Positions 1 through 64,000 of a stretch of DNA of 64,000 nucleotides are shown in pieces. Made by a program: the position numbers and the translations under genes. This DNA is from Oscillospiraceae bacterium. Lineage in GTDB: Bacteria > Bacillota > Clostridia > Oscillospirales > UBA644. Location of the stretch: assembly GCA_015067305.1 (NCBI GenBank), contig SVMT01000001.1, positions 28,749-92,748 of the forward strand. Direction: 5' to 3'. Positions within the stretch are counted from its first letter, which is position 1. Each line of letters begins with the position of its first letter. The notes beneath the pieces are model-generated. The model was not told the origin of the DNA. It worked only from the letters and a program-made list of their open reading frames with translations, and did no database searches.

Positions 1-821
1 CCGACAACGATACCCGTGGGCAAGTGAATAATTCTGATAGCGGAGTCTGTTTTGTTAACGTGCTGACCGCCCGCACCGCTGGCTCTGTGAGTTTCAACTC
101 TCAGATCTTCTTCACGAATTTCGATGGTGTTGTCGTCTTCGATTTCGGGAATTACCTCAACGGACGCAAAAGAAGTGTGTCTTCTGCCTGAGCCGTCGAA
201 AGGTGAAACACGCACAAGGCGGTGAACGCCGTTTTCGGATTTGAGATAACCGTAAGCGTTTACGCCCTCGATAAGAATTTCTGCGCTCTTGATACCTGCT
301 TCGTCGCCGTCAAGAATATCAAGAACTTTCACCTTGTAGCCGTGCTGTTCTCCGAAGCGGATATACATTCTGTAAAGCATAAGTGCCCAGTCCTGAGCTT
401 CCGTACCGCCCGCACCGGGATGAATGGAAATAATTGCATTATTTTTGTCGTATTCGCCGTTGAGAAGTGTTTCGAGAGTCTGCTTTTCAAGCTCTTTTTC
501 TACATTTCCCACAGTTTCCACAATTTCAGCGTCGAATTCGTCTGTCTGTTCTTCGCCTGCAAGTTCAATAAGTGTGTAGCCGTCTTCGCAAAGGCTTTCA
601 AGCGCCGCATACGCCGTAACTTTTTCTTTTATCTGCTTCTGCTCAACGAGAAGTTTCTGGGAAGCTTCCATGTCGCCACTCCAGAAATCAGCCGCACCGC
701 TGATCTTTTCAATCTCAGCAAGTCTTTCCTTGAGAGACTCAAGCTTCATCGCTTCACCAAGCTCCTTGATCTGCTTGCTCAGGTCGTCCAGCTTAAATCT
801 GTAATCATCAAGAATTATCAT
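1..821 (-). CDS. prfB: peptide chain release factor 2, first ~273 codons (3' end lies beyond window start)
   Basis: Minus-strand frame is open from ATG 821 (AAAGGAG 5 nt upstream) to nt 1. It is absent from the ORF track because no stop falls in the window. My translation contains RASGAGGQHVNKTDSAIRIIHLPTGIVV (GGQ loop, RF2-type HVNKT) and LKERLAEIEKISGAADFW. Confidence 0.9.
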   Translation of the reverse strand, partial: MIILDDYRFKLDDLSKQIKELGEAMKLESLKERLAEIEKISGAADFWSGDMEASQKLLVEQKQIKEKVTAYAALESLCEDGYTLIELAGEEQTDEFDAEIVETVGNVEKELEKQTLETLLNGEYDKNNAIISIHPGAGGTEAQDWALMLYRMYIRFGEQHGYKVKVLDILDGDEAGIKSAEILIEGVNAYGYLKSENGVHRLVRVSPFDGSGRRHTSFASVEVIPEIEDDNTIEIREEDLRVETHRASGAGGQHVNKTDSAIRIIHLPTGIVV

Positions 822-856
822 AAAAATCTCCTTTAATACTGTTAGTTTGTTTTTTA

Positions 857-915
857 CGGGAAAACCATTTTTTGTAAAAATAGGTTTTCCCGAACCCTTT
901 CCAAAAAAACTTTTG
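857..915. repeat. R1 REP-like hairpin element
   Basis: CGGGAAAACC-15 nt-GGTTTTCCCG hairpin followed by AACCCTTTCCAAAAAAACTTTTG. Near-identical ~60-nt units occur at 3015, 9549, 12747, 45510 and 49749, and inverted at 21763, 46862 and 54737. Confidence 0.85.
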
Positions 916-1036
916 CCGTGAACAGCACGCTGTTCACATAGGTCATATTAAATCAATATAAATATTTTTCGTTGACTTCCTCCAACAAAACCGAGTTGGG
1001 GAATAATTTTTTTTCAACAGTTTCCACAGCTAACGC

Positions 1037-1051
1037 TATAATGATTATAGA
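1037..1051 (+). promoter_or_regulatory. solo copy of the M135 terminal motif TATAATGATTATAGA (contains a -10 hexamer)
   Basis: Same 15-mer plus following AATT as at 23494-23512. It is preceded by TCAACA at 17-nt spacing. It points antisense into the 1105-2205 gene, so its function is unclear. Confidence 0.3.
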
Positions 1052-1069
1052 AATTAAGAATCTATTCTA

Positions 1070-1097
1070 CTAAAACCTAATACCTATAACCTAAAAC
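1070..1097. repeat. heptad array, CCTAA sense (4 units)
   Basis: CTAAAAC CTAATAC CTATAAC CTAAAAC with a strict 7-nt period. It is complementary to array 2229-2263 on the other side of the same gene. Confidence 0.9.
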
Positions 1098-1104
1098 CTG
1101 ATAT

Positions 1105-2205
1105 CTAAATCTCAAGAACCGTTTCAGCTCTTACTTTATCGGGTTCGGTGAACACAACTTTTGCCTGTCTGCCATCAAGAACGACACCCGCAGCTGCGAA
1201 ACTGTAACCGTTTTCAACACGTTTAAGATCAGCGCCGATAACAACAGGACAAGCCTGACCTCTGTTATCGTTGGGTCCGCCCACTTCAAAGATCTCAGTT
1301 CTGTGCAGATGACCGCAAAGCATAAGGTCGGGTTTAATGTTTTCCTTTACAAGTTCGCACCATTTTGTATAAATATCGCCCTCAATATTGAAGCATGGCG
1401 TAGGGTCTTCCCAAGTAAAAGGATTATGTGCAATGATCAGTTTATATTCGATACCGTCTGCATCATATTCTTTTTCGGCGCAGACTTTTTCAATAAATTT
1501 CGTCTGTCTGAGACGGAAACCGTGGCAACAGATAGTATGACCGTACTCTTCGTTTTCGTCAACTTTATCCTCGCCGCCGTCAACAACAAGACCCCAAACT
1601 TTTCCGAGACGGAAGGTAAAATAAGTATTTCCGTTATCTGTGGGAGACCAGTCGGTAAGTTTGTCGGCGCAAACCCCTCTGAGGTCGTGGTTACCTCTTG
1701 AGAAAATACAGGGTATGGAACCGCCTGTGATGTCAGAACAAATCTCATAGATCACCATGAAATTTTTCTCTTCGCCGCTATGATCAATAATATCACCGTT
1801 AAGAACCAAAAGGTCGATATTTCCAAAGAATTTTGCGCACTCAACGGGGAGCTCACGTCTGCCGTGGGTGTCGGAGAGATGATAGATCCTCAACTCTCTG
1901 TCTGTGGGAAGAGGCTTGAAATCATAATGAACACTTACAGGCTCTTCAGTTTGGGAATGGTAAGGCTTTCTTTCGATCACCTTTCTGTAGCAAACGTCAT
2001 AGCCGCCAGCCTTATCGAGTTCAGCCATTGGAACGGTAAATTTGTGGATATTCTTGGAAGAACGTATAATGCCGTTTATTTCGTCAAAATATTTCTCACC
2101 GCCTACTTCCACCCACATAAGGAGCTCACTCTTAACGGGAAGCATTATCTGATATTCGTCCTTAACGGCAAAAACCGCAGGAGCTGTACAAAATTCTACT
2201 GACAT
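1105..2205 (-). CDS. calcineurin-like metallophosphoesterase
   Basis: 366-aa ORF with the ordered motifs HLSDTHG, LNGDIID, SRGNHD and CGHLH. AAGGAGA lies upstream of the ATG. Confidence 0.85.
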   Translation of the reverse strand: MSVEFCTAPAVFAVKDEYQIMLPVKSELLMWVEVGGEKYFDEINGIIRSSKNIHKFTVPMAELDKAGGYDVCYRKVIERKPYHSQTEEPVSVHYDFKPLPTDRELRIYHLSDTHGRRELPVECAKFFGNIDLLVLNGDIIDHSGEEKNFMVIYEICSDITGGSIPCIFSRGNHDLRGVCADKLTDWSPTDNGNTYFTFRLGKVWGLVVDGGEDKVDENEEYGHTICCHGFRLRQTKFIEKVCAEKEYDADGIEYKLIIAHNPFTWEDPTPCFNIEGDIYTKWCELVKENIKPDLMLCGHLHRTEIFEVGGPNDNRGQACPVVIGADLKRVENGYSFAAAGVVLDGRQAKVVFTEPDKVRAETVLEI

Positions 2206-2228
2206 AGGAATTCTCCTTTTTACTATAT

Positions 2229-2263
2229 TTAGGTTTTAGGTATTAGGTATTAGGTTTTAAGGT
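2229..2263. repeat. heptad array, TTAGG sense (5 units)
   Basis: TTAGGTT TTAGGTA TTAGGTA TTAGGTT TTAAGGT. Inverted partner of 1070-1097. Confidence 0.9.
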
Positions 2264-2274
2264 TTTTGAGATTT

Positions 2275-3000
2275 TCATTTAAAGCTTAAGCCTCTGAAAG
2301 TCTCACCAATAGGTTCTCTTATTACAAGATCTGCCAAATTATCCCTGTTTGTAGGGCTTTTGTTTATCAAAACCAAATTTTTTCCGTGGAAATAGTCGAT
2401 AAGTCCTGCCGCAGGGTAAACAGCCAAAGAAGTGCCGCCTATAATAAGCGTATCCGCCTGTTCTATGGCATGGACCGCACCGCTGACCGTTTCACCGTCA
2501 AGCTGTTCCTCATAAAGAACAACATCGGGCTTAACCACATTTCCGCATTTTTCGCACAAAGGTACACCCACGGAATTTTTTATAAATTCCGCAGAATATG
2601 CCGCACCGCATTTGGTACAGAAATTACGGTGAACAGAACCATGCAACTCAAAAACACGCTGGGATCCTGCCTTTTGGTGGAGTCCATCAATATTTTGAGT
2701 GATCACCGCAGTCAATTTACCTTGTTTTTCAAGCTCAGCCAAGAAAATATGCGCATAATTCGGCATAGCTTCAAGGCATATCATCTTATTTTTATAAAAA
2801 TCGTAAAATTCTTCCGTATTTTCCACAAAAAAACTATGGGAAAGCATTATTTCCGGAGGATATTTGTACTTTTGGTTATACAAACCGTCCACACTTCTGT
2901 AGTCGGGAATTCCGCTTTCCGTGGACACACCTGCCCCTCCGAAAAAAACTATTCTTTCGGAGGAGTGGATTATTGATTTCAATTTTTCAATTTCAGTCAT
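2275..3000 (-). CDS. cobB: NAD-dependent protein deacylase, Sir2 family
   Basis: 241-aa ORF with GAGVSTESGIPDYRS, TQNIDGLH and Zn-ribbon CxxC...CxxC (CTKCG, CEKCG). Confidence 0.9.
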   Translation of the reverse strand: MTEIEKLKSIIHSSERIVFFGGAGVSTESGIPDYRSVDGLYNQKYKYPPEIMLSHSFFVENTEEFYDFYKNKMICLEAMPNYAHIFLAELEKQGKLTAVITQNIDGLHQKAGSQRVFELHGSVHRNFCTKCGAAYSAEFIKNSVGVPLCEKCGNVVKPDVVLYEEQLDGETVSGAVHAIEQADTLIIGGTSLAVYPAAGLIDYFHGKNLVLINKSPTNRDNLADLVIREPIGETFRGLSFK

Positions 3001-3014
3001 GATTTTTTACTTAT

Positions 3015-3083
3015 GGGGAAACCTTATTTTCACGGAAAAATAAGGTTTCCCCAAACCCCTTCCAACAAAACCGAGTTTGGGGG
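3015..3083. repeat. R1 REP-like hairpin element (variant)
   Basis: GGGGAAACCTTATTTT-loop-AAAATAAGGTTTCCCC followed by AAACCCCTTCCAACAAAACCGAGTTTGGGGG. Confidence 0.8.
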
Positions 3084-3127
3084 AATTTTTATAAATTAAA
3101 TTTATTTAAGCAGTATATTATTTTCAA

Positions 3128-3148
3128 TTCTGCATTTTGCATTGTGCG
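3128..3148. repeat. TGCA heptad array (3 units)
   Basis: TTCTGCA TTTTGCA TTGTGCG just 3' of the glyQS stop. 3131-3146 is the exact reverse complement of 9021-9036. Confidence 0.85.
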
Positions 3149-3153
3149 AAGCA

Positions 3154-4545
3154 CTAAAATTCGCAACGCTTTTCAATATATGCTCTGAGATCCTCGATCT
3201 TGATTCTTTCCTGAGCCATTGTGTCACGGTCACGGATAGTTACGCAGCCGTCATTTTCGCTGTCAAAGTCGTAAGTAATGCAGAAAGGTGTACCGATTTC
3301 GTCCTGTCTTCTGTATCTCTTACCGATAGAACCTGCATCGTCGAATTCAACATTGAAATATTTTCTGAGTTCGTCGAAAACAACGCCTGCTTTATCGTTG
3401 AGTTTCTTGGAAAGGGGAAGAACAGCCGCCTTAACGGGAGCAAGTGCGGGGTGGAAGTGCATAACTGTTCTGATGTCGGGTTTTTCGGGGTCTGTGGAAA
3501 TATTTTCCTCGTCGTAAGCTTCGCAAAGGAACGCAAGAACAACACGGTCAGCACCGAGAGAGGGTTCGATTACGTAAGGAATATAGTGTTCGTTTGTTTC
3601 CTGGTCAAAATATTCCATATTTTCACCGGAAGTATTCTGATGCTGAGTAAGGTCGAAGTCAGTTCTGTCAGCAATACCCCAAAGTTCGCCCCAACCGAAG
3701 GGGAATACGAATTCGAAGTCTGTTGTAGCGTTGGAATAGTGGGAAAGTTCTTCGGGATCGTGGTCACGGAGTCTGAGGTTTTCTTCCTTGATTCCGAGAC
3801 TCAAAAGCCAATTTTTGCAGAAATCTTTCCAGTATGCGAACCATTCAAGGTCTGTACCGGGTTTGCAGAAGAATTCAAGTTCCATCTGTTCGAATTCACG
3901 TGTTCTGAATGTGAAGTTACCCGGTGTGATCTCATTTCTGAAGCTCTTACCGATCTGACCGATACCAAAGGGAAGCTTCTTTCTTGTTGTACGCTGAACG
4001 TTTTTGAAGTTTACGAAAATACCCTGAGCTGTTTCTGGACGGAGATAGATCTCAGATTTGCTGTCTTCAGTAACGCCCTGGAATGTTTTGAACATAAGGT
4101 TGAATTTACGGATATCTGTGAAATCTTCAGCGCCGCATTCGGGACATTTAACATGGTTTTCTTTGATGTACTGAGCCATCTGTTCGTTGGACCAACCGTT
4201 GCAAACTACGCCGAGATCTTCGAGGATCTTATCTGCTCTGTGTCTTGTTTTGCAAGCTTTACAGTCCATAAGGGGGTCACTAAAACCGCCAACGTGACCG
4301 GAAGCCACCCATGTCTTGGGGTTCATGAGGATAGCGCAGTCAAGACCTACGTTATATTCGGATTCACGGACAAATTTTTTCCACCAAGCGTTTTTTACGT
4401 TGTTTTTCAGTTCAACGCCGAGAGGGCCGTAGTCCCATGTATTGGAAAGACCGCCGTAAATTTCAGAGCCCGCAAAGATGAAACCTCTGTTTTTGCAAAG
4501 TGCGGTTACTTTCTCCATTGTTTTTTCATTATTCTTCATTTGCAT
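3154..4545 (-). CDS. glyQS: glycine--tRNA ligase (homodimeric class II)
   Basis: 463-aa ORF containing [34 protein letters not shown]. The likely real start is ATG 4539 (AGAGGT 7 nt upstream). It overlaps the gyrA stop. Confidence 0.95.
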
Positions 4546-7048
4546 TTACCTCTGTTTCTGCATTTTCAATATTTTCATTTTCTTCATCGTTCTGGGCGAT
4601 GGTTGCGATATTGACTACTTTTACGCCTTCGTCAAATCTCATTATACGAACACCGTTGGAAGCTCTGCCGTAAACGGGAATTTCCGCAAGTTTAGTTCTG
4701 ATGATGTTTCCGTCGGAAGAAATTACGATAAGGTCATCGTTTTCACCGACTTTTCTGATACCCGCAAGCTGACCTGTCTTTTCTGTAATGTTCTGACCGA
4801 TAATACCCTTACCGCCTCTTGTCTGAGGTCTGTAATCTTCAACGGGACTGCGTTTTCCGTAGCCGTTTTCGGTAATTGTAAGTACCTGTTCACCGTCACT
4901 TACAGCAACAGCTCCAACGACATATTCGCCCTCTTCAAGACGGATAGAACGAACACCGCGGGCATTTCTGCCCATAACTCTGGCATCGTTTTCATCGTAT
5001 CTGATGGTAAGACCTGTATTTGCCGCAACGAGCATTGTCTGGTTACCGTCGGTAAGTCTTACGGATACAAGTACGTCGCCTTCGTCAAGTTCAACAGCAT
5101 TGAGACCTGTTTTTCTGATATTCTTGAAATCGGTCATCTTACTGCGTTTTGTTACACCGTTTCTGGTGAACATATTGAAATATTTATCTTCTTCAAGCTC
5201 ATTTACGGGAATTATCGCCGTAACTTTTTCGCCTTCCTGGAGTGAAAGGAGATTTACCACATTCATACCCTTTGCCTGACGTGAAGATTCGGGGATGTTG
5301 TAACCCTTTATCTTGTGAACTCTGCCGAGAGTTGTGAAGAACATCAGATTTGTATGAGTGGAAGCGGTAATAAGCTCTTCAACGAAATCTTCTTCTTTTG
5401 TGGTGAGAGCCATAACGCCTTTACCGCCGCGTTTCTGAACCTTATAGTTTTCTTCGGAAAGACGCTTGATATAACCGTGATTTGTGAGCGTATAAACACA
5501 GTTTTTCTCTTCGATGAGGTCTTCGATATCAATTTCGTCCTCAACATCCTGAATTTCAGTAACTCTGTCGTCGCCGAATCTGTCACTTATTTCTGTAAGC
5601 TCATCACGGAGAACGCCTATGAGCATTTCTTCGGAGTCAAGAAGCTGCTTATAGTATTCGATCTTCTTTTCAAGCTCTTCGTATTCTGCTTTGAGCTTTT
5701 CTTCTTCAAGACCCTGAAGTGCTTTAAGTCTCATTTCGAGGATAGCAGAAGCCTGAACTTCGGAAAGACCGAACCTTTCCATAAGATTTTCTTTAGCGTT
5801 ATCGTAGGAATTTCTGATAATTCTGATAACTTCGTCAATATTTTCCTGAGCAATGAGGAGACCTTCGAGAAGATGTGCTCTTTCCTGAGCTTTTCTCAAG
5901 TCATATCGTGTTCTTCTGATGATAATTTCTTTCTGATGCGCAATATATTCATCGAGAATATTTCTCAAAGAAAGGATCTTGGGCTGGGACTGGTTATTTA
6001 CAAGCGCAAGCATATTGACAGCAAAAGTGGTCTGCATCTGCGTCTGAGAGAAAAGTTTATTGAGAACTACCTGAGAATTTGCGTCTTTTCTCAATTCAAT
6101 AACGATCCTCATACCGTTTCTGTCTGATTCATCACGGATATCGGAGATACCTTCGAGACGTTTTTCACGAACCTGATCCGCAATGGACGCAATAAGCATA
6201 CGCTTGTTTACCTGATAGGGAAGTTCAGTAACGATTATTCTTACTCTGTCTTTGCCGAATTCTTCAAATTCTGTTCTCGCTCTTACTGTAATATGTCCGC
6301 GACCTGTAGCATAAGCGGCTCTGATGCCTTTTCTGCCGAGGATTATACCCTTTGTGGGGAAGTCGGGACCGTGAACACATTCCAGAAGTTCTTCAAGAGA
6401 AGCATCGGGATTATCAAGAACCAATTTTGTAGCGTCAATTACTTCTCTCAGGTTATGGGGAGGAATATTTGTCGCCATACCGACAGCGATACCTGAAGAA
6501 CCGTTTACAAGCAAGTTGGGAAAACGGCTGGGGAGAACACGGGGTTCTTTTCTTGTTTCGTCAAAGTTAGGATCCCAGTCAACGGTCTCTTTTTCAATAT
6601 CGTTGAGCATTTCATCGGCAATTCTGCTCATTCTTGCTTCCGTATAACGGTAAGCAGCAGGGGGGTCACCGTCCACAGAACCGAAGTTACCGTGACCGTC
6701 AATGAGAGGATATCTCATGGAGAAATCCTGCGCAAGTCTTACGAGTGCGTCATAAACTGATGCGTCACCGTGGGGATGATATCTACCGAGAACGTCACCG
6801 ACTGCAGTAGCACATTTACGGAAAGGCTTGTCTCTCGTAAGTCCGTCCTCGTACATAGCATAAAGTATTCTTCTGTGAACGGGTTTAAGACCGTCACGTA
6901 CATCGGGCAGCGCACGTCCTACGATAACGGACATGGCGTACTCGATATAGCTCTGTTTCATTTCCTGAACAAGTTCAGTGGAAGTTATGACCTGGTCGGG
7001 AAACATTATATCTTCCGGTTTATAATCTACATTTTTTCTTTTAGCCAC
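4529..7048 (-). CDS. gyrA: DNA gyrase subunit A
   Basis: 839-aa ORF with [20 protein letters not shown] and [10 protein letters not shown] (active-site Tyr region), plus an acidic C-terminal tail. Confidence 0.97.
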
Positions 7049-7061
7049 AACAACTCACCTC

Positions 7062-8996
<1,935 letters not shown>

Positions 8997-9020
8997 CTAT
9001 ATTTCCTCCTATGTGCTTTA

Positions 9021-9135
9021 CACAATGCAAAATGCAAAACGCAGGATGCGTAATGCAAAATTCAGAATGCATAATGCAAAATGAAAGCGTATTTTATCTT
9101 AATAAATGCATAATGCAAAATGCAAGATGCAAAAC
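9021..9135. repeat. TGCA heptad arrays in the gyrB 5' region
   Basis: TGCAAAA TGCAAAA CGCAGGA TGCGTAA TGCAAAA TTCAGAA TGCATAA TGCAAAA, then a second block at 9105-9135. Period is 7 nt. Confidence 0.85.
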
Positions 9136-9243
9136 TATAACATATTTTTATCTTACAAAAAAATATAAAAATTTATTATTTGTTAAATAAATGGAAAACT
9201 GTAAAAAATGCGGCAGAGATTAGTAGTTACAAATCATAACCAA

Positions 9244-9264
9244 TTTTGCATTCTGCATCCTGCA
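9244..9264. repeat. TGCA heptad array (3 units, opposite sense to 9021-9135)
   Basis: TTTTGCA TTCTGCA TCCTGCA immediately 3' of the remB stop. Confidence 0.85.
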
Positions 9265-9268
9265 TTTT

Positions 9269-9520
9269 TTAAAACTTCATTTCTCTTTTAATAAGAGTTG
9301 ATGTGTTGTACTGCGTAACATAAACTGTCGTTTTGCCTTTTTCACTGCATACAACAAATGATCTTGGAAGATCGTAAGTGGTGTAAACCACCTTGTGAGA
9401 CTTTTGCGCCAATGAAAGATATTTGTTCGTGATCGGAGACACCGTAGTCGTCTCTATGTCAAATATCCCCAAAATATCCTTATCGTTTATAACGTAATTC
9501 GCACCTAAATGTAAGTACAT
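9269..9520 (-). CDS. remB: DUF370 protein, RemB/YaaB-like
   Basis: 83-aa ORF starting MYLHLGANYVINDKDILGIFD and ending STLIKR. It occupies the recF-gyrB position held by B. subtilis yaaB/remB. Confidence 0.75.
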   Translation of the reverse strand: MYLHLGANYVINDKDILGIFDIETTTVSPITNKYLSLAQKSHKVVYTTYDLPRSFVVCSEKGKTTVYVTQYNTSTLIKREMKF

Positions 9521-9548
9521 GATTTATCTCCATTAAGTGTGAGTTTCT

Positions 9549-9607
9549 CGGAAAAACCATTTTTTGTAAAAATAGATTTTACCGAACCTTTTCCAAAAAA
9601 CTTTTAG
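9549..9607. repeat. R1 REP-like hairpin element
   Basis: CGGAAAAACCATTTTTTGTAAAAATAGATTTTACCGAACCTTTTCCAAAAAAACTTTTAG. Confidence 0.85.
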
Positions 9608-9672
9608 ACCGGATTCCTACTAAATTTTTATTTAAAAAATTAGTTATAATCAAATTATTTATTCTTTTGTCA

Positions 9673-9701
9673 TTGACAAACTAAAAAATATATTATATAA
9701 T
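9673..9701 (+). promoter_or_regulatory. consensus sigma-A promoter of the small-peptide (toxin-like) transcript
   Basis: TTGACA 9673-9678, exact 17-nt spacer, TATAAT 9696-9701. Confidence 0.75.
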
Positions 9702-9794
9702 ATTTCCGGAGTTACCAAACGGGTGCGGTCACTTTCTCTGTGTAGAGGAAGTTGAAATCTTTTTACCTTCCTCTGAAACGAGGGAGGTGATACT

Positions 9795-9893
9795 ATGGAA
9801 TACATAACATTAAGTGAACTCATAGAGTTTTGCACTATGATCTTTACCATTGTCAGTATTGTCTATATCATATCTAACGATAAAAAAAGATAA
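9795..9893 (+). CDS. 32-aa hydrophobic peptide, candidate type I toxin (holin-like small toxin type)
   Basis: GAGGGAGG lies 6 nt upstream of the ATG. Translation is MEYITLSELIEFCTMIFTIVSIVYIISNDKKR: one predicted TM helix and a basic tail. It is below the ORF-track size cut-off. Confidence 0.55.
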   Translation: MEYITLSELIEFCTMIFTIVSIVYIISNDKKR

Positions 9894-9968
9894 CCGCCTA
9901 CACGTCCAAAGTTTGCGGTTATCATAAGCAAATATGAGGAAGTGACCGTTACCGGTAACTCCTTTTCT
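9882..9968 (-). ncRNA. ~87-nt convergent antisense RNA, candidate type I antitoxin
   Basis: Runs from the consensus promoter at 9975-10003 to hairpin GATAACCGC/GCGGTTATC (9923-9889), followed by T7 on the minus strand. It overlaps the last 12 nt of the peptide ORF and its 3' UTR. A paralog lies at 36392-36478. Confidence 0.55.
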
Positions 9969-9974
9969 GTTTAT

Positions 9975-10003
9975 ATTATAACATAATATTTTTGCTTTGT
10001 CAA
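9975..10003 (-). promoter_or_regulatory. consensus sigma-A promoter of the antisense RNA
   Basis: Minus strand reads TTGACA (10003-9998), 17-nt spacer, TATAAT (9980-9975). Confidence 0.75.
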
Positions 10004-10111
10004 CAGCCAAAAAGGAATTTTCTATTAATTCCAGGCTGTTTTTATTTTTGCAAAAACAGACCGCAAATATAATATTTAATTTTTAACTAAAGCCTTAGTA
10101 TCAAGTAAAAC

Positions 10112-10146
10112 CTAATACCTAACACCTAAAACCTATAACCTAACAC
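10112..10146. repeat. heptad array, CCTAA sense on plus strand (5 units)
   Basis: CTAATAC CTAACAC CTAAAAC CTATAAC CTAACAC, abutting the recF stop codon. It reads as UAG-N4 repeats in the recF 3' UTR. Confidence 0.9.
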
Positions 10147-11211
10147 TTACTTGATTATTTTTCCGTTTTCAACTCTCATGACCTTATCCCCGACCCCATC
10201 GGGAACATCGCAGGAAGTAATAATTACCTGCTTGCCCTTGATACGGTTAGTTATGAAATCTTTTCTCTGTTCGTCCAGCTCGGAAAGCACATCATCGAAA
10301 AGCAAAAGAGGATATTCTCCGTGAGCTTCTTCGATCATATCAGCCTCAGCCAATTTCAGACAAAGAACTATTGACCGTTGCTGACCCTGGGACGCAAAAC
10401 GTCTTGAGCTATTACCGTTTATAAAAAGATCAAAGTCGTCCTTATGTGCTCCTATCTGTGAGTAACCTGAATGTATCTCTTCACTTTTCAGCTTACAGAT
10501 TTTTTCAAAAAGCTCGTATTCGTCATTGGTCTCGCCACTGACCGTATATTCAGCCGTCAGAGTTTCAGTATCTCCTGAAATTTCCGCAAGATATTTCAGC
10601 GCATTTCCCGTGAGTTTTTCACAATATGTCCGCCTCGTATTACTTATTATTGAAGAAAGTTTTGCCTGACGGGCGTTCCATATTTCAAGAGTATCAATAT
10701 TTGCACCGTCTGCATTTTTCAACAGATGGTTTTTTTGCGCCAATACACGGTTATATTCGGATAAAACTTCATAATATCTCGGTTTTATCTGACTTATGGA
10801 CATATCAAGAAATTTTCTCCGCACATCGGGACCGCTTTTTATAAGGGAGAGCTGTTCGGGGAAAAACAAAACAGCAGGAAATTTACCCAGCATTTCGCCT
10901 TGTTTGACTTTGATCCCATTTATGTGTATCTGCTTTGTTTTTGTATCAAAAAACCGAAGCTCTGCCTCATAATCACGTCCGTTTCTTGAAAAAACTCCTG
11001 TTACAGAAGCTGAATCACAGCCGTTGCGGATAAATTCCTTTTCATTCGGGGTCCTGAAACTACGACCTGACGTAAAAAGCCACACAGATTCCATTAAATT
11101 AGTCTTTCCTTGGGCATTTTTACCGGAAATTATATTAGAACCCTCACAAAACTCTACTTTTTCCGAAGTAAAATTTCTGTAATCGCGAAGTGCGATGGAT
11201 TTAAGGATCAT
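10147..11211 (-). CDS. recF: DNA replication and repair protein RecF
   Basis: 354-aa ORF with Walker A GKNAQGKTNLMES and signature SQGQQRS...LLLFDDV. It overlaps the dnaN stop. Confidence 0.93.
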   Translation of the reverse strand: MILKSIALRDYRNFTSEKVEFCEGSNIISGKNAQGKTNLMESVWLFTSGRSFRTPNEKEFIRNGCDSASVTGVFSRNGRDYEAELRFFDTKTKQIHINGIKVKQGEMLGKFPAVLFFPEQLSLIKSGPDVRRKFLDMSISQIKPRYYEVLSEYNRVLAQKNHLLKNADGANIDTLEIWNARQAKLSSIISNTRRTYCEKLTGNALKYLAEISGDTETLTAEYTVSGETNDEYELFEKICKLKSEEIHSGYSQIGAHKDDFDLFINGNSSRRFASQGQQRSIVLCLKLAEADMIEEAHGEYPLLLFDDVLSELDEQRKDFITNRIKGKQVIITSCDVPDGVGDKVMRVENGKIIK

Positions 11212-11213
11212 TT

Positions 11214-12344
11214 TTATCTGTTGTCGTTAAGACGCATGGGTGAAACGAGGAAAACGTATCCGTCACCATTTACGGGAAGAACGCAAAGTGAAGAAAGTGC
11301 GGAATTGAAATTCAACGTAACCTCTTCATCCTCGCAAGCGGAAATTGTTTCAATAAGAATTCTGTTATTGAAACCTATCTCAAGAGGCATACCGTCTGTT
11401 TTGACCTTCATTTCATCTATAAAGCTCTGACCCTGTTCATTTTTGCAAGAAACAATGATCTTTTCTTCTTCAATGGAAAGTCTGATGGGAGTTTTGAGCT
11501 TGCCGTTATCGATGATAATAACAGATGCTCTTTCGATGAGTCTGCGGAAATCCGCGGGCTTGACTTTGACTGTGGTCTTGAATTCCTTGGGAAGGAAACC
11601 TTTATAGTTAAGAAACTGACCGTCAAGAAGTCTGGAGATTATCTTGCATTTATCCGTTTCAAAAACGATATGTTTGGAAGAAAGGCAAAGTCTGACTTCA
11701 TCATCTGTGTCATCAAGGATCTTGATAATTTCGTTAAGAAATTTACCGGGAACGATAAATGAGAATGGATCGCCGTCTCTTTCATAGGGTTCGACCCTGC
11801 GTGCCATTTTCATTCTGTTTGTACATGTAACTGAAACATGATTATCTTCAAATTCAAAGTAAGCACCTGTCAGAGTACCGATGGGGTCTGCGATAGCCAC
11901 AGCGTAGAGTGTCTGACGGAGCATCTTTTTCAGCGTATTGCATGAGAAAGTGAAAGATTTTTCGGAGATGACTGCAGGAAGATTTGGGAAGAGGTTTGCT
12001 TCAGTACATCTGAGAGTAAAATTTGTGGAACCGCCGCTAATGCTGAGATTAAGTCCCGAAGTTTCTATACATGAGATCTCAGGCTCGTCGATGCTTCTCA
12101 CTATTTCAGTGAAAGTCTTGGCGTTGACAACGAGGCTGCCGGGTTTGATTACCGTACAGGGAATATTTATTTCGATACCTGCTTCAGTGTCGAAGCTGGT
12201 GATCTTAGCATTACCCTGACCTTCTATCTCTTTTATCTCAAGAAGGAAACCCTCAAGAGCTGCGATCGGTGTCTTTTGCGGAACGAATTTAGCCGCAGCT
12301 CCGCAAGCGTCGAGGAGAATCCCTCTGTCACAAATGAAATTCAT
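11214..12344 (-). CDS. dnaN: DNA polymerase III beta sliding clamp
   Basis: The ORF track extends to 12506. I place the start at ATG 12344 (AAGGAG upstream), giving MNFICDRGILLDA... (376 aa). Three-domain clamp length; position between dnaA and recF. Confidence 0.92.
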   Translation of the reverse strand: MNFICDRGILLDACGAAAKFVPQKTPIAALEGFLLEIKEIEGQGNAKITSFDTEAGIEINIPCTVIKPGSLVVNAKTFTEIVRSIDEPEISCIETSGLNLSISGGSTNFTLRCTEANLFPNLPAVISEKSFTFSCNTLKKMLRQTLYAVAIADPIGTLTGAYFEFEDNHVSVTCTNRMKMARRVEPYERDGDPFSFIVPGKFLNEIIKILDDTDDEVRLCLSSKHIVFETDKCKIISRLLDGQFLNYKGFLPKEFKTTVKVKPADFRRLIERASVIIIDNGKLKTPIRLSIEEEKIIVSCKNEQGQSFIDEMKVKTDGMPLEIGFNNRILIETISACEDEEVTLNFNSALSSLCVLPVNGDGYVFLVSPMRLNDNR

Positions 12345-12470
12345 AATTTGTCTCCTTTTATTTATTGGTGTGTTAGGTGTTCCCAAACCCTTTCCAAAAA
12401 AACTTTTAGACTTGGGTTCAAAAATATCTCTATTCTTACTCTGAAAATATTTAGAATTACTAAATCTCAA

Positions 12471-12500
12471 TCCTGCACTCTGCATTTTGCATCCTGCATT
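12471..12500. repeat. TGCA heptad array upstream of dnaN
   Basis: TCCTGCA CTCTGCA TTTTGCA TCCTGCA. The 26-mer 12475-12500 is identical to 18138-18163. Confidence 0.85.
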
Positions 12501-12554
12501 ATACAAATTGTATGTATAATAAAATTTAGTAGTAATAGTAGGCCCTGTGCAAAT

Positions 12555-12677
12555 TGTGGAAAACTCAAATTATTCCCATAGCTTCAATATTTTTCCGCAT
12601 TTTTGAAATTTGAAACCTCTCTCAAATTCCTTGGATAAAAATTGGAAAACTTTTTTCCTGTGGATAAATGTGGAAAC
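12555..12677. promoter_or_regulatory. DnaA-box cluster (oriC-type, dnaN-proximal)
   Basis: TGTGGATAA 12659-12667 is the perfect complement of TTATCCACA. Also TGTGGAAAA 12555-12563, TGTGGAAAC 12669-12677, CTTGGATAA 12630-12638 and TTTTCCGCA 12592-12600. AT-rich DNA follows. Confidence 0.7.
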
Positions 12678-12746
12678 CTGTGTTTGAAACTGTTTATAAG
12701 TCCCTGTTTATATTGTTAATTTGTGTTGATGATTTTGGGGAAATCT

Positions 12747-12806
12747 TGGAAAAACCATTTTTTGTAAAAATAGGTTTTTCCAAACCTTTTCCAAAAAAAC
12801 TTTTAG
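12747..12806. repeat. R1 REP-like hairpin element
   Basis: TGGAAAAACCATTTTTTGTAAAAATAGGTTTTTCCAAACCTTTTCCAAAAAAACTTTTAG. Confidence 0.85.
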
Positions 12807-13019
12807 CGAGCATAGCTCAGAATGATAATTAAAAATATGATAAGCTACCGCTAATAGTGTATCTATTTTTTCCTTTTGGGATATGTAACGAATGTTACGT
12901 ATCCCTCTTGCTTTTCTTTTTGATGGGGTCTTTGATGGGGTCTGGGGAAACTTTTTCTAAAGTATGCAGAGCATATTTGTTCACCCGAAAAGAAAAAGTT
13001 TCCTCAGGAATTCTTGATA

Positions 13020-14759
13020 CTATTTAAGTACCGCCAGTCCGCCAACGGGTATATTGATAGATACAATTTCGTTCTGTGCGTTCACAAGACCCTGTTCTCC
13101 GACTTTTTCGCCGCAGCAATTCAATATTTCAATATTATAGCTGCCCGTGAGTTCACAAACGACTCTGTCGCTTGTTGTGCCGTTTACGATGTAAGCTGTT
13201 TTTCTTGTTTCAGGTCTGATTATCTTATCTTCAGCATAAACAACAGCGATACTTTCGTTTCCTTTTACAGATTCTGCCCATGTATAGTTGAGATGCATAT
13301 CGTATGCTCTCAGATCACCCTCAAGAAGCAGATCTTTCTTTTCTTTCATGAAATTGAGCCAGAATTTGCTCATTTTCTTTGTTCTGTCGTTAAGTGAATC
13401 CAATCTTGCAGAATACTGCATAACAGCAAAAAGTATACCGATTATCTGCAATGCGTCTTTTTCAGCGGACTCGTCCTTATGCCACATAAGCATATCCGAA
13501 TGTACTGCGCTGTTACCCATGAGCATTCTCAGGTCAAGGGAACACATGCGGTTTTCGATATAATCGCAGGGGCAGTCACCGACTCTGAACATATTACCGA
13601 ATCTTCTCATATGGGGACCGATGTAGCTCTGTCTGAATTCAATGAGAATATCGGGTTTAATTTCTCTCAGAGATGTAATAACGCTTGTCATGAATACATC
13701 CACAGCATCCTGCAGGGACGGAATATCCATTTTTTCGTTATAAGGAGCATTTTCGTCGGAATCCCACCATGAGTCGATAAAGTCAAGCTTGAATCCGTCA
13801 AGATCCCATTCTGTAAGCGCTTTCTTATATTTCTCAATAAGGTAGTCTCTTACTTCTTTATATCTTGGGTCAAGTACAAATTCATTTGCTCTGTGGTTTT
13901 GTCTCAGGAACATATCCTTAAAAATATCATAACTCTTTGAGAAACGTCCTACAAAAGGAACGCTGTACCAAAGAATATATTTCATTCCTATGTCGTGTAC
14001 ACGTTTGACGTGAGCTGCCATATCGGGGAATTTTTCGGGACAGGGTTCCCAGTCTCCGCAATAAGCATAGCCTCTTCCGTTGTCGGAAGTCTGCCAGCCG
14101 TCGTCAACGATACAAACATCAAAGCCCAGATCTTTAGCTCTCTTACATTCTTCTTCGACATTTTTTTCGTTTACGCCCTGATGGAATGAGTACCAGAAAG
14201 AATAACAGGGTTCTTTTGCCGCAGCCGGAACGTAAGTGGGAGTGATTCCCAGGCTTTCCCACCACTGAGATACTGCTTTCAGAGCCTCATAAGTGGGAAT
14301 TTCTCTCATATCAAGTCTTATGGTGATCTCTGTTTCGTATTTGTTTGTGAACTGCTGAGTTCCCATGGAAACTTTAAACTGAAGGTTTCCGTTTTCTTCA
14401 ACTATACCGTTTCTGATTCTTGTAAGCATTTTCGCTTCGGAAAGCGCCATTGTGCATTTGTTTACGCCCTGACCGTCATAGTATGAATGAACGGGTGAGC
14501 CGTTTGAGATCATATGGCTTACAGGTCCGCACCAGTCGGGGTCGATATAATGTGCTGTTCTGCATTTGGGCTGCCAGCCGTACATTATGCCTGTAAGAGG
14601 AAGGTTCCATTCAAAAACGAATTCATCGTTATTTTTCGCATTTTCTTTTGTCCATGTCAGTTTAAAGGTATATTCTTTTATACCGTTTTCATCTTTTTTA
14701 TTTATAAGAGCCGCATTTTGTCCCTCTTGGAACTTTATATCAAAAAATTCAATATTCAT
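13020..14759 (-). CDS. GH36/GH27-clan (alpha-galactosidase-like) glycoside hydrolase, paralog b
   Basis: 579-aa ORF with CIVDDGWQ, GDWEP...KFPD and FKLDFID (melibiase-type TIM-barrel motifs). Strong RBS GGAGG. Confidence 0.65.
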   Translation of the reverse strand: MNIEFFDIKFQEGQNAALINKKDENGIKEYTFKLTWTKENAKNNDEFVFEWNLPLTGIMYGWQPKCRTAHYIDPDWCGPVSHMISNGSPVHSYYDGQGVNKCTMALSEAKMLTRIRNGIVEENGNLQFKVSMGTQQFTNKYETEITIRLDMREIPTYEALKAVSQWWESLGITPTYVPAAAKEPCYSFWYSFHQGVNEKNVEEECKRAKDLGFDVCIVDDGWQTSDNGRGYAYCGDWEPCPEKFPDMAAHVKRVHDIGMKYILWYSVPFVGRFSKSYDIFKDMFLRQNHRANEFVLDPRYKEVRDYLIEKYKKALTEWDLDGFKLDFIDSWWDSDENAPYNEKMDIPSLQDAVDVFMTSVITSLREIKPDILIEFRQSYIGPHMRRFGNMFRVGDCPCDYIENRMCSLDLRMLMGNSAVHSDMLMWHKDESAEKDALQIIGILFAVMQYSARLDSLNDRTKKMSKFWLNFMKEKKDLLLEGDLRAYDMHLNYTWAESVKGNESIAVVYAEDKIIRPETRKTAYIVNGTTSDRVVCELTGSYNIEILNCCGEKVGEQGLVNAQNEIVSINIPVGGLAVLK

Positions 14760-14781
14760 ATATGTTTCCTCCGTAAAAAGG

Positions 14782-14857
14782 TTTTAGGTTACAGGTGTTA
14801 GGTATTAGTTTCTGGGTTTTAGGTTACAAGTAATAAGTATTCACTAACACCTATAAC
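14782..14857. repeat. inverted heptad arrays between the GH36-like paralogs
   Basis: TTTTAGG TTACAGG TGTTAGG TATTAGT TTCTGGG TTTTAGG TTACAAG TAATAAG, then CTAACAC CTATAAC in the opposite sense. Confidence 0.85.
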
Positions 14858-14867
14858 CTACTGAAGC

Positions 14868-16616
14868 TTACAGCTTCAGTATCGCCAGTCCCCCGACAGG
14901 TACATAAATCTTTATGATTTCATTTTCAGCATTTTTAACTGTCTGTTCTCCGACCTTTTCGCCGCAGCAATCAAAAATCTCAATATTATAACTACCGTTC
15001 AATTCACAGAGAACTCTGTCACATGTTGTTCCGTTAGCTATATAAGTAGTTTTTCTTGTTTCGGGCTTTATACATTTATCAACTGCATAAACAGCAGAAA
15101 AAGCCTCATCGCCTTTTATGGATTCTGCCCATGTGTATGTCAGATTGGGTTCATATGTTCTGAGCTCACCCTCAAGGAGAAGATCTTTCTTTTCCTTCAT
15201 AAAGTCGAGCCAGAATTTACTCATTTTCTTCGTTCTGTCATTGAGCGAATCCAATTTAGAGGAATACTGCATAACGCCGAAAATTATGCCGATTATCTGC
15301 AAAGCATTTTGTTCTGCGCTTTCATCCTTATGCCACATGAGCATATCGGAATGTACCGCACTCTTGCCCATAAGCATTCTCAGGTCAAGAAGTGCCATAC
15401 GGTTTTCTATATAGTCACATGGACAGTCGCTTACACGGAACATATTACCGAATTTTCTCATATGGGGACCGATATAATTCTGTCTGAATTCAATAAGTAT
15501 ATCGGATTTTATTTCTTTCAGCGCCTTGATTATATTTGTCATGAACACATCAACTGCGTCCTGCAAAGAGGGGATATCCATTTTTTCGTTATAAGGTGCA
15601 TTATCGGGACGGTCTTCCCAGTTGTCTATGAAATCAAGCTTGAATCCGTCAAGATCCCATTCTTTAAGTGCTTTGACGCATTTATTTGTGAGATGTTCCC
15701 TTACTTCTTTATATCTTGGGTCAAGAATAAATTCTTTTCCGTTGTGATTATCTCTCTGTCTCAGAGTCATGTCTTTAAATATCTCATAACTCTTGGAGTA
15801 ATATCCCAAGAACGGAGTACCGTACCAAAGAATATATTTCATGCCGATGTCATGTACACGTTTTACGTGAGCTGCCATATCGGAAAATTTATCAGGGCTG
15901 GGATCCCAGTCTCCGCAATAGGCATAGCCGTATTTATTTCTTTCATTCTGCCAGCCATCATCAACGATACAAACATTGAATCCCAACTCTTTTGCACGTT
16001 TACATTCTTCTTCAACGTCTTTTTCGTTTATATCCTGGTGATGAGAATACCAGAAAGAATAACAAGGCTCTTTAGCCGCCGCGGGAACAAAAGCAGGTTC
16101 CATACCAAGACTTACCCACCATTCGGTAACAGAATTTACCGCTTCATATACGGGAATGCTTCTTTCGTCGATCCTTACTGTTATTTCCGTTTCATATTTT
16201 TTCGTATATTGCTGTGTACCGAGGGAAAATTTCAGTTGGAGATCTCCGTTACTTTCATTCACTCCGTTTTGAATGCTTGTCAGCATTTTAGCTTCGGAAA
16301 GAGCAACGGTATATTTATTTTTTCCATGACCGTCATAATATGTACCCATAGGCGCACCGTTGGAAAACATATGGTTTACAGCACCGTCCCAACTGCGGAG
16401 GATATCACGGCGCATACTGCATTTAGGATTCCAACCGTACATCATTCCGATAAGGGGTGTACTCCAACAGAAAACAAATTTATCGTTGTTTTCAGCATTT
16501 TTCTCTGTCCATGTCAGCCTGAAAGTATATTCTGTAATTCCGTTTTCGGCTTTTTTATCTATAAGAACCACATTTTGTCCGTCTTTTACGGTAATATTAA
16601 AAATTTCTATGTTCAT
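14868..16616 (-). CDS. GH36/GH27-clan (alpha-galactosidase-like) glycoside hydrolase, paralog a
   Basis: Alignable along its full length with 13020-14759. About two-thirds identical over the first 66 residues by hand count. Start set at ATG 16616 (MNIEIFNI..., matching the paralog); the ORF track extends to 16637. Confidence 0.65.
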   Translation of the reverse strand: MNIEIFNITVKDGQNVVLIDKKAENGITEYTFRLTWTEKNAENNDKFVFCWSTPLIGMMYGWNPKCSMRRDILRSWDGAVNHMFSNGAPMGTYYDGHGKNKYTVALSEAKMLTSIQNGVNESNGDLQLKFSLGTQQYTKKYETEITVRIDERSIPVYEAVNSVTEWWVSLGMEPAFVPAAAKEPCYSFWYSHHQDINEKDVEEECKRAKELGFNVCIVDDGWQNERNKYGYAYCGDWDPSPDKFSDMAAHVKRVHDIGMKYILWYGTPFLGYYSKSYEIFKDMTLRQRDNHNGKEFILDPRYKEVREHLTNKCVKALKEWDLDGFKLDFIDNWEDRPDNAPYNEKMDIPSLQDAVDVFMTNIIKALKEIKSDILIEFRQNYIGPHMRKFGNMFRVSDCPCDYIENRMALLDLRMLMGKSAVHSDMLMWHKDESAEQNALQIIGIIFGVMQYSSKLDSLNDRTKKMSKFWLDFMKEKKDLLLEGELRTYEPNLTYTWAESIKGDEAFSAVYAVDKCIKPETRKTTYIANGTTCDRVLCELNGSYNIEIFDCCGEKVGEQTVKNAENEIIKIYVPVGGLAILKL

Positions 16617-16648
16617 GTATGATTCTTCACTCTGCATTTTGCATTAAT

Positions 16649-18001
16649 TTAGTGTTCTTTTACATTCTTGATTATCTGCTGAACTCTGTCCTTGAATACA
16701 GGATTTGTTGCGAGTTTCTGTTCGATCTTCTTAATGGAATGGTGAACGGTGGAGTGATCTTTACCGTTGAATTCCTGACCGATCTCAGGTAGAGACATAT
16801 CTGTAATATCACGCATGATATACATTGCGATCTGTCTTGCAAATGCTACGGATTCAATACGTTTGTTACCCTTGATCTCGTCTGCGGGAACATCAAATTC
16901 ACGGCTTACTTCCACGATGATCTTGTCGATTATTACGGGAAGAGGTTCGTTTTCGTTGACGATATCCCTGATAGCACTCTGCGCAATGGCAATAGAAGGA
17001 GGCATATTTGAAACAAGCTGGAACGCCATGATCTTTGTGATAACGCCTTCAAGCTGTCTGATATTGTTTTTGATCTTCATTGCCACGAAGTCGATAACAT
17101 CGTTGGGTAATGTGATACCGTAAGTCTGCGCTTTCATTTTTATGATCGCAACTTTCAGTTCGTATTCGGGCATATAAATATCCGTAATGATACCCGATTC
17201 AAAACGTGAACGTAAACGTGATTCAAGCAGGGGAATATCCTTCGGAGGACGGTCCGATGCAAGGATTATCTGTTTGTTATCCTCGTAAAGAGCGTTGAAA
17301 GTGTGGAAAAATTCATCCTGAGTTGAATCTTTACCTGCAATAAACTGAATATCATCCACAAGAAGAACATCAACGGTCCTGTATTTGTTTTTGAATTCAG
17401 TCATGTTCTTGTTCTGGAGGTGGTCGATTAGGTCATTTGTAAATTCTTCGCCCTTGATATATAGAACCTTGTAAGAGGGGAAATTTTTATGTACTTCCGT
17501 GCTGATAGCTTTCAGTAAGTGAGTTTTACCGAGACCTGTATTACCGTAAATGAAAAGAGGGTTGTAAGAACGTGCTGGACTTCTTGCAACGGAAAGGCAC
17601 GCCGCATGAGCATGTTTGTTGGATTCGCCCACGATGAAGTTATCGAAAGTATATTCTGACGGTTTCTGCTCCACCATGTTGTTCATGTTATCCTCAACAT
17701 GAGTTTGGATATTTGAAGCCTTCGATTTTGGTATTTCCTGCTTGTCCTCAGAAGAGAGAACGCTTATATCCACATCAAAACCGACCATTTCCGAAAGAGT
17801 ATCTTTCAGAATACCTCTGTATTTTGACATAATGATATCCTTATGGAAAGGTGAATGAACGGCTAGCACAAAACAGTTATCCTCGTAACGAATGGGCGTA
17901 ATTGTTCTGATCCAAAGATTCATTGCCGTACCGCTTATCTGCCCGTCAAGTTTGTCTACAGCCATCTGCCAGATGGAATTAAGTGATTGCACTAAAAACA
18001 C
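16649..18001 (-). CDS. dnaA: chromosomal replication initiator DnaA
   Basis: 450-aa ORF with AAA+ motif GNTGLGKTHLLKAI and C-terminal DNA-binding GQEFNGKDHSTVHHSIKKIE. The likely true start is GTG 17992 (AAAGGAAG 8 nt upstream). Confidence 0.95.
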   Translation of the reverse strand: MFLVQSLNSIWQMAVDKLDGQISGTAMNLWIRTITPIRYEDNCFVLAVHSPFHKDIIMSKYRGILKDTLSEMVGFDVDISVLSSEDKQEIPKSKASNIQTHVEDNMNNMVEQKPSEYTFDNFIVGESNKHAHAACLSVARSPARSYNPLFIYGNTGLGKTHLLKAISTEVHKNFPSYKVLYIKGEEFTNDLIDHLQNKNMTEFKNKYRTVDVLLVDDIQFIAGKDSTQDEFFHTFNALYEDNKQIILASDRPPKDIPLLESRLRSRFESGIITDIYMPEYELKVAIIKMKAQTYGITLPNDVIDFVAMKIKNNIRQLEGVITKIMAFQLVSNMPPSIAIAQSAIRDIVNENEPLPVIIDKIIVEVSREFDVPADEIKGNKRIESVAFARQIAMYIMRDITDMSLPEIGQEFNGKDHSTVHHSIKKIEQKLATNPVFKDRVQQIIKNVKEH

Positions 18002-18133
18002 TTCCTTTCTTAATAATGCAAAGTGTAAAAAAATGTACTATGCCTAAACCCTATTAAACCTTAATAAAAAATACTCAAAAGCTACCGCAATTTCCTTTTT
18101 GCGTTAGCCATGTAAAATATATTAAACTTACAA

Positions 18134-18163
18134 TTCCGCACTCTGCATTTTGCATCCTGCATT
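18134..18163. repeat. TGCA heptad array upstream of dnaA
   Basis: TTCCGCA CTCTGCA TTTTGCA TCCTGCA. Shares a 26-mer with 12475-12500 and a 17-mer with 16628-16644. Confidence 0.85.
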
Positions 18164-18188
18164 TTTATAAGTATATAACCACTTATAT

Positions 18189-18217
18189 ATTATAGCACAA
18201 AACATCAAAATAATCAA
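18189..18217 (-). promoter_or_regulatory. candidate dnaA promoter (extended -10)
   Basis: Minus strand reads TTGATT, 17 nt, TATAAT with TGTGC immediately upstream of the -10. Confidence 0.5.
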
Positions 18218-18268
18218 TACAAAATCTCTAACTTCTGCGAGATTTAAGAAAAAATTCCTATTCGGTAC

Positions 18269-18297
18269 TTGACATTTGAGGGTATTTTAGATATAAT
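18269..18297 (+). promoter_or_regulatory. rpmH promoter
   Basis: TTGACA 18269-18274, 17-nt spacer, TATAAT 18292-18297. Confidence 0.7.
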
Positions 18298-18340
18298 AAA
18301 AAAAGAGCGCACTTACAAACGCATAAGGAGGTTTATTTCG

Positions 18341-18475
18341 ATGGTCAGAACATATCAGCCCAAAAAGAGACAGAGAAGCAAAGTTCACGGCTTCCGTAAG
18401 AGAATGAAGACAGCTAACGGAAGAAAGGTTTTGGCGAGAAGACGCGCAAGAGGCAGAAAGCAGCTTTCTCTCTAA
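18341..18475 (+). CDS. rpmH: 50S ribosomal protein L34
   Basis: [44 protein letters not shown] with AAGGAGG upstream. The ORF-track start at 18269 is an upstream extension. Confidence 0.95.
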
Positions 18476-18610
18476 TCTCTAACCCCTCGGAACAAGGAAT
18501 TATTAAAAAAATTATTACGGCAGGCGTTGACTTTTTAAGAAAAGGAGTCAACTCTGTCGTATGTTCCATGGATCCGATTTTAAAAAATTAACTAACCGAG
18601 TAATGCTGTT

Positions 18611-18979
18611 ATGAAGAATACGGAAACTATTACCGAAAACAAAATATTCACCAGACTCTACGGTAAGGGTAGAACTGCTGTAAGCGGCTCCGCAGTCGTA
18701 TATTACAGACAGAACAACCTGCACAAAAACCGTCTGGGACTCACAAGCACGAAAAAAATAGGGTGCGCTGTAAAAAGAAATCGTGCAAGGAGAGTCATCA
18801 GGGAGGCTTACAGGCTTCTGGAGGACAGACTTAAGGTGGGGTATGATATCGTTATCGTCGCCCGCACAAAAGCCACATCGGTGACCATGTTCGCGGTGAA
18901 AAGCGATCTTGAACGAGCTTTCAGGACTGCAGGACTTATTAGAGTTTCCGAAAACGACAGTACTGACACTGCGGAGTAA
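18611..18979 (+). CDS. rnpA: ribonuclease P protein component
   Basis: 122-aa basic ORF with [27 protein letters not shown] (RNR motif). Position after rpmH. Confidence 0.9.
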
Positions 18980-18995
18980 TCCGTCCGCTGTTAAA

Positions 18996-19253
18996 ATGCA
19001 GAAGATATTTGTTAAAATAATCGAGTTCTACAGGAAACACATATCACCGTACAAGCCTCCATGCTGCAGGTTTGTTCCGACATGTTCGGAATATGCGCTG
19101 CAAGCTCTTGAAAAGCACGGTCTTTTCAAAGGACTGTTATTGTCTGCATGGAGGATATTACGCTGCAATCCCCTGAGTAAGGGAGGTTACGACCCCGTTC
19201 CGGAAAAGAGTGTCAATTTACTCAAAAGCAGAAAAATGAACGGGAAAAAATAA
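18996..19253 (+). CDS. yidD: membrane protein insertion efficiency factor YidD
   Basis: From ATG 18996: ...[31 protein letters not shown]...[17 protein letters not shown]. Confidence 0.9.
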
Positions 19254-19285
19254 ATTGTACTGAATAAGGAGAGTATTTCGGCGAG

Positions 19286-20338
19286 ATGGGAAACTTAATG
19301 GACATCATCAATGTACCACTTGCGCTGTTGCTGAAGCTGTGCTATATGCTCGTTAACAATTACGGCGTAGCAATCATTCTGTTCGCAGTCCTTACAAAAG
19401 TTCTCCTTTTCCCTCTTGGTATCAAAGGTGAAAAGAGCAGACTACAGCAGGTTGCAATGCAGCCGAAGGTAAACGCACTTCAGCAAAAATTCAAAGGAAA
19501 TACACGTGACCCCAAGTATAACGAGGAACTTCAGGCTCTCTATAATGCAGAAGGATTCAGCCCCTTCGCAGGCTGCCTTCCTCAGCTGATCCAGCTTCCT
19601 ATTATCCTCGGTCTTTGGAATGCTATCAGACAGCCGCTTACATACATCAGCGGTCTGGGTCAGAAAACCCTCTACACCGTAGTTCATACCCTTTATGATA
19701 ACGGTGTTGCGAACATCGTTACGGAACTTGAAAAATATGCCGTAGACGGTGTCCTCGATCCCGATAAAGTCGTTTCTTGGCTTAAATCAAGCGAGATCAG
19801 ACTTGCGACTATCATCGGCGAAGGTTCCAATATGGAACTCCTTTCCGGAGTGCTTCCGGAAGATTTTGAGCTTCTCAATATGAGCTTTTTCGGTCTGAAT
19901 CTGGGCATGAAACCTTCCGATTACGGCTTGCTTGCCCTCACAACACTTATCCCCATTCTTTCAGGTGTTACATCTTTCCTCGGCAGTTTCATTATCCAGA
20001 AGATCAACGGAACTTCCGATAATTCTCAGAACGGTTCTATGAACATGCTTCTTTACACCATGCCTCTTATCTCTATCTGGTTGGGTTATTCCTTCCCCAT
20101 AGGTGTCGGCATTTACTGGATCGCATCCAACCTTCTCAATATGCTCCAGTCTTTAGTTCTCAAGCTTGTTGTGAAACCTGCCGAAAAGGAAGTTAAAAAG
20201 AAAAAAGAAAAGAAGCTTAATTATACTCAAATTGAAAAAATGAAACGCGAGGGAACTTGGACTGACGCCATCGAAGTGTCTGCGGAAGATCAGACAGAAG
20301 TAAAGTCCAAGAGATCCGATAAAAAATCTGGAAAATAA
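19286..20338 (+). CDS. yidC: membrane protein insertase YidC/SpoIIIJ family
   Basis: 350-aa multi-TM ORF in the conserved rnpA-yidD-yidC-jag context, with a lysine-rich C-tail. Confidence 0.88.
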   Translation: MGNLMDIINVPLALLLKLCYMLVNNYGVAIILFAVLTKVLLFPLGIKGEKSRLQQVAMQPKVNALQQKFKGNTRDPKYNEELQALYNAEGFSPFAGCLPQLIQLPIILGLWNAIRQPLTYISGLGQKTLYTVVHTLYDNGVANIVTELEKYAVDGVLDPDKVVSWLKSSEIRLATIIGEGSNMELLSGVLPEDFELLNMSFFGLNLGMKPSDYGLLALTTLIPILSGVTSFLGSFIIQKINGTSDNSQNGSMNMLLYTMPLISIWLGYSFPIGVGIYWIASNLLNMLQSLVLKLVVKPAEKEVKKKKEKKLNYTQIEKMKREGTWTDAIEVSAEDQTEVKSKRSDKKSGK

Positions 20339-20369
20339 TTTTTGCGGATTTAAGAAAGGCGAAATATAA

Positions 20370-21176
20370 ATGGAAAATATTTACACCGGTAAAACCCTTG
20401 AAGCAGCTCTTGCAGCTGCCGAAAAAGAACTTGGCATCAAAAAAGACGAATTTACTTACGAAATTTTGGAATATCCTTCCAAAGGTTTTCTCGGAATCGG
20501 TGCAAAACCATCTAAAATAAAGGTTTTCTATGAAGAATCCCCTGAGAAAATGATCGAAAATTACATCGACGGACTTTTCGCTCTCTGCGGTGTAAGCGGT
20601 TACAAAACCACAATTTCCACCGAAGGCGAATACATCAACGTTCAGGTGGACGGCGAAGAGGCTTCCCTTTTCGTTACAAAACAGTTTGATACAGTCGAAG
20701 CTATGCAGATGCTCATCTCCCTTTCCCTCAACAAGGAAACAGACAAGCACTACAAAGTTTCCCTTAATATCAACGACTACAAAGAAAAGACCAAGATCAG
20801 ACTTGAAGCACTTGCGATGAAGATCGCAGGTCAGGTTGAAAAATCTCACAGAAAAGTAACTCTTAACGCAATGAGTTCTTACCAGAGAAGGATCATCCAT
20901 TCCAAACTCCAGGAAGTTGAAAATATCACAACTTTCTCCGTAGGCGAAGAACCCAACAGAAAGGTCGTCATCGCTTACAACGGCCCCGATGCGGAAAAGA
21001 AGCCCCGCAAATTCACCCCTCCCAACATCTCCGATAAAAAGGGTGATTATAAAAAAGGCGGCAAAAAGGGCGGCAAGCCCCGCGGCGACAGAAAACCCAA
21101 GGAATTCGTTCCCCAGGAAACACCCGCTGACGTAAAACCTTTCTTCCCCATCTATAAGCCCGAAGATAAACAGTAA
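20370..21176 (+). CDS. jag: Jag/KhpB RNA-binding protein (KH + R3H)
   Basis: 268-aa ORF with C-terminal R3H region MSSYQRRIIHSKLQEVENITTFSVGEEPNRKVVI. Follows yidC. Confidence 0.85.
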   Translation: MENIYTGKTLEAALAAAEKELGIKKDEFTYEILEYPSKGFLGIGAKPSKIKVFYEESPEKMIENYIDGLFALCGVSGYKTTISTEGEYINVQVDGEEASLFVTKQFDTVEAMQMLISLSLNKETDKHYKVSLNINDYKEKTKIRLEALAMKIAGQVEKSHRKVTLNAMSSYQRRIIHSKLQEVENITTFSVGEEPNRKVVIAYNGPDAEKKPRKFTPPNISDKKGDYKKGGKKGGKPRGDRKPKEFVPQETPADVKPFFPIYKPEDKQ

Positions 21177-21179
21177 TAC

Positions 21180-21207
21180 AAAAAGGACCTTGAAAAAGGT
21201 CCTTTTT
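21180..21207 (+). terminator. intrinsic terminator after jag
   Basis: AAAAGGACC-TTGAAAA-GGTCCTTTT followed by a T run. Confidence 0.8.
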
Positions 21208-21377
21208 AAATGCAAAGTTCAAAATGCAAAGTGCAGAATTAGGTAATAGAGAAAAAGTTGAGTAGTCAGCCCTGACCCTTAGTTTTTATTCTTTAAGACT
21301 AAAATCTCAAACTGTATTTCACCCTCACCGTCTTTGCGTGGCCATTCATTATTTCCGGAACTGAGTTTGCGGCCTCT

Positions 21378-21426
21378 CCCACCCCTCTCCGCCCTCGCAC
21401 AACGTGCGAGGGCGGAGAGGGGTGGG
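21378..21426. other. GC-rich perfect 22-bp-stem palindrome
   Basis: CCCACCCCTCTCCGCCCTCGCA (21378-21399), loop CAACG, TGCGAGGGCGGAGAGGGGTGGG (21405-21426). No U tract on either strand. Confidence 0.9.
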
Positions 21427-21460
21427 AAAAACTTTATAATCAATATTTCAGAAAAACCGA

Positions 21461-21489
21461 TTGACAATATATATAAAAAATGTTATAAT
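21461..21489 (+). promoter_or_regulatory. consensus promoter ahead of the repeat-containing leader
   Basis: TTGACA 21461-21466, 17-nt spacer, TATAAT 21484-21489. Confidence 0.7.
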
Positions 21490-21509
21490 TATTATAGATC
21501 ATTATTAAG

Positions 21510-21829
21510 AAATTCCCAATGAATTTTAGGGGAAGGGCACAAGAATCTCTCTTGTTTCCAAAAAGGGATCTAACGCAACCATAAAAGTAGTTACCAAATT
21601 ATCAGCGTCAGCTGTCAGACCTTATTTTGTAAATTCCCACCAACGAGTTTTAGGGGAAAGGGCGCGGGGAAACCCCCTTGTTTCCAAAAAGGGATCTAAC
21701 GCAACCATAAAAGTAGTTACCAAATTATCAGCGTCAGCTGTCAGAACTTATTTTATAAATTCCCACCAACGAGTTTTAGGGGAAAGGGCGCGGGGAAACC
21801 CCCTTGTTCCTAAAAGGGGGTTTCCCCGC
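21510..21829 (+). repeat. 2.6 tandem copies of a 121-126-bp unit in the 5' leader of the 21866 gene
   Basis: Units start at 21510, 21631 and 21757 (AAATTCCCA...). Each carries an R1-type core. The last ends in the complete hairpin GCGGGGAAACCCCC-12 nt-GGGGGTTTCCCCGC (21790-21829). Confidence 0.9.
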
Positions 21830-21865
21830 AAATAAATTACTAAACATATACTAAGGAGCATACAT

Positions 21866-23455
21866 ATGAAAGCTTGTATTATACAGCCGCCATACGGTCG
21901 GGAAACGTCATTTTCCGATGAATTTTTTGAGTTTAAGCTGAAAATGCTTGACGAATGTACCGAAGAACTTGACATTATCGTGCTTCCTGAGTACAGCGAC
22001 GTACCATGCGCTACTGAAAATCTTGAAGATACACTGTTCTGGCATGAAAAATATGCGAAAAAACTCCATGAAAAGTGCAAAAGTACAGCAAAAAGATGTA
22101 ATTCTCTCGTCTTTGTCAATGCTTTGAGCAAGGAAAACAGCGGTTACAGAAATACTACTTTCGCTTACGGCAGAAACGGCGAACTGTTGGGAAAATACTT
22201 CAAAAAACACCTTCCGCCCCTTGAACGTGAAGTCCTGAATCTGGATTCCGATTACACTTTTGAGCCGTCCGAGCCGTTTATTCTGGAGATCGAGGGACTC
22301 AGGTACGCTTTTTTGACTTGCTACGACTTCTATTTTTATGAATCTTTTGCAAATATTGCGCGAAATAATGTGGATATCATCATCGGCTGCTCCCTCCAGC
22401 GAAGCGACTACCACGACGCTATCGAGATCATGTGCCGATTTTTGGCGTACAATACCAACGCCTACGTTTTGCGCAGTTCCGTGAGCTTCGATGAAAACAG
22501 CGAAATTTGCGGCGCAAGTATGGCGGTTTCGCCTTACGGCAAGGTCATTGCGAATATGAAAGGGCGTTTCGGCAAGGAAATCGTTGAATTTGACCCAACG
22601 GACAAGCATTTCAAGCCTGCAGGATTCGGAAATCCGCCTGCGGCACACCATGAATACATCGAATACGGCAGAAAACCCTGGCAATATCGTGTTGGCGGCT
22701 CTTCGACCGTGCCTTTTGAGACTGAAATGAAGTACCCACGCATCTGCGCGCACCGAGGTTTCAGCACCGTTGCCCCCGAAAATACAATGCCCGCATTCGG
22801 TGCCGCCATCGGAATGGGCTCTCAGGAGATCGAATTTGACCTTTGGCCCACCAAGGACGGAGAGATCGTTTCCTGCCACGACCAGACTTTGGAACGAGTC
22901 AGCGATGGCGAGGGTAAAATAACGGAAAAAACATATGATGAGCTGAAAAACCTTGATTTCGGCGCTAAATTCGGCGAAAAATTCTCAGGTCTGCGTATAG
23001 TAAAATTCGAAGAAATTCTGAAAAAATTCGGCGGTCAGACCATAATGAATATCCACATCAAGCCCACAGGCAAGAATTACGACAGAAAAATTATGGAAAA
23101 TATCGTAGGTCTTATCCGCAAATACGACTGCGAGCGCCACGTGTATTTCATGCTTGAAGTTGACGAATACATTCCCATGTTCAAGGAATTTGCTCCGAAA
23201 ATTCCCGTTTGCGTAGGTCATGACAGCGACAGACCCTGGGAGATCGTTGACCGAGCTATCAAGTACGGTGCAGAAAAAGTCCAGCTTTTCAAGCCGTTTT
23301 TCAATGAGGAAATGATCAAAAAAGCCCATGAACACGGCATTATTTGCAATGTCTTCTGGGCAGACGACCCCGACGAGGCTCGCCGCTACATCGACATGGG
23401 CATCGACACGATCCTGACAAACGAGTATAACCTTGTTTCTCAGATCCTGAAATGA
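21866..23455 (+). CDS. fusion protein: carbon-nitrogen hydrolase domain + glycerophosphodiester phosphodiesterase domain
   Basis: 529-aa ORF. The N-terminal half resembles nitrilase-superfamily proteins (IVLPEYS..., LTCYDFYF). The C-terminal half has GDPD motifs ICAHRGFSTVAPENTMPAF and EIEFDLWPTKDGEIVSCHD. Confidence 0.7.
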   Translation: MKACIIQPPYGRETSFSDEFFEFKLKMLDECTEELDIIVLPEYSDVPCATENLEDTLFWHEKYAKKLHEKCKSTAKRCNSLVFVNALSKENSGYRNTTFAYGRNGELLGKYFKKHLPPLEREVLNLDSDYTFEPSEPFILEIEGLRYAFLTCYDFYFYESFANIARNNVDIIIGCSLQRSDYHDAIEIMCRFLAYNTNAYVLRSSVSFDENSEICGASMAVSPYGKVIANMKGRFGKEIVEFDPTDKHFKPAGFGNPPAAHHEYIEYGRKPWQYRVGGSSTVPFETEMKYPRICAHRGFSTVAPENTMPAFGAAIGMGSQEIEFDLWPTKDGEIVSCHDQTLERVSDGEGKITEKTYDELKNLDFGAKFGEKFSGLRIVKFEEILKKFGGQTIMNIHIKPTGKNYDRKIMENIVGLIRKYDCERHVYFMLEVDEYIPMFKEFAPKIPVCVGHDSDRPWEIVDRAIKYGAEKVQLFKPFFNEEMIKKAHEHGIICNVFWADDPDEARRYIDMGIDTILTNEYNLVSQILK

Positions 23456-23470
23456 ATTTGATTTTACTGA

Positions 23471-23499
23471 TTGACATTTCTTCAAAAAAGTGCTATAAT
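23471..23499 (+). promoter_or_regulatory. consensus promoter reading into module M135 copy 1
   Basis: TTGACA 23471-23476, 17-nt spacer, TATAAT 23494-23499. Confidence 0.7.
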
Positions 23500-23628
23500 G
23501 ATTATAGAAATTCGAAATTGTATTTCAATAGGGTTGGCTCCATATTAAAGGTGCTTAAACAGCCTGGTTAGTGCTAAAAGAGCCAATCCCATTAAATTTT
23601 CCTTGAAAATTTGTCTATAATCATTATA
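23494..23628. repeat. M135 module copy 1 (15-nt terminal inverted repeats, internal stem-loop)
   Basis: TATAATGATTATAGA (23494-23508) and its exact complement TCTATAATCATTATA (23614-23628). Internal stem AATAGGGTTGGCTC/GAGCCAATCCCATT. An inverted near-identical copy lies at 45772-45912. Confidence 0.85.
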
Positions 23629-23708
23629 ATTAGCTTATAGAAAGTGCAATTAAAGGGTATCAGAACTTATTTTATAAATTCCCCCGCAAAAAAACTCATC
23701 TTAAATTA

Positions 23709-23736
23709 TTCTGCATTCTGCACTTTGCATTTTGCA
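23709..23736. repeat. TGCA heptad array in the mnmE 5' UTR (4 units)
   Basis: TTCTGCA TTCTGCA CTTTGCA TTTTGCA, ending 8 nt before the AAAGGAG RBS. Confidence 0.9.
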
Positions 23737-23753
23737 TTATTAAAGGAGCCATT

Positions 23754-25103
23754 ATGCTTTATTCAGATTCAACTATTTTCGCCCTGTCCACCGCACCTCA
23801 GCGCTCTGCCATCGGCGTCATCCGAGTTTCCGGCAACAAAGCTGTTGAAATTGTGGATAAAATTTTTTCACGCGATATTTCCGCCGCAGAACAGGGACTT
23901 TACCACGGGTTCATTCTTGACGGAACGGACAAAGTCGACGAGGTAATGCTTTCAATATTTCGCGGTCCCAAGAGCTTCACAGGCGAAGATACAGTCGAAA
24001 TTTCCTGCCACGGCGGCGCTGTTGTGATTTCCGCTGTCTGCGAACTTTTGTCCAAAAACGGCGCAGTTCCCGCCAAAAACGGTGAATTTACCCAAAGAGC
24101 TTTCCTTAACGGCAAGCTTGACTTGACCCAAGCCGAAGCAATAATTGACCTTATCGACGCTGAGACCCGCGAAGAGGCTTCAAACGCGGTAAAAACCCTC
24201 GGCGGCGCAATGGCTCAGAAGATTCAAAACATTCGCCAACCCCTCGTTGAACTTTCCGCAAAGCTTTTCGCGTTTATTGATTATCCTGACGACGAGATCG
24301 AGGATACCGAGTACGAAGAGATAAAAAATGCCATAAATAAGGCTATTTCCGACTCCAAAAAGATAATGGAAACCTATTCTTACGGCAGATATGTCCGCGG
24401 CGGTGTCAAGACCGTCATAGCAGGTACTCCAAACGTGGGCAAAAGCAGTCTCCTCAACGCCCTCGCAGGCTATGAACGCTCAATAGTTACCGATATTTCA
24501 GGCACCACCCGTGATGTGGTCGAAGAGACTGTTGTTTTCGGCGGCATGAAACTTGTCCTGACCGATACCGCAGGGATCCGTGCCACAGATGACGTTGTCG
24601 AATCCATCGGCGTGCGTAAATCTTACGAACAGCTCCAGCAGGCTGACCTTATCATCGCAGTTTTCGATTCCTCACGTGAAATGAACGCTGAAGATGTGGA
24701 AATTGTGGAAAACATCAAGAATCTCAACGCTGTGAAGATCGCCGTCGTCAACAAGACTGACATTTCCGATACCTATGAGTACGACCTCAGCGGATTTGAA
24801 AATATCATCAGGATCAGCGCGAAAAACAAGACAGGACTTGAAGAATTGGAGACCCTTATCAAGGAATCCTTTGCTTTCAATGCTCCTGCGGACGGAAGTT
24901 TCATGACCAATGCCCGCCAGTACGACGTTCTTTGCCGTGCCACCGCAAGCCTTGAAAATGCCGTTGCAAACATGGGGATCACCCCAGATGCACTTCTTTA
25001 CGATGTAGAGCAGGCAATTTCCGCCCTCGGCGAATTGACAGGGGAGACCGCCTCCGAAAGCATTCTGCAGAACATTTTTTCCCGCTTCTGCGTAGGCAAA
25101 TGA
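23754..25103 (+). CDS. mnmE: tRNA modification GTPase MnmE
   Basis: 449-aa ORF with G-domain GTPNVGKSSLLNAL and DTAGIR, and C-terminal FCVGK. Confidence 0.95.
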   Translation: MLYSDSTIFALSTAPQRSAIGVIRVSGNKAVEIVDKIFSRDISAAEQGLYHGFILDGTDKVDEVMLSIFRGPKSFTGEDTVEISCHGGAVVISAVCELLSKNGAVPAKNGEFTQRAFLNGKLDLTQAEAIIDLIDAETREEASNAVKTLGGAMAQKIQNIRQPLVELSAKLFAFIDYPDDEIEDTEYEEIKNAINKAISDSKKIMETYSYGRYVRGGVKTVIAGTPNVGKSSLLNALAGYERSIVTDISGTTRDVVEETVVFGGMKLVLTDTAGIRATDDVVESIGVRKSYEQLQQADLIIAVFDSSREMNAEDVEIVENIKNLNAVKIAVVNKTDISDTYEYDLSGFENIIRISAKNKTGLEELETLIKESFAFNAPADGSFMTNARQYDVLCRATASLENAVANMGITPDALLYDVEQAISALGELTGETASESILQNIFSRFCVGK

Positions 25104-25248
25104 TAGGCCTTAGGCCTTAGGTGTTAGGTGTTAGGCCTTAGTGTAAAATAAATTAAAAAAACAGCTACCGCTAATTTTGTTGCGGTAGCTTTTATAATTA
25201 AAAAACTGTAACCTACTAAAACCTAACACCTAAAGCCTAAGCCCTGTG
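25104..25248. terminator. T1 composite bidirectional terminator element
   Basis: The core hairpin AGCTACCGC-10 nt-GCGGTAGCT (25163-25190) has an A run before it and a T run after it. Its conserved arms are CCTTAGTGTAAAAT... and ...TATAATTAAAAAACTGTAACCT. The whole element is flanked by inverted TTAGG/CCTAA heptads. It lies between convergent mnmE and pflA. Confidence 0.8.
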
Positions 25249-25250
25249 GT

Positions 25251-25994
25251 TTAAACCCTAATTTCTTTAATTCCCTTTAGAATCTGTTCCTTTGCCTTGA
25301 TTGCCGCTTCTTGTGAAGTCTGTGGCACCCCGTCCAATGGGTAAGAAATTCCAAGTTCTGCGTATTTGTGAACTCCAAGGGTGTGGTATGGCAGTACATC
25401 CAGCGTTTTCACAGATTTCAAACCCCCGATGAACCGCCCTAGCGCACGCAGATCCTCCGCTTCGTCCGTCCAATTCGGCACTACCACGTGTCTGATGGTC
25501 ATTTTTACACCCTTTTCGCTGACAAATTTCGCAAAATCAAGCACATTTTCATTGCTCATGCCTGTCAGCGCCTTATGTTTTTCGGGGTCAATATGCTTGA
25601 TATCAAGCATCACAAGATCGGTAAATTTGAGCAATTTCTCTGTTTTTTGCAAATTTTCGCTGTTGAATCTGTTGAAAACTATTCCCGAAGTGTCCAAACA
25701 AGTATGAATTCCCGTTTTTTTCGCCTTTTGGAACAGCTCCGTCAGAAAATCTATTTGCAAAAGAGGCTCTCCACCCGTCGCGGTTATGCCCCCTTTGGAA
25801 TAAAACGCCTTATTTTTATTATAAAGCTCTAAAATTTCCTCCGCAGACATCTCCGTTCCGTCGCCGATCTTCCATGTTTCCGGGTTGTGGCAGAATTTAC
25901 AGCGCAAAGGACAGCCCTGAAAAAAGACTACAAGTCTTATCCCGGGGCCGTCCACTGTTCCGAAACTTTCTGTTTGCCTGATGTATCCGTTCAT
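25251..25994 (-). CDS. pflA: pyruvate formate-lyase activating enzyme (radical SAM)
   Basis: 247-aa ORF with GCPLRCKFCHNPETW (CxxxCxxC) and GGITATGGEPL. Confidence 0.92.
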   Translation of the reverse strand: MNGYIRQTESFGTVDGPGIRLVVFFQGCPLRCKFCHNPETWKIGDGTEMSAEEILELYNKNKAFYSKGGITATGGEPLLQIDFLTELFQKAKKTGIHTCLDTSGIVFNRFNSENLQKTEKLLKFTDLVMLDIKHIDPEKHKALTGMSNENVLDFAKFVSEKGVKMTIRHVVVPNWTDEAEDLRALGRFIGGLKSVKTLDVLPYHTLGVHKYAELGISYPLDGVPQTSQEAAIKAKEQILKGIKEIRV

Positions 25995-26020
25995 ACGATT
26001 ACCAAGCTTTCTATTTTACC

Positions 26021-26263
26021 TCAGATGCTGTCGTGGAAAGTTCTCGCAATGACTTCATCCTGCTGTTCTTTGGTCAGTTTTATGAAATTTACCGCATAGC
26101 CGCTGACACGAACTGTCAACTGCGGATATTTTTCAGGGTGTTTCTGCGCGTCAAGAAGAGTTTCCTTTGTGAAAACATTGACATTCAGATGGTGTCCGCC
26201 TTTTTGAACATAGCCGTCCAACAGTGAAACAAGGTTATCTATCTGATCTTTTGTTGCATCCAT
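26021..26263 (-). CDS. stand-alone glycyl-radical domain (C-terminal piece of formate acetyltransferase; GrcA-like)
   Basis: 80-aa ORF: ...[55 protein letters not shown]. Contains the RVSGYAV glycyl-radical motif. Confidence 0.85.
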
Positions 26264-26278
26264 TTTTTTTACCGTCCT

Positions 26279-28399
26279 TTATACATTATGGTCGTTTTCG
26301 TCAATATCCAGTCCCTCGAAAAGGGTGGGGGACATACAAGATCCATCCACACAGCCCAGATCCAAATCAAGGTCACTCATGAAGATCTTGTCATCCTTGC
26401 CCAGCGCACCGGGAATTATGGAGAATGTATTTGAAATACCGTCCTGCGCGTCGAGGAACGAAAGCTTTGAAACGGAAGCCAATGAAGCTACCGCACCGTG
26501 TGTGTCACGTCTGTGCATGGGGTTCGCACCCGGTGCAAAAGGTTCGCCTGCTTTTCTGCCGTCGGGAGTTGAACCCGTCGCCTTGCCGTAAACCACGTTT
26601 GAAGTGATAGTCAAGATCGAAGTCGTGGGCACACCGTCTCTGTAAGTGTGATTTTTGCGGATATGTTCCATGAAAATATGGACGATATCCCTTGCTATCT
26701 TATCAACTCTGTCATCATCGTTTCCGTATTTGGGGAAGTCTCCCTTAACTTCATAGTCCACAGCGAGACCCGTTTCGTCTCTGATGACCTTAACTTTTGC
26801 ATATTTTATAGCCGAAAGTGAGTCCGCTACAACGGAAAGACCTGCAATACCTGTTGCAAACCAGCGCTTGACATCCTTGTCGTGGAGCGCCATCTGTAGT
26901 TTTTCGTAGCAGTATTTATCGTGCATGTAGTGGATAACATTCAGCGTATTTACATAAACTTCCGCAAGCCAGCGCATCATAGCGTCATATTTGTGCATAA
27001 CTTCGTCGTAATCAAGATATTCGGAAGTGATGGGCGTATATTCGGGACCGACCTGCTTGCGTGAAACCTCGTCCACACCGCCGTTTATTGCGTAAAGCAA
27101 ACATTTTGCAAGGTTTGCTCTCGCGCCGAAGAACTGCATTTCCTTACCTATCTTCATTGACGAAACGCAACAAGCGATAGCGTAGTCGTCGCCACGTGTA
27201 ATACGCATCATGTCGTCGTTTTCGTACTGGAGAGACGATGTCTCTATGGAAATTTTCGCACAGTAGCGCTTGAAGTTTTCGGGAAGTCTCGTTGACCAGA
27301 GGACTGTAAGGTTCGGTTCAGGTGCCGAGCCGAGATTTTCCAATGTATGTATATATCTATAAGTCATTTTTGTGACCAGATGTCTGCCGTCAACCAGCAT
27401 ACCTGCCAAAGATTCCGTTACCCACTGGGGGTCACCTGAGAAAAGCTGATTGTATTCGGGTGTTCTTGCAAATTTAACCAGACGGAGCTTCATGATGAAA
27501 TGGTCAACCATTTCCTGAATTTCCGATTCCGTAAATGTTCCGTTTGCAAGGTCTCTTTCAGCGTAAATGTCAAGGAAAGTTGCAGTTCTGCCCAATGACA
27601 TTGCCGCACCGTTCTGCTCTTTTATTGCGCCGAGATAACCGAAATAAAGCCACTGGATAGCTTCCTGAGTGTTTCTTGCAGGAAGCGAAATATCATAACC
27701 GTAGCTCTTCGCCATTGCTTTCAGCTGATGTAAAGCACGTATCTGTTCCGAAAGCTCTTCTCTGTCGCGGATAATTTCCTCATACATGGTGGAGCGAGTT
27801 GTCTGTTTCTGCTCTTCTTTATCCTCAATAAGTCTGTCCACGCCGTAAAGCGCAACACGTCTGTAGTCGCCGATAATTCTTCCTCGGCCGTAAGCATCGG
27901 GAAGACCTGTGATAATATGACTGCTTCTGCAAGCTCTCATTTCAGGTGTATAAACATCAAAAACCCCTGCGTTATGTGTTTTTCTGTGAGTTTTGAAAAA
28001 TTCGCTGATTTCGGGATCCACCGTATAACCGTTATCTGAGCAAGCCTTTTCCGCCATTCTGATACCGCCGTAGGGCATCAGTGCGCGCTTGAAAGGCTTG
28101 TCCGTCTGGAAACCGACGATCTTTTCCTTTGATTTATCCAAATAGCCCGGACCGTGGGACGTGATCGTTGAGATCACTTTCGTATCCATGTCCAGAACGC
28201 CGCCTTTTTCGCGTTCCTGTTTTGAAAGCTCAAGAACCTGCTCCCAAAGGTCTATGGTATTCTGCGTAGGACCCTCAAGGAACTTCTCGTCGCCGTCATA
28301 AGGCGTATAGTTATGGTTGATAAAACTTCTTAAATTTATTTCTCTTGCCCAGGTTCCTTTTTCGAACCCTTCCCAACCTTCATAATGTCTGTCAATCAT
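26279..28399 (-). CDS. pflB: formate acetyltransferase (pyruvate formate-lyase) core, lacking the glycyl-radical domain
   Basis: Contains the adjacent active-site cysteines in YAIACCVS, and [19 protein letters not shown]. It ends after ALGKDD plus a 36-aa acidic tail. Start set at ATG 28399 (GGAG 8 nt upstream); the ORF track extends to 28429. Confidence 0.9.
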
Positions 28400-28450
28400 T
28401 GGTAACACTCCAAATCCTATGGGAAACATTGACCCATTCTATCTACTAAT

Positions 28451-28479
28451 ATTATAGCACAAAATTCAAAGAAATACAA
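28451..28479 (-). promoter_or_regulatory. pflB promoter (extended -10)
   Basis: Minus strand reads TTGTAT, 17 nt, TATAAT preceded by TGTGC. It is part of a ~60-nt module also found inverted at 30609-30668. Confidence 0.6.
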
Positions 28480-28523
28480 GAGGTAAAACAGTACATTTTA
28501 GTGCTAAATTATGGAGAGATAGG

Positions 28524-28600
28524 GATTAGGTCATAGGCCTCAGGGGTTAGGCCTTAGGCCATAGGGTTTAGGTATCAGGTATCAGGTATTAGGTGTTAGG
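28524..28600. repeat. heptad array, TTAGG sense, 11 units
   Basis: GATTAGG TCATAGG CCTCAGG GGTTAGG CCTTAGG CCATAGG GTTTAGG TATCAGG TATCAGG TATTAGG TGTTAGG. Exact 7-nt register throughout. Confidence 0.92.
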
Positions 28601-28676
28601 TACATTTACCGATATGCTGAAACCAATCATTCCGTTTTTAAGTTTCGAATTTTTTCTGAATTCGAGGAGATCAATA

Positions 28677-28706
28677 TTGACACCATATATGACACCATGA
28701 TATAAT
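28677..28706 (+). promoter_or_regulatory. hicAB promoter
   Basis: TTGACA 28677-28682, 18-nt spacer ending in TGA (extended -10), TATAAT 28701-28706. Confidence 0.65.
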
Positions 28707-28717
28707 ATTATCAAGAG

Positions 28718-28978
28718 GTGATGAAAGTGTCAAAATGGGAAAAGCTTCTTTCCAGAATAAAAAATCTTGATAAAAACATGAGATTTGCGGAGTTGAAAAA
28801 GATTCTTGAAAGCTACGGTTATGAAATGCGAAGTCCTTCGGGAGGAAGCAGCCATTGCACTTTCCGAAAAAAAGGACGAAATCCAATCACAATCCCAATG
28901 CATGAACCGATAAAAACTGTATATATTCTTATGGTAAAAGAAATAATTGAAATGGAGGAAAATAATGAAAACTCTTGA
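28718..28978 (+). CDS. hicA: HicA-family mRNA interferase toxin
   Basis: ~85-aa ORF: ...LKKILESYGYEMRSPSGGSSHCTFRKKGRNPITIPMHEPIKTVYILMVKEII. Overlaps the downstream antitoxin gene. Exact start (28718/28721/28727) is uncertain. Confidence 0.8.
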   Translation: MMKVSKWEKLLSRIKNLDKNMRFAELKKILESYGYEMRSPSGGSSHCTFRKKGRNPITIPMHEPIKTVYILMVKEIIEMEENNENS

Positions 28979-29327
28979 TTTTTATATGAATCTTCCTTAT
29001 AAAATGGAGATAATCCCCGATAGTATTGAAGGCGGCTATGTTGTAAAGTTCCCCGAACTTCCAGGTTGCTTGACTTGTTGCAGTTCGATGTCCGATATTG
29101 CTGCTGTTTCTACGGATTGTAAGCGCCAGTGGCTTCTTGCCGCAATGGAGGACGGTTCCGAGATCCCCGAACCAACATCTGCAGACGAATTTTCAGGTCA
29201 GTTCAAACTCCGTCTGCCCAAATCACTCCATAAAACACTTTCGGAAAAATCAAAAGAGGAAGGTGTCAGCATGAATCAATATTGCGTATATCTGCTGACA
29301 AAAAATAATTCCCTTTATACTAAATAG
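28965..29327 (+). CDS. hicB: HicB-family antitoxin with C-terminal RHH-like DNA-binding tail
   Basis: From ATG 28965 (GGAGG upstream): MKTLDFYMNLPYKMEIIPDSIEGGYVVKFPELPGCLTC...FKLRLPKSLHKTLSEKSKEEGVSMNQY. Confidence 0.85.
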   Translation: MKTLDFYMNLPYKMEIIPDSIEGGYVVKFPELPGCLTCCSSMSDIAAVSTDCKRQWLLAAMEDGSEIPEPTSADEFSGQFKLRLPKSLHKTLSEKSKEEGVSMNQYCVYLLTKNNSLYTK

Positions 29328-29457
29328 GCCACAGGATTTAGGCCTTAGTGTAAAATGATATAATAATAAGAGCTACCGCAATATTTTCGTTGCGATAGCT
29401 TCTATAATTAAAAAAATGCAACCTTACTAAACCCTACGGCCTGTGGCCTAACACCTA
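29326..29457. terminator. T1 composite bidirectional terminator element
   Basis: Same architecture as 25104-25248. Core is AGCTACCGC-12 nt-GCGATAGCT (29371-29400), flanked by TTAGG/CCTAA heptads, between convergent hicB and the 29458 ORF. Confidence 0.8.
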
Positions 29458-30060
29458 CTATGCCCTGGTATCTGTAATTACGGCTTGCATATTACCCGTT
29501 TTATTTTCTTTTATCTTCATATTTATCAGTTCCTGAGCCTTTGTCTCTGAGTCGACGGCTAAGACAAAATAAAGATTTTCCTCGGTTTTAGGACAAATAA
29601 GAAGCATTCCTTCACAGGCGTTGACCCATTTTATCTCATTATAACGCAAGTTGAATCTATGCAAAGTTCCCGGTCTGTCTCCGAAGCCGAAATAAATGCC
29701 CTCAATATTTTCTTCTCTGACAAAAACAAATGTATTGCACATTTGCTTAAACGCATAATGATGGGAAAACGGCGTGAATGTATCAAGAAGTATTTTGTTG
29801 ACCCCTGTTTTTAATATTTTGAATTCCTCACTAAAATGTGCTGTCTGCCTTCTTAATAAAGGTTCACGGTCAAAACCACAATAAAGGCAAATATTGCAAT
29901 GTGTAATTTGTCGTCCGCAGTTTTCGCAGAATGTAAACCGTTCTGACCAATCATAAAATTCTTCACCGAACATTTTATAGTATCCGAATTTTTTTATTCT
30001 GAATTCTCTTATGATCTTCCCAAACGCATGTTGGCTTTTCAATGCAACCTTGTACTTCAT
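29458..30060 (-). CDS. hypothetical protein with Cys-rich zinc-ribbon-like segment
   Basis: 200-aa ORF with FCENCGRQITHCNICLYCG. I recognise no family. RBS GAAAGAAGG. It lies 22 nt downstream of the terminator of structured RNA 1. Confidence 0.6.
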   Translation of the reverse strand: MKYKVALKSQHAFGKIIREFRIKKFGYYKMFGEEFYDWSERFTFCENCGRQITHCNICLYCGFDREPLLRRQTAHFSEEFKILKTGVNKILLDTFTPFSHHYAFKQMCNTFVFVREENIEGIYFGFGDRPGTLHRFNLRYNEIKWVNACEGMLLICPKTEENLYFVLAVDSETKAQELINMKIKENKTGNMQAVITDTRA

Positions 30061-30081
30061 AAAATACCTTCTTTCGTTAAT

Positions 30082-30245
30082 AAAAAATGCGCCCCGAAGG
30101 ACGCATGAAAAAATGTTTCCTTCCGTTAGCTGTCACACGAACGTATTTCAAATCACACAAAGGGATTGAGAAGTGAAGAAAACACCTTTTACCAAGGTAT
30201 TTTCCCCTTTATGATTTGAAATAGTAATATTAAATTCGTGTGACA
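30082..30245 (-). ncRNA. structured RNA, copy 1 (~164 nt), unknown family
   Basis: Own promoter at 30251-30279. Long imperfect hairpin (GTCACACGAA.../...TTCGTGTGAC) is capped by a 27-nt apical hairpin (30178-30204) identical in copy 2. Terminator is ATGCGTCC-TTCG-GGGCGCAT plus a U run (30106-30082). Confidence 0.6.
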
Positions 30246-30250
30246 TGATG

Positions 30251-30279
30251 ATTATACCATATTTTATGGGTTTTGTCAA
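30251..30279 (-). promoter_or_regulatory. consensus promoter of structured RNA 1
   Basis: Minus strand reads TTGACA (30279-30274), 17 nt, TATAAT (30256-30251). Confidence 0.75.
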
Positions 30280-30330
30280 TATATAAAGAAAAATAAGATC
30301 TCCTTATCTATTAAAATTAAATTGAGCAAC

Positions 30331-30494
30331 AAAAAATGCGCCCCGAAGGACGCATGAAAAAGTGCTTCCTCCATTGTTACCACGCAATGTATAATCATAT
30401 CTTTCAACGAGATAGGTTATCGAGAGAAAACACCTTTTACCAAGGTATTTTCTCGTTGAAAATATATAATTATACAAATAAGCGTGGTAAGCTT
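30331..30494 (-). ncRNA. structured RNA, copy 2 (~164 nt), paralog of copy 1
   Basis: Own promoter at 30501-30529. Outer stem TTACCACGC/GCGTGGTAA has a different sequence from copy 1 but the same architecture. Apical hairpin (30426-30452) and terminator (30355-30331) are identical to copy 1. Confidence 0.6.
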
Positions 30495-30500
30495 GATTTT

Positions 30501-30529
30501 ATTATAGCATACTTTTGGGGAAATGTCAA
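30501..30529 (-). promoter_or_regulatory. consensus promoter of structured RNA 2
   Basis: Minus strand reads TTGACA (30529-30524), 17 nt, TATAAT (30506-30501). Confidence 0.75.
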
Positions 30530-30568
30530 GATACAAAGGGCTTCGAAGATTAAAGTTATAATTAAAAC

Positions 30569-30596
30569 CTAATACCTAAAACCTAGCACCTAAACC
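30569..30596. repeat. heptad array, CCTAA sense (4 units)
   Basis: CTAATAC CTAAAAC CTAGCAC CTAAACC. Inverted relative to array 28524-28600 at the other edge of the islet. Confidence 0.88.
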
Positions 30597-30639
30597 CTAT
30601 TGAAGCCTAATTTAGCACTAAAATGTACTGATTTCTCCA

Positions 30640-30668
30640 TTGTATTTCTCTTAATTTTGTGCTATAAT
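30640..30668 (+). promoter_or_regulatory. secA promoter (extended -10)
   Basis: TTGTAT 30640-30645, 17 nt, TATAAT 30663-30668 preceded by TGTGC. Confidence 0.6.
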
Positions 30669-30732
30669 GAAATGTAGAATTATAATTATGCCTTTTGGGG
30701 CTTTGAAAACATAGATTTGAAAGGACATTTTA

Positions 30733-33474
30733 ATGGGACTTTTTGATTTCTTTGGAAATTACAGCAAAAAAGAGCTGAAAAAGATCGATCCGATCATCAA
30801 AAAAATAAATGCATTGGAGCCTGACTTCCAAAAGCTTACAGATGCGGAACTCCGCAACAAAACAGAAGAATTCAAGAAACGTTACGCAGAGGGCGAAAGC
30901 CTCGATTCCATGCTCCCCGAAGCTTTTGCGACGGTGAGAGAGGGGGCGGTACGTGTTCTCGGCATGAGACATTACGACTGCCAGCTTATCGGCGGTATCA
31001 TTCTGCATCAGGGCAGAATTGCGGAAATGAAAACAGGTGAAGGTAAGACACTTGTGGCTACTCTTCCTTGTTACCTCAATGCGCTTACAGGAAAAGGCGT
31101 CCATGTTGTTACAGTCAATGAATACCTTGCACGCCGTGACAGCGAGTGGATGGGCAAAGTTTACAGATTTTTAGGTCTTTCCGTCGGTATTATTTCCCAC
31201 GACATGAATAACGACGACCGCAGAAAAGCTTATGCCGCTGATATTACTTACGGTACAAACAACGAATACGGCTTCGACTATCTCCGTGATAATATGGTTC
31301 TTTATAAGGAACACATGGTTCAGAGAGGTCATGCTTTTGCTATCGTGGACGAAGTTGACTCTATCCTCATTGATGAAGCAAGAACTCCTCTTATTATTTC
31401 AGGTCAGGGCGACCAGAGCGACGATATGTACGAAAAAGCAAATGCTTTCGTAAAAAGACTGAGATGCTTGCGTGTAAAAGAGATCGACAACAAGGAATCC
31501 ACCGATAATATTGCCGAAGATTACATCGTTGACGAGAAAAACAAGACTGCTGTTCTGACCAAAAACGGTATCGAAAAGGCTCAGAGAGTTTTCAATGTGG
31601 AAAACTACGCAGATTCCGCAAATGTTGAACTCCAGCACTATATCAATCAGGCGATCAAAGCTCACGGCACAATGCAGAGAGATGTTGACTACGTTGTGAA
31701 AGACGGCGAAGTTATTATCGTTGACGAATTTACAGGTCGTCTGATGTACGGCAGAAGATTCTCCAACGGTCTGCACCAGTCCATCGAAGCAAAAGAGGGC
31801 GTAAAGATCGAAAACGAATCCAAGACCCTTGCAACTATAACTTTCCAGAACTACTTCAGAATTTACGGAAAACTTTCAGGTATGACAGGTACGGCGCTGA
31901 CTGAAGAAGAGGAATTCAAGGAGATATACTCCCTTGACGTTATTGAAATTCCCACAAACAAGCCAATGATACGTATGGATAATAACGACCAGATCTACAA
32001 GACAGAAATGGGAAAATTCAACGCAGTTGTAGGAAAGATCAAAGAATGTAACGAAAAAGGGCAGCCTGTTCTCGTTGGTACGGTTACTATTGAAAAATCC
32101 GAACTTCTCAGCAAAATATTGAAAAAAGAAGGCATCAAACATAATGTTTTGAACGCAAAATACCACGAAAAAGAAGCGTCCATCATTGCTCAGGCAGGTA
32201 AAAAAGGCGCTGTGACCATTGCCACAAACATGGCAGGTCGTGGTACGGACATCATGCTTGGCGGTAACACCGAATATCTGGCAAAAGCGCAGATGGAAAA
32301 AGAGGGCTTTGAACATGACCTCATCGTTGAAGCTACGGGCAAAGCTGATACAAATGACGAAAATATCCTCAATGCGAGAGCAAGATACGAAGAGCTTTAT
32401 GCGCAGTTCAAACCTGTTGTTGAAGCTGAAGCGGAAGAAGTTAAGGCTGCCGGAGGTCTTTGCATCATCGGTACGGAAAGACACGAATCACGCCGAATCG
32501 ACAATCAGCTCCGCGGACGTTCAGGCCGACAGGGTGACGTGGGCGAAAGTACCTTCTTCCTTTCCCTTGAAGACGACCTTCTGAGACTTTTCGGCGGCGA
32601 AAGAGTTTCCCGCATGGCTGAAATGATGAATCTGCCCGAAGATGAAGCCATTGACGCAAAAATTCTCTCAAATGCTATTGAAAATGCACAGAAAAAGGTT
32701 GAAAGCGTAAACTTTGCACGCAGAAAACGTGTCCTTGAATACGACGATGTTATCAACCAGCAGAGACATATTATTTACGAACAGAGAAGACAGGTCCTTG
32801 ACGGTGAAGACCTTAGAGCCACAGTTCTCAAGATGCTCGACGATGTTATATCCAATGCGGAAGAGCAGTTTATGGCAGACGAACAGCCCATAAACTGGGA
32901 TTTTGAAGGTCTCCGTCAGCGTTTCATGGGTATTTTCCTCGGAAAAGACGATTTCAGATACAGCGATGAAGAACTCACAAAGCTCAAGAAAAAGGATGTT
33001 GACGAATTCCTCCGCGGCAGAGCAAAAGAAGCGTATGAGCGCAGTGAAAACGACAACACACCCGAAAAAATGCGTGAACTTGAACGTGTTGTATTGCTGA
33101 AGACCGTTGACAAATATTGGATGGAACACATCGACGCAATGGATGACCTGAAACAAGGTATTTCACTCCGTGCGTACAGCAACCGTGACCCCGTTCTTGA
33201 ATACAAATTTGAAAGTTTTGACATGTTCGACGAAATGATAAATACTATCAAATTCGAGACTGTCAGAAACTGCATCTGCCTCAGAATAGTGCGTCCTGAA
33301 ATGATCCAGCGTCGTTCTGTTGCAAGACCAGCCGATCCTGCCACAACAGCAGGCATGGGCGGCGGACCAAAAGAACCTGTAAAGAAAAATTCCACAGAAA
33401 AAGTGGGCAGAAATGACCCCTGTCCCTGCGGAAGCGGCAAAAAGTACAAAAAATGCTGCGGAGCGAATGAATAG
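30733..33474 (+). CDS. secA: preprotein translocase ATPase SecA
   Basis: 913-aa ORF with [14 protein letters not shown] (Walker A), [31 protein letters not shown] and C-terminal Zn finger [13 protein letters not shown]. Confidence 0.97.
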
Positions 33475-33790
33475 GGCTTAGGTATTAGGTTATAGGTGTT
33501 AGTTTTGGTAAGGTTACAATTTTTTAATTATAAAAGGGGCTGGCTCATTTAGCGCAGAACAAAAGCCCCCCTTGAAATTTAAGACAATTTTTAACTAAAA
33601 AAATACTGTCCATATTTTTAAAATGTTGAAATCCACCGAATTTTCGGTGGATTCCTTCAATTATATGGGGCTTTTTAGTCTCGATTTGGCTCTCTACCGT
33701 ACCCACGTACGCCGACGAGAACCAAATCGCGCCTTCTGCATCTAACTGAGCTACCCCCTGTTTTTTATCTATTTTACACTAAGGTCGAAA
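33473..33790. repeat. expanded T1-type element with ~220-nt nested core
   Basis: Arms AGGTTACAATTTTTTAATTATAAAAG (33511-) and CTGTTTTTTATCTATTTTACACTAAGG (-33784) match the arms of 25104-25248 in inverted order. The core is bounded by imperfect inverted repeats GGGGCTGGCTCATTTAGCGCAGAA (33536-33559) and TTCTGCATCTAACTGAGCTACCCCC (33734-33758), and holds the extra hairpin 33628-33655. Confidence 0.7.
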
Positions 33791-33835
33791 TTCTAAAACT
33801 TAACTTTGAAATAATTGTTGCACCGCCCCGATGTC

Positions 33836-33864
33836 TTGACATTTCATTGATTTTGGTGTACAAT
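33836..33864 (+). promoter_or_regulatory. comM promoter
   Basis: TTGACA 33836-33841, 17 nt, TACAAT 33859-33864. Confidence 0.6.
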
Positions 33865-33902
33865 ATATGTATGTTATAATAGGTAAAGAAAAGAGGGGCA
33901 AT

Positions 33903-35447
33903 ATGGTCTCAAAAGTTAACAGTATCGGGTTGGAAGGTCTGGACGGCTACGTTATTGAAGTCGAAACAGATACACGTCCTGCGGCGGAGACACGTACTGA
34001 TGTGGTAGGCTTGCCTGACACCAGCGTAAAAGAAGCGATGAACCGTGTCCGTTCCGCAATTTACAACAACCGCTATCGTATCCCCGAATGTAATATAATC
34101 ACAAACCTTGCCCCTGCGTCCATCAAAAAAGAGGGCACGGTTTACGACCTGCCCATACTTCTCGGTATTCTCATTTCCACGGGTCAGTTACCTCAGGTCA
34201 GCCCAAAAGCCGCTTTTATCGGTGAACTTTCCCTTTCGGGCGAGCTTCGTCCCTGTTTCGGAGTGCTTGCATCGGTAATTTCCGCAAGAAATCACGGTTT
34301 TGAGGAGATTTTCGTGCCTGCCCAGAACGCCGACGAGGGCGCAGTTATTGAAGGTATAAATGTTTATCCTGTGGAAAACATTTCTCAGCTTGCGGATCAC
34401 ATCAAGGGTGAGAATCTGATAAGTCCGTTGAAACGTGATCTTTCTCAGCTTCGCCACGATGCACAGCTTGGATTTTCCGATTTCTCCGCAATAGTAGGTC
34501 AGCACGGCGCAAAACGTGCCTGCGAGATCGCAGCAGCAGGCGGTCACAATATTCTGCTCATCGGTCCTCCCGGTACGGGCAAAAGCATGATAGCTAAAAG
34601 CCTTCCCTCGATCTTGCCTGAAATGACTTTTGACGAAATGATAGAATGCAGTAAGGTCTATTCGATCGCAGGAAAACTCACCAAGGATAAACCTCTTGTT
34701 GTGACACGTCCCTTTGTCAAGTCGAATCAGAATGTTTCCATTGCAAGTATGACGGGTGGCGGCTCTTCTCCCACACCGGGACTTATTTCTCTTGCGCACA
34801 ATGGTGTGCTTTTTCTCGATGAAATAGCGGAATTTTCGGTAAAACTCCTGGAAACTCTCCGCCAACCACTTGAGGATAACACCGTCACCGTCAACCGTGT
34901 GAAGCGTACCGTGACTTTCCCCTCGGCGTTTATGCTTGTATGTGCAATGAATCCTTGCCCTTGCGGTAACTACGGACACCCGACTTTGCGCTGTACTTGC
35001 ACGCCTCAGCAGGTGGAAAAATATATGAACCGAATTTCAGGACCTCTTCTTGACCGTATTGATCTTCAGGTTGAGATGCCGCCCGTTCCAATCAAGGAGA
35101 TAAAATCCGCCAGACCTGCGGAAACCAGCGCCGAGATCAAAAAACGTGTTGACAGAGCACGTCAGATCCAGCAGGAACGCTACAAAAACGAAAATTTCAA
35201 CTGCAACGCAAAAATGTCGCCTGCCGCAATACGTCAGCATTGCCACCTCACGGACAAGGCTACGCAAGTGCTTTCAGATGTTTTTGAGAAAACGGCGCTT
35301 TCCATGCGTGCATATGATAAGCTCATCAAAATAGGCAGGACTATTGCCGACCTTGAAGGCAAAGAGACCGTGGAAGCCGACCACATTTCCGAAGCAGTAT
35401 ATTTCCGCAGTCTCGACAAAAAGTATTGGAATCGGACTATCGTCTGA
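33903..35447 (+). CDS. comM: YifB/ComM family Mg-chelatase-like AAA+ ATPase
   Basis: From ATG 33903: MVSKVNSIGLEGLDGYVIEVE..., Walker A LLIGPPGTGKSM, GVLFLDEIAEF and Zn-binding MNPCPCGNYG. Confidence 0.9.
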   Translation: MVSKVNSIGLEGLDGYVIEVETDTRPAAETRTDVVGLPDTSVKEAMNRVRSAIYNNRYRIPECNIITNLAPASIKKEGTVYDLPILLGILISTGQLPQVSPKAAFIGELSLSGELRPCFGVLASVISARNHGFEEIFVPAQNADEGAVIEGINVYPVENISQLADHIKGENLISPLKRDLSQLRHDAQLGFSDFSAIVGQHGAKRACEIAAAGGHNILLIGPPGTGKSMIAKSLPSILPEMTFDEMIECSKVYSIAGKLTKDKPLVVTRPFVKSNQNVSIASMTGGGSSPTPGLISLAHNGVLFLDEIAEFSVKLLETLRQPLEDNTVTVNRVKRTVTFPSAFMLVCAMNPCPCGNYGHPTLRCTCTPQQVEKYMNRISGPLLDRIDLQVEMPPVPIKEIKSARPAETSAEIKKRVDRARQIQQERYKNENFNCNAKMSPAAIRQHCHLTDKATQVLSDVFEKTALSMRAYDKLIKIGRTIADLEGKETVEADHISEAVYFRSLDKKYWNRTIV

Positions 35448-35470
35448 GCCCCAAAAAGAAAGGCAAATTT

Positions 35471-36328
35471 ATGAATAAATTTTTCAAAACAGCAGGAGTG
35501 ATTCTAATGTCTTTTTTCCTCACTTTCGGAGCAACTCCCACAAAGGCAACCGATTCAGTTTCAGGCTATATCAGCCGTTACACAGTCAACACATCAGGCA
35601 GGGCAGAGTGGACAGGTGCGGAAGGTACGACCGTTTCTTCAAATTCCGTTGAACGCAACGGCAAAAACGTAATATCTTTCAATTCAGGTAAAGGAAATAC
35701 CTCACTCAGCGCATCTTTTCAGGTGACTTCCATGCCCACTGTGGAATTTGACGTTACTACTCTCTCTTTGAAATTGCTTCTTTATATTGATGATATTTCC
35801 GCGATCAAAGCCCGTGACGGCAGTTTCCTTGGTGGAGAGATCGGTTTTTACGGTAAAAAGATCTATACTACTGAAACCGAACCTGTTGAGGGTGAAGAAC
35901 CTACAGTCATTTTTGCCGAAGAGCCTGTTTTTTATAAATGGGATCTTGGTGATATTTCCCTCAAAAAGGGCTGGAACAGATTGACACTTAATTTCAAAAC
36001 GGCTGAAACCGATAATGTTGTCAACGATTTCACTTTTGAGGGTATCACGGAATTCCGCATAACCGCCAACAAAAACAGTGCCGCAAACCTGACTGTAGCG
36101 CTTGATAACACGGAAGTCTGCGTTCTCAGCATTGCCGAGGACGGAAAAGTTATCGAACCCATAACTGATACCCACACAGCCAAGGAAATTGCGGTTGCCG
36201 CAGGAATTGCCGTTGCACTTGTCGGCGGAGTCTCTGCCGTATGCTATGCAATGGCGAAAAAGGAAGAAAAACGTCGTATCCGTGAACGCCGCGCGAGAAT
36301 CCTTGCACGGAAACAGAATAGGGAATAG
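35471..36328 (+). CDS. hypothetical secreted protein with C-terminal membrane anchor
   Basis: From ATG 35471: signal-like MNKFFKTAGVILMSFFLTFGATPTKA, C-terminal TM AVAAGIAVALVGGVSAVCYAM and a basic tail. No family recognised. Confidence 0.55.
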   Translation: MNKFFKTAGVILMSFFLTFGATPTKATDSVSGYISRYTVNTSGRAEWTGAEGTTVSSNSVERNGKNVISFNSGKGNTSLSASFQVTSMPTVEFDVTTLSLKLLLYIDDISAIKARDGSFLGGEIGFYGKKIYTTETEPVEGEEPTVIFAEEPVFYKWDLGDISLKKGWNRLTLNFKTAETDNVVNDFTFEGITEFRITANKNSAANLTVALDNTEVCVLSIAEDGKVIEPITDTHTAKEIAVAAGIAVALVGGVSAVCYAMAKKEEKRRIRERRARILARKQNRE

Positions 36329-36391
36329 TTTTTAGGTATTAGCGACAAACTGAGATCTGATGTCGAACCGTCTGATATGTTATATTAGCAA

Positions 36392-36478
36392 ACAAAAGTG
36401 GAGCTGCCGTGACGGTAGTCCCTCATAGTTTAAAGATAAACCGCTTACTTTGGAAGAGCAGGCGGTTTATCTTTTTTT
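36392..36478 (+). ncRNA. orphan paralog of the 9882-9968 antisense RNA
   Basis: Alignable base by base with the minus-strand RNA at 9968-9882 (AACA.AA..GGAG.T.CCG..ACGGT....CTCATA.TT). Terminator is GATAAACCGC-17 nt-GCGGTTTATC plus T7 (36435-36478) with a similar loop (ACTTTGGA). The -10 is TATATT at 36381; the -35 is degenerate. Confidence 0.45.
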
Positions 36479-36520
36479 ATGTGAAATGACGTTTTCCCAA
36501 TAAAAATACCCACAACCATC

Positions 36521-36549
36521 TTGAAAAGTTCATATTTATATAGTATAAT
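36521..36549 (+). promoter_or_regulatory. promoter of the 36583 gene
   Basis: TTGAAA 36521-36526, 17 nt, TATAAT 36544-36549. Confidence 0.6.
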
Positions 36550-36582
36550 ACTTGTAGTTAGTTTTTGTTTGAGAGGAAAATA

Positions 36583-38226
36583 ATGAAATTCAGCAATAAA
36601 TTAAACCCTAAACGATTGTTGTCGTTGTTTGCGGCGGCTGTCATGGCTCTCGGCTGTACTGCATGTGTCCCGGAATTTGATACGAATTTCCCGGTTGCGG
36701 ACGATTTTGACAACTATATGCCCGTGGAAGAAGATGTGCAGCTCCGTGTGCTTACCGATAAAAGCCAGAATGAAGTCAATCTAACGGTCTGGAGCTGGCA
36801 GGTTCCTTCTGCGGAATATGCAGAACAGTATGCGGAACAAGCGAAAGCCCTCGGATTCGACGGCATTGACTTTGTTGTACAATGGAAAAAATTTGAATCC
36901 CAAAAAGGGGAGTTTGATTGGAAATATCTCGACAGTATTCTTGATGTTTTTGTCGAAAAGGATCTTGGGATCAGTCTCAGCATACTTTTCTGGACAGAAG
37001 GTCTTGAATGGCGTGATGAACTTGATTTTCAGATGACTTCCGACGGAGAGGTTTACGTTTACGACGAGGCGAGAAGTCATTTCCTTGCCCTGAACAGCGA
37101 GAAAAACCTCGAAGTTATGAAAAATACCCTCAAATATTTCGCCGCACATGTTGACGGTAAATATAAAGAAAATATTACCCGTTGGTATATAAGAACCAGC
37201 GTTTATGCAGAGATGGAATATTCTTCTTTGGTCGATCTTGACTATTCTCCCAGCGCAATTACTGCATTTAAACGTTTTTTGAAAGAAAAGTATATTTCTC
37301 CCACCGCTTTTAATTCGCATTTCGGATACAGCCTCGCATCCTGGGACGACATAAGTGCTCTTGACGGTGTGAAGCTTGCGCAAAAGTGTGAATATGACTG
37401 GAAACTTTTCAAACAGCACACGATCATTGAGATCTCAAATATGTACACGGAAATATTCAAGATCGCTGATCCCGACATTCCCGTGTCTCTTCAGCTCAGC
37501 AGTATCTGGGACACATCCGCTTCGTTCTATCGCGGTGTTTTTGACCCGTATGTGCTTTCAAGTCAATCTGATGTTGATATAATTCAGATAAGCGACTCAC
37601 CTGATTGGCCGCACGATTTTTCCATAGATCTGCTTTCATCCTTTGTCGGCGACAAATTTATCGCCATGGAAACTGACGGCTCATGGAGAGGGGAGAGTGC
37701 TTTTGAGGGTTATGTTGAGCAGGTCGCTGAATCTGTTTCTTCCGGTGCTTCATATATAAATGCTGCAAATTGGGAACTTGAAGACCTTCAGACTTACGGT
37801 CTGAAATATCTTTCCAGATATAAAACCGCCGCAGAAACTGCCCCCGAAAGAAAACTCCACGATGAAACAGACGTAATTCTGATAAATACAAGGGATTTTC
37901 TCCTGAAAAATCCGCCGCAGGATATGCACGACCTCTATTATTACGCTTATAAGAATATGTCCTCTTCAAGCGGTAAAAAGGTCCGTTTCATTTCCGATAC
38001 GCAGATACTTGAAGACCCCACGATCCTTAACGGGGTACGAAAGATCCACGTGGGCGAGCTTTCCGATGTTGTAATTATGAGCAGTGAATTGGGGAAGCTT
38101 CTCGCATCTTCTTCCATAATTATCGTTGACGACGTTAACGCACAGCCCAATTTTATCGACGAATTCGGCAGCCCTTTGGCTGAAGAAGTACAGGTGGCTC
38201 TCCGTGCGAAACTGAAAGACAGCTAA
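36583..38226 (+). CDS. lipoprotein, GH42-like glycoside hydrolase
   Basis: From ATG 36583: lipobox LFAAAVMALGCTAC, then GFDGIDFVVQWKKFESQKGEFDWKYLD and AFKRFLKEKYISPTAFNSHFGYSLASWDDI, resembling the GH42 beta-galactosidase N-domain pattern. Confidence 0.5.
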   Translation: MKFSNKLNPKRLLSLFAAAVMALGCTACVPEFDTNFPVADDFDNYMPVEEDVQLRVLTDKSQNEVNLTVWSWQVPSAEYAEQYAEQAKALGFDGIDFVVQWKKFESQKGEFDWKYLDSILDVFVEKDLGISLSILFWTEGLEWRDELDFQMTSDGEVYVYDEARSHFLALNSEKNLEVMKNTLKYFAAHVDGKYKENITRWYIRTSVYAEMEYSSLVDLDYSPSAITAFKRFLKEKYISPTAFNSHFGYSLASWDDISALDGVKLAQKCEYDWKLFKQHTIIEISNMYTEIFKIADPDIPVSLQLSSIWDTSASFYRGVFDPYVLSSQSDVDIIQISDSPDWPHDFSIDLLSSFVGDKFIAMETDGSWRGESAFEGYVEQVAESVSSGASYINAANWELEDLQTYGLKYLSRYKTAAETAPERKLHDETDVILINTRDFLLKNPPQDMHDLYYYAYKNMSSSSGKKVRFISDTQILEDPTILNGVRKIHVGELSDVVIMSSELGKLLASSSIIIVDDVNAQPNFIDEFGSPLAEEVQVALRAKLKDS

Positions 38227-38227
38227 A

Positions 38228-38548
38228 TCATTTTACGATCTTTGGCAGATCGTCAGGTTCAATAAAATAGATCCCCTTATCGGCAGACTCAAGCAGTTTG
38301 CCGATCTTTTTATCCTCATCTGTCATTTCTTCACTGCAAACGATTATGTCTTCTCCAAAACCGTTTCGTCTGAACCTGTTCAGAACTTCCGAACAAAATC
38401 CTTCAAGATTTTTTGTATGCGGAACGCACAGGATATATATTCGTCCTTCAACTTTACCTCCGCCGTATATCTTCATTATCTCATTTATCATGACCCACAG
38501 CCCCATTATTGCCAGCCCGATAATCAAACATTGAAAAAACAGTTCCAT
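38228..38548 (-). CDS. hypothetical small membrane-anchored protein
   Basis: 106-aa ORF with an N-terminal hydrophobic helix. No obvious SD sequence. Its stop lies 1 nt from the convergent upstream gene's stop. Confidence 0.4.
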   Translation of the reverse strand: MELFFQCLIIGLAIMGLWVMINEIMKIYGGGKVEGRIYILCVPHTKNLEGFCSEVLNRFRRNGFGEDIIVCSEEMTDEDKKIGKLLESADKGIYFIEPDDLPKIVK

Positions 38549-38559
38549 ATAATTACAAA

Positions 38560-38575
38560 TGTTTCACGTGAAACA
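38560..38575. promoter_or_regulatory. parS site
   Basis: TGTTTCACGTGAAACA, a perfect match to the Firmicute parS palindrome. Confidence 0.9.
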
Positions 38576-38640
38576 TTCTCTCCTTTCAAGAATTTGTACT
38601 GTTCACTATATACTATGTGGATTCGACAGATTTCGTGAAT

Positions 38641-38656
38641 TGTTTCACGTGAAACA
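38641..38656. promoter_or_regulatory. parS site
   Basis: TGTTTCACGTGAAACA, perfect. Confidence 0.9.
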
Positions 38657-38693
38657 AAATGTATGGATTTTTTAAGTTTTTTTCATTTAGCTA

Positions 38694-38722
38694 TTGATTT
38701 TTCATATTATAAGTGCTATAAT
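38694..38722 (+). promoter_or_regulatory. parA promoter
   Basis: TTGATT 38694-38699, 17 nt, TATAAT 38717-38722 with TGC upstream. Confidence 0.6.
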
Positions 38723-38765
38723 ATATAGGTACATAAAAATTGACCTTTTGAAAGGATTGAATCTG

Positions 38766-39542
38766 TTGACAAAGATAATTGCCGTCGCCAACCAGAAAGG
38801 CGGCGTTGGAAAAACCACTACCGCCGTCAATCTCAGCGCATGTGTTGCGGAGAAACACGGCAAAAAAGTCCTTCTCATAGATCTTGACCCTCAGGGCAAT
38901 GCAACTTCGGGTTGTGGCGTGAATAAAAAACAAGCGTCCCCCACAATCTATGACCTGCTTCTGGCTGATGAACTTACTTCAGACGATATTAAAACGGGTA
39001 TAAAGGAAACGAAATTCAAGAACCTCTCGATCTTGCCTTCCACCATGGAGCTTGTTGGCGCAGAAATTGAACTGACCGATGCGACCAAGAGGGAACAGCG
39101 AATTAAACGTATTACGGACAAGCTTTTTGATTACGATTATATTTTTATTGACTGTCCTCCGTCTTTGGGACTTATGACCTTGAATGCTCTGACAGCCGCT
39201 GACAGCGTTCTGATCCCGATCCAGTGTGAATTTTATGCTCTTGAAGGTCTTTCTCAGCTGACGAATACTATCAGACAGGTAAAAAAACACTACAATGCGG
39301 CACTGCAGATCGAAGGTGTGCTTGTTACCATGTATGACGGCAGATTGAATCTGACAATGCAGGTCCTCGCAGAATTGAAAAAATATTTTGCTGACAAAAT
39401 GTATAAAACGGTAATTCCACGAAATGTCCGCATTTCAGAAGCTCCGTCTCACGGTATGCCCATAAACTATTACGATAAATTTGCTAAAGGAGCTTCGGCT
39501 TACTATCAGCTTGCGGAGGAGTTTCTTGGCCGTCAGAAATAA
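38766..39542 (+). CDS. parA: chromosome partitioning ATPase ParA/Soj
   Basis: From TTG 38766: TKIIAVANQKGGVGKTTTAVNLSA (deviant Walker A) and IFIDCPPSLG. The ORF track starts earlier, at 38694. Confidence 0.92.
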   Translation: MTKIIAVANQKGGVGKTTTAVNLSACVAEKHGKKVLLIDLDPQGNATSGCGVNKKQASPTIYDLLLADELTSDDIKTGIKETKFKNLSILPSTMELVGAEIELTDATKREQRIKRITDKLFDYDYIFIDCPPSLGLMTLNALTAADSVLIPIQCEFYALEGLSQLTNTIRQVKKHYNAALQIEGVLVTMYDGRLNLTMQVLAELKKYFADKMYKTVIPRNVRISEAPSHGMPINYYDKFAKGASAYYQLAEEFLGRQK

Positions 39543-39558
39543 TGTTTCACGTGAAACA
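39543..39558. promoter_or_regulatory. parS site
   Basis: TGTTTCACGTGAAACA, perfect, in the parA-parB spacer. Confidence 0.9.
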
Positions 39559-39593
39559 TTTCAAATTATAAATCAGAAAACAAGGTGAAATAT

Positions 39594-40484
39594 ATGAAAA
39601 AATCCGGTTTAGGGCGTGGACTTGACGCGTTGTTTGCGGATAACGAGATCGAAACCGAAGGCTCGGCAAAAGACGGAATGACATTGCGAATTTCCGACAT
39701 TGAACCAAACAAGGCTCAGCCGAGAAAGCATTTCGATAAAGAAGCTTTGGAAGAATTGGCTTCGTCAATACGCGAACACGGTCTGCTTCAGCCCATCATT
39801 GTACGTAAAGTCGATGATAAATATCAGATAATTTCCGGTGAACGCCGCTGGAGAGCCTGTCGTATGGCAGGACTTGTGGAAGTCCCCGTAATATTAAAGG
39901 AACTTGACGACAAGCAGGCTTTGGAAATCGGTCTTATCGAAAACCTCCAGCGTGAAGACCTGAATATTCTCGAAGAAGCCGAGGGTTATAAATCTTTGAT
40001 TGAAGATTTCGGCATGACGCAAGAGGAAATATCCAAAAGGGTAGGGAAGTCCCGTCCCGTTGTTGCAAACGCAATGCGAATTCTGGCGTTGCCTGAGGCG
40101 ATACTTTCCTATGTGTCCGTTGGAAAATTAACTTCCGGTCACGCCCGTGCGCTTCTTGCTCTTTCCAAGTACTGCGATGAGGTTCAGCTTATAGATATCG
40201 CAAATGAGGCTGTAGATAAGAATCTGTCCGTCCGTGAGCTTGAAAATATGGCAAAACGCATGGAGAAAAATGCTGAAGCAAAGGAAAAACCTCTTCCCGA
40301 AAAGAAAGATGAGGATATTTATTTCAAAGAGATCGCCGAGGACCTTTCAAATAAGTGGGGTCGCAAGGTGAAAATTTCCTCCGCCTCAAAAGGCGGTAAA
40401 GTTAAAGGCACGGTAGAATTTGAGTTCTACGACAACGAAGATTTTAATAATTTACTTGATATAATTTCAAAAAAGGTAAGGTAA
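39594..40484 (+). CDS. parB: chromosome partitioning protein ParB/Spo0J
   Basis: MKKSGLGRGLDALF..., PNKAQPRKHFD, QPIIVRK, GERRWRA and HTH region EEISKRVGKSRPVVANAMR. Confidence 0.93.
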   Translation: MKKSGLGRGLDALFADNEIETEGSAKDGMTLRISDIEPNKAQPRKHFDKEALEELASSIREHGLLQPIIVRKVDDKYQIISGERRWRACRMAGLVEVPVILKELDDKQALEIGLIENLQREDLNILEEAEGYKSLIEDFGMTQEEISKRVGKSRPVVANAMRILALPEAILSYVSVGKLTSGHARALLALSKYCDEVQLIDIANEAVDKNLSVRELENMAKRMEKNAEAKEKPLPEKKDEDIYFKEIAEDLSNKWGRKVKISSASKGGKVKGTVEFEFYDNEDFNNLLDIISKKVR

Positions 40485-40490
40485 TGCAAA

Positions 40491-41771
40491 ATGTTGGATA
40501 TTAAAAACATCAGAACCGACGCTGAAAAAATAATCGCCGGTATGAATAAGAGAAACAAGACCATTGATCTTCAGCCCCTTCTTGATCTTGACGCTGAAAA
40601 AAGATCTCTTCTCGTTGAAACAGAACAAATGAAGGCTGAGCAGAACGCTACTTCCAAAATGGTTCCCCAGTACAAAAAGGAAGGTAAAGATACAGCTGAA
40701 CTCTTTGCCGCAATGAAAGTTCTTTCCGATAAGGTCAAAGAGAACGACATTAAGATCAAGGAATACGATGAAAAGATCAACGCTTTCCTTCTTTCCGTTC
40801 CCAATATTCCCCTTGATATCGTTCCCGATGGCAAAGACGACAGCGATAACCTTGAAGTTCGCAAATACGGCGAGCCCACAAAATTCGATTTTGAACCCCT
40901 CGCTCATTGGGATATCGGTTCTGCATTGAACATTCTTGACCCTGAAAGAGCTGCAAAAGTTACAGGTACACGTTTCCATTTCTACCGTGGCGCAGGTGCT
41001 GCTCTTGAAAGATCTATAATCAGCTTCTTCCTTGACACACATACAGCTAACGGCTACACAGAAATTATGCCTCCCTACATGGTAAACAGAAAGTCCATGA
41101 CAGGTACAGGTCAGCTTCCCAAGTTTGAAGAAGATGCTTTCAAGACAAACAACGACTACTTCCTCATTCCCACAGCTGAAGTTCCCGTTACAAACTACCA
41201 TGCTGACGAAATTCTTTCCGAAGATCAGCTGCCTATTAAATATTGCGCATATTCTGCTTGTTTCCGTGCCGAAGCTGGTTCTGCGGGCAGAGACACAAGA
41301 GGTCTTATCAGACAGCACCAGTTCAATAAGGTAGAACTTGTTAAATTTACAACACCAGAACAGGCACTTGACGAGCTTGAAAGCCTTACAAATGACGCTG
41401 AAAGAGTTCTCCAGCTCCTCGGTCTTCCTTATAGAGTTGTACGCCTTTGCGGTGGAGACCTTGGCTTCTCTTCCGCTATCACATATGATATCGAAGTTTG
41501 GATGCCTTCTTACGGCAGATACGTTGAGATTTCTTCCTGCTCCTGCTTCACCGATTTCCAGGCACGCAGAGCGAATATCAAGTTCAAGACAGACATCAAT
41601 TCCAAAGAAAAGCCCAGATTCGTTTATACTCTTAACGGTTCCGGCGTTGCTGTCGGAAGAACTGTCGCTGCTATTTTGGAAAACTACCAGAACAAAGACG
41701 GCACAGTAACTGTTCCCGAAGTTCTCAGAAAGTACCTCGGCGGCAAAGAACTCATTACAAAACAGAACTGA
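40491..41771 (+). CDS. serS: serine--tRNA ligase
   Basis: 426-aa ORF with MLDIKNIR..., an N-terminal coiled coil, [25 protein letters not shown] and [12 protein letters not shown]. Confidence 0.96.
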
Positions 41772-41785
41772 TTTTTCATAAGTTG

Positions 41786-42045
41786 ATTTAAAGGGAGAGG
41801 GTATTCTTTTCGCGTGAAAAGAATACCCTCTCCCTTAGACCCTCACCCAAGAAAAGCGGGTGGGAATAAATGCAAAGTGCAAAACGCAGAATGCAAAATT
41901 GGTAACACTTGTTTCCGCCAACTCAAACTTAATCTTTGCAAAAAACTTGTTTATTTCGATACGAAGATCTTTTTGAAGAATCTTGTTTCGGTTTTCTTTC
42001 TGAAAGGGTTTAAGGGAAAACTTTTTCTTTTTTCGTGAAAAGAAA
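41786..42045. repeat. ~260-bp direct repeat, left copy (flanks the GH43 gene)
   Basis: Near-identical to 44315-44575. Contains R2 hairpin 41793-41834, a TGCA heptad block (41868-41900) and a truncated second R2 hairpin. Confidence 0.9.
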
Positions 42046-42105
42046 GTACGCTATCTGACTCACCCAAGAAAAGCGGGTTGGGGGTGTTTTTTGGGTTTAA
42101 AATAC

Positions 42106-42134
42106 TTGACAAAATCATGGTTTTGTGATACAAT
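42106..42134 (+). promoter_or_regulatory. GH43 gene promoter
   Basis: TTGACA 42106-42111, 17 nt, TACAAT 42129-42134. Confidence 0.6.
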
Positions 42135-42178
42135 ATAACAAACTGTGGTAAACAGTTAAAAAGAGAGGTATTTACGGT

Positions 42179-44296
42179 ATGAAAAAGAGAATTTTAAGTT
42201 TGCTTTTGGCGGCGCTTATGTCGGTATCGGCTTTGGCAGCGTGCGATAACGGAGGCGAGCCTGTTGATGATGTGGAAAACTCCGACGGTCAGCAGGTAGT
42301 TCAGGGGGATATTCCCGAAGACCCAAAACCTGAAGATCCAAAACCCGAAGATCCTATAGAATGGATCTCCGATGCAAATACTGTTGTTCTGAATATGGAT
42401 TTGAATTCGGTAAAAGAACCTTTGGAGGTGGAAACTCCTGAAAAAGTTTTGAAGCTTACTGCAAAAAGTGAGGGAGATACTGATTCTAAGCAGCTGATCT
42501 TTTCTTTGCCTGAAGAAATTATTGTCCCTGCAGGCTCTACTTTGGAATATGATGTATATCTTGAAACTGCGGCTGTAGGTATGGGTGTTTTCGACATGAG
42601 GCTTGGCAGTCAGTATATTTCGGCACTGACTTTGGATGCGGCAGGTATCACGAATTACGTGACTACCAATCTCAGCAGTGCTGCTTATGGCCGTTGGTAT
42701 CACAGATTTTTTGATTTACAGAATTCTGAGGCACAAAGTTCCAAGATGTTCCGTTTTTCTGTTGGCGGTTTGACAAACGGCGGCACTAATGTTTGCTATT
42801 TCGATAATATCTGCATAAAAGACAGTAACGGAAATGTGATTTATACTTTTGACGAGGAATTTATTTCAAATTATGAATTAAGACAGAGCGGTGATATTTT
42901 CTGCGATTTTGAGATCGTTGATGATCCTGCACCGTCAGTTGCAAAGCTTTCGGCAGAAGAGATTCCGAATATTTACAGCAATATGGGTGTTGTCGGACAA
43001 GCAGATTCCTTTAAAGCAACATTTACGTTAAATGATGTACTGGCACGGCCGGCTCTTTATGTCGGTGAGTTGGACCAGAGTTCTTCCTGGGGAGTCAGGG
43101 GGCTTGTTCTTATTGCAGAAAGCGGACGTTTGACCCTTTATCGTATAGATGATACTATTCAGGAACTTGCATCAAAAGTTATTTTGGGAATGGATAAAGG
43201 TAGCGAAGTTGGTCTTCAGATTGATGTATATGATGGCGATATTGTTCGTGGATATTGGCTTGACGACATGGAAGGAATTGAACCTTGGCCTGAATTTGAG
43301 CTTCGGGTTGAAGATTGTACCGGAAAGAGTGTCGGAGCTATGGACCTTTATGGCAGAGATACTGTTTTGAATAGTGTGACTGTGGGCGGATGCAGGAAGG
43401 TTGCTTCTGAAGAAACTTATGTGAATTCTGTAAAAGATGATTTAGCTGACCCTGATGTTCTGTACTACGATGGTGTATATTACCTGTATGGAACTATGGG
43501 CCCGGGCTATCAGGTTTTTTCATCTACAGATCTTGTGAATTGGGAACATAGAGGTCAATGTCTTGATCATCCCGGAGCTTGTTGGGCGCCGGACGTTGAA
43601 TATTATAACGGAAAATTCTATATGGCTTGTACTATAGACAGAACTTTGGTTATAGCTGTTGCTGATTCTCCTCTTGGTCCGTTTACTGTTGACCCTGAGC
43701 CTATTATGGGATTTATAACTTTTGACGGACATTTCTTTGTTGACGATGATGGGCAGGCTTATATTTATTACAGTACTGACTATGAGGGCAGACCTTACGG
43801 CATTTACGGGGCTAAATTTGATTTTGAAACAAGAAAGATGGATTATTCTTCTGAAGTTTGTTGCTTTGTGCCCGAATTTGACTGGGAAACATACGGCAAG
43901 GGTGGCTCAGTAGGCGGAAATGAAGTTGTTGAAGGCGCGTATATGGTTAAGCACAACGGACTTTATTATATGACCTATTCGGGTGGTGACTATCAATATA
44001 AAGGGTATGCTGTTGGATACGCTGTGTCTGAATCTCCGCTTGGTCCTTTTGAAAAATATGAGGGTAATCCGATTCACTTGGGAAATACTACTATTCACGG
44101 GACAGCCCATCACTGCTTTACAACTACGCCCGACGGGGAATTGATTATTGTATATCATAAGCATAAGACCTTGACCGAAGTTGAGGTAAGAAGAGTTTGT
44201 GTTGACAAGGCACGATTTGCTCCGACAGAGTCGGGTATCGACAGGTTAGAGACTTACGGTCCGACAACGACACCTCAGCCGATGCCTTTGGGATGA
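42179..44296 (+). CDS. lipoprotein with C-terminal GH43 glycoside hydrolase domain
   Basis: 705-aa ORF with lipobox LSLLLAALMSVSALAAC and a PEDPKPEDPKPEDP linker. The C-terminal half carries the GH43 five-blade signatures ADPDVLYYDGVYYLYGT, CWAPDVEYYNGKFYM, DGHFFVDDDGQAYIYY and EGAYMVKHNGLYYMTYSG. Confidence 0.8.
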   Translation: MKKRILSLLLAALMSVSALAACDNGGEPVDDVENSDGQQVVQGDIPEDPKPEDPKPEDPIEWISDANTVVLNMDLNSVKEPLEVETPEKVLKLTAKSEGDTDSKQLIFSLPEEIIVPAGSTLEYDVYLETAAVGMGVFDMRLGSQYISALTLDAAGITNYVTTNLSSAAYGRWYHRFFDLQNSEAQSSKMFRFSVGGLTNGGTNVCYFDNICIKDSNGNVIYTFDEEFISNYELRQSGDIFCDFEIVDDPAPSVAKLSAEEIPNIYSNMGVVGQADSFKATFTLNDVLARPALYVGELDQSSSWGVRGLVLIAESGRLTLYRIDDTIQELASKVILGMDKGSEVGLQIDVYDGDIVRGYWLDDMEGIEPWPEFELRVEDCTGKSVGAMDLYGRDTVLNSVTVGGCRKVASEETYVNSVKDDLADPDVLYYDGVYYLYGTMGPGYQVFSSTDLVNWEHRGQCLDHPGACWAPDVEYYNGKFYMACTIDRTLVIAVADSPLGPFTVDPEPIMGFITFDGHFFVDDDGQAYIYYSTDYEGRPYGIYGAKFDFETRKMDYSSEVCCFVPEFDWETYGKGGSVGGNEVVEGAYMVKHNGLYYMTYSGGDYQYKGYAVGYAVSESPLGPFEKYEGNPIHLGNTTIHGTAHHCFTTTPDGELIIVYHKHKTLTEVEVRRVCVDKARFAPTESGIDRLETYGPTTTPQPMPLG

Positions 44297-44314
44297 TTTG
44301 TGATTTTGAGTGGA

Positions 44315-44575
44315 ATTTAAAGGAAGAGGGGCTTCTTTTCGCGTGAAAAGAAGCCCCTCTCCCTCAGACCCTCACCCAAGAAAAGCGGATGGGAATAAAT
44401 GCAAAGTGCAAAACGCAGAATGCAAAATTGGTAACACTTGTTTCCGCCAACTCAAACTTAATCTTTGCAAAAAACTTGCTTATTTCGATACGAAGATCTT
44501 TTTGAAGAATCTTGTTTCGGTTTTCTTTTTGAAAGGGTTTAAGGGAAAACTTTTTCTTTTTCCGCGAAAAGAAGA
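44315..44575. repeat. ~260-bp direct repeat, right copy
   Basis: Matches 41786-42045. Hairpin 44322-44363 differs from 41793-41834 by two compensatory base-pair changes. Confidence 0.9.
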
Positions 44576-44636
44576 ATGTTTTTCAGCTACTTGCTTAAAA
44601 AATATTGTGTCATATTCTTAAATTTGAACCCCAAGG

Positions 44637-44703
44637 TCGGTTTTCTTTTTGAAAGGGTTTAAGGGAAAACTTTTTCTTTTTTCGCGAAAAGAAAAAGTTT
44701 TCC
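44637..44703. repeat. third, partial copy of the repeat 3' end with intact R2 hairpin
   Basis: TCGGTTTTCTTTTTGAAAGGGTTTAAG, then GGAAAACTTTTTCTTTT-TTCGCG-AAAAGAAAAAGTTTTCC (17-bp stem). Confidence 0.85.
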
Positions 44704-44804
44704 TTTAGGAGTTTTACATCAATTAAAGTTAAAAGAAAAGTTGCTATGCTGTGCGGCAATTCCCACAAGTTTAGTGTAATATTAAAAAGAAAAGGTGGTT
44801 TGAA

Positions 44805-45485
44805 ATGAAGCGAAATTGGAAAAAAATTATTATTTGTGTGGTAATTATCGGTGCGTGTCTGGCTGTTTTGGGCGGACTGACGTGCCTTGGAATAAATATT
44901 TACGTGCGGAATGTGGTTTCGGAGCGTATTTTGTCTGTTGAAGAGGCGACAGAGCTTGAAGCTGACTGTATTCTTGTTCTGGGCAGCGGTATAAAGCTTG
45001 ACGGAACGCCCGGAAAAGTCCTGACAGACAGGCTTGATAAGGGGCTTGCGCTTTACGAAAGCGGAGCTTCTCCCAAACTCCTGATGTCGGGTGACCACGG
45101 CAGGGTGAATTATGATGAGGTCAACGCAATGAAAAATTACGCTATGGAGCGCGGTGTTGCGTCTGAAGATGTATTTATGGATCACGCAGGGTTCTCAACT
45201 TACGAGAGTATGTACCGTGCGGCGGCGATCTTTGAGGTCGAAAAGACGGTGATCGTTTCCCAGAAATATCACCTTTACCGTTCAATTTACAACGCCCTCA
45301 GCATGGGCATTGATGCGTACGGGGTGGCTTCTGATCTGGAAAGCTATCGTGGCAGTTTTTCCCGTGAGATCAGAGAATGCCTTGCGATCGTAAAGGATTT
45401 CTTTTATTGTATTTTTCAGCCGAAACCCACGTATCTCGGCGATGTGATCCCCGTCAGCGGTAATGGCGATCTGACGAATGGGTAG
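44805..45485 (+). CDS. SanA/YdcF (DUF218) family protein
   Basis: 226-aa ORF with an N-terminal TM, then ADCILVLGSGIKLDGTPGKVLTDRLDKGLALYESGASPKLLMSGDHG...VIVSQKYHLYRS. Confidence 0.78.
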   Translation: MKRNWKKIIICVVIIGACLAVLGGLTCLGINIYVRNVVSERILSVEEATELEADCILVLGSGIKLDGTPGKVLTDRLDKGLALYESGASPKLLMSGDHGRVNYDEVNAMKNYAMERGVASEDVFMDHAGFSTYESMYRAAAIFEVEKTVIVSQKYHLYRSIYNALSMGIDAYGVASDLESYRGSFSREIRECLAIVKDFFYCIFQPKPTYLGDVIPVSGNGDLTNG

Positions 45486-45509
45486 AGTTGTAAATATGGT
45501 ATTTTTTGG

Positions 45510-45568
45510 CGGGAAAACCATTTTTTGAAAAAATAGGTTTTCCCGAACCCTTTCCAAAAAAACTTTAG
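45510..45568. repeat. R1 REP-like hairpin element
   Basis: CGGGAAAACCATTTTTTGAAAAAATAGGTTTTCCCGAACCCTTTCCAAAAAAACTTTAG. Confidence 0.85.
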
Positions 45569-45655
45569 TGAAGCATTTTCAATGCTTCGGGGGTGGAATT
45601 CTGTATTGGAGATACACTTGTCAGCAGCAGAAGTCGGGAAAAGTGTTTGATTTTG

Positions 45656-45664
45656 TGCTATAAT
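45656..45664 (+). promoter_or_regulatory. extended -10 promoter (TGCTATAAT) heading a hairpin-rich leader toward M135 copy 2
   Basis: TGC+TATAAT is followed by GATTATCGAAAGTCGAAA, which resembles the M135 left end (GATTATAGAAATTCGAAA). The -35 is poor. Confidence 0.45.
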
Positions 45665-45771
45665 GATTATCGAAAGTCGAAACGCTAAACCGTTTCGACA
45701 AGCCGATAAAATCGGCTTTTGTTAATTCAAATTGTTATCAATTTGAATTAACTCGACATTCATTGAAATGA

Positions 45772-45912
45772 GTATAGACAAATTTTCAAGGAAAATTTGA
45801 TGGGATTGGCTCTTTTAGCACTAACTAGGCTGTTTAAGCACCTTTAAAATGGAGCCAACCCTATTGAAATACAACCTTTCAGGTTGTATTTCGAATTTCT
45901 ATAATCATTATA
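45772..45912. repeat. M135 module copy 2 (inverted relative to copy 1)
   Basis: Reverse complement of 23494-23628 with 3 substitutions and a 14-nt insertion that creates an extra hairpin (45866-45890). The right TIR TCTATAATCATTATA (45898-45912) is intact; the left end has degenerated to AGTATAGA. Confidence 0.85.
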
Positions 45913-45937
45913 ATATTACTGTAAGGAGGGAAAGGAA

Positions 45938-46852
45938 ATGGATTGGATTTCGGGAATACAAAAGGCAATAGATTACATTGAGGAAAATTTGACGGAAGAG
46001 CTGGACTATGGAGAAATTGCAAAACGCAGTTTTTCTTCGGAATTCCACTTTCAAAGAGTTTTCAGTCTGTTAAGCGGTTACACTTTAGGTGAATATATAC
46101 GAAACCGACGTTTAACTTTAGCGGGAGCAGAGCTTAGCAAGGGAGAAATCAAGGTGATTGATGCGGCGTTGAAATACGGCTATGAAAATCCTGACAGCTT
46201 CGCCAGAGCCTTTTTGAAATTCCACGGTATTTTGCCGTCGGCGGCGCGCGAACCGGGGGCGAAACTCCGTTCTTTTGCCCGACTGAACATCAAAATTACT
46301 TTGGAAGGCGGTAACACTATGGATTACAGAATCGAAAACAAGCCGGAAATGATTTTGACCGGATACAAAAGAAGATTTACAGGCGTGCCTTTTGGCGAGG
46401 AGCGTTCGGAACAAGAGGGTGAGATGTTCATGACTACGAGAGCTGGGCAATGGCTGCTTTTCGGTGCTTCTAAGGAGCGCAACGGCTGGTACTGCGTGGT
46501 TGACAATGTTGATGATGATGGGTACGATTTTTACATTGCGGCGGCGCTTGATGAGTTTGACAGGGAAACCATTGAAAATCCTAAAGAAACGGGTATTGAT
46601 GGGCTGATGGAACTTTTTGAGCTGGAACATTTTACCGTGCCTGCGGCGACTTATGCGGTCTTCAGAACGAAGCCTCAGAGACGTCCGACGGGGGAATATC
46701 TTGACATAAGGCAGAGAATCGTGACGGAGTGGCTGCCGAGTTCCGGGTATAAATTTGCGGCTGCGCCTGAAATTGCGTACTACCGTCAGACTCCCATTGA
46801 CGAGAATCGGAATAGGTATATTGAGATTTGGATGCCTGTGGAGAAATCGTAA
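45938..46852 (+). CDS. AraC-family transcriptional regulator with GyrI-like effector-binding domain
   Basis: 304-aa ORF with N-terminal HTH pair (FHFQRVFSLLSGYTLGEYIRNRRL, YGYENPDSFARAFLKFHG) and a C-terminal GyrI-like fold pattern (IENKPEMILTGY..., YIEIWMPV). Confidence 0.88.
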   Translation: MDWISGIQKAIDYIEENLTEELDYGEIAKRSFSSEFHFQRVFSLLSGYTLGEYIRNRRLTLAGAELSKGEIKVIDAALKYGYENPDSFARAFLKFHGILPSAAREPGAKLRSFARLNIKITLEGGNTMDYRIENKPEMILTGYKRRFTGVPFGEERSEQEGEMFMTTRAGQWLLFGASKERNGWYCVVDNVDDDGYDFYIAAALDEFDRETIENPKETGIDGLMELFELEHFTVPAATYAVFRTKPQRRPTGEYLDIRQRIVTEWLPSSGYKFAAAPEIAYYRQTPIDENRNRYIEIWMPVEKS

Positions 46853-46861
46853 TCATAAATT

Positions 46862-46921
46862 ACGAGTTTTGGAGATAGGGCGCGGGGGAAGAACCTTGTT
46901 TTTAAAAGGTTCTTCCCCCGC
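46862..46921. terminator. R1-type hairpin between convergent araC-type gene and pfk
   Basis: ACGAGTTTTGGAGATAGGGC, then GCGGGGGAAGAACC-12 nt-GGTTCTTCCCCCGC (14-bp stem). Confidence 0.7.
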
Positions 46922-46939
46922 ATTTATGCAGTAAAAATT

Positions 46940-48175
46940 TTATTTAATTACAAAATGCTTTGGTACGCCGTGGACTTTTGGAATTTCGATTTCGCCCTCG
47001 ATGAGTGGAGCGAGGACTCTCAGGAAGTCGTCGGAGACATTATTTGAACGCTCGTTGATGTATTTTGTATCGACTTTGCGGATCTTGTTTGCGACCGCTT
47101 CGACGGGAACGGGGACTATTCTGACTTTATATTCGTCGCTGTTCTCTCTTTTGAAAACGGGAATTATTCCGCTTTCGCCTTTGGTTGCAAGGGCAACGGC
47201 TTCTTTGCCCACAAGTATGGATTCGTCGATGTCGCATTTTGAGAGCAAGTGACCTGAACATCTCTGCGGCAAGCTGAGTTCGATTGAGCGAACTTTGCAG
47301 CCGATCCTGCGGCGAACGTAATTTTCCAGAATTTTACCTGCACCTGCAAGGTATTTATGTCCGAAATTGTCTATAAGTCCGCTTTGGGTGCCGTCGCCCA
47401 CATAACGTCCGTATTCGTCCTTTATGCCCTCGGAAACAGCAACAACGATATTTGGCTTTGTTTTTTGAAGCTCTATGATGTCGTCGATGAAACAGTCGTA
47501 GTCAAAAGGCGCTTCGGGAAGATAGACAAGATCTGCGGTGCTTTGACCGTAAAGGCGGGGGATTGCCGCAGAAGCCGCAAGCCAGCCTGCATCTCTGCCC
47601 ATGATCTCGACTATTGTTACGGCAGGAACGATGTAAACGGAGCAGTCTCTGGCAATTTCGGAAACGGCGGTGGCAACGTATTTTGCCGCAGAACCGAAGC
47701 CCGGTGTATGGTCTGTCAATTCAAGGTCATTGTCGATCGTCTTGGGTACGCCGATTATCCGAATTTCGTAATCCGTAATTTCTGCGTAAGCGGAGAGTTT
47801 TGCGACTGTGTCCATGGAGTCGTTGCCGCCGATGAGAAATACGTAACGGATATCGTGTTTTTTGAAAACGGAAAAGATCTTTTCGTAAACTTCAGTCTCT
47901 TCCGGTGGGGGAAGCTTGTGTCTGCATGAACCCAGCGCTGCGGCAGGGGTACACTCAAGGGTATAAAAATCATCTTCTGTTTGGAGAATTTCGCGCATAT
48001 TTACAAAATCTTCGTTCATTATGCCTACGATTCCGTGTTTTGCGCCGAAAATTTCCTTGATCTCATTATGTTCCATTGCCCCTTTGACGACTCCTGCAAG
48101 AGTTGCGTTTATAGCCGCCGTAGGGCCTCCTGACTGTCCGATGACAGCGTTTCCCGTAAGTGTACTTTCAGACAT
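46940..48175 (-). CDS. pfk: 6-phosphofructokinase (ATP- or PPi-dependent type not resolved)
   Basis: 411-aa ORF with IGQSGGPTAAINA, FLIGGNDSMDT, GVPKTIDNDL and VEIMGRDAGWLA. Confidence 0.88.
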   Translation of the reverse strand: MSESTLTGNAVIGQSGGPTAAINATLAGVVKGAMEHNEIKEIFGAKHGIVGIMNEDFVNMREILQTEDDFYTLECTPAAALGSCRHKLPPPEETEVYEKIFSVFKKHDIRYVFLIGGNDSMDTVAKLSAYAEITDYEIRIIGVPKTIDNDLELTDHTPGFGSAAKYVATAVSEIARDCSVYIVPAVTIVEIMGRDAGWLAASAAIPRLYGQSTADLVYLPEAPFDYDCFIDDIIELQKTKPNIVVAVSEGIKDEYGRYVGDGTQSGLIDNFGHKYLAGAGKILENYVRRRIGCKVRSIELSLPQRCSGHLLSKCDIDESILVGKEAVALATKGESGIIPVFKRENSDEYKVRIVPVPVEAVANKIRKVDTKYINERSNNVSDDFLRVLAPLIEGEIEIPKVHGVPKHFVIK

Positions 48176-48190
48176 TTGATCAGATCCTTT

Positions 48191-48820
48191 TTATTTATTC
48201 TTCTTGTTTTTCAGCTTATACATAATATAAATTGAAGCGATTACAATTGCAATGATTCCAAGTAGTATCCAACCGAAAGCGCCCATTTCGCTCATGAGTT
48301 TGTCAATGAGTGGCAAGTTGTCGCCAAGCAGGTATCCGATGAGGGCATAGACGAAGCTTCCAAGAAATCCCACGGCAATGAGGATAGTATAGACCCTTTT
48401 TCTGTGGACCTTGGAAATTCCGAAGGCAACTATAGTTATAACCTGCATTGTGGGCACGAAGCGGAGAATGAAAAATGAGATCCCGCCGTATTTTGCCAGC
48501 TTTTCCTGAGCATTGTCAAGGTTTTTGCCTTCGATCATGCTTTGGACAAACTTCAGTTTTTTTGCCTTTTCGCCTAAAAACAGGCAAAGCTCATAAAGGG
48601 CGCAGGAGCCGACCATTGCACCGAGGGCGTAGGCGATGAACATTTGCAAGCCAAGAAAAATATCGGAACTTGAAATTACACCGATCGCCACAAGCAGGGT
48701 GTCAGACGGTACAGGTGGGAAAAAATACTGCAAAACCGCCATAAAAAACATGACGGCACAGACGATTATCGGATGGATGATGTCGATAAGTTCAGTAATT
48801 CGGCTTAATGTTTCTTCCAT
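48191..48820 (-). CDS. DedA/VTT-domain membrane protein
   Basis: 209-aa multi-TM ORF with FFPPVPSDTLLVAIG, a typical DedA motif region. Confidence 0.72.
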   Translation of the reverse strand: MEETLSRITELIDIIHPIIVCAVMFFMAVLQYFFPPVPSDTLLVAIGVISSSDIFLGLQMFIAYALGAMVGSCALYELCLFLGEKAKKLKFVQSMIEGKNLDNAQEKLAKYGGISFFILRFVPTMQVITIVAFGISKVHRKRVYTILIAVGFLGSFVYALIGYLLGDNLPLIDKLMSEMGAFGWILLGIIAIVIASIYIMYKLKNKKNK

Positions 48821-49713
48821 TTATTGCACTTCTCCAGTCTTTCTTCGGCAGTGCAGAGTCCAATGGTGTGCTCAATTTTCATAAAGGTGTCGCAGGGGAA
48901 GCTTTCGCAGTTTCCGCAGTGAGCAATGCCTTGTTTTTTGATACATTTTTTGATTTCGCAAGCGCCTGTTGGCAGGGGATTTTCGCCGGGGAGTCCGTTA
49001 CAGCCGTTGCAGGTCTTGCCGAATTTTTCGCATCCGCTTGCAGAGCAGACTATACCGCAGGAAGATTCAATGGGTTCAAAAATTCTGCCTTCACGGGGCT
49101 TGAAATTCTTGTCGGGACGAGCCTTTACGTGGTAAATGGGCTGACCAAGTTCGGTGAAGCGAATCTCGTACTCGGTCATGGAAAAATTGAAGATCCCGCT
49201 GTTGTGCAGGTCTTCGGTGTAGTCGAAGATCTCGTAGCCGTTGGTCTGAAGCTCTTCAACGGTGAAGTCGAAAAGAAGCTTATTATCGGTTTTAACTGCC
49301 AAAATTCCGTCGGGCTTGAGGATCCTTCTGTATTTTTCCAAAAATCCGCGGCTGGTCAGGCGGCGTTTCGCGTCTCTTCTCTTTGGCCATGGGTCTGAGA
49401 AATTAAGGAAAAGCATATCAACGCAATCGGAGGGGCAGATCTTATCGAGGGTTTCGGCATCACCGAGAATAAATTTAAGGTTGTCCGAGCCTGCTTCAGC
49501 TGCTTTTTCAGCGGCAATTACCATAACGTCGGGGACTTTTTCAAGTGCGAAGTAGTCACAGTCGCCCTGAGCAGCAGTTTCAACGGCAAATTTCCCCTTT
49601 CCGCAACCGATCTCAAGCCACAGAGGGCGGTCGCCAACGACGATTTCTTCAGTTATGTATTCCGCACATTTTTCGAGGCGGGGAGTTGTGTTCTTCTTTT
49701 TTCTTGCTCTCAT
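48805..49713 (-). CDS. trmB: tRNA (guanine-N7)-methyltransferase fused to a Cys-rich C-terminal domain
   Basis: 302-aa ORF with LEIGCGKGKF (SAM motif), FLNFSDPWPKRRDAKRRL and a C-terminal ~90 aa carrying 12 Cys (CNGCNG..., CGNCESFPC), DUF3795-like. Confidence 0.82.
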   Translation of the reverse strand: MRARKKKNTTPRLEKCAEYITEEIVVGDRPLWLEIGCGKGKFAVETAAQGDCDYFALEKVPDVMVIAAEKAAEAGSDNLKFILGDAETLDKICPSDCVDMLFLNFSDPWPKRRDAKRRLTSRGFLEKYRRILKPDGILAVKTDNKLLFDFTVEELQTNGYEIFDYTEDLHNSGIFNFSMTEYEIRFTELGQPIYHVKARPDKNFKPREGRIFEPIESSCGIVCSASGCEKFGKTCNGCNGLPGENPLPTGACEIKKCIKKQGIAHCGNCESFPCDTFMKIEHTIGLCTAEERLEKCNKWKKH

Positions 49714-49748
49714 GATAGTATTTTCCTTTTATAATAAAATTTTACGTT

Positions 49749-49808
49749 GCGGAGAAACCATTTTTTGTAAAAATAGGTTTCCCCGAACCCTTTCCAAAAA
49801 AACTTTTG
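49749..49808. repeat. R1 REP-like hairpin element
   Basis: GCGGAGAAACCATTTTTTGTAAAAATAGGTTTCCCCGAACCCTTTCCAAAAAAACTTTTG. Confidence 0.85.
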
Positions 49809-50016
49809 CTGTGCTTCGCACAAGTTTGATTTTATGAATTGTTGTGTGGGATGGCGGGTTTGTTTTGATTTTTAAGTAAGACCCCAAAGTCGGTTTTCTT
49901 TGGAAGGTGCGGAAGCCTTTCTTTTTCCGCATAAAGAGAGGTTGATTTTTTCAATAAATAATTTCGGTGCAATTAAGATTTTTTCATCCCTCCAAAATCG
50001 GTTTTCTTTGGAAGGT

Positions 50017-50056
50017 GCGGAAACCTTTCTTTTTCCGCGAAAAGAAAGGTTTCCGC
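50017..50056. terminator. R2 hairpin just 3' of mnmG
   Basis: GCGGAAACCTTTCTTTT-TCCGCG-AAAAGAAAGGTTTCCGC (17-bp stem). A truncated direct copy of its left half and 5' flank lies at 49876-49930. Confidence 0.7.
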
Positions 50057-50065
50057 TAAAAAGTC

Positions 50066-51925
50066 TTAAATATATTTAAAATAAACCAAAAGAACGGCAA
50101 CGTCGGCGGGGCTGACGCCTGAAATTCTGCCTGCCTGACCGATATTTTCCGGCTTCTGTTTGTTCAGTTTCTGAATTGCTTCGAGGCGTAAGCCTTTGAT
50201 CTCGTTGTAGTCGAAATCGTGGGGGAGACGCTTTACTTCAAGCTTTTTGAACTGCTCGACCTGCTGAAGCTGTTTTTGAATGTAGCCTTCGTATTTTACG
50301 AGAATTTCCGCTTCTTCCGTCACGCTGTAGGGAAGTTCGGGGCGATTCTTGTCCACGGGAGTTAAGTCTTCATAAGAAATTTCAGGTCGGCGGAGAAGTG
50401 CCGCAAGGGCTGCACCTTCTTTGGGTGATGTGGTTCCGCATTTTGCCATGATCTGATTCAGTTCTTCGCTTGCGGGAACATGAGTTGCGTTGAGACGCTT
50501 GACCTCTTTTTTTATTTTCTCCTGTTTTTCAAGGAATTTTGCATATCTTTCTTCGGAAATAAGTCCCAATTCGTGTCCGATTGGAGTGAGACGAGCATCG
50601 GCGTTATCCTGACGGAGCAAAAGTCTGTATTCGGAACGGGAAGTCATCATTCGATAGGGTTCGGGTGTGCCCTTGATGACCAAATCATCAATAAGCGTGC
50701 CGATGTAGGAAGTGCTTCTGTCAAGCTCAAGGGGCTCTTTGCCGAGAATTTTCTGCGCCGCATTTATGCCTGCGATGAGTCCCTGTGCCGCAGCTTCCTC
50801 ATAGCCGGAAGTTCCATTGAACTGACCTGCTCCGTAAAGTCCCGGAATTTCTTTGAATTCCAGTGTGTGGCGGAGCTGTGTTGGGTCGATGCAGTCGTAT
50901 TCGATTGCGTAACCGATTCGCATAATTTCCGCATTTTCAAAGCCTTTCAGAGAGTGGATCATCTCTATCTGAACATCTTCGGGAAGGGACGAGGACATAC
51001 CCTGCAGGTACATTTCCTCCGTGTCCTTGCCCATAGGCTCAAGGAAGAGCTGATGACGCTCTTTGTCTGCAAAACGGACGATCTTGTCCTCTATGCTGGG
51101 GCAATAGCGTGGTCCGACACCGTGGATATCTCCCGAATAAAGGGGTGAACGGTGGAGGTTGTCCTTGATTATCTGATGTGTTTTTTCGTTTGTATATAAA
51201 AGCCAACATGGCTCTGTGTTTTCACCGATGTATTTATCTTCATTTTCAAAGGAACAAGGAGTGATTTTTTCGTCACCGTACTGTGGTTCGAGCTGTGTAA
51301 GGTCAACGGAACGGCGGTTTATTCGTGAGGGGGTACCTGTCTTGAATCGGAGAATGTTTATGCCCATATTTTCGAGGCATTTTGTAAGGGACATTGCCGC
51401 AAACATGCCGTCGGGACCGCCTGAATAGGACACGGGACCAACGATAATTCGACCTTGCAAGTATGTTCCGCTGCAAATTATAGCGGCTTTTACGTTATAT
51501 TCTGCACCTAAATGGGTAATAACTGAGGAGACCCTACCATCTGTGAGCTTGATTTCCGTGATTTCAGCCTGTTTGAGGGTCAGGTTTTCCTGTTTTTCAA
51601 GGGTCTGCTTCATAATTTTCTGGTATTCGCGTCTGTCCGCCTGGATTCTGAGCGAATGAACCGCAGGACCTTTGCCTCTGTTGAGCATTCTGTTCTGTAG
51701 GAAAATTCTGTCGGCAGCTTTACCCATTTCGCCGCCGAGAGCGTCAATTTCGCGCACCAAATGCCCCTTCGCCGTACCGCCGATGGAGGGGTTGCAGGGC
51801 ATATTGCCCACTGCGTCCATATTTATTGTGAAAAGAATGACTTTAAGTCCAAGTCTTGCCGCAGAAAGTGCCGCTTCGATTCCTGCGTGACCTGCGCCGA
51901 TTACGGCAATATCAAATGTGTTCAA
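50066..51925 (-). CDS. mnmG: tRNA uridine 5-carboxymethylaminomethyl modification enzyme MnmG
   Basis: 619-aa ORF with [16 protein letters not shown] (FAD motif), [11 protein letters not shown] and [16 protein letters not shown]. Confidence 0.96.
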
Positions 51926-51940
51926 ATTTTTCGACCCTCG

Positions 51941-52414
51941 TTAAATATTATTTATAAGGCAAACTGCGTGGGCTTTCATGCCGTCGCCGCTGCCGGTGAA
52001 ACCTAATTTTTCTTCGGTTTTGCCCTTTACGTTGATTTGATTTTCGTTGATTTCAAGGGCTTCTGCCATGTTTTTTATCATTTGCGGAATGTACGGCAAA
52101 AGTTTCGGCTGTTGAGCAACGATCGTGGAATCAATATTTTCGATCTTATAGCCTGCGTCTTTTAAAATTCTTGCAGTTTCTTTCAGCAAAACGATGCTGG
52201 ACGCACCTTTATATTTTTCATCGCTGTCGGGGAAATGGTATCCGATATCACGGAGCGCCGCCGCACCGAAAATGGAGTCTATCACCGCATGAACCAGCAC
52301 GTCTGCGTCTGAGTGACCCAAAAGTCCCTTTTCGTAGGGAATTTCCACTCCGCCTAAAATAAGTTTTCTGTTTTCCACCAGCTTGTGGACATCGTAACCG
52401 TAACCGATCCTCAT
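51941..52414 (-). CDS. ispF: 2-C-methyl-D-erythritol 2,4-cyclodiphosphate synthase
   Basis: From ATG 52414: [12 protein letters not shown]...[14 protein letters not shown]...DIGYHFPD. The ORF track extends to 52462. Confidence 0.93.
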
Positions 52415-52436
52415 AAAAAAACTCCGTTTTTTAAAA

Positions 52437-52464
52437 TTCAGAATGCAGAATGCAGGATGCAAAA
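52437..52464. repeat. TGCA heptad array in the ispF 5' region (4 units)
   Basis: TTCAGAA TGCAGAA TGCAGGA TGCAAAA. Repeated at 52706-52726 as part of a ~262-bp tandem duplication. Confidence 0.88.
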
Positions 52465-52510
52465 TGAATTGTATTTTTTATTTTGAAAGCTGCCGCATTC
52501 TTTTTTAGTG

Positions 52511-52705
52511 TTATTTTTTCGTATTTTCAATTTTTATCTGTGTTGATTTGCATATGGCTGTTAAAATGCCGATGATCTCGCTCAGATCTTTATTCATGCT
52601 GATAAACTCTGATGCTGTTATGTATTCGGCTTTATGAACGTTTGCACCGATATTTGTGCCGTAGATCTCTCGTTTACAAAAATTTTTATGCTGCGAACTA
52701 CATAA
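52511..52705 (-). pseudogene. degraded paralog of the four-helix-bundle gene
   Basis: 52490-52625 aligns with 52755-52890 (the 3' part of the 52774-53145 gene). The rest aligns with an internal ~100-nt deletion, and the 5' end is missing. Confidence 0.55.
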
Positions 52706-52773
52706 ACCAGAATGCAGGATGCAAAATAAATTGGATTTTTTATTCTGAAAGCTGCCGCATTCGTTTTTTAGTG

Positions 52774-53145
52774 TTATTTTTTCGCATTTTCAATTTTTAT
52801 CTGTGTGGATTTGCATATTGCTGTTAAAATGCCGATGATCTCGCTCAGATCTTGGTTCATGCTGATAAACTCTGATTCTGTTAGGTACTCGGTTTTACAT
52901 AACAGCTTCAGCCAATAAAATGTTTCGTTAGCTTCCTTTAAAGCAATGCTCATTTTTGAGTAAAAATCGGCTAAGGACTGAGCTTTTTCCGCTTCGTGAA
53001 CATTTGCTCCGATACTCGTTCCGCTTCGTAAAATCTGTCGAGATAATACCGGATCTTTCTCTTTTCCGGAAATATATTTATGAAGATTTACTATTCGAAC
53101 TGCAAAATCAAATGTTTTGTTTAAAATTAAATTGTCGTTTTCCAT
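52774..53145 (-). CDS. four-helix-bundle protein (23S rRNA-IVS / Avd-like family)
   Basis: 123-aa ORF: ...FDFAVRIVNLHKYI...LSRQILRSGTSIGANVHEAEKAQSLADFYSKMSIALKEANETFYWLKLL. Confidence 0.8.
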   Translation of the reverse strand: MENDNLILNKTFDFAVRIVNLHKYISGKEKDPVLSRQILRSGTSIGANVHEAEKAQSLADFYSKMSIALKEANETFYWLKLLCKTEYLTESEFISMNQDLSEIIGILTAICKSTQIKIENAKK

Positions 53146-53197
53146 AAAATACTCCGAAAATCTTTACTTTGAGAATTGTGTAAAACAGAATCAATAA

Positions 53198-53225
53198 TTC
53201 TGCGTTTTGCATTTTGCATTCTGCA
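53198..53225. repeat. TGCA heptad array (4 units) 3' of rpsR
   Basis: TTCTGCG TTTTGCA TTTTGCA TTCTGCA, followed by hairpin GTTGCCGTTTTCTG/CAGAAAACGGCAAC (53230-53264). Confidence 0.88.
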
Positions 53226-53288
53226 TTTTGTTGCCGTTTTCTGTTTAAAGCAGAAAACGGCAACGCAATAGCGTCGCCGTTATATACA

Positions 53289-53573
53289 TTAGTCGTTTGT
53301 GTAAGGAAGAAGAGCAATTTCTCTTGCTTTCTTAATTGCAGCAGTAACTTCTCTCTGGTGCATAGCACAAGTGCTTGTTACACGGCGGGGGAGGATCTTG
53401 CCTCTTTCGCTGAGGAACTTGCGAAGTTTGCCTGCATCTTTGTAGTCGATAACTGCATTTTTGTCAGCGCAGAACTGGCAAACTCTTTTCTTGGGTCTTC
53501 TTTTTGCGTTGAAGCTGTTATCTCTTACAAATTCCTTGTTTTCTTTGGGCTGCTGTACTTCTTTATTTTCCAT
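53289..53573 (-). CDS. rpsR: 30S ribosomal protein S18
   Basis: 94-aa ORF with [11 protein letters not shown]...IDYKD...[35 protein letters not shown]. Confidence 0.93.
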
Positions 53574-53602
53574 GATAGTTTCTCCTTTCGTAATTTAAGC
53601 TT

Positions 53603-54058
53603 TTAGAAAGGCAGTTCACCTTCAATGTCTTTGATGTCAGCGAAGAATTCGTTGTCAAGGGCATTGCTGTAAGCGTCGCCTTCTTTTTTCGGTTCTTCCG
53701 CACGGTCGAAGCCTCTTGAAGAGCCTGAGCCGTTTGATTTGGATTCGCCGAACTGTACTTCATCAACCATGATGTTGGGGGTTCTGTGTTCAACGCCGTT
53801 ACGGTCTGTCCATGTATCTATCTGAACGCTACCGAAAACGATGATGAGCGAGCCTTTTTTGAAGTACTTGGAAACGAACTCTGCCTGATTTCTGAAGGCT
53901 GTGCAGCTGAAAAAGTCTGCCTGTGGGTTTTCGCCCTGTCTTGTGAAGCGTCTGTTGACAGCTACTGTGAATCTTATGTTGGGTACATTTGACTGTGACA
54001 TTCTGAGTTCAGGGTCAGCAGTAAGTCTTCCCATAAGGATTATCTTGTTAATGTTCAT
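53603..54058 (-). CDS. ssb: single-stranded DNA-binding protein
   Basis: 151-aa ORF: MNINKIILMGRLTADPELR... (OB fold), a Gly/Ser-rich linker and acidic tip DIEGELPF. Confidence 0.93.
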   Translation of the reverse strand: MNINKIILMGRLTADPELRMSQSNVPNIRFTVAVNRRFTRQGENPQADFFSCTAFRNQAEFVSKYFKKGSLIIVFGSVQIDTWTDRNGVEHRTPNIMVDEVQFGESKSNGSGSSRGFDRAEEPKKEGDAYSNALDNEFFADIKDIEGELPF

Positions 54059-54096
54059 AATTCGTTTCCTCCAATCTGTTCATTCTTGTGCGTCAA

Positions 54097-54387
54097 TTAT
54101 TTCTTAACGATAATGGAACGCAAAACACCGTCAGTGATATGATAGTTACGGCTGAGTTCTTTGGGAAGATCAGCAGAACCGTCGAAGTTTACTACAACGT
54201 AGTAACCCTCTGTTTCGTAGTTTACAGCATAAGCGAGTCTTCTTTTGCCCCAAACGTCAACGCTTGTTACAACGCCGCCGTTATCTGCAATGATACCCTT
54301 GAACTTTTCTGTTGTAGCTTCGAGAGCTGCATCATCAGCGTAAGTTTTTGTGCTGAGAACGAAAATTGTTTCATATTTGTTGGTCAT
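54097..54387 (-). CDS. rpsF: 30S ribosomal protein S6
   Basis: From ATG 54387 (GAAGGAGGTG upstream): MTNKYETIFVLSTK...WGKRRLAY.... The ORF track extends to 54477. Confidence 0.92.
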   Translation of the reverse strand: MTNKYETIFVLSTKTYADDAALEATTEKFKGIIADNGGVVTSVDVWGKRRLAYAVNYETEGYYVVVNFDGSADLPKELSRNYHITDGVLRSIIVKK

Positions 54388-54542
54388 TACGAATACACCT
54401 CCTTCTGGACTTTGGGGAACCGTTCGGATCGACAACCCTTTGCTGTCGCGCGTACATCTCTGCACGCAAGTTCCCAAGGAAATGCTCTGAGAATCTATCT
54501 TACGTTTAGACTCAAAACATATACTTACCTTGAACGATAAGC
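54388..54542 (-). promoter_or_regulatory. structured 5' leader of rpsF-ssb-rpsR (possible S6:S18 autoregulatory leader)
   Basis: ~155 nt lie between the predicted TSS and the RBS, with nested stems CCTTGGGAAC/GTTCCCCAAAG and CGACAGC/GTTGTCG. The assignment to the known rpsF-leader class is by context only. Confidence 0.35.
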
Positions 54543-54548
54543 CTTACT

Positions 54549-54577
54549 ATTATAATATATTGGTGTTTAAATGTCAA
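54549..54577 (-). promoter_or_regulatory. rpsF operon promoter
   Basis: Minus strand reads TTGACA (54577-54572), 17 nt, TATAAT (54554-54549). Confidence 0.7.
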
Positions 54578-54621
54578 TAGGAAACGATGAAAAGTCGGAA
54601 AGTTGTTGAATATAAGGTGGG

Positions 54622-54698
54622 GTTTAGGCCATAGGCCGTAGGCCTTAGTAAATTACTGATAAGAAATTACAGCTACCGCAACAAAATCTGCGGTAGCT
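54622..54698. repeat. T1-type element (heptads plus AGCTACCGC hairpin)
   Basis: GTTTAGG CCATAGG CCGTAGG CCTTAGT, then AGCTACCGC-10 nt-GCGGTAGCT (54671-54698). Confidence 0.75.
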
Positions 54699-54736
54699 GT
54701 TTTCATGAAAGCTTGTATTTTGAGCTTTGCTCGGTA

Positions 54737-54788
54737 AAAGTTTTTTGAGGGGGTGCGGGGGAACAATTTTACAAAAATGTTCCCCCGC
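54737..54788. repeat. R1-type hairpin element (inverted orientation)
   Basis: AAAAGTTTTTTGAGGGGGT, then GCGGGGGAACA-11 nt-TGTTCCCCCGC. Lies just 3' of the 54807 ORF. Confidence 0.8.
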
Positions 54789-54806
54789 AAAAAATACCTC
54801 ACAAAT

Positions 54807-55574
54807 TTAATCAATAAACATGAGAAATTCCCCTGCGCCGTAGAGGGTCGAGCTGACTTTTACTGTGGTCGAACCGAGCAGTATTGCATATCGGAGGTCT
54901 CCGTTTTCGTCTTCTACTGCGAATTTCATGAATGTGGGCAGATTTGTGGTGACAGGCGCGTGGAATGCGTAAAGATTTTTGACCATGTATCTTCCGTCTT
55001 CCGTGAACGCATTTGCAATGCTGATGTCGTTTGTTACGCCGCCCGATGCTGAACCGCTGCTTCTGTATGCGGTCAGGTTCCCTACAGTGTGCGTTGTTGA
55101 CGAAGTGGGAACAAAACCCCTTGTGCCCCAGTATTCGTCACCTGTTGCTACTTCCGTGACCTTGTTCAGCGCAACAAGTGTGGTGAAGGAACTGTCGCTC
55201 TTTTCCGCAAGAATATACAGGGTGTCATCGTTGTGCAGAATGATTACTCGCTTTGCGTAGTATTTTTCATAGTCGAACCAGTTGCCCTGAGTGTCGTAGC
55301 CGTAGTTTGAGCCGTTAAAAATGAAACAGCCCATGTGGTCCGCAGTTGAGGAGTTTGTGGTCATGATTATGCCGAATCTTGTTATTTTTGAGTTCTCAAG
55401 GGGGATCGTCAGTACGAAAGCGAGTTTGTTCGTTGCCTCAGAAGTCACTTTGTATGTAGCTCCGATATTCGTGGATTCATTGATAAAATCCGTCAGATTT
55501 GCTGCCCACGAGGTCATCGCCGCCGTGGTGTTTGTGTTGTAGTCGCTGGTGATGATTTTTTGATAAAGTGCCAT
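54807..55574 (-). CDS. hypothetical Ser/Thr/Asn-rich protein, no family recognised
   Basis: 255-aa ORF with strong RBS AAAGGAG, no signal peptide and predicted beta-rich composition. Confidence 0.55.
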   Translation of the reverse strand: MALYQKIITSDYNTNTTAAMTSWAANLTDFINESTNIGATYKVTSEATNKLAFVLTIPLENSKITRFGIIMTTNSSTADHMGCFIFNGSNYGYDTQGNWFDYEKYYAKRVIILHNDDTLYILAEKSDSSFTTLVALNKVTEVATGDEYWGTRGFVPTSSTTHTVGNLTAYRSSGSASGGVTNDISIANAFTEDGRYMVKNLYAFHAPVTTNLPTFMKFAVEDENGDLRYAILLGSTTVKVSSTLYGAGEFLMFID

Positions 55575-55588
55575 TTTTTCTCCTTTCT

Positions 55589-55707
55589 TGATAGGTTTTA
55601 GGTTCTGGGTGTTAGGTTATAGGTTTCAGGTTATAGGTTTTAGGTTATAGGTTTCAGCATATATTCTAACATCTAATACCTAACACCTAATACCTCATAC
55701 CTCATAC
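55589..55707. repeat. ~120-nt imperfect palindrome built from inverted heptad arrays
   Basis: Nine TTAGG-sense heptads (55589-55651: TGATAGG TTTTAGG TTCTGGG TGTTAGG TTATAGG TTTCAGG TTATAGG TTTTAGG TTATAGG). Six CCTAA-sense heptads follow (55666-55707). Confidence 0.9.
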
Positions 55708-55857
55708 CTCTTCTTTTGTTCCGCGGATCTCTAAAATTATTTTGCATTTTTGCGGTTTGAGTAGCTTTGCAGTGACGAAAGTTTCGCCGCCGCTTCCTTT
55801 GAGGAATCCTTTCGCCGCAAGACCGAGAAGGAAGCCTGTTCGTTTTTCAGTCGTCAT
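55702..55857 (-). CDS. 51-aa hypothetical protein
   Basis: AAGGAG lies 7 nt upstream of ATG 55857. Translation is MTTEKRTGFLLGLAAKGFLKGSGGETFVTAKLLKPQKCKIILEIRGTKEEV. It has its own promoter at 55892-55920 and is below the ORF-track cut-off. Confidence 0.4.
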   Translation of the reverse strand: MTTEKRTGFLLGLAAKGFLKGSGGETFVTAKLLKPQKCKIILEIRGTKEEV

Positions 55858-55891
55858 GTCTCATCTCCTTTTCGTGAATGTTTATATTTAT

Positions 55892-55920
55892 ATAATAACA
55901 CGAATTGTGAATAACGTCAA
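55892..55920 (-). promoter_or_regulatory. promoter of the 51-aa ORF
   Basis: Minus strand reads TTGACG (55920-55915), 17 nt, TATTAT (55897-55892). Confidence 0.5.
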
Positions 55921-56031
55921 TGACCTTGGTGATATTGTTTCACATATTTTGAATACTGTAGAAGAAATTATCACATCGAGTGAGTGAAATGTGACAAAAT
56001 CCGTTTTTTGCTTTGGGTTACGGAATTTTAC

Positions 56032-56060
56032 TTGACAAGTGAAGGGAAAAAAGGTATAAT
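56032..56060 (+). promoter_or_regulatory. comEB promoter
   Basis: TTGACA 56032-56037, 17 nt, TATAAT 56055-56060. Confidence 0.7.
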
Positions 56061-56097
56061 ATTCTTAAAAAACAGACAATATGATTGGAGATCAAAA

Positions 56098-56586
56098 ATG
56101 GACAGAATCGACAAAGTAAATTACTATCTTGACATTGCGCAGACCGTTGCAGAGAGAGGCACTTGTTTGCGCAGAAAATTCGGTGCGGTTATCGTTAAAA
56201 ACGATTCGATCGTCAGCACGGGCTATGCGGGTGCGCCCAGGGGCAGAGCAAATTGTTGCGACCTCGGAAAATGTCTCCGCCAGGAATACAATATTCCCGC
56301 AGGTGAACGCTATGAGTTGTGCCGTTCCGTACATGCGGAAGCTAACGCTATAATTGCCGCTTCACGTGAGGAGATGCTCGGTTCCACGCTTTATCTTGCT
56401 TGTATTTCCGTTGACAGTAAGCTTTATCCGGGTACGAGCTGCTGCTCCATGTGCCGCAGACTTATTATCAATGCTGGTATCGAGACAGTTATAATCCGTG
56501 ACACCCCAACAGAGTACAGAATTGTGAATGTTGAAAAGGACTGGATCGAAAACGACGACTCCACGGAGTTGAAAAGCGGATATTAA
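56098..56586 (+). CDS. comEB: dCMP deaminase (ComEB family)
   Basis: From ATG 56098: MDRIDKVNYYLDIAQTVAERGTCLRRKFGAVIV..., Zn motifs CRSVHAEANAI and SCCSMCRRLI. The ORF track starts upstream, at 55984. Confidence 0.88.
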   Translation: MDRIDKVNYYLDIAQTVAERGTCLRRKFGAVIVKNDSIVSTGYAGAPRGRANCCDLGKCLRQEYNIPAGERYELCRSVHAEANAIIAASREEMLGSTLYLACISVDSKLYPGTSCCSMCRRLIINAGIETVIIRDTPTEYRIVNVEKDWIENDDSTELKSGY

Positions 56587-56617
56587 AAATTCTGCACGGT
56601 TGTAAGGTTTTTCAACG

Positions 56618-56774
56618 TTTTCCACAAAATTATCAACTGGCCTTTGAAATGGCTGTGGAAAAGTCTGTGGATAGAGTGGAAAACCCTGTTTAAAACGTGG
56701 AAAAGCTTGATTTTATAAGGTTTTTTGCTGTGGAAAGCTTCCTGAAAACGGTATTTTCGGGAGAGTTTTCCACA
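56618..56774. promoter_or_regulatory. dense DnaA-box cluster (7 boxes in 157 bp)
   Basis: Three boxes match TTTTCCACA or its complement (56618, 56654, 56766), each 1 mismatch from TTATCCACA. TGTGGATAG at 56666 also has 1 mismatch. AGTGGAAAA (56675), CGTGGAAAA (56696) and TGTGGAAAG (56729) have 2 mismatches each. Confidence 0.7.
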
Positions 56775-56810
56775 GGTGTGCCGCTAAAATTTGAAAAAGG
56801 AAATTGGAAA

Positions 56811-58250
56811 ATGAAATTATCAGAAATCGTATCTTACCTTTCCCAAAAGGGACTTGTTGTTGAAAACCCCTGTAGTGATGTGGAAATTGCACATATCAGC
56901 TGTGATTCCAGAGATGTGAAGGCTAATACTCTCTTTTTCGTTAAGGGGGTGGCGTTCAAGCCCGAATATCTTCTTTCCGCTGTGGAAAACGGCGCTGTTG
57001 CCTATGTTTCAGAGTTCGACCTGGGCGTTGATATTCCTTTTGTGAAGGTCTCTGACGTGCGAAAAGCAATGCCTTACGGGGCTAAATTTTTCTATGGTGA
57101 TCCCGTTTCAAGGTACAAACTTGCGGCGGTGACAGGTACGAAAGGTAAAACAAGTCTTGTTTATATGCTCCGAAGCGTTTTTGAGGCGGCTTTCGGGGCT
57201 GAAAAGTACGGGTATATTTCCACAAACGGTGCGATGTGCGGAACTCAGCCGCTGAAAAAAAGCGGTACAACTCCCGAAGCGTTGGAACTTTACGGAATAT
57301 TGAATAAATTTGCCCTTGAAAATATTTCTGCGGCAGCGATGGAGGTCTCATCTCAGGCACTGAAATATGACCGTGTTGAGGGCATAAAATTCCACACAGG
57401 CGTTTTTTTGAACCTTTCCAACGACCACATCAGTCCCACGGAACACAGCAGTTTTGAGGACTACAAGGCGGCTAAGCTGAAACTGCTGGAAAACTGCCGT
57501 TTCGGTGCGGTGAATATTGACGACCCCAGCGGCGAGGAATTTTTCAAAGCCTCAAAATGCGAAAAAACATACACTTACGGAATCAAAAATGAGTGCGATT
57601 TCCGTGCGGAAAATATTATTCTCACAAAATACGGCTCGTCTTTCACGGTGAAAGGGGAAGAATTTACCCTGAAAATGCCGGGCGAATTCAACATTTACAA
57701 TGCATTGGCGGCGATAATCGTGTGCGAAACCATGGGCATAGGACTTGAATTCGTGAAAAAGGGGCTTGCGGAAGCCACCGCCGAGGGCAGAATGGAGATC
57801 TTTGAGAAAAACGGCGTGACCGTTTTGGTTGACTACGCCCACAATAAGCTGAGTTTTGAGGCTGTTTTTGATTTTGTGGATAAATTTTACCCCGACAGCA
57901 GGAAAATTTGTTTGTTTGGTTGCCAGGGCAACAAGGCTCTTGACCGCCGCAGGGAATTGCCCGAAGTTGCGGGAAACCGTGCCGACATGGTGGTGCTGAC
58001 CTCGGATGACCCTGCCAATGAGGAGCCCATGGCGATAATCGGCGAGGTTGAGGTGGAATTGCGCAAAACTCCTGTGAAATTTATCTCAATCGAGGACCGT
58101 GAAGAGGCTGTCGCTTATGCTGTCGGAAACGCCCAAAGCGGCGACGTGGTAATTCTGGCAGGCAAGGGGCAGGAGACCACCCAGCAGGTCCGCGGTAGGG
58201 CTGTCGCATACGTGGGCGATATGAAGAAGGCGAAGGAGATTTTGGGGTGA
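56811..58250 (+). CDS. murE: UDP-N-acetylmuramoyl-L-alanyl-D-glutamate--2,6-diaminopimelate ligase
   Basis: From ATG 56811: MKLSEIVSYL..., ISCDSRDVK, VTGTKGKTS and a C-terminal Mur ligase domain with DDPANEEP. The ORF track starts at 56697, inside the DnaA-box cluster. Confidence 0.92.
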   Translation: MKLSEIVSYLSQKGLVVENPCSDVEIAHISCDSRDVKANTLFFVKGVAFKPEYLLSAVENGAVAYVSEFDLGVDIPFVKVSDVRKAMPYGAKFFYGDPVSRYKLAAVTGTKGKTSLVYMLRSVFEAAFGAEKYGYISTNGAMCGTQPLKKSGTTPEALELYGILNKFALENISAAAMEVSSQALKYDRVEGIKFHTGVFLNLSNDHISPTEHSSFEDYKAAKLKLLENCRFGAVNIDDPSGEEFFKASKCEKTYTYGIKNECDFRAENIILTKYGSSFTVKGEEFTLKMPGEFNIYNALAAIIVCETMGIGLEFVKKGLAEATAEGRMEIFEKNGVTVLVDYAHNKLSFEAVFDFVDKFYPDSRKICLFGCQGNKALDRRRELPEVAGNRADMVVLTSDDPANEEPMAIIGEVEVELRKTPVKFISIEDREEAVAYAVGNAQSGDVVILAGKGQETTQQVRGRAVAYVGDMKKAKEILG

Positions 58251-58255
58251 TATAA

Positions 58256-61015
58256 ATGACTGAGATAGAAAAAGCAAAAGCGGCGAGAGAATTTGCCGAA
58301 TATTGGAAAGATAAAGGCTATGAAAAGGGCGAAGGACAAAAGTTTTGGCTGTCGCTTTTAGGTGATGTTTTAGGTGTGGAAGACCCTACAAAATATATTG
58401 AATTTGAAGTGCCTGTAAAATTGAATAATGGTGGACGAGGTTTTATTGATGGATATATTGCGCGTACTCATATTTTAATTGAGCAAAAAGGACGAAATGT
58501 TGGATTGCTTCAAGGTATAAAGCAATCTGACGGTTCGTTAATGAGTCCTTACGGCCAAGCTAAAAGATATGCAGATGTACTTCCATACGATGACCGAATT
58601 CGCTGGATAATAACTTGTAATTTTAAAGAGCTTTTTATTTATGATATGAACAATCCCCACGGCGACCCTGAAAAAATCCTTCTTTCCGAATTGGAAAAGG
58701 AATATTATCGCCTGCAGTTTATCGTTAAGGAAAACAGCGCTCTGACGAAAAAAGAGGAGACGGTTTCCGTTGAAGCGGGTACACGTGTGGGTAAAATTTA
58801 CGATGCACTTCTTGCGCAGTACAAAGACCCAGACGAGGATTCTTTGCGCAGTCTGAATATGCTTTGCGTGCGTTTGGTTTTCTGTTTGTATGCGGAAGAC
58901 TCAGGGCTTTTCGGCAGCCACACAATGTTCCACGATTATATGAAATCCCTGTCTGTGAAAGATATGCGCCGAGGTCTCATTGACCTTTTCAAGGTTTTGG
59001 ATACTCCCGTAAAGGAAAGGGACAAATATCTTGACGACGATCTGGCGGCGTTTCCTTACGTAAACGGTGGACTTTTTGCGGACGAAAATATAGAAATACC
59101 CAATTTCACGCAGGAAATTGCGGAACTTCTTCTGGAGGGTGCAAGCGAAAACTTTGACTGGAGCAGTATCAGCCCCACAATTTTCGGTGCGGTTTTTGAA
59201 AGCACCTTGAACCCCGAAACGAGAAGAAGCGGCGGTATGCACTATACGTCCATTGAAAATATACATAAGGTCATCGACCCTCTTTTCCTCAACGATTTGC
59301 GTGAGGAGCTTGACGGAATTCTGGAGCAGAAAGTTACCAAGACACGTGAGGCGAAGCTTGAAACATTCAGAGAAAAGCTTGGCGGTCTTACGTTCCTTGA
59401 CCCTGCCTGCGGTTCGGGCAACTTTTTAACGGAGACATTCGTTTCTCTGCGCAGATTGGAAAACGAGGCTTTAAGAGCCAAATATTCAGACCAGGTCCTT
59501 ATGGACTTCGGCGACACGGTAAAGGTACATATCGGTCAATTCTACGGCATTGAGATAAACGACTTTGCGGTATCCGTTGCGAAAACGGCGCTGTGGATAG
59601 CGGAACACCAGATGCTGAAAGAAACAGCGGAAATTCTTGAGCGCAATATAGACTTCCTGCCCCTCAAAACCTACGCAAACATTGTGGAGGGCAACGCCCT
59701 GCGCATTGATTGGGAGACCGTGGTGCCAAAGGATAAGCTGAACTATATTATGGGTAATCCGCCGTTTGTGGGATCAAAATTTATGACAGCTCAACAGCGT
59801 TTAGAGATTTCTGCTGTATATGGGAATAGCAAAAATTGTGGGGTTATAGATTATGTTTCAGGTTGGTTTTATAAAGCTGCAAGTTTTTGCTATAATACGA
59901 ACGTAAGAATTGCATTTGTATCGACGAATTCTATTACTCAAGGCGAACAGGTTTCTGCTGTATGGAAACCAATATATGAACAGTTTGGAATACATATAGA
60001 TTTTGCGTATAGGACTTTCAAATGGGGTAATGAGGCAAGTATAAAAGCCTTAGTGTATTGTGTAATTATAGGATATAGTTGTTCCATAGAAAAAGATAAG
60101 TATCTTTATGAGGAAAATTATAAGAAAAAAGTGTCTAATATAAATGCATATTTGGTTGATGCTGATAATGTTTTTGTGGAGAGCAGAACGAAACCAATTT
60201 GTGATGTTCCTGAAATTGGTATAGGTAATAAACCTATTGATGGTGGATATTATCTATTTACTGAAGATGAAATGAATGGGTTTTTAAAGGATGAACCACA
60301 AGCAAGAAAATATTTTCATCCTTGGTTTGGAGCTAATGAATTTTTATATGATAAAAAGAGATATTGTTTGTGGCTTGGTAATTGTTCACCAAAAGAGTTA
60401 AAGTCCTTGCCTCATTGTTTAAAACGCATTGAAGCTGTAAGAAATTATCGATTGCAAAGTTCAAGTTCTGGAACAAGGAAATTGGCAGAAAAACCTACGC
60501 GCTTTCATGTTGAGAATTTTCCGACAGATAACTATATTTTAATTCCAGAAGCTACAATATCTACAAGAAGATATATTCCTATGGGTTTTTTAACTCCAGA
60601 AATAATATGCAGTAATTTAGTAAAAATTATTCCAAATGGAAATATCTATCATTTTGGAGTATTGACATCAAATGTTCATATGGCATGGATGCGCTCAACT
60701 TGTGGGTATTATGGTCCGAGCTATCGTTATTCTAAGGATATTGTTTACAATAATTTCCCCTGGCCTACACCTACAGAAGCTCAAAAACAAAAGATAGAAA
60801 AAACAGCGCAGGCTATTCTTGACGCGAGGGCTTTATATCCTGACAGTTCCCTTGCCGACCTTTACGATGAATTGACTATGCCGCCCGAACTGCGCAAGGC
60901 TCATCAGCTTAACGACAAGGCTGTTATGGAAGCTTACGGGTTCTGGGGTAAACTCAATTCTGAATCCGAGTGCGTCGCGGAACTTATGAAAATGTATCAG
61001 GAGCTGACGAAATAA
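58256..61015 (+). CDS. MmeI-family type IIL restriction-modification enzyme (nuclease + N6-adenine methyltransferase + TRD in one chain)
   Basis: 919-aa ORF with an N-terminal PD-(D/E)xK-like motif FIDGYI...ILIEQKG, SAM motif I LDPACGSGNFL and catalytic motif IV GNPPFVG. The single-polypeptide architecture and size match MmeI-type enzymes. Confidence 0.82.
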   Translation: MTEIEKAKAAREFAEYWKDKGYEKGEGQKFWLSLLGDVLGVEDPTKYIEFEVPVKLNNGGRGFIDGYIARTHILIEQKGRNVGLLQGIKQSDGSLMSPYGQAKRYADVLPYDDRIRWIITCNFKELFIYDMNNPHGDPEKILLSELEKEYYRLQFIVKENSALTKKEETVSVEAGTRVGKIYDALLAQYKDPDEDSLRSLNMLCVRLVFCLYAEDSGLFGSHTMFHDYMKSLSVKDMRRGLIDLFKVLDTPVKERDKYLDDDLAAFPYVNGGLFADENIEIPNFTQEIAELLLEGASENFDWSSISPTIFGAVFESTLNPETRRSGGMHYTSIENIHKVIDPLFLNDLREELDGILEQKVTKTREAKLETFREKLGGLTFLDPACGSGNFLTETFVSLRRLENEALRAKYSDQVLMDFGDTVKVHIGQFYGIEINDFAVSVAKTALWIAEHQMLKETAEILERNIDFLPLKTYANIVEGNALRIDWETVVPKDKLNYIMGNPPFVGSKFMTAQQRLEISAVYGNSKNCGVIDYVSGWFYKAASFCYNTNVRIAFVSTNSITQGEQVSAVWKPIYEQFGIHIDFAYRTFKWGNEASIKALVYCVIIGYSCSIEKDKYLYEENYKKKVSNINAYLVDADNVFVESRTKPICDVPEIGIGNKPIDGGYYLFTEDEMNGFLKDEPQARKYFHPWFGANEFLYDKKRYCLWLGNCSPKELKSLPHCLKRIEAVRNYRLQSSSSGTRKLAEKPTRFHVENFPTDNYILIPEATISTRRYIPMGFLTPEIICSNLVKIIPNGNIYHFGVLTSNVHMAWMRSTCGYYGPSYRYSKDIVYNNFPWPTPTEAQKQKIEKTAQAILDARALYPDSSLADLYDELTMPPELRKAHQLNDKAVMEAYGFWGKLNSESECVAELMKMYQELTK

Positions 61016-61021
61016 CTCCTT

Positions 61022-61071
61022 CCCAACCGCCGAGACCGCCCTGCATTTGCAGGGCGGTCTCGGCGGTTGGG
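61022..61071. other. 50-bp perfect GC-rich palindrome directly after the R-M gene
   Basis: CCCAACCGCCGAGACCGCCCTGCA-TT-TGCAGGGCGGTCTCGGCGGTTGGG. No U tract follows. Confidence 0.9.
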
Positions 61072-61081
61072 GGGTGGGGAG

Positions 61082-61227
61082 AAGGCGTAAAATGCGTACG
61101 GGTTTTGGCGGTTAAGGTACAAAGTAAGTACGGGTTTCGGTGGTTAAGGTGTGAAGTGCGTACGGGTTTTGGGCTTAAGGCGTAAAGTACAGTAACTTTC
61201 AGAGTTTAAGGTGCAAAGTTTGTGTTG
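61082..61227. repeat. 4.6 tandem copies of a degenerate 31-32-bp unit
   Basis: Units start at 61082, 61114, 61146, 61177 and 61208. Rough unit pattern: AAGG, ~4 variable nt, AA, ~5 variable nt, TACGGGTTT, then a G-rich tail ending TT; copies 4 and 5 are strongly degenerate. Confidence 0.85.
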
Positions 61228-61337
61228 AAAAAATTTATTGTTTTTGCAGGTTGGCGGTCTGTGAGAGTGTGCAGGGAACAGAGTTAAGTATGTCCGATTG
61301 TTTAAGTTTATTTTGTAAAATTGTTCTATTTGAGCTA

Positions 61338-61366
61338 TTGACAAAATCACGGTATCGTGATATAAT
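61338..61366 (+). promoter_or_regulatory. consensus promoter with an embedded palindromic operator
   Basis: TTGACA 61338-61343, 17 nt, TATAAT 61361-61366. The spacer contains ATCACG-GTAT-CGTGAT. Confidence 0.7.
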
Positions 61367-61388
61367 GATTATGAAAGGAATGATTCAG

Positions 61389-61643
61389 ATGCCTGTATTG
61401 TCAAGATTTTATGGAATTATAATTCGTATGTATTTTTTGCAAAAAGAACATAATCCACCGCATATTCATGCGATTTATGGGGAAGATGTTGCTGCGATCA
61501 CTATTGGTGATGGAACAGTTTTGGAAGGTGCTTTGCCTAAAAAGGCGTTGGAATTGGTCAGAGAATGGATAACGGTTAATAGATCTGAACTTCTTAAGAT
61601 GTGGGAAAGTCAGGAATTTAAACAATTACCACCATTGGAATAA
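61389..61643 (+). CDS. DUF4160-family protein
   Basis: From ATG 61389: MPVLSRFYGIIIRMYFLQKEHNPPHIHAIYGEDVAAI.... The NPPH(I/F)H signature is typical of DUF4160. Confidence 0.78.
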   Translation: MPVLSRFYGIIIRMYFLQKEHNPPHIHAIYGEDVAAITIGDGTVLEGALPKKALELVREWITVNRSELLKMWESQEFKQLPPLE

Positions 61644-61655
61644 AGGAGAATTGTG

Positions 61656-62087
61656 ATGTTTCATAAAATAAAAAATGTTTCGGCTTTGGCCGATTACCGT
61701 TTGAGTGTTCAGTTTTCCGAGGGCTGTACAAAAATTTATGATGTGAAGCCGCTGTTTGAGTTGATTCCTGTTTTCAATGAGCTTAAAGATCAGAATTTGT
61801 TTTCTGATGTCTGCGTTGATGTGGGAGGTCACGGAATAGTTTGGAACGACGACCTCGATCTTTCTTGCGACGAGCTTTGGGAAAACGGTGTCAGTGTTGA
61901 GACCCCTTTCGATGGACTTATGGCTTTCAGTGATGCGACTGCTCTTTGGTCATTGAATGAGAGCACTTTGCGAAAGGCTATAAGTTATGGTAAACTTGTT
62001 GAAGGAGTAGATGTCTGCAAGTTCGGAAAACAGTGGGTCGTTTCTCAAAAAGCCATGCTGAGGGAGTATGGCGAACCGACAGCGTAA
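61656..62087 (+). CDS. DUF2442-family protein with C-terminal HTH-like extension
   Basis: AAGGAG lies 7 nt upstream of ATG 61656. Sequence is MFHKIKNVSALADYRLSVQFSEGCTKIYDVKPL...GGHGIVWNDDLDLSCDELW, then ...LNESTLRKAISYGKL.... Confidence 0.72.
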   Translation: MFHKIKNVSALADYRLSVQFSEGCTKIYDVKPLFELIPVFNELKDQNLFSDVCVDVGGHGIVWNDDLDLSCDELWENGVSVETPFDGLMAFSDATALWSLNESTLRKAISYGKLVEGVDVCKFGKQWVVSQKAMLREYGEPTA

Positions 62088-62100
62088 TTTTACAATATTT

Positions 62101-62137
62101 AAAACCGTATGAGAGTTTTTCCCATACGGTTTTTTGT
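62101..62137. terminator. bidirectional intrinsic terminator
   Basis: AAAACCGTATG-11 nt-CATACGGTTTTTT, with an A run before it and a T run after it. Lies between convergent genes. Confidence 0.8.
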
Positions 62138-62141
62138 TTTA

Positions 62142-64000
62142 TTATGCTTTTTTGTAGAAGATTATTTTTGAGCCGTGTTTTTCTGCGATGGTGACGTGGA
62201 AACCGTTTGCAATGAGGTCTGAGCCGTTGAGAGCTGTTTTGGTTTGGGTGTCTGCGTCGGTGAATATGTAAACGGCGTTTTCGTCGATGCCTCCGAGAGT
62301 GAAGCTTGCGGTCTCGTAGGGGGAGTTGTCGCGGCGGAATGCGAGGATTATGCCGTCGCCCTGTTCGGGTCTGTCAAACTGCCGGGCGCTCCAGATGTCG
62401 GTTCTGTCGCTGACCTGGGTGAGGGGGTAGAAGTCCTCGGACATATAGGGGCGAACCGTCAGGTACTCGTTGAGAATTTCTCTGAGCCATTCAATCTTTT
62501 CGGGATCGTCGCCGAAGTTTTCTCTTTCGCTGAATGCGTAACCGTAGTTCAGCGCTGTGCTGTAAGCACTTCTGACTCTGTATGTGTCGTAGATCCTGCC
62601 TGTTCCCGAACCTGAATAGGGCATCCAGTTATTGAATGAAAGGTTGTGGCACTGTACGCCTTCGGGTATGTGGTTTGCGGGACACTGGTAGTCGCTTCTC
62701 CAGAGGGGAATCGATCTGCGGAGAGTCTCTATGTCGATCCTTCTGCCGCCGCTTGCGCAGTTGTCTATGAGCAGGTGGGGGAATTTTTCAAGAAGTGCGT
62801 CCCAGAGTTTGTATAATCCGTTGACGTATTTGATCTCGTTGATGCCTTTTCTGTCGTCATCTTCGCCGATCTTCCAATAATCTAAGGGGTTGAAGTTGAA
62901 GTCCACGCGGAAACAGTCGATTCCGATATCTTCGATCATTCCGCTGACGGTGTCGAAGCAATACTGCCATGCGTCGGGGTTTCCGAGGTTTAAAAGCAGG
63001 TTTTCTTCGTCTTCCCAGTCGGGGAAAATGAAGTATTCGGGGTGTTCTTTTGCAATAGGTGTTGATCTTCTTACTCTTTCACATTCAAACCAAAGGAGGA
63101 ATTTTTTGCCTGCGTCATGGATTGCTTTCGATACATCTTTCAGCCCATTGGGATGAATTATGGGGCTTACTCTCCAGTCGCCTGTGTGTTCGGGCCAGTC
63201 GCCTTCAAATTCATCGGGGGTAGGAGCTGTTTGTCCGCCGTACCAGCCTGCGTCCATCCAGATGTAGTCGTAGGGAATGTTGTTTTTGTTGAGAGTGTCG
63301 ATTCGTTCAAGAACGGTCTTTGAAGTCATTCCGCCCCAAACAGATGCACAAAGAGGTCCGTATTTGTCTCTGCCTTCTTTGCCGATGAGGGAGAAATTCT
63401 CTTTTACAAGTTTACGCCATTTGTTTTGGCTTTCGGTAACAGTTCCTTCATAAGGCATGATAACGATTGAAGAGGTTCTGATCTTTTCACCGGGAAGAAG
63501 TCTGAAATTTGTGTTTTCGATTTTTGTTTTTACGGAAACATTGTTCGTGTAACGTTTAATTGAGCAGTTCCACTGACCTGACCAACCGATTGCAAGAATG
63601 TAGCCTTTGCCGTCTTTGTGGATGTTGAAGAAAGGTGCATTTCCTTGGCTTGATCTGCCGCCGCTTGAGGAGAATCTCTTTTCTGCCGTTACGGGGAGAT
63701 GTCCTTCGTAGTGGTTGTCCTTTTTTCTGTCGGGGAATGATGTGAATTCTTCAAAGCTCCAGTCAGAACCTTTGGGAGCATAAACTGCGGTGATGTCTTC
63801 GAATTCGGGCTGGAAAGATCTGTATTGTGCAGGTGCTTCATATGGCATGGGGAGGATCACGTTACAGTCACGGATATTGGAGAATATTTTGGAGGGTTCG
63901 TCTGTGGGGTTTTCAAGCCAGTTTACCCATTCGTAAGCGTCTCCGTGCTTTGTGAGGATATTCGTGACTTTTATGCCGTCTTCAAAGGTGTACACAGTGG
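62142..64000 (-). CDS. GH36 alpha-galactosidase, 5' end probably beyond the window
   Basis: The frame is open to the window edge, and the ORF-track start at 63995 is a GTG. Motifs are YIWMDAGWY, GDWRV...PNGLK, CFRVDFN and NCASGGRRID (GH36 CxSGGGR-type). Confidence 0.8.
   Translation of the reverse strand, partial: TVYTFEDGIKVTNILTKHGDAYEWVNWLENPTDEPSKIFSNIRDCNVILPMPYEAPAQYRSFQPEFEDITAVYAPKGSDWSFEEFTSFPDRKKDNHYEGHLPVTAEKRFSSSGGRSSQGNAPFFNIHKDGKGYILAIGWSGQWNCSIKRYTNNVSVKTKIENTNFRLLPGEKIRTSSIVIMPYEGTVTESQNKWRKLVKENFSLIGKEGRDKYGPLCASVWGGMTSKTVLERIDTLNKNNIPYDYIWMDAGWYGGQTAPTPDEFEGDWPEHTGDWRVSPIIHPNGLKDVSKAIHDAGKKFLLWFECERVRRSTPIAKEHPEYFIFPDWEDEENLLLNLGNPDAWQYCFDTVSGMIEDIGIDCFRVDFNFNPLDYWKIGEDDDRKGINEIKYVNGLYKLWDALLEKFPHLLIDNCASGGRRIDIETLRRSIPLWRSDYQCPANHIPEGVQCHNLSFNNWMPYSGSGTGRIYDTYRVRSAYSTALNYGYAFSERENFGDDPEKIEWLREILNEYLTVRPYMSEDFYPLTQVSDRTDIWSARQFDRPEQGDGIILAFRRDNSPYETASFTLGGIDENAVYIFTDADTQTKTALNGSDLIANGFHVTIAEKHGSKIIFYKKA

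Follow-up and report, generated by a model that had tools for sequence, protein, structure and literature searches.

The window analyzed here, a stretch of 64,000 nt of contig SVMT01000001.1 from an uncultured Oscillospiraceae bacterium of the gut or rumen, is 86% coding and carries a family of tandem 7-nt repeats with a TAGG core. A tolerant caller finds 16 TAGG arrays comprising 95 heptads, compared with 0–4 arrays each (mean about 0.5) in 20 mononucleotide shuffles, and the pattern TAGGNNNTAGGNNNTAGG has 20 matches where 100 dinucleotide shuffles give an expectation of 0.00. The arrays are 3 to 12 units long and 643 of their 665 bases are non-coding; the remaining 22 fall within the ends of called ORFs. 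Self-similarity in the window gives 13 blocks at lag 7 and 0 at lags 5, 6, 8, and 9, TRF detects a period of 7 along with higher-order periods at its multiples 14, 21, and 28 nt, and the 7-nt register is kept in every array, with no indels. The strict 7-nt period described in the original prediction is thus borne out, as is the existence of every array site that it listed, and the array that it placed at 28524 has 12 units rather than 11.

The array consensus is YAGG-Y-N-W, and the heptad logo reads T.86, A.97, G.97, G.85, T.63, N (0.1 bit), T.67. Position 6 is nearly free (0.06–0.1 bit). Because the G at position 4 is mostly followed by T or C at position 5, G-runs are GG only. CAGG makes up 9–13% of the units, and GAGG units are also present. 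Most arrays mix 3–5 different units, where a strict SSR would have near-perfect units throughout; these are degenerate tandem heptads with a conserved core.

Eleven of the 16 arrays are UAGG-sense and start 0–7 nt from a stop codon or contain one. Some supply the stop themselves: unit 1 of the array at 1066–1107 (minus strand, 6 units) is the TAG stop of the Metallophos gene (1105–2205), unit 1 at 29325–29352 (plus strand, 4 units) that of hicB, unit 1 at 33472–33506 (plus strand, 5 units) that of secA, and unit 2 of the degenerate array at 36319–36346 (plus strand, 4 units) that of ORF 35426–36328. Others follow the stop closely. The solitary array at 10108–10149 (minus strand, 6 units), for which no structure is predicted (MFE 0), starts at the recF TAA; those at 25104–25145 (plus strand, 6 units) and 29423–29457 (minus strand, 5 units) begin 0 nt past the mnmE TGA and the TAG of ORF 29458–30060, respectively; that at 25212–25246 (minus strand, 5 units) lies 4 nt past the pflA stop; and the 3 units at 14840–14860 (minus strand) lie 7 nt past the stop of the GH36-like gene at 14868–16637. 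Eight partly degenerate units at 55655–55710 (minus strand) overlap the TGA stop of a 51-aa ORF that is publicly called at 55702–55857 on the minus strand. The predicted placement of a UAG-sense arm at the stop codon was confirmed for every gene just named.

Three arrays in the window are CCUA-sense in the mRNA and end 17–24 nt before a start codon. The first, at 2230–2264 (plus strand, 5 units; CCUA-sense in minus-strand mRNA), lies 10 nt past the SIR2 stop and 24 nt ahead of the Metallophos start, and is the distant inverted partner of the array at 1066–1107. The second (14778–14826, plus strand, 7 units) ends 18 nt ahead of the start of the GH36-like gene at 13020–14759, and the third (55592–55654, plus strand, 9 units) ends 17 nt ahead of the start of the gene at 54807–55574.

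From the flagship array of 12 units (28520–28603, plus strand), the PFL start is 90 nt away, and the −35 box of the hicA promoter lies 74 nt downstream. The array serves as one arm of a 106-nt inverted repeat whose other arm is 30563–30668. A promoter module, TTGTAT-17-TGCTATAAT (28451–28519, minus strand), faces PFL and has an inverted copy at 30600–30668 (plus strand), upstream of and facing secA; the 5 units at 30565–30599 (minus strand, CCTA on the plus strand) stand upstream of this secA module and mirror the flagship array. Judging from consensus promoter matches, the flagship array appears to lie between two divergent promoters, in a non-transcribed spacer.

Opposed arrays do form long imperfect hairpins in predicted folds, as had been proposed, with energies of −23 to −65 kcal/mol (z −4 to −9), among them folds of −45 to −65 kcal/mol (z −6 to −9); the 14840–14860 array, for example, pairs with part of 14778–14826 (−22.9 kcal/mol). 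The accompanying statement that arrays nearly always come as inverted pairs was too strong: there are 4 local pairs, taking in 8 of the 16 arrays, 2 distant pairs spaced 1.1 and 2 kb with genes bracketed between them, and 4 solitary arrays. Nor is hairpin formation the organizing principle of the arrays, because partner arms are unequal (7 vs 3 units, 10 vs 3) and show no excess of complementarity at spacer positions (0.44–0.78, vs 0.59 ± 0.16 for non-partners).

At three places the array hairpins enclose canonical hairpin and T-run terminators, and some arrays serve as arms in copies of a dispersed palindromic cassette that measures about 130–150 nt. Between mnmE and pflA, where 25104–25145 forms the left arm and 25212–25246 the right, the tip of the long hairpin is a central hairpin, AGCTACCGC-N10-GCGGTAGCT (25163–25190), flanked by an upstream A-tract and a downstream T-run and interpreted here as a putative bidirectional intrinsic terminator. 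The terminator scanner, which takes loops of 3–8 nt only, missed this hairpin, and it was found by reading the sequence and the folds. The scanner did find the central terminator hairpin of a second cassette, AGCTACCGC / GCGATAGCT (29371–29400, reported as 29400–29371), which has 29325–29352 as its left arm and 29423–29457 as its right. A third copy of the AGCTACCGC/GCGGTAGCT hairpin, again read from sequence and folds, lies at 54671–54698 and is adjoined by an array of 5 GCC-type units (54618–54652, plus strand) without a right arm, so that AGCTACCGC...GCGGTAGCT with A- and T-tracts is present in three copies in the window. A G+C-rich hairpin with a T-run is found in the central hairpins only; the arrays themselves are not terminators, and T-type arrays are predicted to be wholly unstructured (MFE 0).

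Rfam searches, of the whole window at the gathering threshold and of 30040–30600 and 33470–33870 at an E-value threshold, gave nothing above the gathering score, and ARAGORN found no tRNA in the window. The cassette junction CCTTAGTGTAAAAT gave chance matches only among those listed from a metagenome collection, none with arrays or the hairpin, since this 14-mer is too short a query for that collection. The intergenic regions of the window that hold arrays are also crowded with several unrelated families of repeats.

What unifies the arrays is their polarity, in that the G-rich strand has its 5′ end against an ORF boundary. In the window, the median distance to the nearest ORF boundary is 5.5 nt from the 5′ end of the G-strand and 134 nt from its 3′ end (14 of 16 arrays), and this holds independently of hairpin partners. 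In sense, this boundary is a stop codon, often one that the array supplies; otherwise it is the RBS of the next gene, and the array is CCUA in the mRNA. As an out-of-sample test, the rule holds for 3 of 3 new arrays on the same strain's contig beyond the window. A new array starts 3 nt past the ackA stop, and two CCUA-sense arrays just outside the window end 17–18 nt before a start codon, one such array also providing the TAA stop of the upstream gene. Five arrays (3 in the window and 2 outside) are therefore CCUA-sense in mRNA directly upstream of an RBS, and the RNA there has no UAG.

A second heptad family in the window, TGCANNN, has 13 arrays where about 0.15 are expected. It contains no G-runs and shows the same polarity, with 21 nt from the 5′ end and 218 nt from the 3′ end.

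The polarity also extends to many phyla. Among the matches listed, which are a sample of the taxonomic spread and not a census, 104 TAGG arrays from about 100 genomes lie 8.5 nt (5′ end) vs 115.5 nt (3′ end) from the nearest boundary (83:21). Within these same listed matches, 54 of 70 sense-stop cases fall within 25 nt, ORFs that end inside an array do so at −3, −10, and −17 nt with about equal frequency, inverted pairs have the TAGG arm first by 30:2, and the polarity is alike in cyanobacteria and other phyla; each genome has its own heptamer, and many of these are perfect SSRs. Random placement genome-wide had been named by the original prediction as grounds against itself; in the window and in the cross-phylum sample, the arrays are non-random relative to ORF boundaries. 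Replication orientation does not account for the polarity, as both array orientations occur on either side of the dnaA/oriC region. All-frame fail-safe stops were also rejected as the selected feature, given the CAGG and GAGG units, a T1 that is less conserved than A2 and G3, and some arrays that close only 2 frames.

Arrays are present in two relatives, L127 (94% MnmE identity) and L128 (90%). Three loci at 88–89% MnmE identity, 60 kb together and two of them largely the same sequence, have no arrays, and neither does an 11-kb locus at 66% identity; these array-free relatives have ordinary terminators after the same stop positions. Beyond the window lineage, assemblies GCA_052830545.1 and GCA_045637625.1 bear arrays, and GCA_054266135.1 and GCA_017440085.1 are among the array-free relatives. 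On the sequences compared, the arrays are lineage-specific. Their junctions are exactly at stop codons, and protein length is the same as in the array-free relatives. The secA array has 5 units in the window and 9 at the orthologous position in L128; both ends are common to the two, which differ by internal 7/14-nt duplications. The mnmE array has 6 units in the window and about 8 in L127, whose copy is closer to the window's hicB copy than to the window's mnmE copy. Array length evidently changes by internal duplication of 7- or 14-nt blocks. Arrays hold orthologous positions in two species whose DNA identity is only about 84%. The strain contigs recovered are all at least 99.6% identical to the window (most at least 99.9%), with no variation in unit number among them.

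Heptanucleotide repeats of bacteria have been known since 1990 and their over-representation was shown in 2007, and we know of no accepted function for them. The present family, with its consensus YAGG-Y-N-W, is a new addition to this class. Its closest precedents include the cyanobacterial STRR repeats, reportedly described by Mazel and colleagues in 1990, which resemble it in that several tandem heptamer families coexist at about one locus per few kb, intergenic, lineage-specific, and with no function assigned. The STRR units (CCCCAGT, TTGGTCA, CAACAGT) differ from those here, belong to another phylum, and are usually near-perfect. Palindromes of the REP/BIME, ERIC, BOX, and Correia type, which can act as terminators or mRNA stabilizers, are likewise dispersed and imperfect and lie at gene 3′ ends or between cistrons. 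However, REP/BIME-type elements have fixed-length, non-periodic arms and, for REP, a RAYT transposase, whereas the arms here consist of tandem heptads whose number varies, and many arrays are solitary; in place of a 20–40-nt palindrome with a GTAG head and a RAYT, the units here are 7-nt direct repeats.

The GGGNATC heptamers (GGGAATC / GGGGAYT) of Xanthomonas and Nostoc have the same positional grammar, in which the G-rich strand either is on the coding strand, overlapping the stop or 0–50 nt away from it, or is on the non-coding strand directly ahead of ORFs, and no function was found for them (Rehm et al. 2015; PMC4692102). These G-rich SSRs share with our arrays tandem 7-nt units at many dispersed intergenic loci, a position nearer the 5′ neighboring ORF whichever way that ORF points, the possibility of inverted pairs, and length and sequence that vary at the same loci between close relatives. 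They differ in being near-perfect, where the units here are degenerate at 1–3 positions, and in their core, which here is TAGG with two Gs. Further differences are the host (an uncultured Clostridia lineage), the arrays that serve as arms of a terminator cassette, and the coexisting TGCA-core family with the same grammar. The TAACTGA direct repeats of Beggiatoaceae, cyanobacteria, and Bacteroidetes, for which the all-frame-stop argument was made, are a third precedent, and a nucleic-acid-binding protein was suspected for them and not found (MacGregor 2015; PMC4679880). They too are arrays of heptamers that, in one orientation, close all three frames with stops, which limits their overlap with ORF ends to 18 nt at most, and they too are predicted to be unstructured and have a patchy phylogenetic spread. 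The TAACTGA arrays are near-perfect and mostly precede start codons by a few nt, whereas here stop codons dominate.

We tentatively favor, with a confidence that approaches but does not reach an even chance, the reading that the TTAGGNN arrays are STRR-like, lineage-specific heptanucleotide repeats that are born by slippage, filtered by orientation, and reinforce or insulate terminators, and that they are not a ligand-controlled switch of the HutP/TRAP type. The repeats would be born by replication slippage and would spread together with the cassette, and selection would purge copies that are misplaced or wrongly oriented. G-sense copies would close all three frames with stops and bring in SD-like AGG motifs, and so would be tolerated past stops and not ahead of start codons. 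We infer such an orientation filter for the stop-proximal copies; SD/anti-SD mimicry is a possible component of it. A Rho-based filter fails, because cyanobacteria, which to our knowledge have no Rho, show the same polarity. The effect in cis would be structural, an unstructured G/U tract being added to the 3′ UTR. Where opposed arrays meet, they may contribute 20–35 additional imperfect base pairs around the terminator hairpin, and the outcome would be a reinforced two-way terminator or insulator between neighboring transcription units. Several points weigh against this account. The hairpin role is weak, because half of the arrays lack a partner close by, arms are unequal, and there is no extra complementarity. 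The flagship array, if it does lie in a non-transcribed spacer as the consensus promoter matches suggest, also speaks against it. In addition, the occurrence of A and G in 97% of units each, with position 6 free, is not what neutral decay of slippage repeats should give, and it hints at sequence-specific reading.

The strongest competitor, though one we consider rather unlikely, is that the arrays are selfish or neutral microsatellite-like DNA with no function in cis, whose position and polarity mark only the sites where it does no harm. Their patchy, lineage-specific distribution and fast turnover fit this view, as do arms without covariation, the company of unrelated repeat families, the intrusion on ORF ends in all three phases, and the failure of either published study to find a function (PMC4692102; PMC4679880). 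However, arrays are tied to ORF boundaries, to within a few nt, at one end only, which calls for directional growth or selection, and the core positions are unequally conserved; the retention of orthologous positions between the two species at about 84% DNA identity also argues against it.

Less likely again is a periodic binding platform, in which an oligomeric RNA- or non-template-ssDNA-binding protein, HutP-like or of another family, would read YAG(G) every 7 nt on transcripts leaving ORFs and terminate, mark, or stabilize them. HutP recognizes UAG-N4, and the part of the original prediction that compared the arrays with HutP sites holds as far as spacing goes: like HutP and TRAP sites the arrays have NAG triplets at fixed spacing, and they contain at least 3 UAG with 4-nt spacers. 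The conserved A and G with a free spacer position, the strict register, the absence of predicted structure in T-type arrays, a polarity that is kept across phyla irrespective of hairpin partners, and a TGCANNN family that follows the same grammar with a different 4-nt core would all suit such a reader. The context does not fit HutP. Sites of HutP and TRAP lie in the 5′ leaders of single operons, where they compete with a terminator or antiterminator, whereas the arrays overlap no such leader terminator and instead follow the stops of about ten unrelated genes or sit upstream of promoters, and some are in CCUA sense. A parallel with TRAP fails at the spacing itself, since TRAP binds 9–11 (G/U)AG with 2–3 nt spacers (a period of 5–6) and the spacing here is always 4 nt, with period 7. 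A Pfam scan of 50 window ORFs gave no match to HutP, TRAP, RRM, or CSD, and HutP is, as far as we know, absent from some phyla that show the same array grammar. Against any platform of this kind stand also the five arrays that are CCUA-sense in mRNA, the unrelated housekeeping genes that precede the arrays and do not form one regulon, the sister lineages wholly without arrays, the 12-unit array that appears to lie upstream of both consensus promoters, and the genome-specific heptamers, many of them perfect SSRs, which argue against one conserved reader. A regulatory switch of the HutP/TRAP type is not supported by anything we found. CsrA (GGA), Hfq, and Rho-rut were considered as well and, judged from general knowledge, misfit the core, the period, or the cyanobacterial data.

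More general is the idea of an ORF-exit signal common to many phyla. A polymerase leaving an ORF, at the 3′ end in sense or at the 5′ end in antisense, would first transcribe purine/G-rich heptads, and an oligomeric factor or the transcription/translation machinery would read the 7-nt register to stop or mark the transcript. We regard this as improbable; if it were true, this Clostridia lineage, with two core families and array-free sisters, would be a natural system for finding the reader.

We are still more doubtful that the arrays belong to a MITE-like element, a non-autonomous transposon with TA or stop codons as its targets, TAGG...CCTA arms as its terminal inverted repeats, and its own terminator aboard. 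TIR-like arms and dispersed cassette copies are indeed seen, with at least 5 related copies of array, module, and AGCTACCGC hairpin at different gene ends (in the window, L127, and L128), and both the exact junctions at stop codons with unchanged protein length and the affinity of the L127 mnmE copy to the window's hicB copy are in keeping with transposition. Yet arm length ranges between 3 and 12 units, many arrays are solitary and belong to no cassette, and no clear target-site duplication was identified; the Pfam scan of 50 window ORFs detected no transposase and no Y1 transposase domain, and perfect SSRs in other phyla follow the same grammar. That the repeats form G-quadruplexes, as proposed for the GGGNATC heptamers, whose positional grammar they share (PMC4692102) and with whose G-rich strand on the coding side they agree, is scarcely credible: a stable G4 is unlikely because the TAGG core has only two Gs, short of four runs of at least 3 G, and the TGCA family keeps the same grammar without G-runs. 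Two-tetrad quadruplexes with 5-nt loops are weak in any case.

The window shows bacterial heptanucleotide repeats in an unusually clear form. Two heptad families whose 4-nt cores differ follow a single positional grammar, array junctions coincide exactly with stop codons and ribosome-binding sites, sisters at about 89% protein identity have ordinary terminators at the same positions, and the grammar reappears for TAGG-type arrays in about 100 genomes of many phyla. An old curiosity thereby becomes a testable choice between a general orientation filter acting on slippage-born repeats and a conserved factor that reads periodic YAGG. For practical purposes, arrays of this kind provide or overlap stop codons and break metagenome assemblies, and they should be expected at the 3′ ends of genes when MAGs are annotated.

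Arrays of tandem TAGGNNN heptads are a real and strictly 7-nt-periodic feature of the window, as the original prediction had it, and a caller that tolerates one mismatch in the core recovers every array position named there. This caller finds 16 arrays with 95 units, against about 0.5 arrays in shuffled sequence; TAGGNNN three times in succession has 20 matches in the window where 0.00 are expected, and lag 7 is the sole lag with self-similarity blocks (13, vs 0 at lags 5, 6, 8 and 9). TRF periods for the arrays include 14, 21 and 28 nt. The array at window 28520-28603(+) has 12 heptads, TAGGGAT TAGGTCA TAGGCCT CAGGGGT TAGGCCT TAGGCCA TAGGGTT TAGGTAT CAGGTAT CAGGTAT TAGGTGT TAGGTAC. The pooled heptad logo (T.86, A.97, G.97, G.85, T.63, N, T.67) gives YAGG as the true core: A and G both occur in 97% of units, and one position is fully free. 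The window is 86% coding, and the arrays overlap called ORFs by 22 of their 665 bases, all at the extreme ORF end.

Read in the TAGG-strand sense (G-sense, UAGG in mRNA), 11 arrays contain a stop codon or begin 0-7 nt past one. The stop codon is the first or second array unit in the Metallophos gene, recF (TAA), hicB, secA and ORF 35426-36328; an array-formed TGA closes the publicly called 51-aa ORF; and the arrays after mnmE, pflA, ORF 29458-30060 and the GH36-like gene 14868-16637 start 0, 4, 0 and 7 nt past the stop, respectively. The proximity of the UAG-sense arm to a stop codon, predicted for all of these except the Metallophos gene, is confirmed in every case. Arrays supply the TAG in five of the nine TAG-terminated window genes of at least 100 aa, and in a sixth, ORF 29458-30060, the array comes directly after the stop. 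The C-sense arrays (CCUA in mRNA) at 2230, 14778 and 55592 stop 24, 18 and 17 nt short of a start codon, directly against the RBS.

Polarity, not hairpins, is the unifying rule, and it covers both stops (G-sense) and starts (C-sense). With the G-rich strand as reference, the median distance to the nearest ORF boundary is 5.5 nt for array 5' ends and 134 nt for 3' ends, a relation that holds in 14/16 window arrays. An out-of-sample test on the same strain's 213-kb contig, past both window ends, found the rule obeyed by 3/3 new arrays: one begins 3 nt past the ackA stop, and the other two are C-sense and stop short of a start codon, by 18 nt for the 8-unit array, which fills a 59-nt intercistronic gap and gives the upstream gene its TAA stop, and by 17 nt for the 10-unit array. 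Another family, TGCANNN, also keeps strictly to a 7-nt period and has TGCA as its invariant core; it forms 13 arrays in the window vs about 0.15 expected in shuffles (3131-3148, 9019-9131, 9247-9264, 12474-12512, 16626-16643, 18137-18161, 21211-21235, 23712-23736, 41871-41895, 44400-44424, 52437-52468 and 53201-53225). Its polarity is like that of TAGG (21 vs 218 nt), with purine-rich AATGCAR past stops and pyrimidine-rich YTGCATT ahead of the RBS, and such arrays lie directly upstream of the RBS at mnmE, gyrB and ispF.

When 185,579 species genomes were scanned for five TAGGNNN units, at least 120 loci matched; the scan picked intact cores, used simple longest-ORF gene calls, and is a sample, not a census. 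The matches listed include cyanobacteria, Planctomycetota, Bacteroidota, Acidobacteriota, Fibrobacter, Proteobacteria, Negativicutes and others, and about half of them are near-perfect SSRs and about half degenerate like the window arrays. Among these listed matches, the 104 scorable arrays have median distances of 8.5 vs 115.5 nt (83:21), and the pattern is alike in cyanobacteria and other phyla. Where the 5' ORF is co-oriented, its stop is no more than 25 nt away in 54 of 70 listed arrays (median 3 nt), and in 33 cases the ORF stops on a TAG belonging to one of the first three units, split roughly evenly between them; in the opposite orientation 13 of the 120 lie that near. Listed inverted pairs are TAGG-arm-first by 30:2. 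We also note degenerate TAGG(T/C)NT arrays much like those of the window, starting at stop codons, in bacteria of the rumen and gut that belong to three other phyla (L029, L077 and L084, Fibrobacter MAGs; L105, Quinella; L082, Prevotellaceae), a likeness that could reflect convergence or exchange within one habitat.

The arrays were also thought to come nearly always as inverted pairs, which holds for 8 of the 16. Four local pairs, in the order TAGG-arm, loop, CCTA-arm, have strong predicted stems (-23 to -65 kcal/mol, z -4 to -9), and no structure is predicted for lone T-type arrays (MFE 0); GCC-type arrays self-pair via AGGCCT. A dispersed module of A-tract, AGCTACCGC-loop-GCGGTAGCT and T-tract forms the loop at three places, and we read it as a canonical bidirectional intrinsic terminator. 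Convergent mRNAs in such array-terminator-array cassettes would normally end at the central hairpin, each keeping only its own UAGG arm. Hairpin pairing is rejected as the cause of the polarity rule, since the arms are of unequal length, locus L252 has a short G-arm of a different sub-type beside its 10-unit partner, and at the variable positions partner arms are no more complementary than arbitrary array pairs (0.44-0.78 vs 0.59 +/- 0.16).

In relatives that lack the arrays, SecA and MnmE have the same C-terminal residue position, a TAA stop and, after it, an unrelated ordinary terminator; array and module therefore start exactly at the stop codon with protein length unchanged. Lag-7 blocks are absent from MnmE relatives at 88-89% identity (three 18-21 kb loci, two of them largely the same sequence) and from one at 66%. 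The 94% relative L127 has a cassette at the same mnmE site with different units and one 3-nt register break. The secA stop array has 9 units in the 90% relative L128 vs 5 in the window; the first unit and last three are common to both, and the differences are duplications of 7 and 14 nt inside the array, the signature of slippage. Six further metagenome samples yielded contigs with identical arrays; all of these match the window at 99.6% identity or above, and most at 99.9% or above.

The TAGG arrays share their positional grammar with the GGGAATC/GGGGAYT heptamers of Xanthomonas and Nostoc, which lie 0-50 nt from or over a stop on the coding strand, or on the non-coding strand just ahead of ORFs, closer to the 5' neighboring ORF in either orientation; those repeats differ between relatives, and their function was not found (Rehm et al. 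2015, PMC4692102). An all-frame-stop heptamer, as MacGregor noted, can run into an ORF end by no more than 18 nt, and that study suspected an undiscovered binding protein (MacGregor 2015, PMC4679880); a Nostoc preprint reports that heptamer repeats alter reporter expression, without a mechanism. The TAGG family has the defining features of this known class of heptameric repeats save near-perfect unit identity, and we count it as a member. Tests for TRAP sites, REP/BIME and G4 repeats all came out negative, and with HutP sites the family shares only the spacing; no evidence was found for the HutP/TRAP-like reading put forward originally, and the 50 window ORFs scanned against Pfam include no HutP or TRAP match.

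The established features are heptad register, unequal core conservation, intergenic confinement, polarity, stop and RBS junctions, slippage-type length change and cassette copies around intrinsic terminators. Our best explanation, which we hold tentatively, is that of slippage-born, orientation-filtered repeats, partly cassette-spread, with a cis effect on 3' UTRs and terminators. The repeats would arise by slippage, in part spread with the terminator cassette, and persist only at sites and in an orientation where they are harmless; because they have AGG motifs as well as stops in as many as three frames, G-sense copies would be tolerated past stops and not ahead of start codons. In cis they may lengthen the 3' UTR and clamp bidirectional terminators. 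That the arrays are purely selfish DNA is rather doubtful. It is unlikely that something reads YAGG periodically, and we keep this idea alive because the slippage model leaves unexplained the invariance of AG and the one-ended anchoring, the latter lasting in cyanobacteria. An origin as a MITE is improbable, and a G4 role very highly so. The case is valuable for its clean contrasts in nature, namely two core families, sister lineages without arrays and exact junctions, and for the generality of the polarity rule across phyla.

The 12-unit array lies between a PFL promoter module and a consensus hicA promoter (28677-28706), and mirrors the array at 30565-30599 inside a 106-nt inverted repeat (28451-28556 vs 30563-30668, 78% complementary) whose outer ends consist of near-identical promoter modules, one directed at PFL and the other at secA; these promoters are consensus matches, not mapped ones. 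The PFL operon and secA are co-oriented in relatives L124 and L128, and therefore an inversion or insertion occurred in the window lineage. The repeat encloses hicA-hicB, ORF 29458-30060 and two tandem copies of about 250 nt (30080-30530, minus strand). In each copy, a perfect TTGACA-17-TATAAT promoter with TG extension and a strong terminator (ATGCGTCCTTCGGGGCGCAT plus T-run) enclose about 150 nt of structured sequence. The two resemble small-RNA or leader units, and had only sub-threshold Rfam matches (Phe_leader, E 0.02). Downstream of secA (33660-33760, minus strand), a tRNA-like sequence (AGGGGGTAGCTCAGTTAGATGCAG...), without an ARAGORN call or Rfam match, has on either side one half of an inverted terminator-cassette module, and GCGGTAGCT, the hairpin arm of the cassette, is itself similar to a tRNA 5' end.

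The window contains the replication-origin region, with rpmH, rnpA, yidC, jag and mnmE on one side and dnaA, dnaN, recF, gyrB and gyrA on the other. Its MnmE is 88% identical to a "MAG: Clostridia bacterium" protein and 54% to a Ruminococcaceae MAG protein, and identical copies of window genes occur in metagenome assemblies only; the host therefore belongs to an uncultured lineage of Clostridia. Between dnaA and dnaN, which are directly adjacent in relative L126, the window has an insertion of two GH36/melibiase-like paralogues (13020-14759 and 14868-16637, about 72-82% DNA identity). The parA/soj gene is flanked by two copies of TGTTTCACGTGAAACA (38548-38582 and 39536-39570), which we take to resemble the parS consensus, and parB follows (39585-40484). 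A 67-nt intergenic hairpin element, GGGAAAACC...GGTTTTCCC then CCTTTCCAAAAAAACTTTT, has six copies at gene ends (854-920, 9546-9612, 12347-12413, 12744-12810, 45507-45573 and 49747-49813). A 126-bp tandem repeat (21516-21883, 2.4-2.9 copies, GGGGAAACCCCC hairpin core) lies upstream of a CN_hydrolase/GDPD gene, and a 113-nt inverted repeat (23518-23630 vs 45762-45874) is 95% complementary with arms 22 kb apart. A 262-bp direct repeat at 52446-52897 (L252 3663-4642) adjoins a 23S rRNA intervening-sequence protein gene and varies in copy number among metagenome contigs otherwise 99.6-99.9% identical, among which 0 TAGG arrays differ. Finally, a complete MmeI-family Type IIL restriction-modification gene (58256-61015) is followed by a 32-nt tandem repeat (61096-61180, 2.7 copies, GTACGGGTTTTGGGGTTAAGGTACAAAGTAA).

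Follow-up and report, generated by a model that had tools for sequence, protein, structure and literature searches.

Two tandem hairpin RNAs from an Oscillospiraceae bacterium belong to a previously undescribed RNA family and are candidate attenuation leaders

The window (the whole 64-kb stretch of DNA that was analysed) carries two tandem RNA units on its minus strand. They lie about 249 bp apart, each with a promoter and a terminator of its own, and are followed by a small ORF. The features are listed in the direction of transcription.

30501–30529, minus strand: promoter of unit 2 (the upstream copy), TTGACA-17-TATAAT with a TG-extended −10 box, 12/12 matches
30330–30494, minus strand: RNA of unit 2, about 160–165 nt, counted from the predicted start through the U run (model R1, 101.7 bits, E = 6.5e-21)
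30377–30490, minus strand: long hairpin of unit 2, with stems P1 (30490–30482 with 30385–30377), P2 (30476–30455 with 30408–30388) and P3 (30454–30442 with 30436–30424)
30426–30452, minus strand: invariant 27-nt apical hairpin of unit 2, GAAAAUACCUU-GGUAA-AAGGUGUUUUC
30357–30372, minus strand: A-box of unit 2, GGAGGAAGCACUUUUU, complementary to segment B at 30438–30423, AAAAGGUGUUUUCUCU
30331–30355, minus strand: intrinsic terminator of unit 2, stem-loop 30355–30336, U run to 30331
30251–30279, minus strand: promoter of unit 1 (the downstream copy), TTGACA-17-TATAAT with a TG-extended −10 box, 12/12 matches
30081–30245, minus strand: RNA of unit 1, about 164 nt (model R1, 114.5 bits, E = 8e-24)
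30131–30245, minus strand: long hairpin of unit 1, with stems P1 (30245–30234 with 30142–30131), P2 (30223–30205 with 30164–30144) and P3 (30204–30194 with 30188–30178)
30178–30204, minus strand: invariant 27-nt apical hairpin of unit 1, identical to that of unit 2
30108–30123, minus strand: A-box of unit 1, GAAGGAAACAUUUUUU, complementary to segment B at 30190–30175, AAAAGGUGUUUUCUUC
30082–30106, minus strand: intrinsic terminator of unit 1, stem-loop 30106–30087, U run to 30082
29458–30071, minus strand: 200-aa ORF, the putatively gated gene, with RBS GAAGG at 30071–30067 and ATG at 30060

Both perfect sigma-A promoters lie where a sequence-only reading of this DNA had placed them, as do the identical terminators (ATGCGTCC-TTCG-GGGCGCAT plus a T run, at 30355–30336 and 30106–30087). 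Folding agrees with its description of each ~164-nt RNA as a single long irregular hairpin, and adds the terminator hairpin in each. The fold of unit 2 reaches −65.5 kcal/mol (z −9.1) and that of unit 1 −61.6 kcal/mol (z −7.7), compared with about −31 kcal/mol for shuffled sequences, none of 200 being as good in either case. The stems are unlike between the copies and yet paired, as had been noticed, with GUCACACGAAU/GUUCGUGUGAC and UAUUUCAAAUCAUA/UGUGAUUUGAAAUA in unit 1 and UUACCACGC/GCGUGGUAA and UGUAUAAUUAUAU/AUAUGAUUAUACA in unit 2. The 27-nt apical hairpin is indeed identical in both (30204–30178 and 30452–30426), where zero matches are expected by chance, and no third copy of it was found in the 64-kb window. 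The complementarity that had been pointed out between the purine-rich segment ahead of the terminator and the 3′ strand of the apical hairpin extends over 16 bp in each copy, which is longer than claimed, and the compensatory A-U to G-C difference between the copies falls within this pairing.

The ATG at 30060 lies 21–22 nt past the U run of unit 1, in keeping with the spacing of about 22 nt given earlier. The encoded protein has a C-x2-C ... C-x2-C zinc-ribbon-like motif, the match to a zinc ribbon being sub-threshold, and the ORF is called by gene finders in metagenome assemblies of the same organism. Among 5.8 billion clusters only the identical sequence was found, and as the product is an orphan the ORF was set aside as a clue to function.

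At gathering score, none of the 4227 models of Rfam 15 matched anywhere in the 64-kb window. A search of positions 29900–30750 at E < 10 likewise gave no family match; the best-scoring model, Phe_leader, reached 27.4 bits (gathering score 55) and was driven by the terminator. For 12 other loci of the RNA family Rfam returned only tRNAs. The fold therefore stands outside the described families at both thresholds, as had been supposed. 6S RNA, SRP RNA and Y RNA were rejected by the same lack of Rfam matches, and the units are multi-copy with stems that differ per copy, not a single-copy housekeeping locus. Full-text searches of the literature turned up neither the loop sequence nor an RNA motif associated with DUF2493/YAcAr, and no trace of the motif was found in 200 of the 408 supplementary files of a structured-RNA catalogue of the human microbiome (PMC8040213).

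Homologues were gathered with a 19-nt probe and a covariance model (R1), which together yielded more than 150 distinct sequences with plentiful compensatory changes, in line with the stem covariation first claimed from the two copies. Genome loci contain at least 114 matches to the model at E < 1e-12, and metagenome contigs add 44 matches at E < 1e-6; the genome scan yielded at least 116 loci. Among the matches listed, the family occurs in more than 100 species-level genomes, with several copies per genome. Almost all of the sources are MAGs of Oscillospirales-type Clostridia from the ruminant and human gut, and human-gut metagenomes also hold relatives. Two scans of viral contigs gave chance matches only, all rejected by the covariance model, and a phage origin was dropped on this ground. 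We conclude that the two tandem hairpin RNAs are real members of a previously undescribed structured RNA family.

Compensatory changes in the family alignment affect 7/7 pairs of P1, 3/4 pairs of the P3 base and 8/8 pairs of the terminator, which is present in all members. Paired cells amount to 96.4%, compared with 45–61% in slid-register controls, and G·U cells outnumber A·C cells by 706 to 72, which fixes the transcribed strand. P2 keeps a length of about 11 bp and is represented by 122 different strands among 146 sequences; it varies freely even at orthologous loci, and copies inside one genome have unrelated stems. More than 150 members, ahead of unrelated genes, have an apical hairpin that varies little or not at all. 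The nucleotides of the internal loop are moderately conserved (GAAUA... on the 5′ side, CUCUAAUUCC on the 3′ side), and the 5′ half holds a conserved single-stranded AAUA-rich loop. The slowest-evolving segments are those with two partners (B, A and distal P1), whereas P2, having a single partner, is free to vary.

These data bear on whether the units have an RNA-level function at all, or are selfish, MITE-like promoter-terminator cassettes spreading through intergenic regions. They are multi-copy and adjoin poorly conserved ORFan genes, and their terminator module shows concerted evolution within genomes, being identical in 10 of 20 within-genome pairs compared with 2.6% of between-genome pairs; a hybrid unit found at locus L063 would also fit such spread. 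However, the helix-preserving compensatory changes and the G·U asymmetry point to selection on the transcript, the orientation and the distance to the downstream RBS are fixed, and the unrelated stems within a genome are unlike MITE copies. The repeats are also absent from viral contigs, and a non-systematic look noticed no target-site duplications or linked transposase. We consider a mobile repeat hardly credible. Retron, bridge-RNA, omega-RNA and attC-like elements were dropped because none of the adjacent genes encodes a reverse transcriptase, recombinase or nuclease and because the framing by promoter and terminator also points to an RNA product.

Inspection of 139 distinct upstream regions revealed a −10 box with at least 5/6 matching positions in 124 and a TG extension in 116, and in 102 the box ends 6 nt ahead of the first paired base of P1. 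Judged by these motifs, the promoter is constitutive-looking. The position relative to genes was counted for the 104 units with enough flanking sequence, 82 of which (79%) have a same-strand SD/RBS and an ORF that starts no more than 40 nt past the U run, mostly at 12–22 nt. The remaining 22 have no close ORF, about 12 of them being the upstream member of a tandem pair. When units or tandem arrays are counted, more than 90% have an RBS and ORF behind them, and a minority of units lack any ORF behind. The units thus occupy the position of a leader: on the same strand, 5′ of the gene, and with an intrinsic terminator ahead of the RBS. This arrangement makes the cis-acting attenuator or leader the best supported of the functional options raised earlier. 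Because the gap is too small for another promoter, the downstream ORFs depend on read-through, and since they represent conserved protein families they are presumably expressed at some time.

Multi-copy trans-acting sRNAs would show several of the same features, acting as base-pairing regulators or as a sponge for a protein that recognises the hairpin; their placement ahead of ORFs would then be secondary, for instance as insulated read-through. Each unit has a strong promoter and a strong terminator, tandem arrays with separate promoters are common (the window, L001, L014, L040, L052, L070, L084, L090, L092, L102 and L108), and a few copies are not followed by an ORF. The succession of a U-rich tract, the terminator and a U tail gives the classical look of a trans-acting sRNA; we take the CACUUUUUC tract with these elements to be similar to the Hfq-binding module found in enterobacterial sRNAs. 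Bases that are CU-rich and anti-SD-like (UUUUCCUCU) adjoin the hairpin. The LhrC1-5 sRNAs of Listeria are head-to-tail paralogues, each with its own promoter and terminator and with CU-rich bases near hairpins, and the units resemble them in the tandem copies, the separate promoters and terminators and the CU-rich bases by hairpins. The LhrC genes, however, share their stems and do not sit at a fixed 12–22 nt before an RBS, whereas here the stems differ completely.

A same-strand RBS at a regular 12–22 nt in ~80% of the units would be unexpected for independent sRNA genes, and nearly all conserved bases are tied up in intramolecular pairing. Extra B-like or A-like target sites are not enriched in the window. 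The variable arms do not pair preferentially with the mRNA behind them: duplexes with a unit's own mRNA are equal in energy to those with the mRNAs of other units, so that a role of these arms as antisense guides was rejected. On balance, a family of trans-acting sRNAs is unlikely.

A type III antitoxin had also been put forward. ToxI consists of 34–36-nt repeats under one promoter that are processed by the endoribonuclease ToxN, and the likeness lies in repeated RNA units that a terminator separates from the protein gene behind them. Short processed repeats are absent here; the units are cassettes of about 250 bp, each under its own promoter, and the genes behind them belong to many unrelated families with no toxin signature. 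They are unrelated to known toxins and gave no PADLOC or Pfam toxin match, and PADLOC gave no match to the 200-aa ORF. The antitoxin option is not supported.

The products encoded downstream include YAcAr/YpsA SLOG proteins, Cys-rich peptides, lipoproteins, a PASTA protein and many ORFans; 23 belong to the YAcAr family, which has more than 1000 relatives, 16 are Cys-rich and 11 are lipoproteins. The gene set is heterogeneous, without a common metabolic or transport theme. A zinc/thiol theme, prompted by the Cys-rich products, was rejected as not significant when each gene family was counted once. A leader peptide was rejected too, as 34 of 147 RNAs lack any AUG and no ORF is conserved within the RNAs. 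Clustering of the ORFs over all loci as a search for a linked partner protein returned only the downstream families and flanking housekeeping genes.

The second conserved pairing of the RNA joins B (AAAAGGUGUUUUCCUC) to the pre-terminator A-box (GAGGGAAACACUUUUU) and rivals the apical hairpin. The two folds are mutually exclusive, and neither overlaps the terminator. In the B × A register 93.8% of cells pair across the family, compared with 50–71% when the register is slid, and B, its hairpin partner and the A-box co-vary in L040 (1740–1874), L211, L135 and L009. Folding of the 3′ half alone gives the B × A helix in 113 of 114 sequences, with a nested hairpin in which the 3′ strand of P1 pairs with the linker; one column pair in this fold, 137–146, is always paired and has a mutual information of 0.40. 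Compared with this alternative fold, the long hairpin is favoured by about 30 kcal/mol. According to the folding model, the alternative requires that the 5′ half be held or taken away, unless it forms as a partial pseudoknot of at most 10 bp.

An antiterminator helix over the terminator was not found, the terminator columns sharing mutual information with one another only. A classical antiterminator was rejected, as the terminator does not covary with upstream columns. The only helix touching the terminator base, P4 (GAGGG/UUUUC), reached 85.3%, the same as in shuffled sequences (85.3%), and the slid register was alike; it was rejected as being without covariation support. The two-state switch has no computed mechanistic connection to termination. 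The pyr leaders of B. subtilis, bound by PyrR, are classical three-structure attenuators, and in leaders of the pyr, trp and T-box type the 5′ arm of the terminator overlaps with the middle structure. As in pyr/PyrR, one strand (B here) has two possible partners, and a trans factor on one hairpin would decide termination. Here, however, the competing helix stops one base short of the terminator and no antiterminator is detectable. The combination of hypervariable stems, an invariant hairpin and a competitor strand clear of the terminator does not fit the textbook terminator/antiterminator design.

Two mutually exclusive conserved pairings could also speak for a small-molecule or ion riboswitch, with the long hairpin as aptamer, a pocket in the internal loop and a ligand that picks the hairpin or the B × A fold. 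The 5′-leader position with a terminator as expression platform fits this, as do the moderately conserved internal-loop nucleotides, and the NMT1/xanthine, folE/THF-II and nhaA-I riboswitches are single hairpins with internal-loop pockets. We nevertheless regard a riboswitch as improbable, given that the switch does not overlap the terminator, that conservation is highest in a fully paired apical hairpin and not in a junction, that the gene set has no common metabolic or transport theme and that the zinc/thiol idea is not significant per gene family.

The conserved fold of the 3′ half, including the nested P1-3′/linker hairpin, would be accounted for if the RNA were a self-masked ("caged") sRNA precursor. 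Its 5′ half would be lost by trimming from the 5′ end or by an endonucleolytic cut at the AU-rich loop, and the 3′ half would refold into the B × A structure as a stable RNA of about 100 nt, exposing a copy-specific strand of P2 that had been paired before. The conserved single-stranded AAUA-rich loop of the 5′ half is consistent with this, and so is the ~30 kcal/mol gap that bars the B × A structure while the 5′ half is present. The free variation of P2, even at orthologous loci, argues against a conserved external target, however, and complementarity to the downstream mRNA is missing. Such a precursor is very improbable.

Tentatively, we favour the reading that the units are new cis-acting attenuation leaders, two-state RNAs in which read-through is brought about by a trans factor on the apical hairpin; on the best reading the leader would also yield an abundant small RNA. 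Each unit would be a leader cassette made up of a strong sigma-A promoter, a structured RNA of ~140–170 nt and a strong terminator 12–22 nt before the RBS. In the default state polymerase would halt at the terminator and the small accessory gene would be silent. The released hairpin RNA would be very stable, with its 5′ end buried in P1 and its 3′ end shielded by the terminator. The gene would be expressed only upon read-through by RNA polymerase, the trigger for which may be a trans-acting factor, a protein being likelier than a metabolite. While the RNA is being made, this factor would bind the apical hairpin, whose top consists of 5 bp (ACCUU/AAGGU) and a GGUAA pentaloop, and render polymerase terminator-resistant, comparable to the LoaP/dfn leader hairpin or phage N/boxB. 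The A-box would pair with the 3′ strand of the hairpin in competition with hairpin formation, giving a two-state leader, and tandem units would act as two gates in series.

The same hairpin before unrelated genes, in several copies per genome, is what a shared trans-acting recogniser would lead one to expect, and a trans factor with the invariant hairpin as its recognition site probably opens the terminator. The data show the RNA family with its structure, covariation, promoter and terminator, its place ahead of ORFs and the conserved competing pairing; from these we infer the regulated termination, the hairpin as its recognition site and the nature of the effector. Among the clustered ORFs of the family loci, no candidate gene for the factor was linked in cis.

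The proposed leader has a close counterpart in LoaP, a NusG paralogue responsible for processive antitermination at a leader hairpin in the dfn and mln operons of Bacillus velezensis (PMC12691694). LoaP targets have nearly identical small leader hairpins and an intrinsic terminator that blocks expression by default, and binding of LoaP to the leader hairpin lets RNA polymerase pass the terminator (PMC12691694). A near-identical small hairpin together with a terminator in the leaders of all targets is likewise found here. The LoaP leaders, however, contain a UNCG-tetraloop hairpin and precede very long polyketide operons, whereas here a GGUAA pentaloop precedes single small genes and UUCG occurs only in the terminator loops. 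Moreover, the hairpin described here tips a ~35-bp hairpin and has a conserved competitor strand, and no LoaP-like gene is linked to the units in the loci examined.

In the lambda N/nut (boxB) and PR′-6S RNA-tR′/Q systems, a constitutive promoter gives rise to a short RNA that ends at a strong terminator, and the genes behind are expressed only upon antitermination; in boxB, a stem of 5 bp carries a GNRA-like pentaloop. We take ACCUU-GGUAA-AAGGU to resemble boxB, and AAUA(A/U)U at about +14 to +19 could be a −10-like pause element, as for Q loading. The succession of promoter, short terminated RNA and strong terminator ahead of genes is common to both, but the present elements lie at many chromosomal loci and not on phage contigs, and no boxA and no N or Q homologue was identified.

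More broadly, the leaders could be the cis elements of a hitherto undescribed antitermination system that spans a whole regulon in gut Oscillospirales, in which one factor recognises the invariant pentaloop hairpin on dozens of otherwise unrelated leaders and opens their terminators, the A-box acts as a switch and the released hairpin RNAs of ~150 nt could serve as decoys titrating that factor. We put this forward as a doubtful, if conceivable, extension; if true, many ORFan envelope, SLOG and Cys-rich genes would answer to one RNA-addressed control circuit. The Oscillospirales (Acutalibacteraceae, Ruminococcaceae, Oscillospiraceae) are dominant in the gut and rumen and for the most part uncultured, and to our knowledge almost no RNA regulators have been characterised in them. 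The RNA family controls, or at least precedes, ORFan genes that are otherwise uninterpretable, and working out its architecture could reveal a new antitermination factor or a new coupling of an RNA switch to termination. The covariance model lets annotators drop spurious ORF calls in these regions and flag a co-regulated gene set.

A minor observation concerns the 5′ strand of the apical hairpin, which pairs with the RBSs of its own units slightly better than with a control set that is itself imperfect (−6.9 vs −5.6 kcal/mol, p = 1.7e-6). The effect is small, and we regard an anti-RBS role of this strand as a weak lead.

The minus strand of 30081-30529 carries two head-to-tail cassettes, about 249 bp apart, with the following elements.

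30529-30501 and 30279-30251, minus: promoters TTGACA-17-TATAAT, matching at 12/12 positions and with a TG extension
30452-30426 and 30204-30178, minus: 27-nt hairpin GAAAAUACCUU-GGUAA-AAGGUGUUUUC, identical in both units
30355-30336 and 30106-30087, minus: terminators AUGCGUCC-UUCG-GGGCGCAU plus a U run, the same in both units

The 27-nt hairpin has no further copy in the window, and the chance expectation is zero matches. Each transcript of about 164 nt is predicted to fold into one long irregular hairpin, consisting of an outer (P1), a middle (P2) and an apical (P3) stem, followed by the terminator. Dinucleotide shuffles reach about -31 kcal/mol, whereas the downstream and upstream transcripts fold at -61.6 and -65.5 kcal/mol, respectively (z = -7.7 and -9.1). 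Although the two copies share no sequence similarity in P1 and P2, both stems are paired in each, and an ORF starts 21-22 nt past the second U run. A sequence-only reading had described these promoters, terminators, hairpin, fold, stems and ORF spacing, and it proved correct in every detail. R1, a covariance model built for the RNA family, gives the downstream unit 114.5 bits and the upstream unit 101.7 bits, and detects no other unit in the whole window. A 213-kb contig from JGI and several contigs from ENA carry the locus as well. About 25 nt past the U run of the upstream unit there is a strong Shine-Dalgarno-like TAAGGAGA (30299-30306, minus) that lacks a suitably spaced start codon and may be a relic of a gene that formerly followed this unit. 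A 78-aa ORF called by gene finders opposite the RNA units in one metagenome assembly (window 30336-30572, plus; L231:5604-5840) is almost certainly spurious.

Rfam 15 gave no match in the whole window at gathering score. At E<10 the unit region returned nothing meaningful, the best match having 27 bits against a gathering score of 55 because the terminator drives the score, and in twelve related loci nothing was found over the RNA units. Full-text literature searches for the loop sequence, and for the associated gene family combined with RNA-motif terms, yielded no record. A human-microbiome structured-RNA catalogue likewise yielded none in 200 of its 408 supplementary files; an unnamed listing may exist elsewhere. 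With no match in Rfam 15 and no curated family that fits, the earlier claim that the RNA belongs to no described family stands. The defining tests for a type III antitoxin, 6S RNA and a MITE were likewise negative.

A 19-nt probe from the hairpin (ATACCTTGGTAAAAGGTGT) matched at least 116 stretches in a one-genome-per-species collection. Among the matches listed, all but about five chance matches in coding sequence are MAGs labelled Acutalibacteraceae, Oscillospiraceae, Ruminococcus, Eubacteriales or Clostridia, and the host is ruminant gut wherever isolate names state one. Every true match has the layout of the window units: promoter, P1, AAUA-containing loop, variable P2, hairpin, pyrimidine-rich 3' bulge, P2', P1', linker, conserved box, terminator and U run. 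The conserved box before the GC-rich terminator is (A)CCGAGGGAAACACUUUUUC(GG). R1 (151 positions, 34 pairs) retrieved at least 114 units in the loci at E<1e-12, a rough E-value from a short model calibration; 9 of these are neighbours lacking the exact probe. A metagenome scan with the pattern GCAAC..GAGG..CACTTTTTCGG, which leaves out the hairpin, added 44 matches, many from records named human-gut metagenome assemblies. These form a subgroup with the hairpin ACUUU-GGUAA-AAAGU, a compensatory change from C-G to U-A. Two scans of viral contigs gave chance matches only. The homologue set is drawn entirely from MAGs or metagenomes.

In the alignment of 114 sequences, first chosen by the hairpin probe, standard pairs occupy 96.4% of cells, compared with 45-61% when partners are slid by 1-3 columns. 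Both-sided changes occur in 21 of the 34 pairs (435 cells against 114 in shuffles), among them 7/7 P1 pairs, 8/8 terminator pairs and 3/4 pairs of the P3 base, which greatly strengthens the proposal of covarying stems made from the window pair. Within this set the top 8 bp of P3 do not vary, in part through selection by the probe; the missing variation comes from the metagenome subgroup and from the tandem neighbours. The sequence of P2 differs from member to member in almost all cases and so resisted alignment; for 146 distinct sequences the predicted fold has 36 bp overall and a median of 11 bp in P2, with 122 different P2 5' strands. G·U cells outnumber A·C cells by 706 to 72 and the reverse strand reaches just 30-42 bits with R1, therefore the functional molecule is RNA of the stated strand. 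It contains no conserved ORF, and AUG is wholly absent from 34 of 147 members. In 139 upstream regions the -10 box matches at five or more of six positions in 124, is TG-extended in 116 and ends 6 nt before P1 in 102. This conserved position indicates that the transcript starts at the first paired base.

Among the matches listed, 104 units have at least 350 nt of downstream sequence, and 82 of these are followed by a same-strand Shine-Dalgarno and an ORF starting no more than 40 nt from the U run, in most cases 12-22 nt from it. Of the remaining 22, about 12 are the upstream member of a tandem pair. The genes behind the listed units encode 23 YAcAr (DUF2493) SLOG proteins, a family with more than 1000 relatives, 16 Cys-rich peptides of 55-80 aa, 11 lipoproteins of about 140 aa, 2 YpsA-like SLOG proteins and about 28 singletons. 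The human-gut subgroup adds a DUF4839 lipoprotein, a PASTA-domain protein and others, and the 200-aa zinc-ribbon-like ORF of the window is an orphan. What is shown is a strongly promoted, terminator-ended, structured leader directly before genes without promoter room; these genes should therefore be expressed only when polymerase passes the terminator. As several of them belong to conserved families, read-through must occur under some condition.

Besides the downstream gene families no conserved neighbour was found among the loci. The units are flanked by ordinary housekeeping genes; those of the window are PFL and its activase, hicAB and secA. That the units are a selfish repeat has only a very slight probability in our view. 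The hicA-hicB toxin-antitoxin pair (Pfam HicA_toxin, HicB; 28718-29327, plus) is convergent with the 200-aa ORF. In tandem pairs the stems of the members differ in every case. The terminator hairpin is identical in 10 of 20 within-genome copy pairs (window units, L001, L014+L031, L040, L052, L070, L083+L100, L084, L108) against 2.6% between genomes, with unrelated stems. This sharing is module-wise concerted evolution, and may be caused by gene conversion limited to the conserved modules or by co-evolution with a genome-specific partner. One hybrid unit (L063:6724-6867) combines the 5' half of one stem class (ACCACAUCACA...) with the 3' half of another (..GGUUAGUGUCGC), equivalent to the tandem units L001:248-399 and L001:464-604 joined at their common apical hairpin; its origin is either recombination between tandem copies that left a natural deletion, or a collapse in assembly.

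The 3' strand of P3 has a rival partner. Segment B (AAAAGGUGUUUUCCUC), comprising two loop bases, the P3 3' strand and the first bulge bases, is predicted to pair over 16 bp with the pre-terminator box A (GAGGGAAACACUUUUU), the Shine-Dalgarno-like segment whose complementarity to the hairpin had been pointed out before and is longer than then described. The share of paired cells is 93.8% in this register and 50-71% in slid ones. The central 10 bp do not vary, and double changes, though few, exceed those of shuffles (20 cells against 10.4). When the 3' half is folded alone, the B x A helix is predicted in 113 of 114 members, usually together with a nested hairpin in which the linker pairs with the start of the P1 3' strand, e.g. 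CGGUUUG...CAAACUG. Column pair 137-146 is paired in every case (MI 0.40), and in the most divergent members (L040 1740-1874, L211, L135, L009) B, its P3 partner and A change together. Conservation is highest in the segments with two alternative partners (B, A and distal P1), whereas P2, with one partner only, drifts freely. Taken together, these results are good evidence for a role of both folds. The alternative is less stable than the long hairpin by about 30 kcal/mol, and by our geometric estimate the linker is probably too short for a 16-bp helix alongside P1 and P2. The B x A pairing would therefore require a 5' half that is removed or held, or a partial pseudoknot, which might have about 10 bp and replace the top of P3. 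A self-masked sRNA precursor, whose 3' half refolds once the 5' half is lost, would make use of the same pairing, and we consider it highly improbable.

No RNA structure able to block terminator formation was found in the family alignment, and factor-dependent antitermination is for this reason the most economical explanation. A metabolite or ion riboswitch appears improbable. The invariant hairpin, present on all leaders, could be the recognition site for an antitermination factor, its 5-bp stem with a GGUAA pentaloop presumably recalling boxB, and the A-box would be a competitor that masks it. We tentatively favor a cis-acting gate opened by a trans factor, at a little below an even chance; that the effector is a protein is possible, if doubtful. 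A trans-acting sRNA or protein sponge is unlikely, and a dual role as leader and released sRNA is compatible with both this reading and the cis-acting gate. The proposed antitermination logic is that published for LoaP, where a near-identical small hairpin accompanies a leader terminator and the protein binds the hairpin and antagonises NusA (PMC12691694), but the family failed the LoaP-specific tests (UNCG hairpin, linked factor). It appears to work like an attenuation leader and, unlike classical attenuators, has no antiterminator overlapping the terminator. Because the classical antiterminator test failed and no curated family matched, we regard it as a new family of leader RNAs whose expression platform is atypical. 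New candidates for structured RNAs of this general sort turn up regularly; this family is large, clean and puzzling in its mechanism, and it is confined to a gut clade that is dominant but understudied.

A periodic repeat of 7 nt, NTAGGNN (e.g. TTAGGTA TTAGGTT TTAGGTG or TAGGCCT TAGGCCA), also forms intergenic arrays in the window, placed just past stop codons or upstream of genes.

about 1050-1090, minus: NTAGGNN array
2225-2265, plus: NTAGGNN array
10110-10150, minus: NTAGGNN array
25215-25265, minus: NTAGGNN array
28519-28600, plus: NTAGGNN array
29324-29348, plus: NTAGGNN array
29426-29456, minus: NTAGGNN array
30563-30600, minus: NTAGGNN array
33472-33510, plus: NTAGGNN array
54615-54650, plus: NTAGGNN array
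55590-55660, plus: NTAGGNN array

At no more than one mismatch, TAGGGTTTAG occurs 17 times in the window against 3.3 expected, and the module of RNA units and ORF has one array on either side. Two near-identical copies of a ~200-nt direct repeat stand about 2.5 kb from each other (41850-42050 and 44380-44580, with a partial copy at 44640-44700, plus). This repeat is unrelated to the RNA family (just 18 bits with R1), and at its end is a long palindrome, perfect and AT-rich, GGAAAACTTTTTCTTTT..AAAAGAAAAAGTTTTCC. The arms of an inverted repeat of 106 nt with 78% complementarity (28451-28556 and 30563-30668) enclose hicAB, both RNA units and the 200-aa ORF. PFL (start 28429) and secA (start 30733) are divergent housekeeping genes, each with one arm just upstream, and would therefore share a similar upstream element (CAGTACATTTTAGTGCTAAATTA plus a TAGG array). 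The segment between the arms may instead be an insertion or an invertible region.
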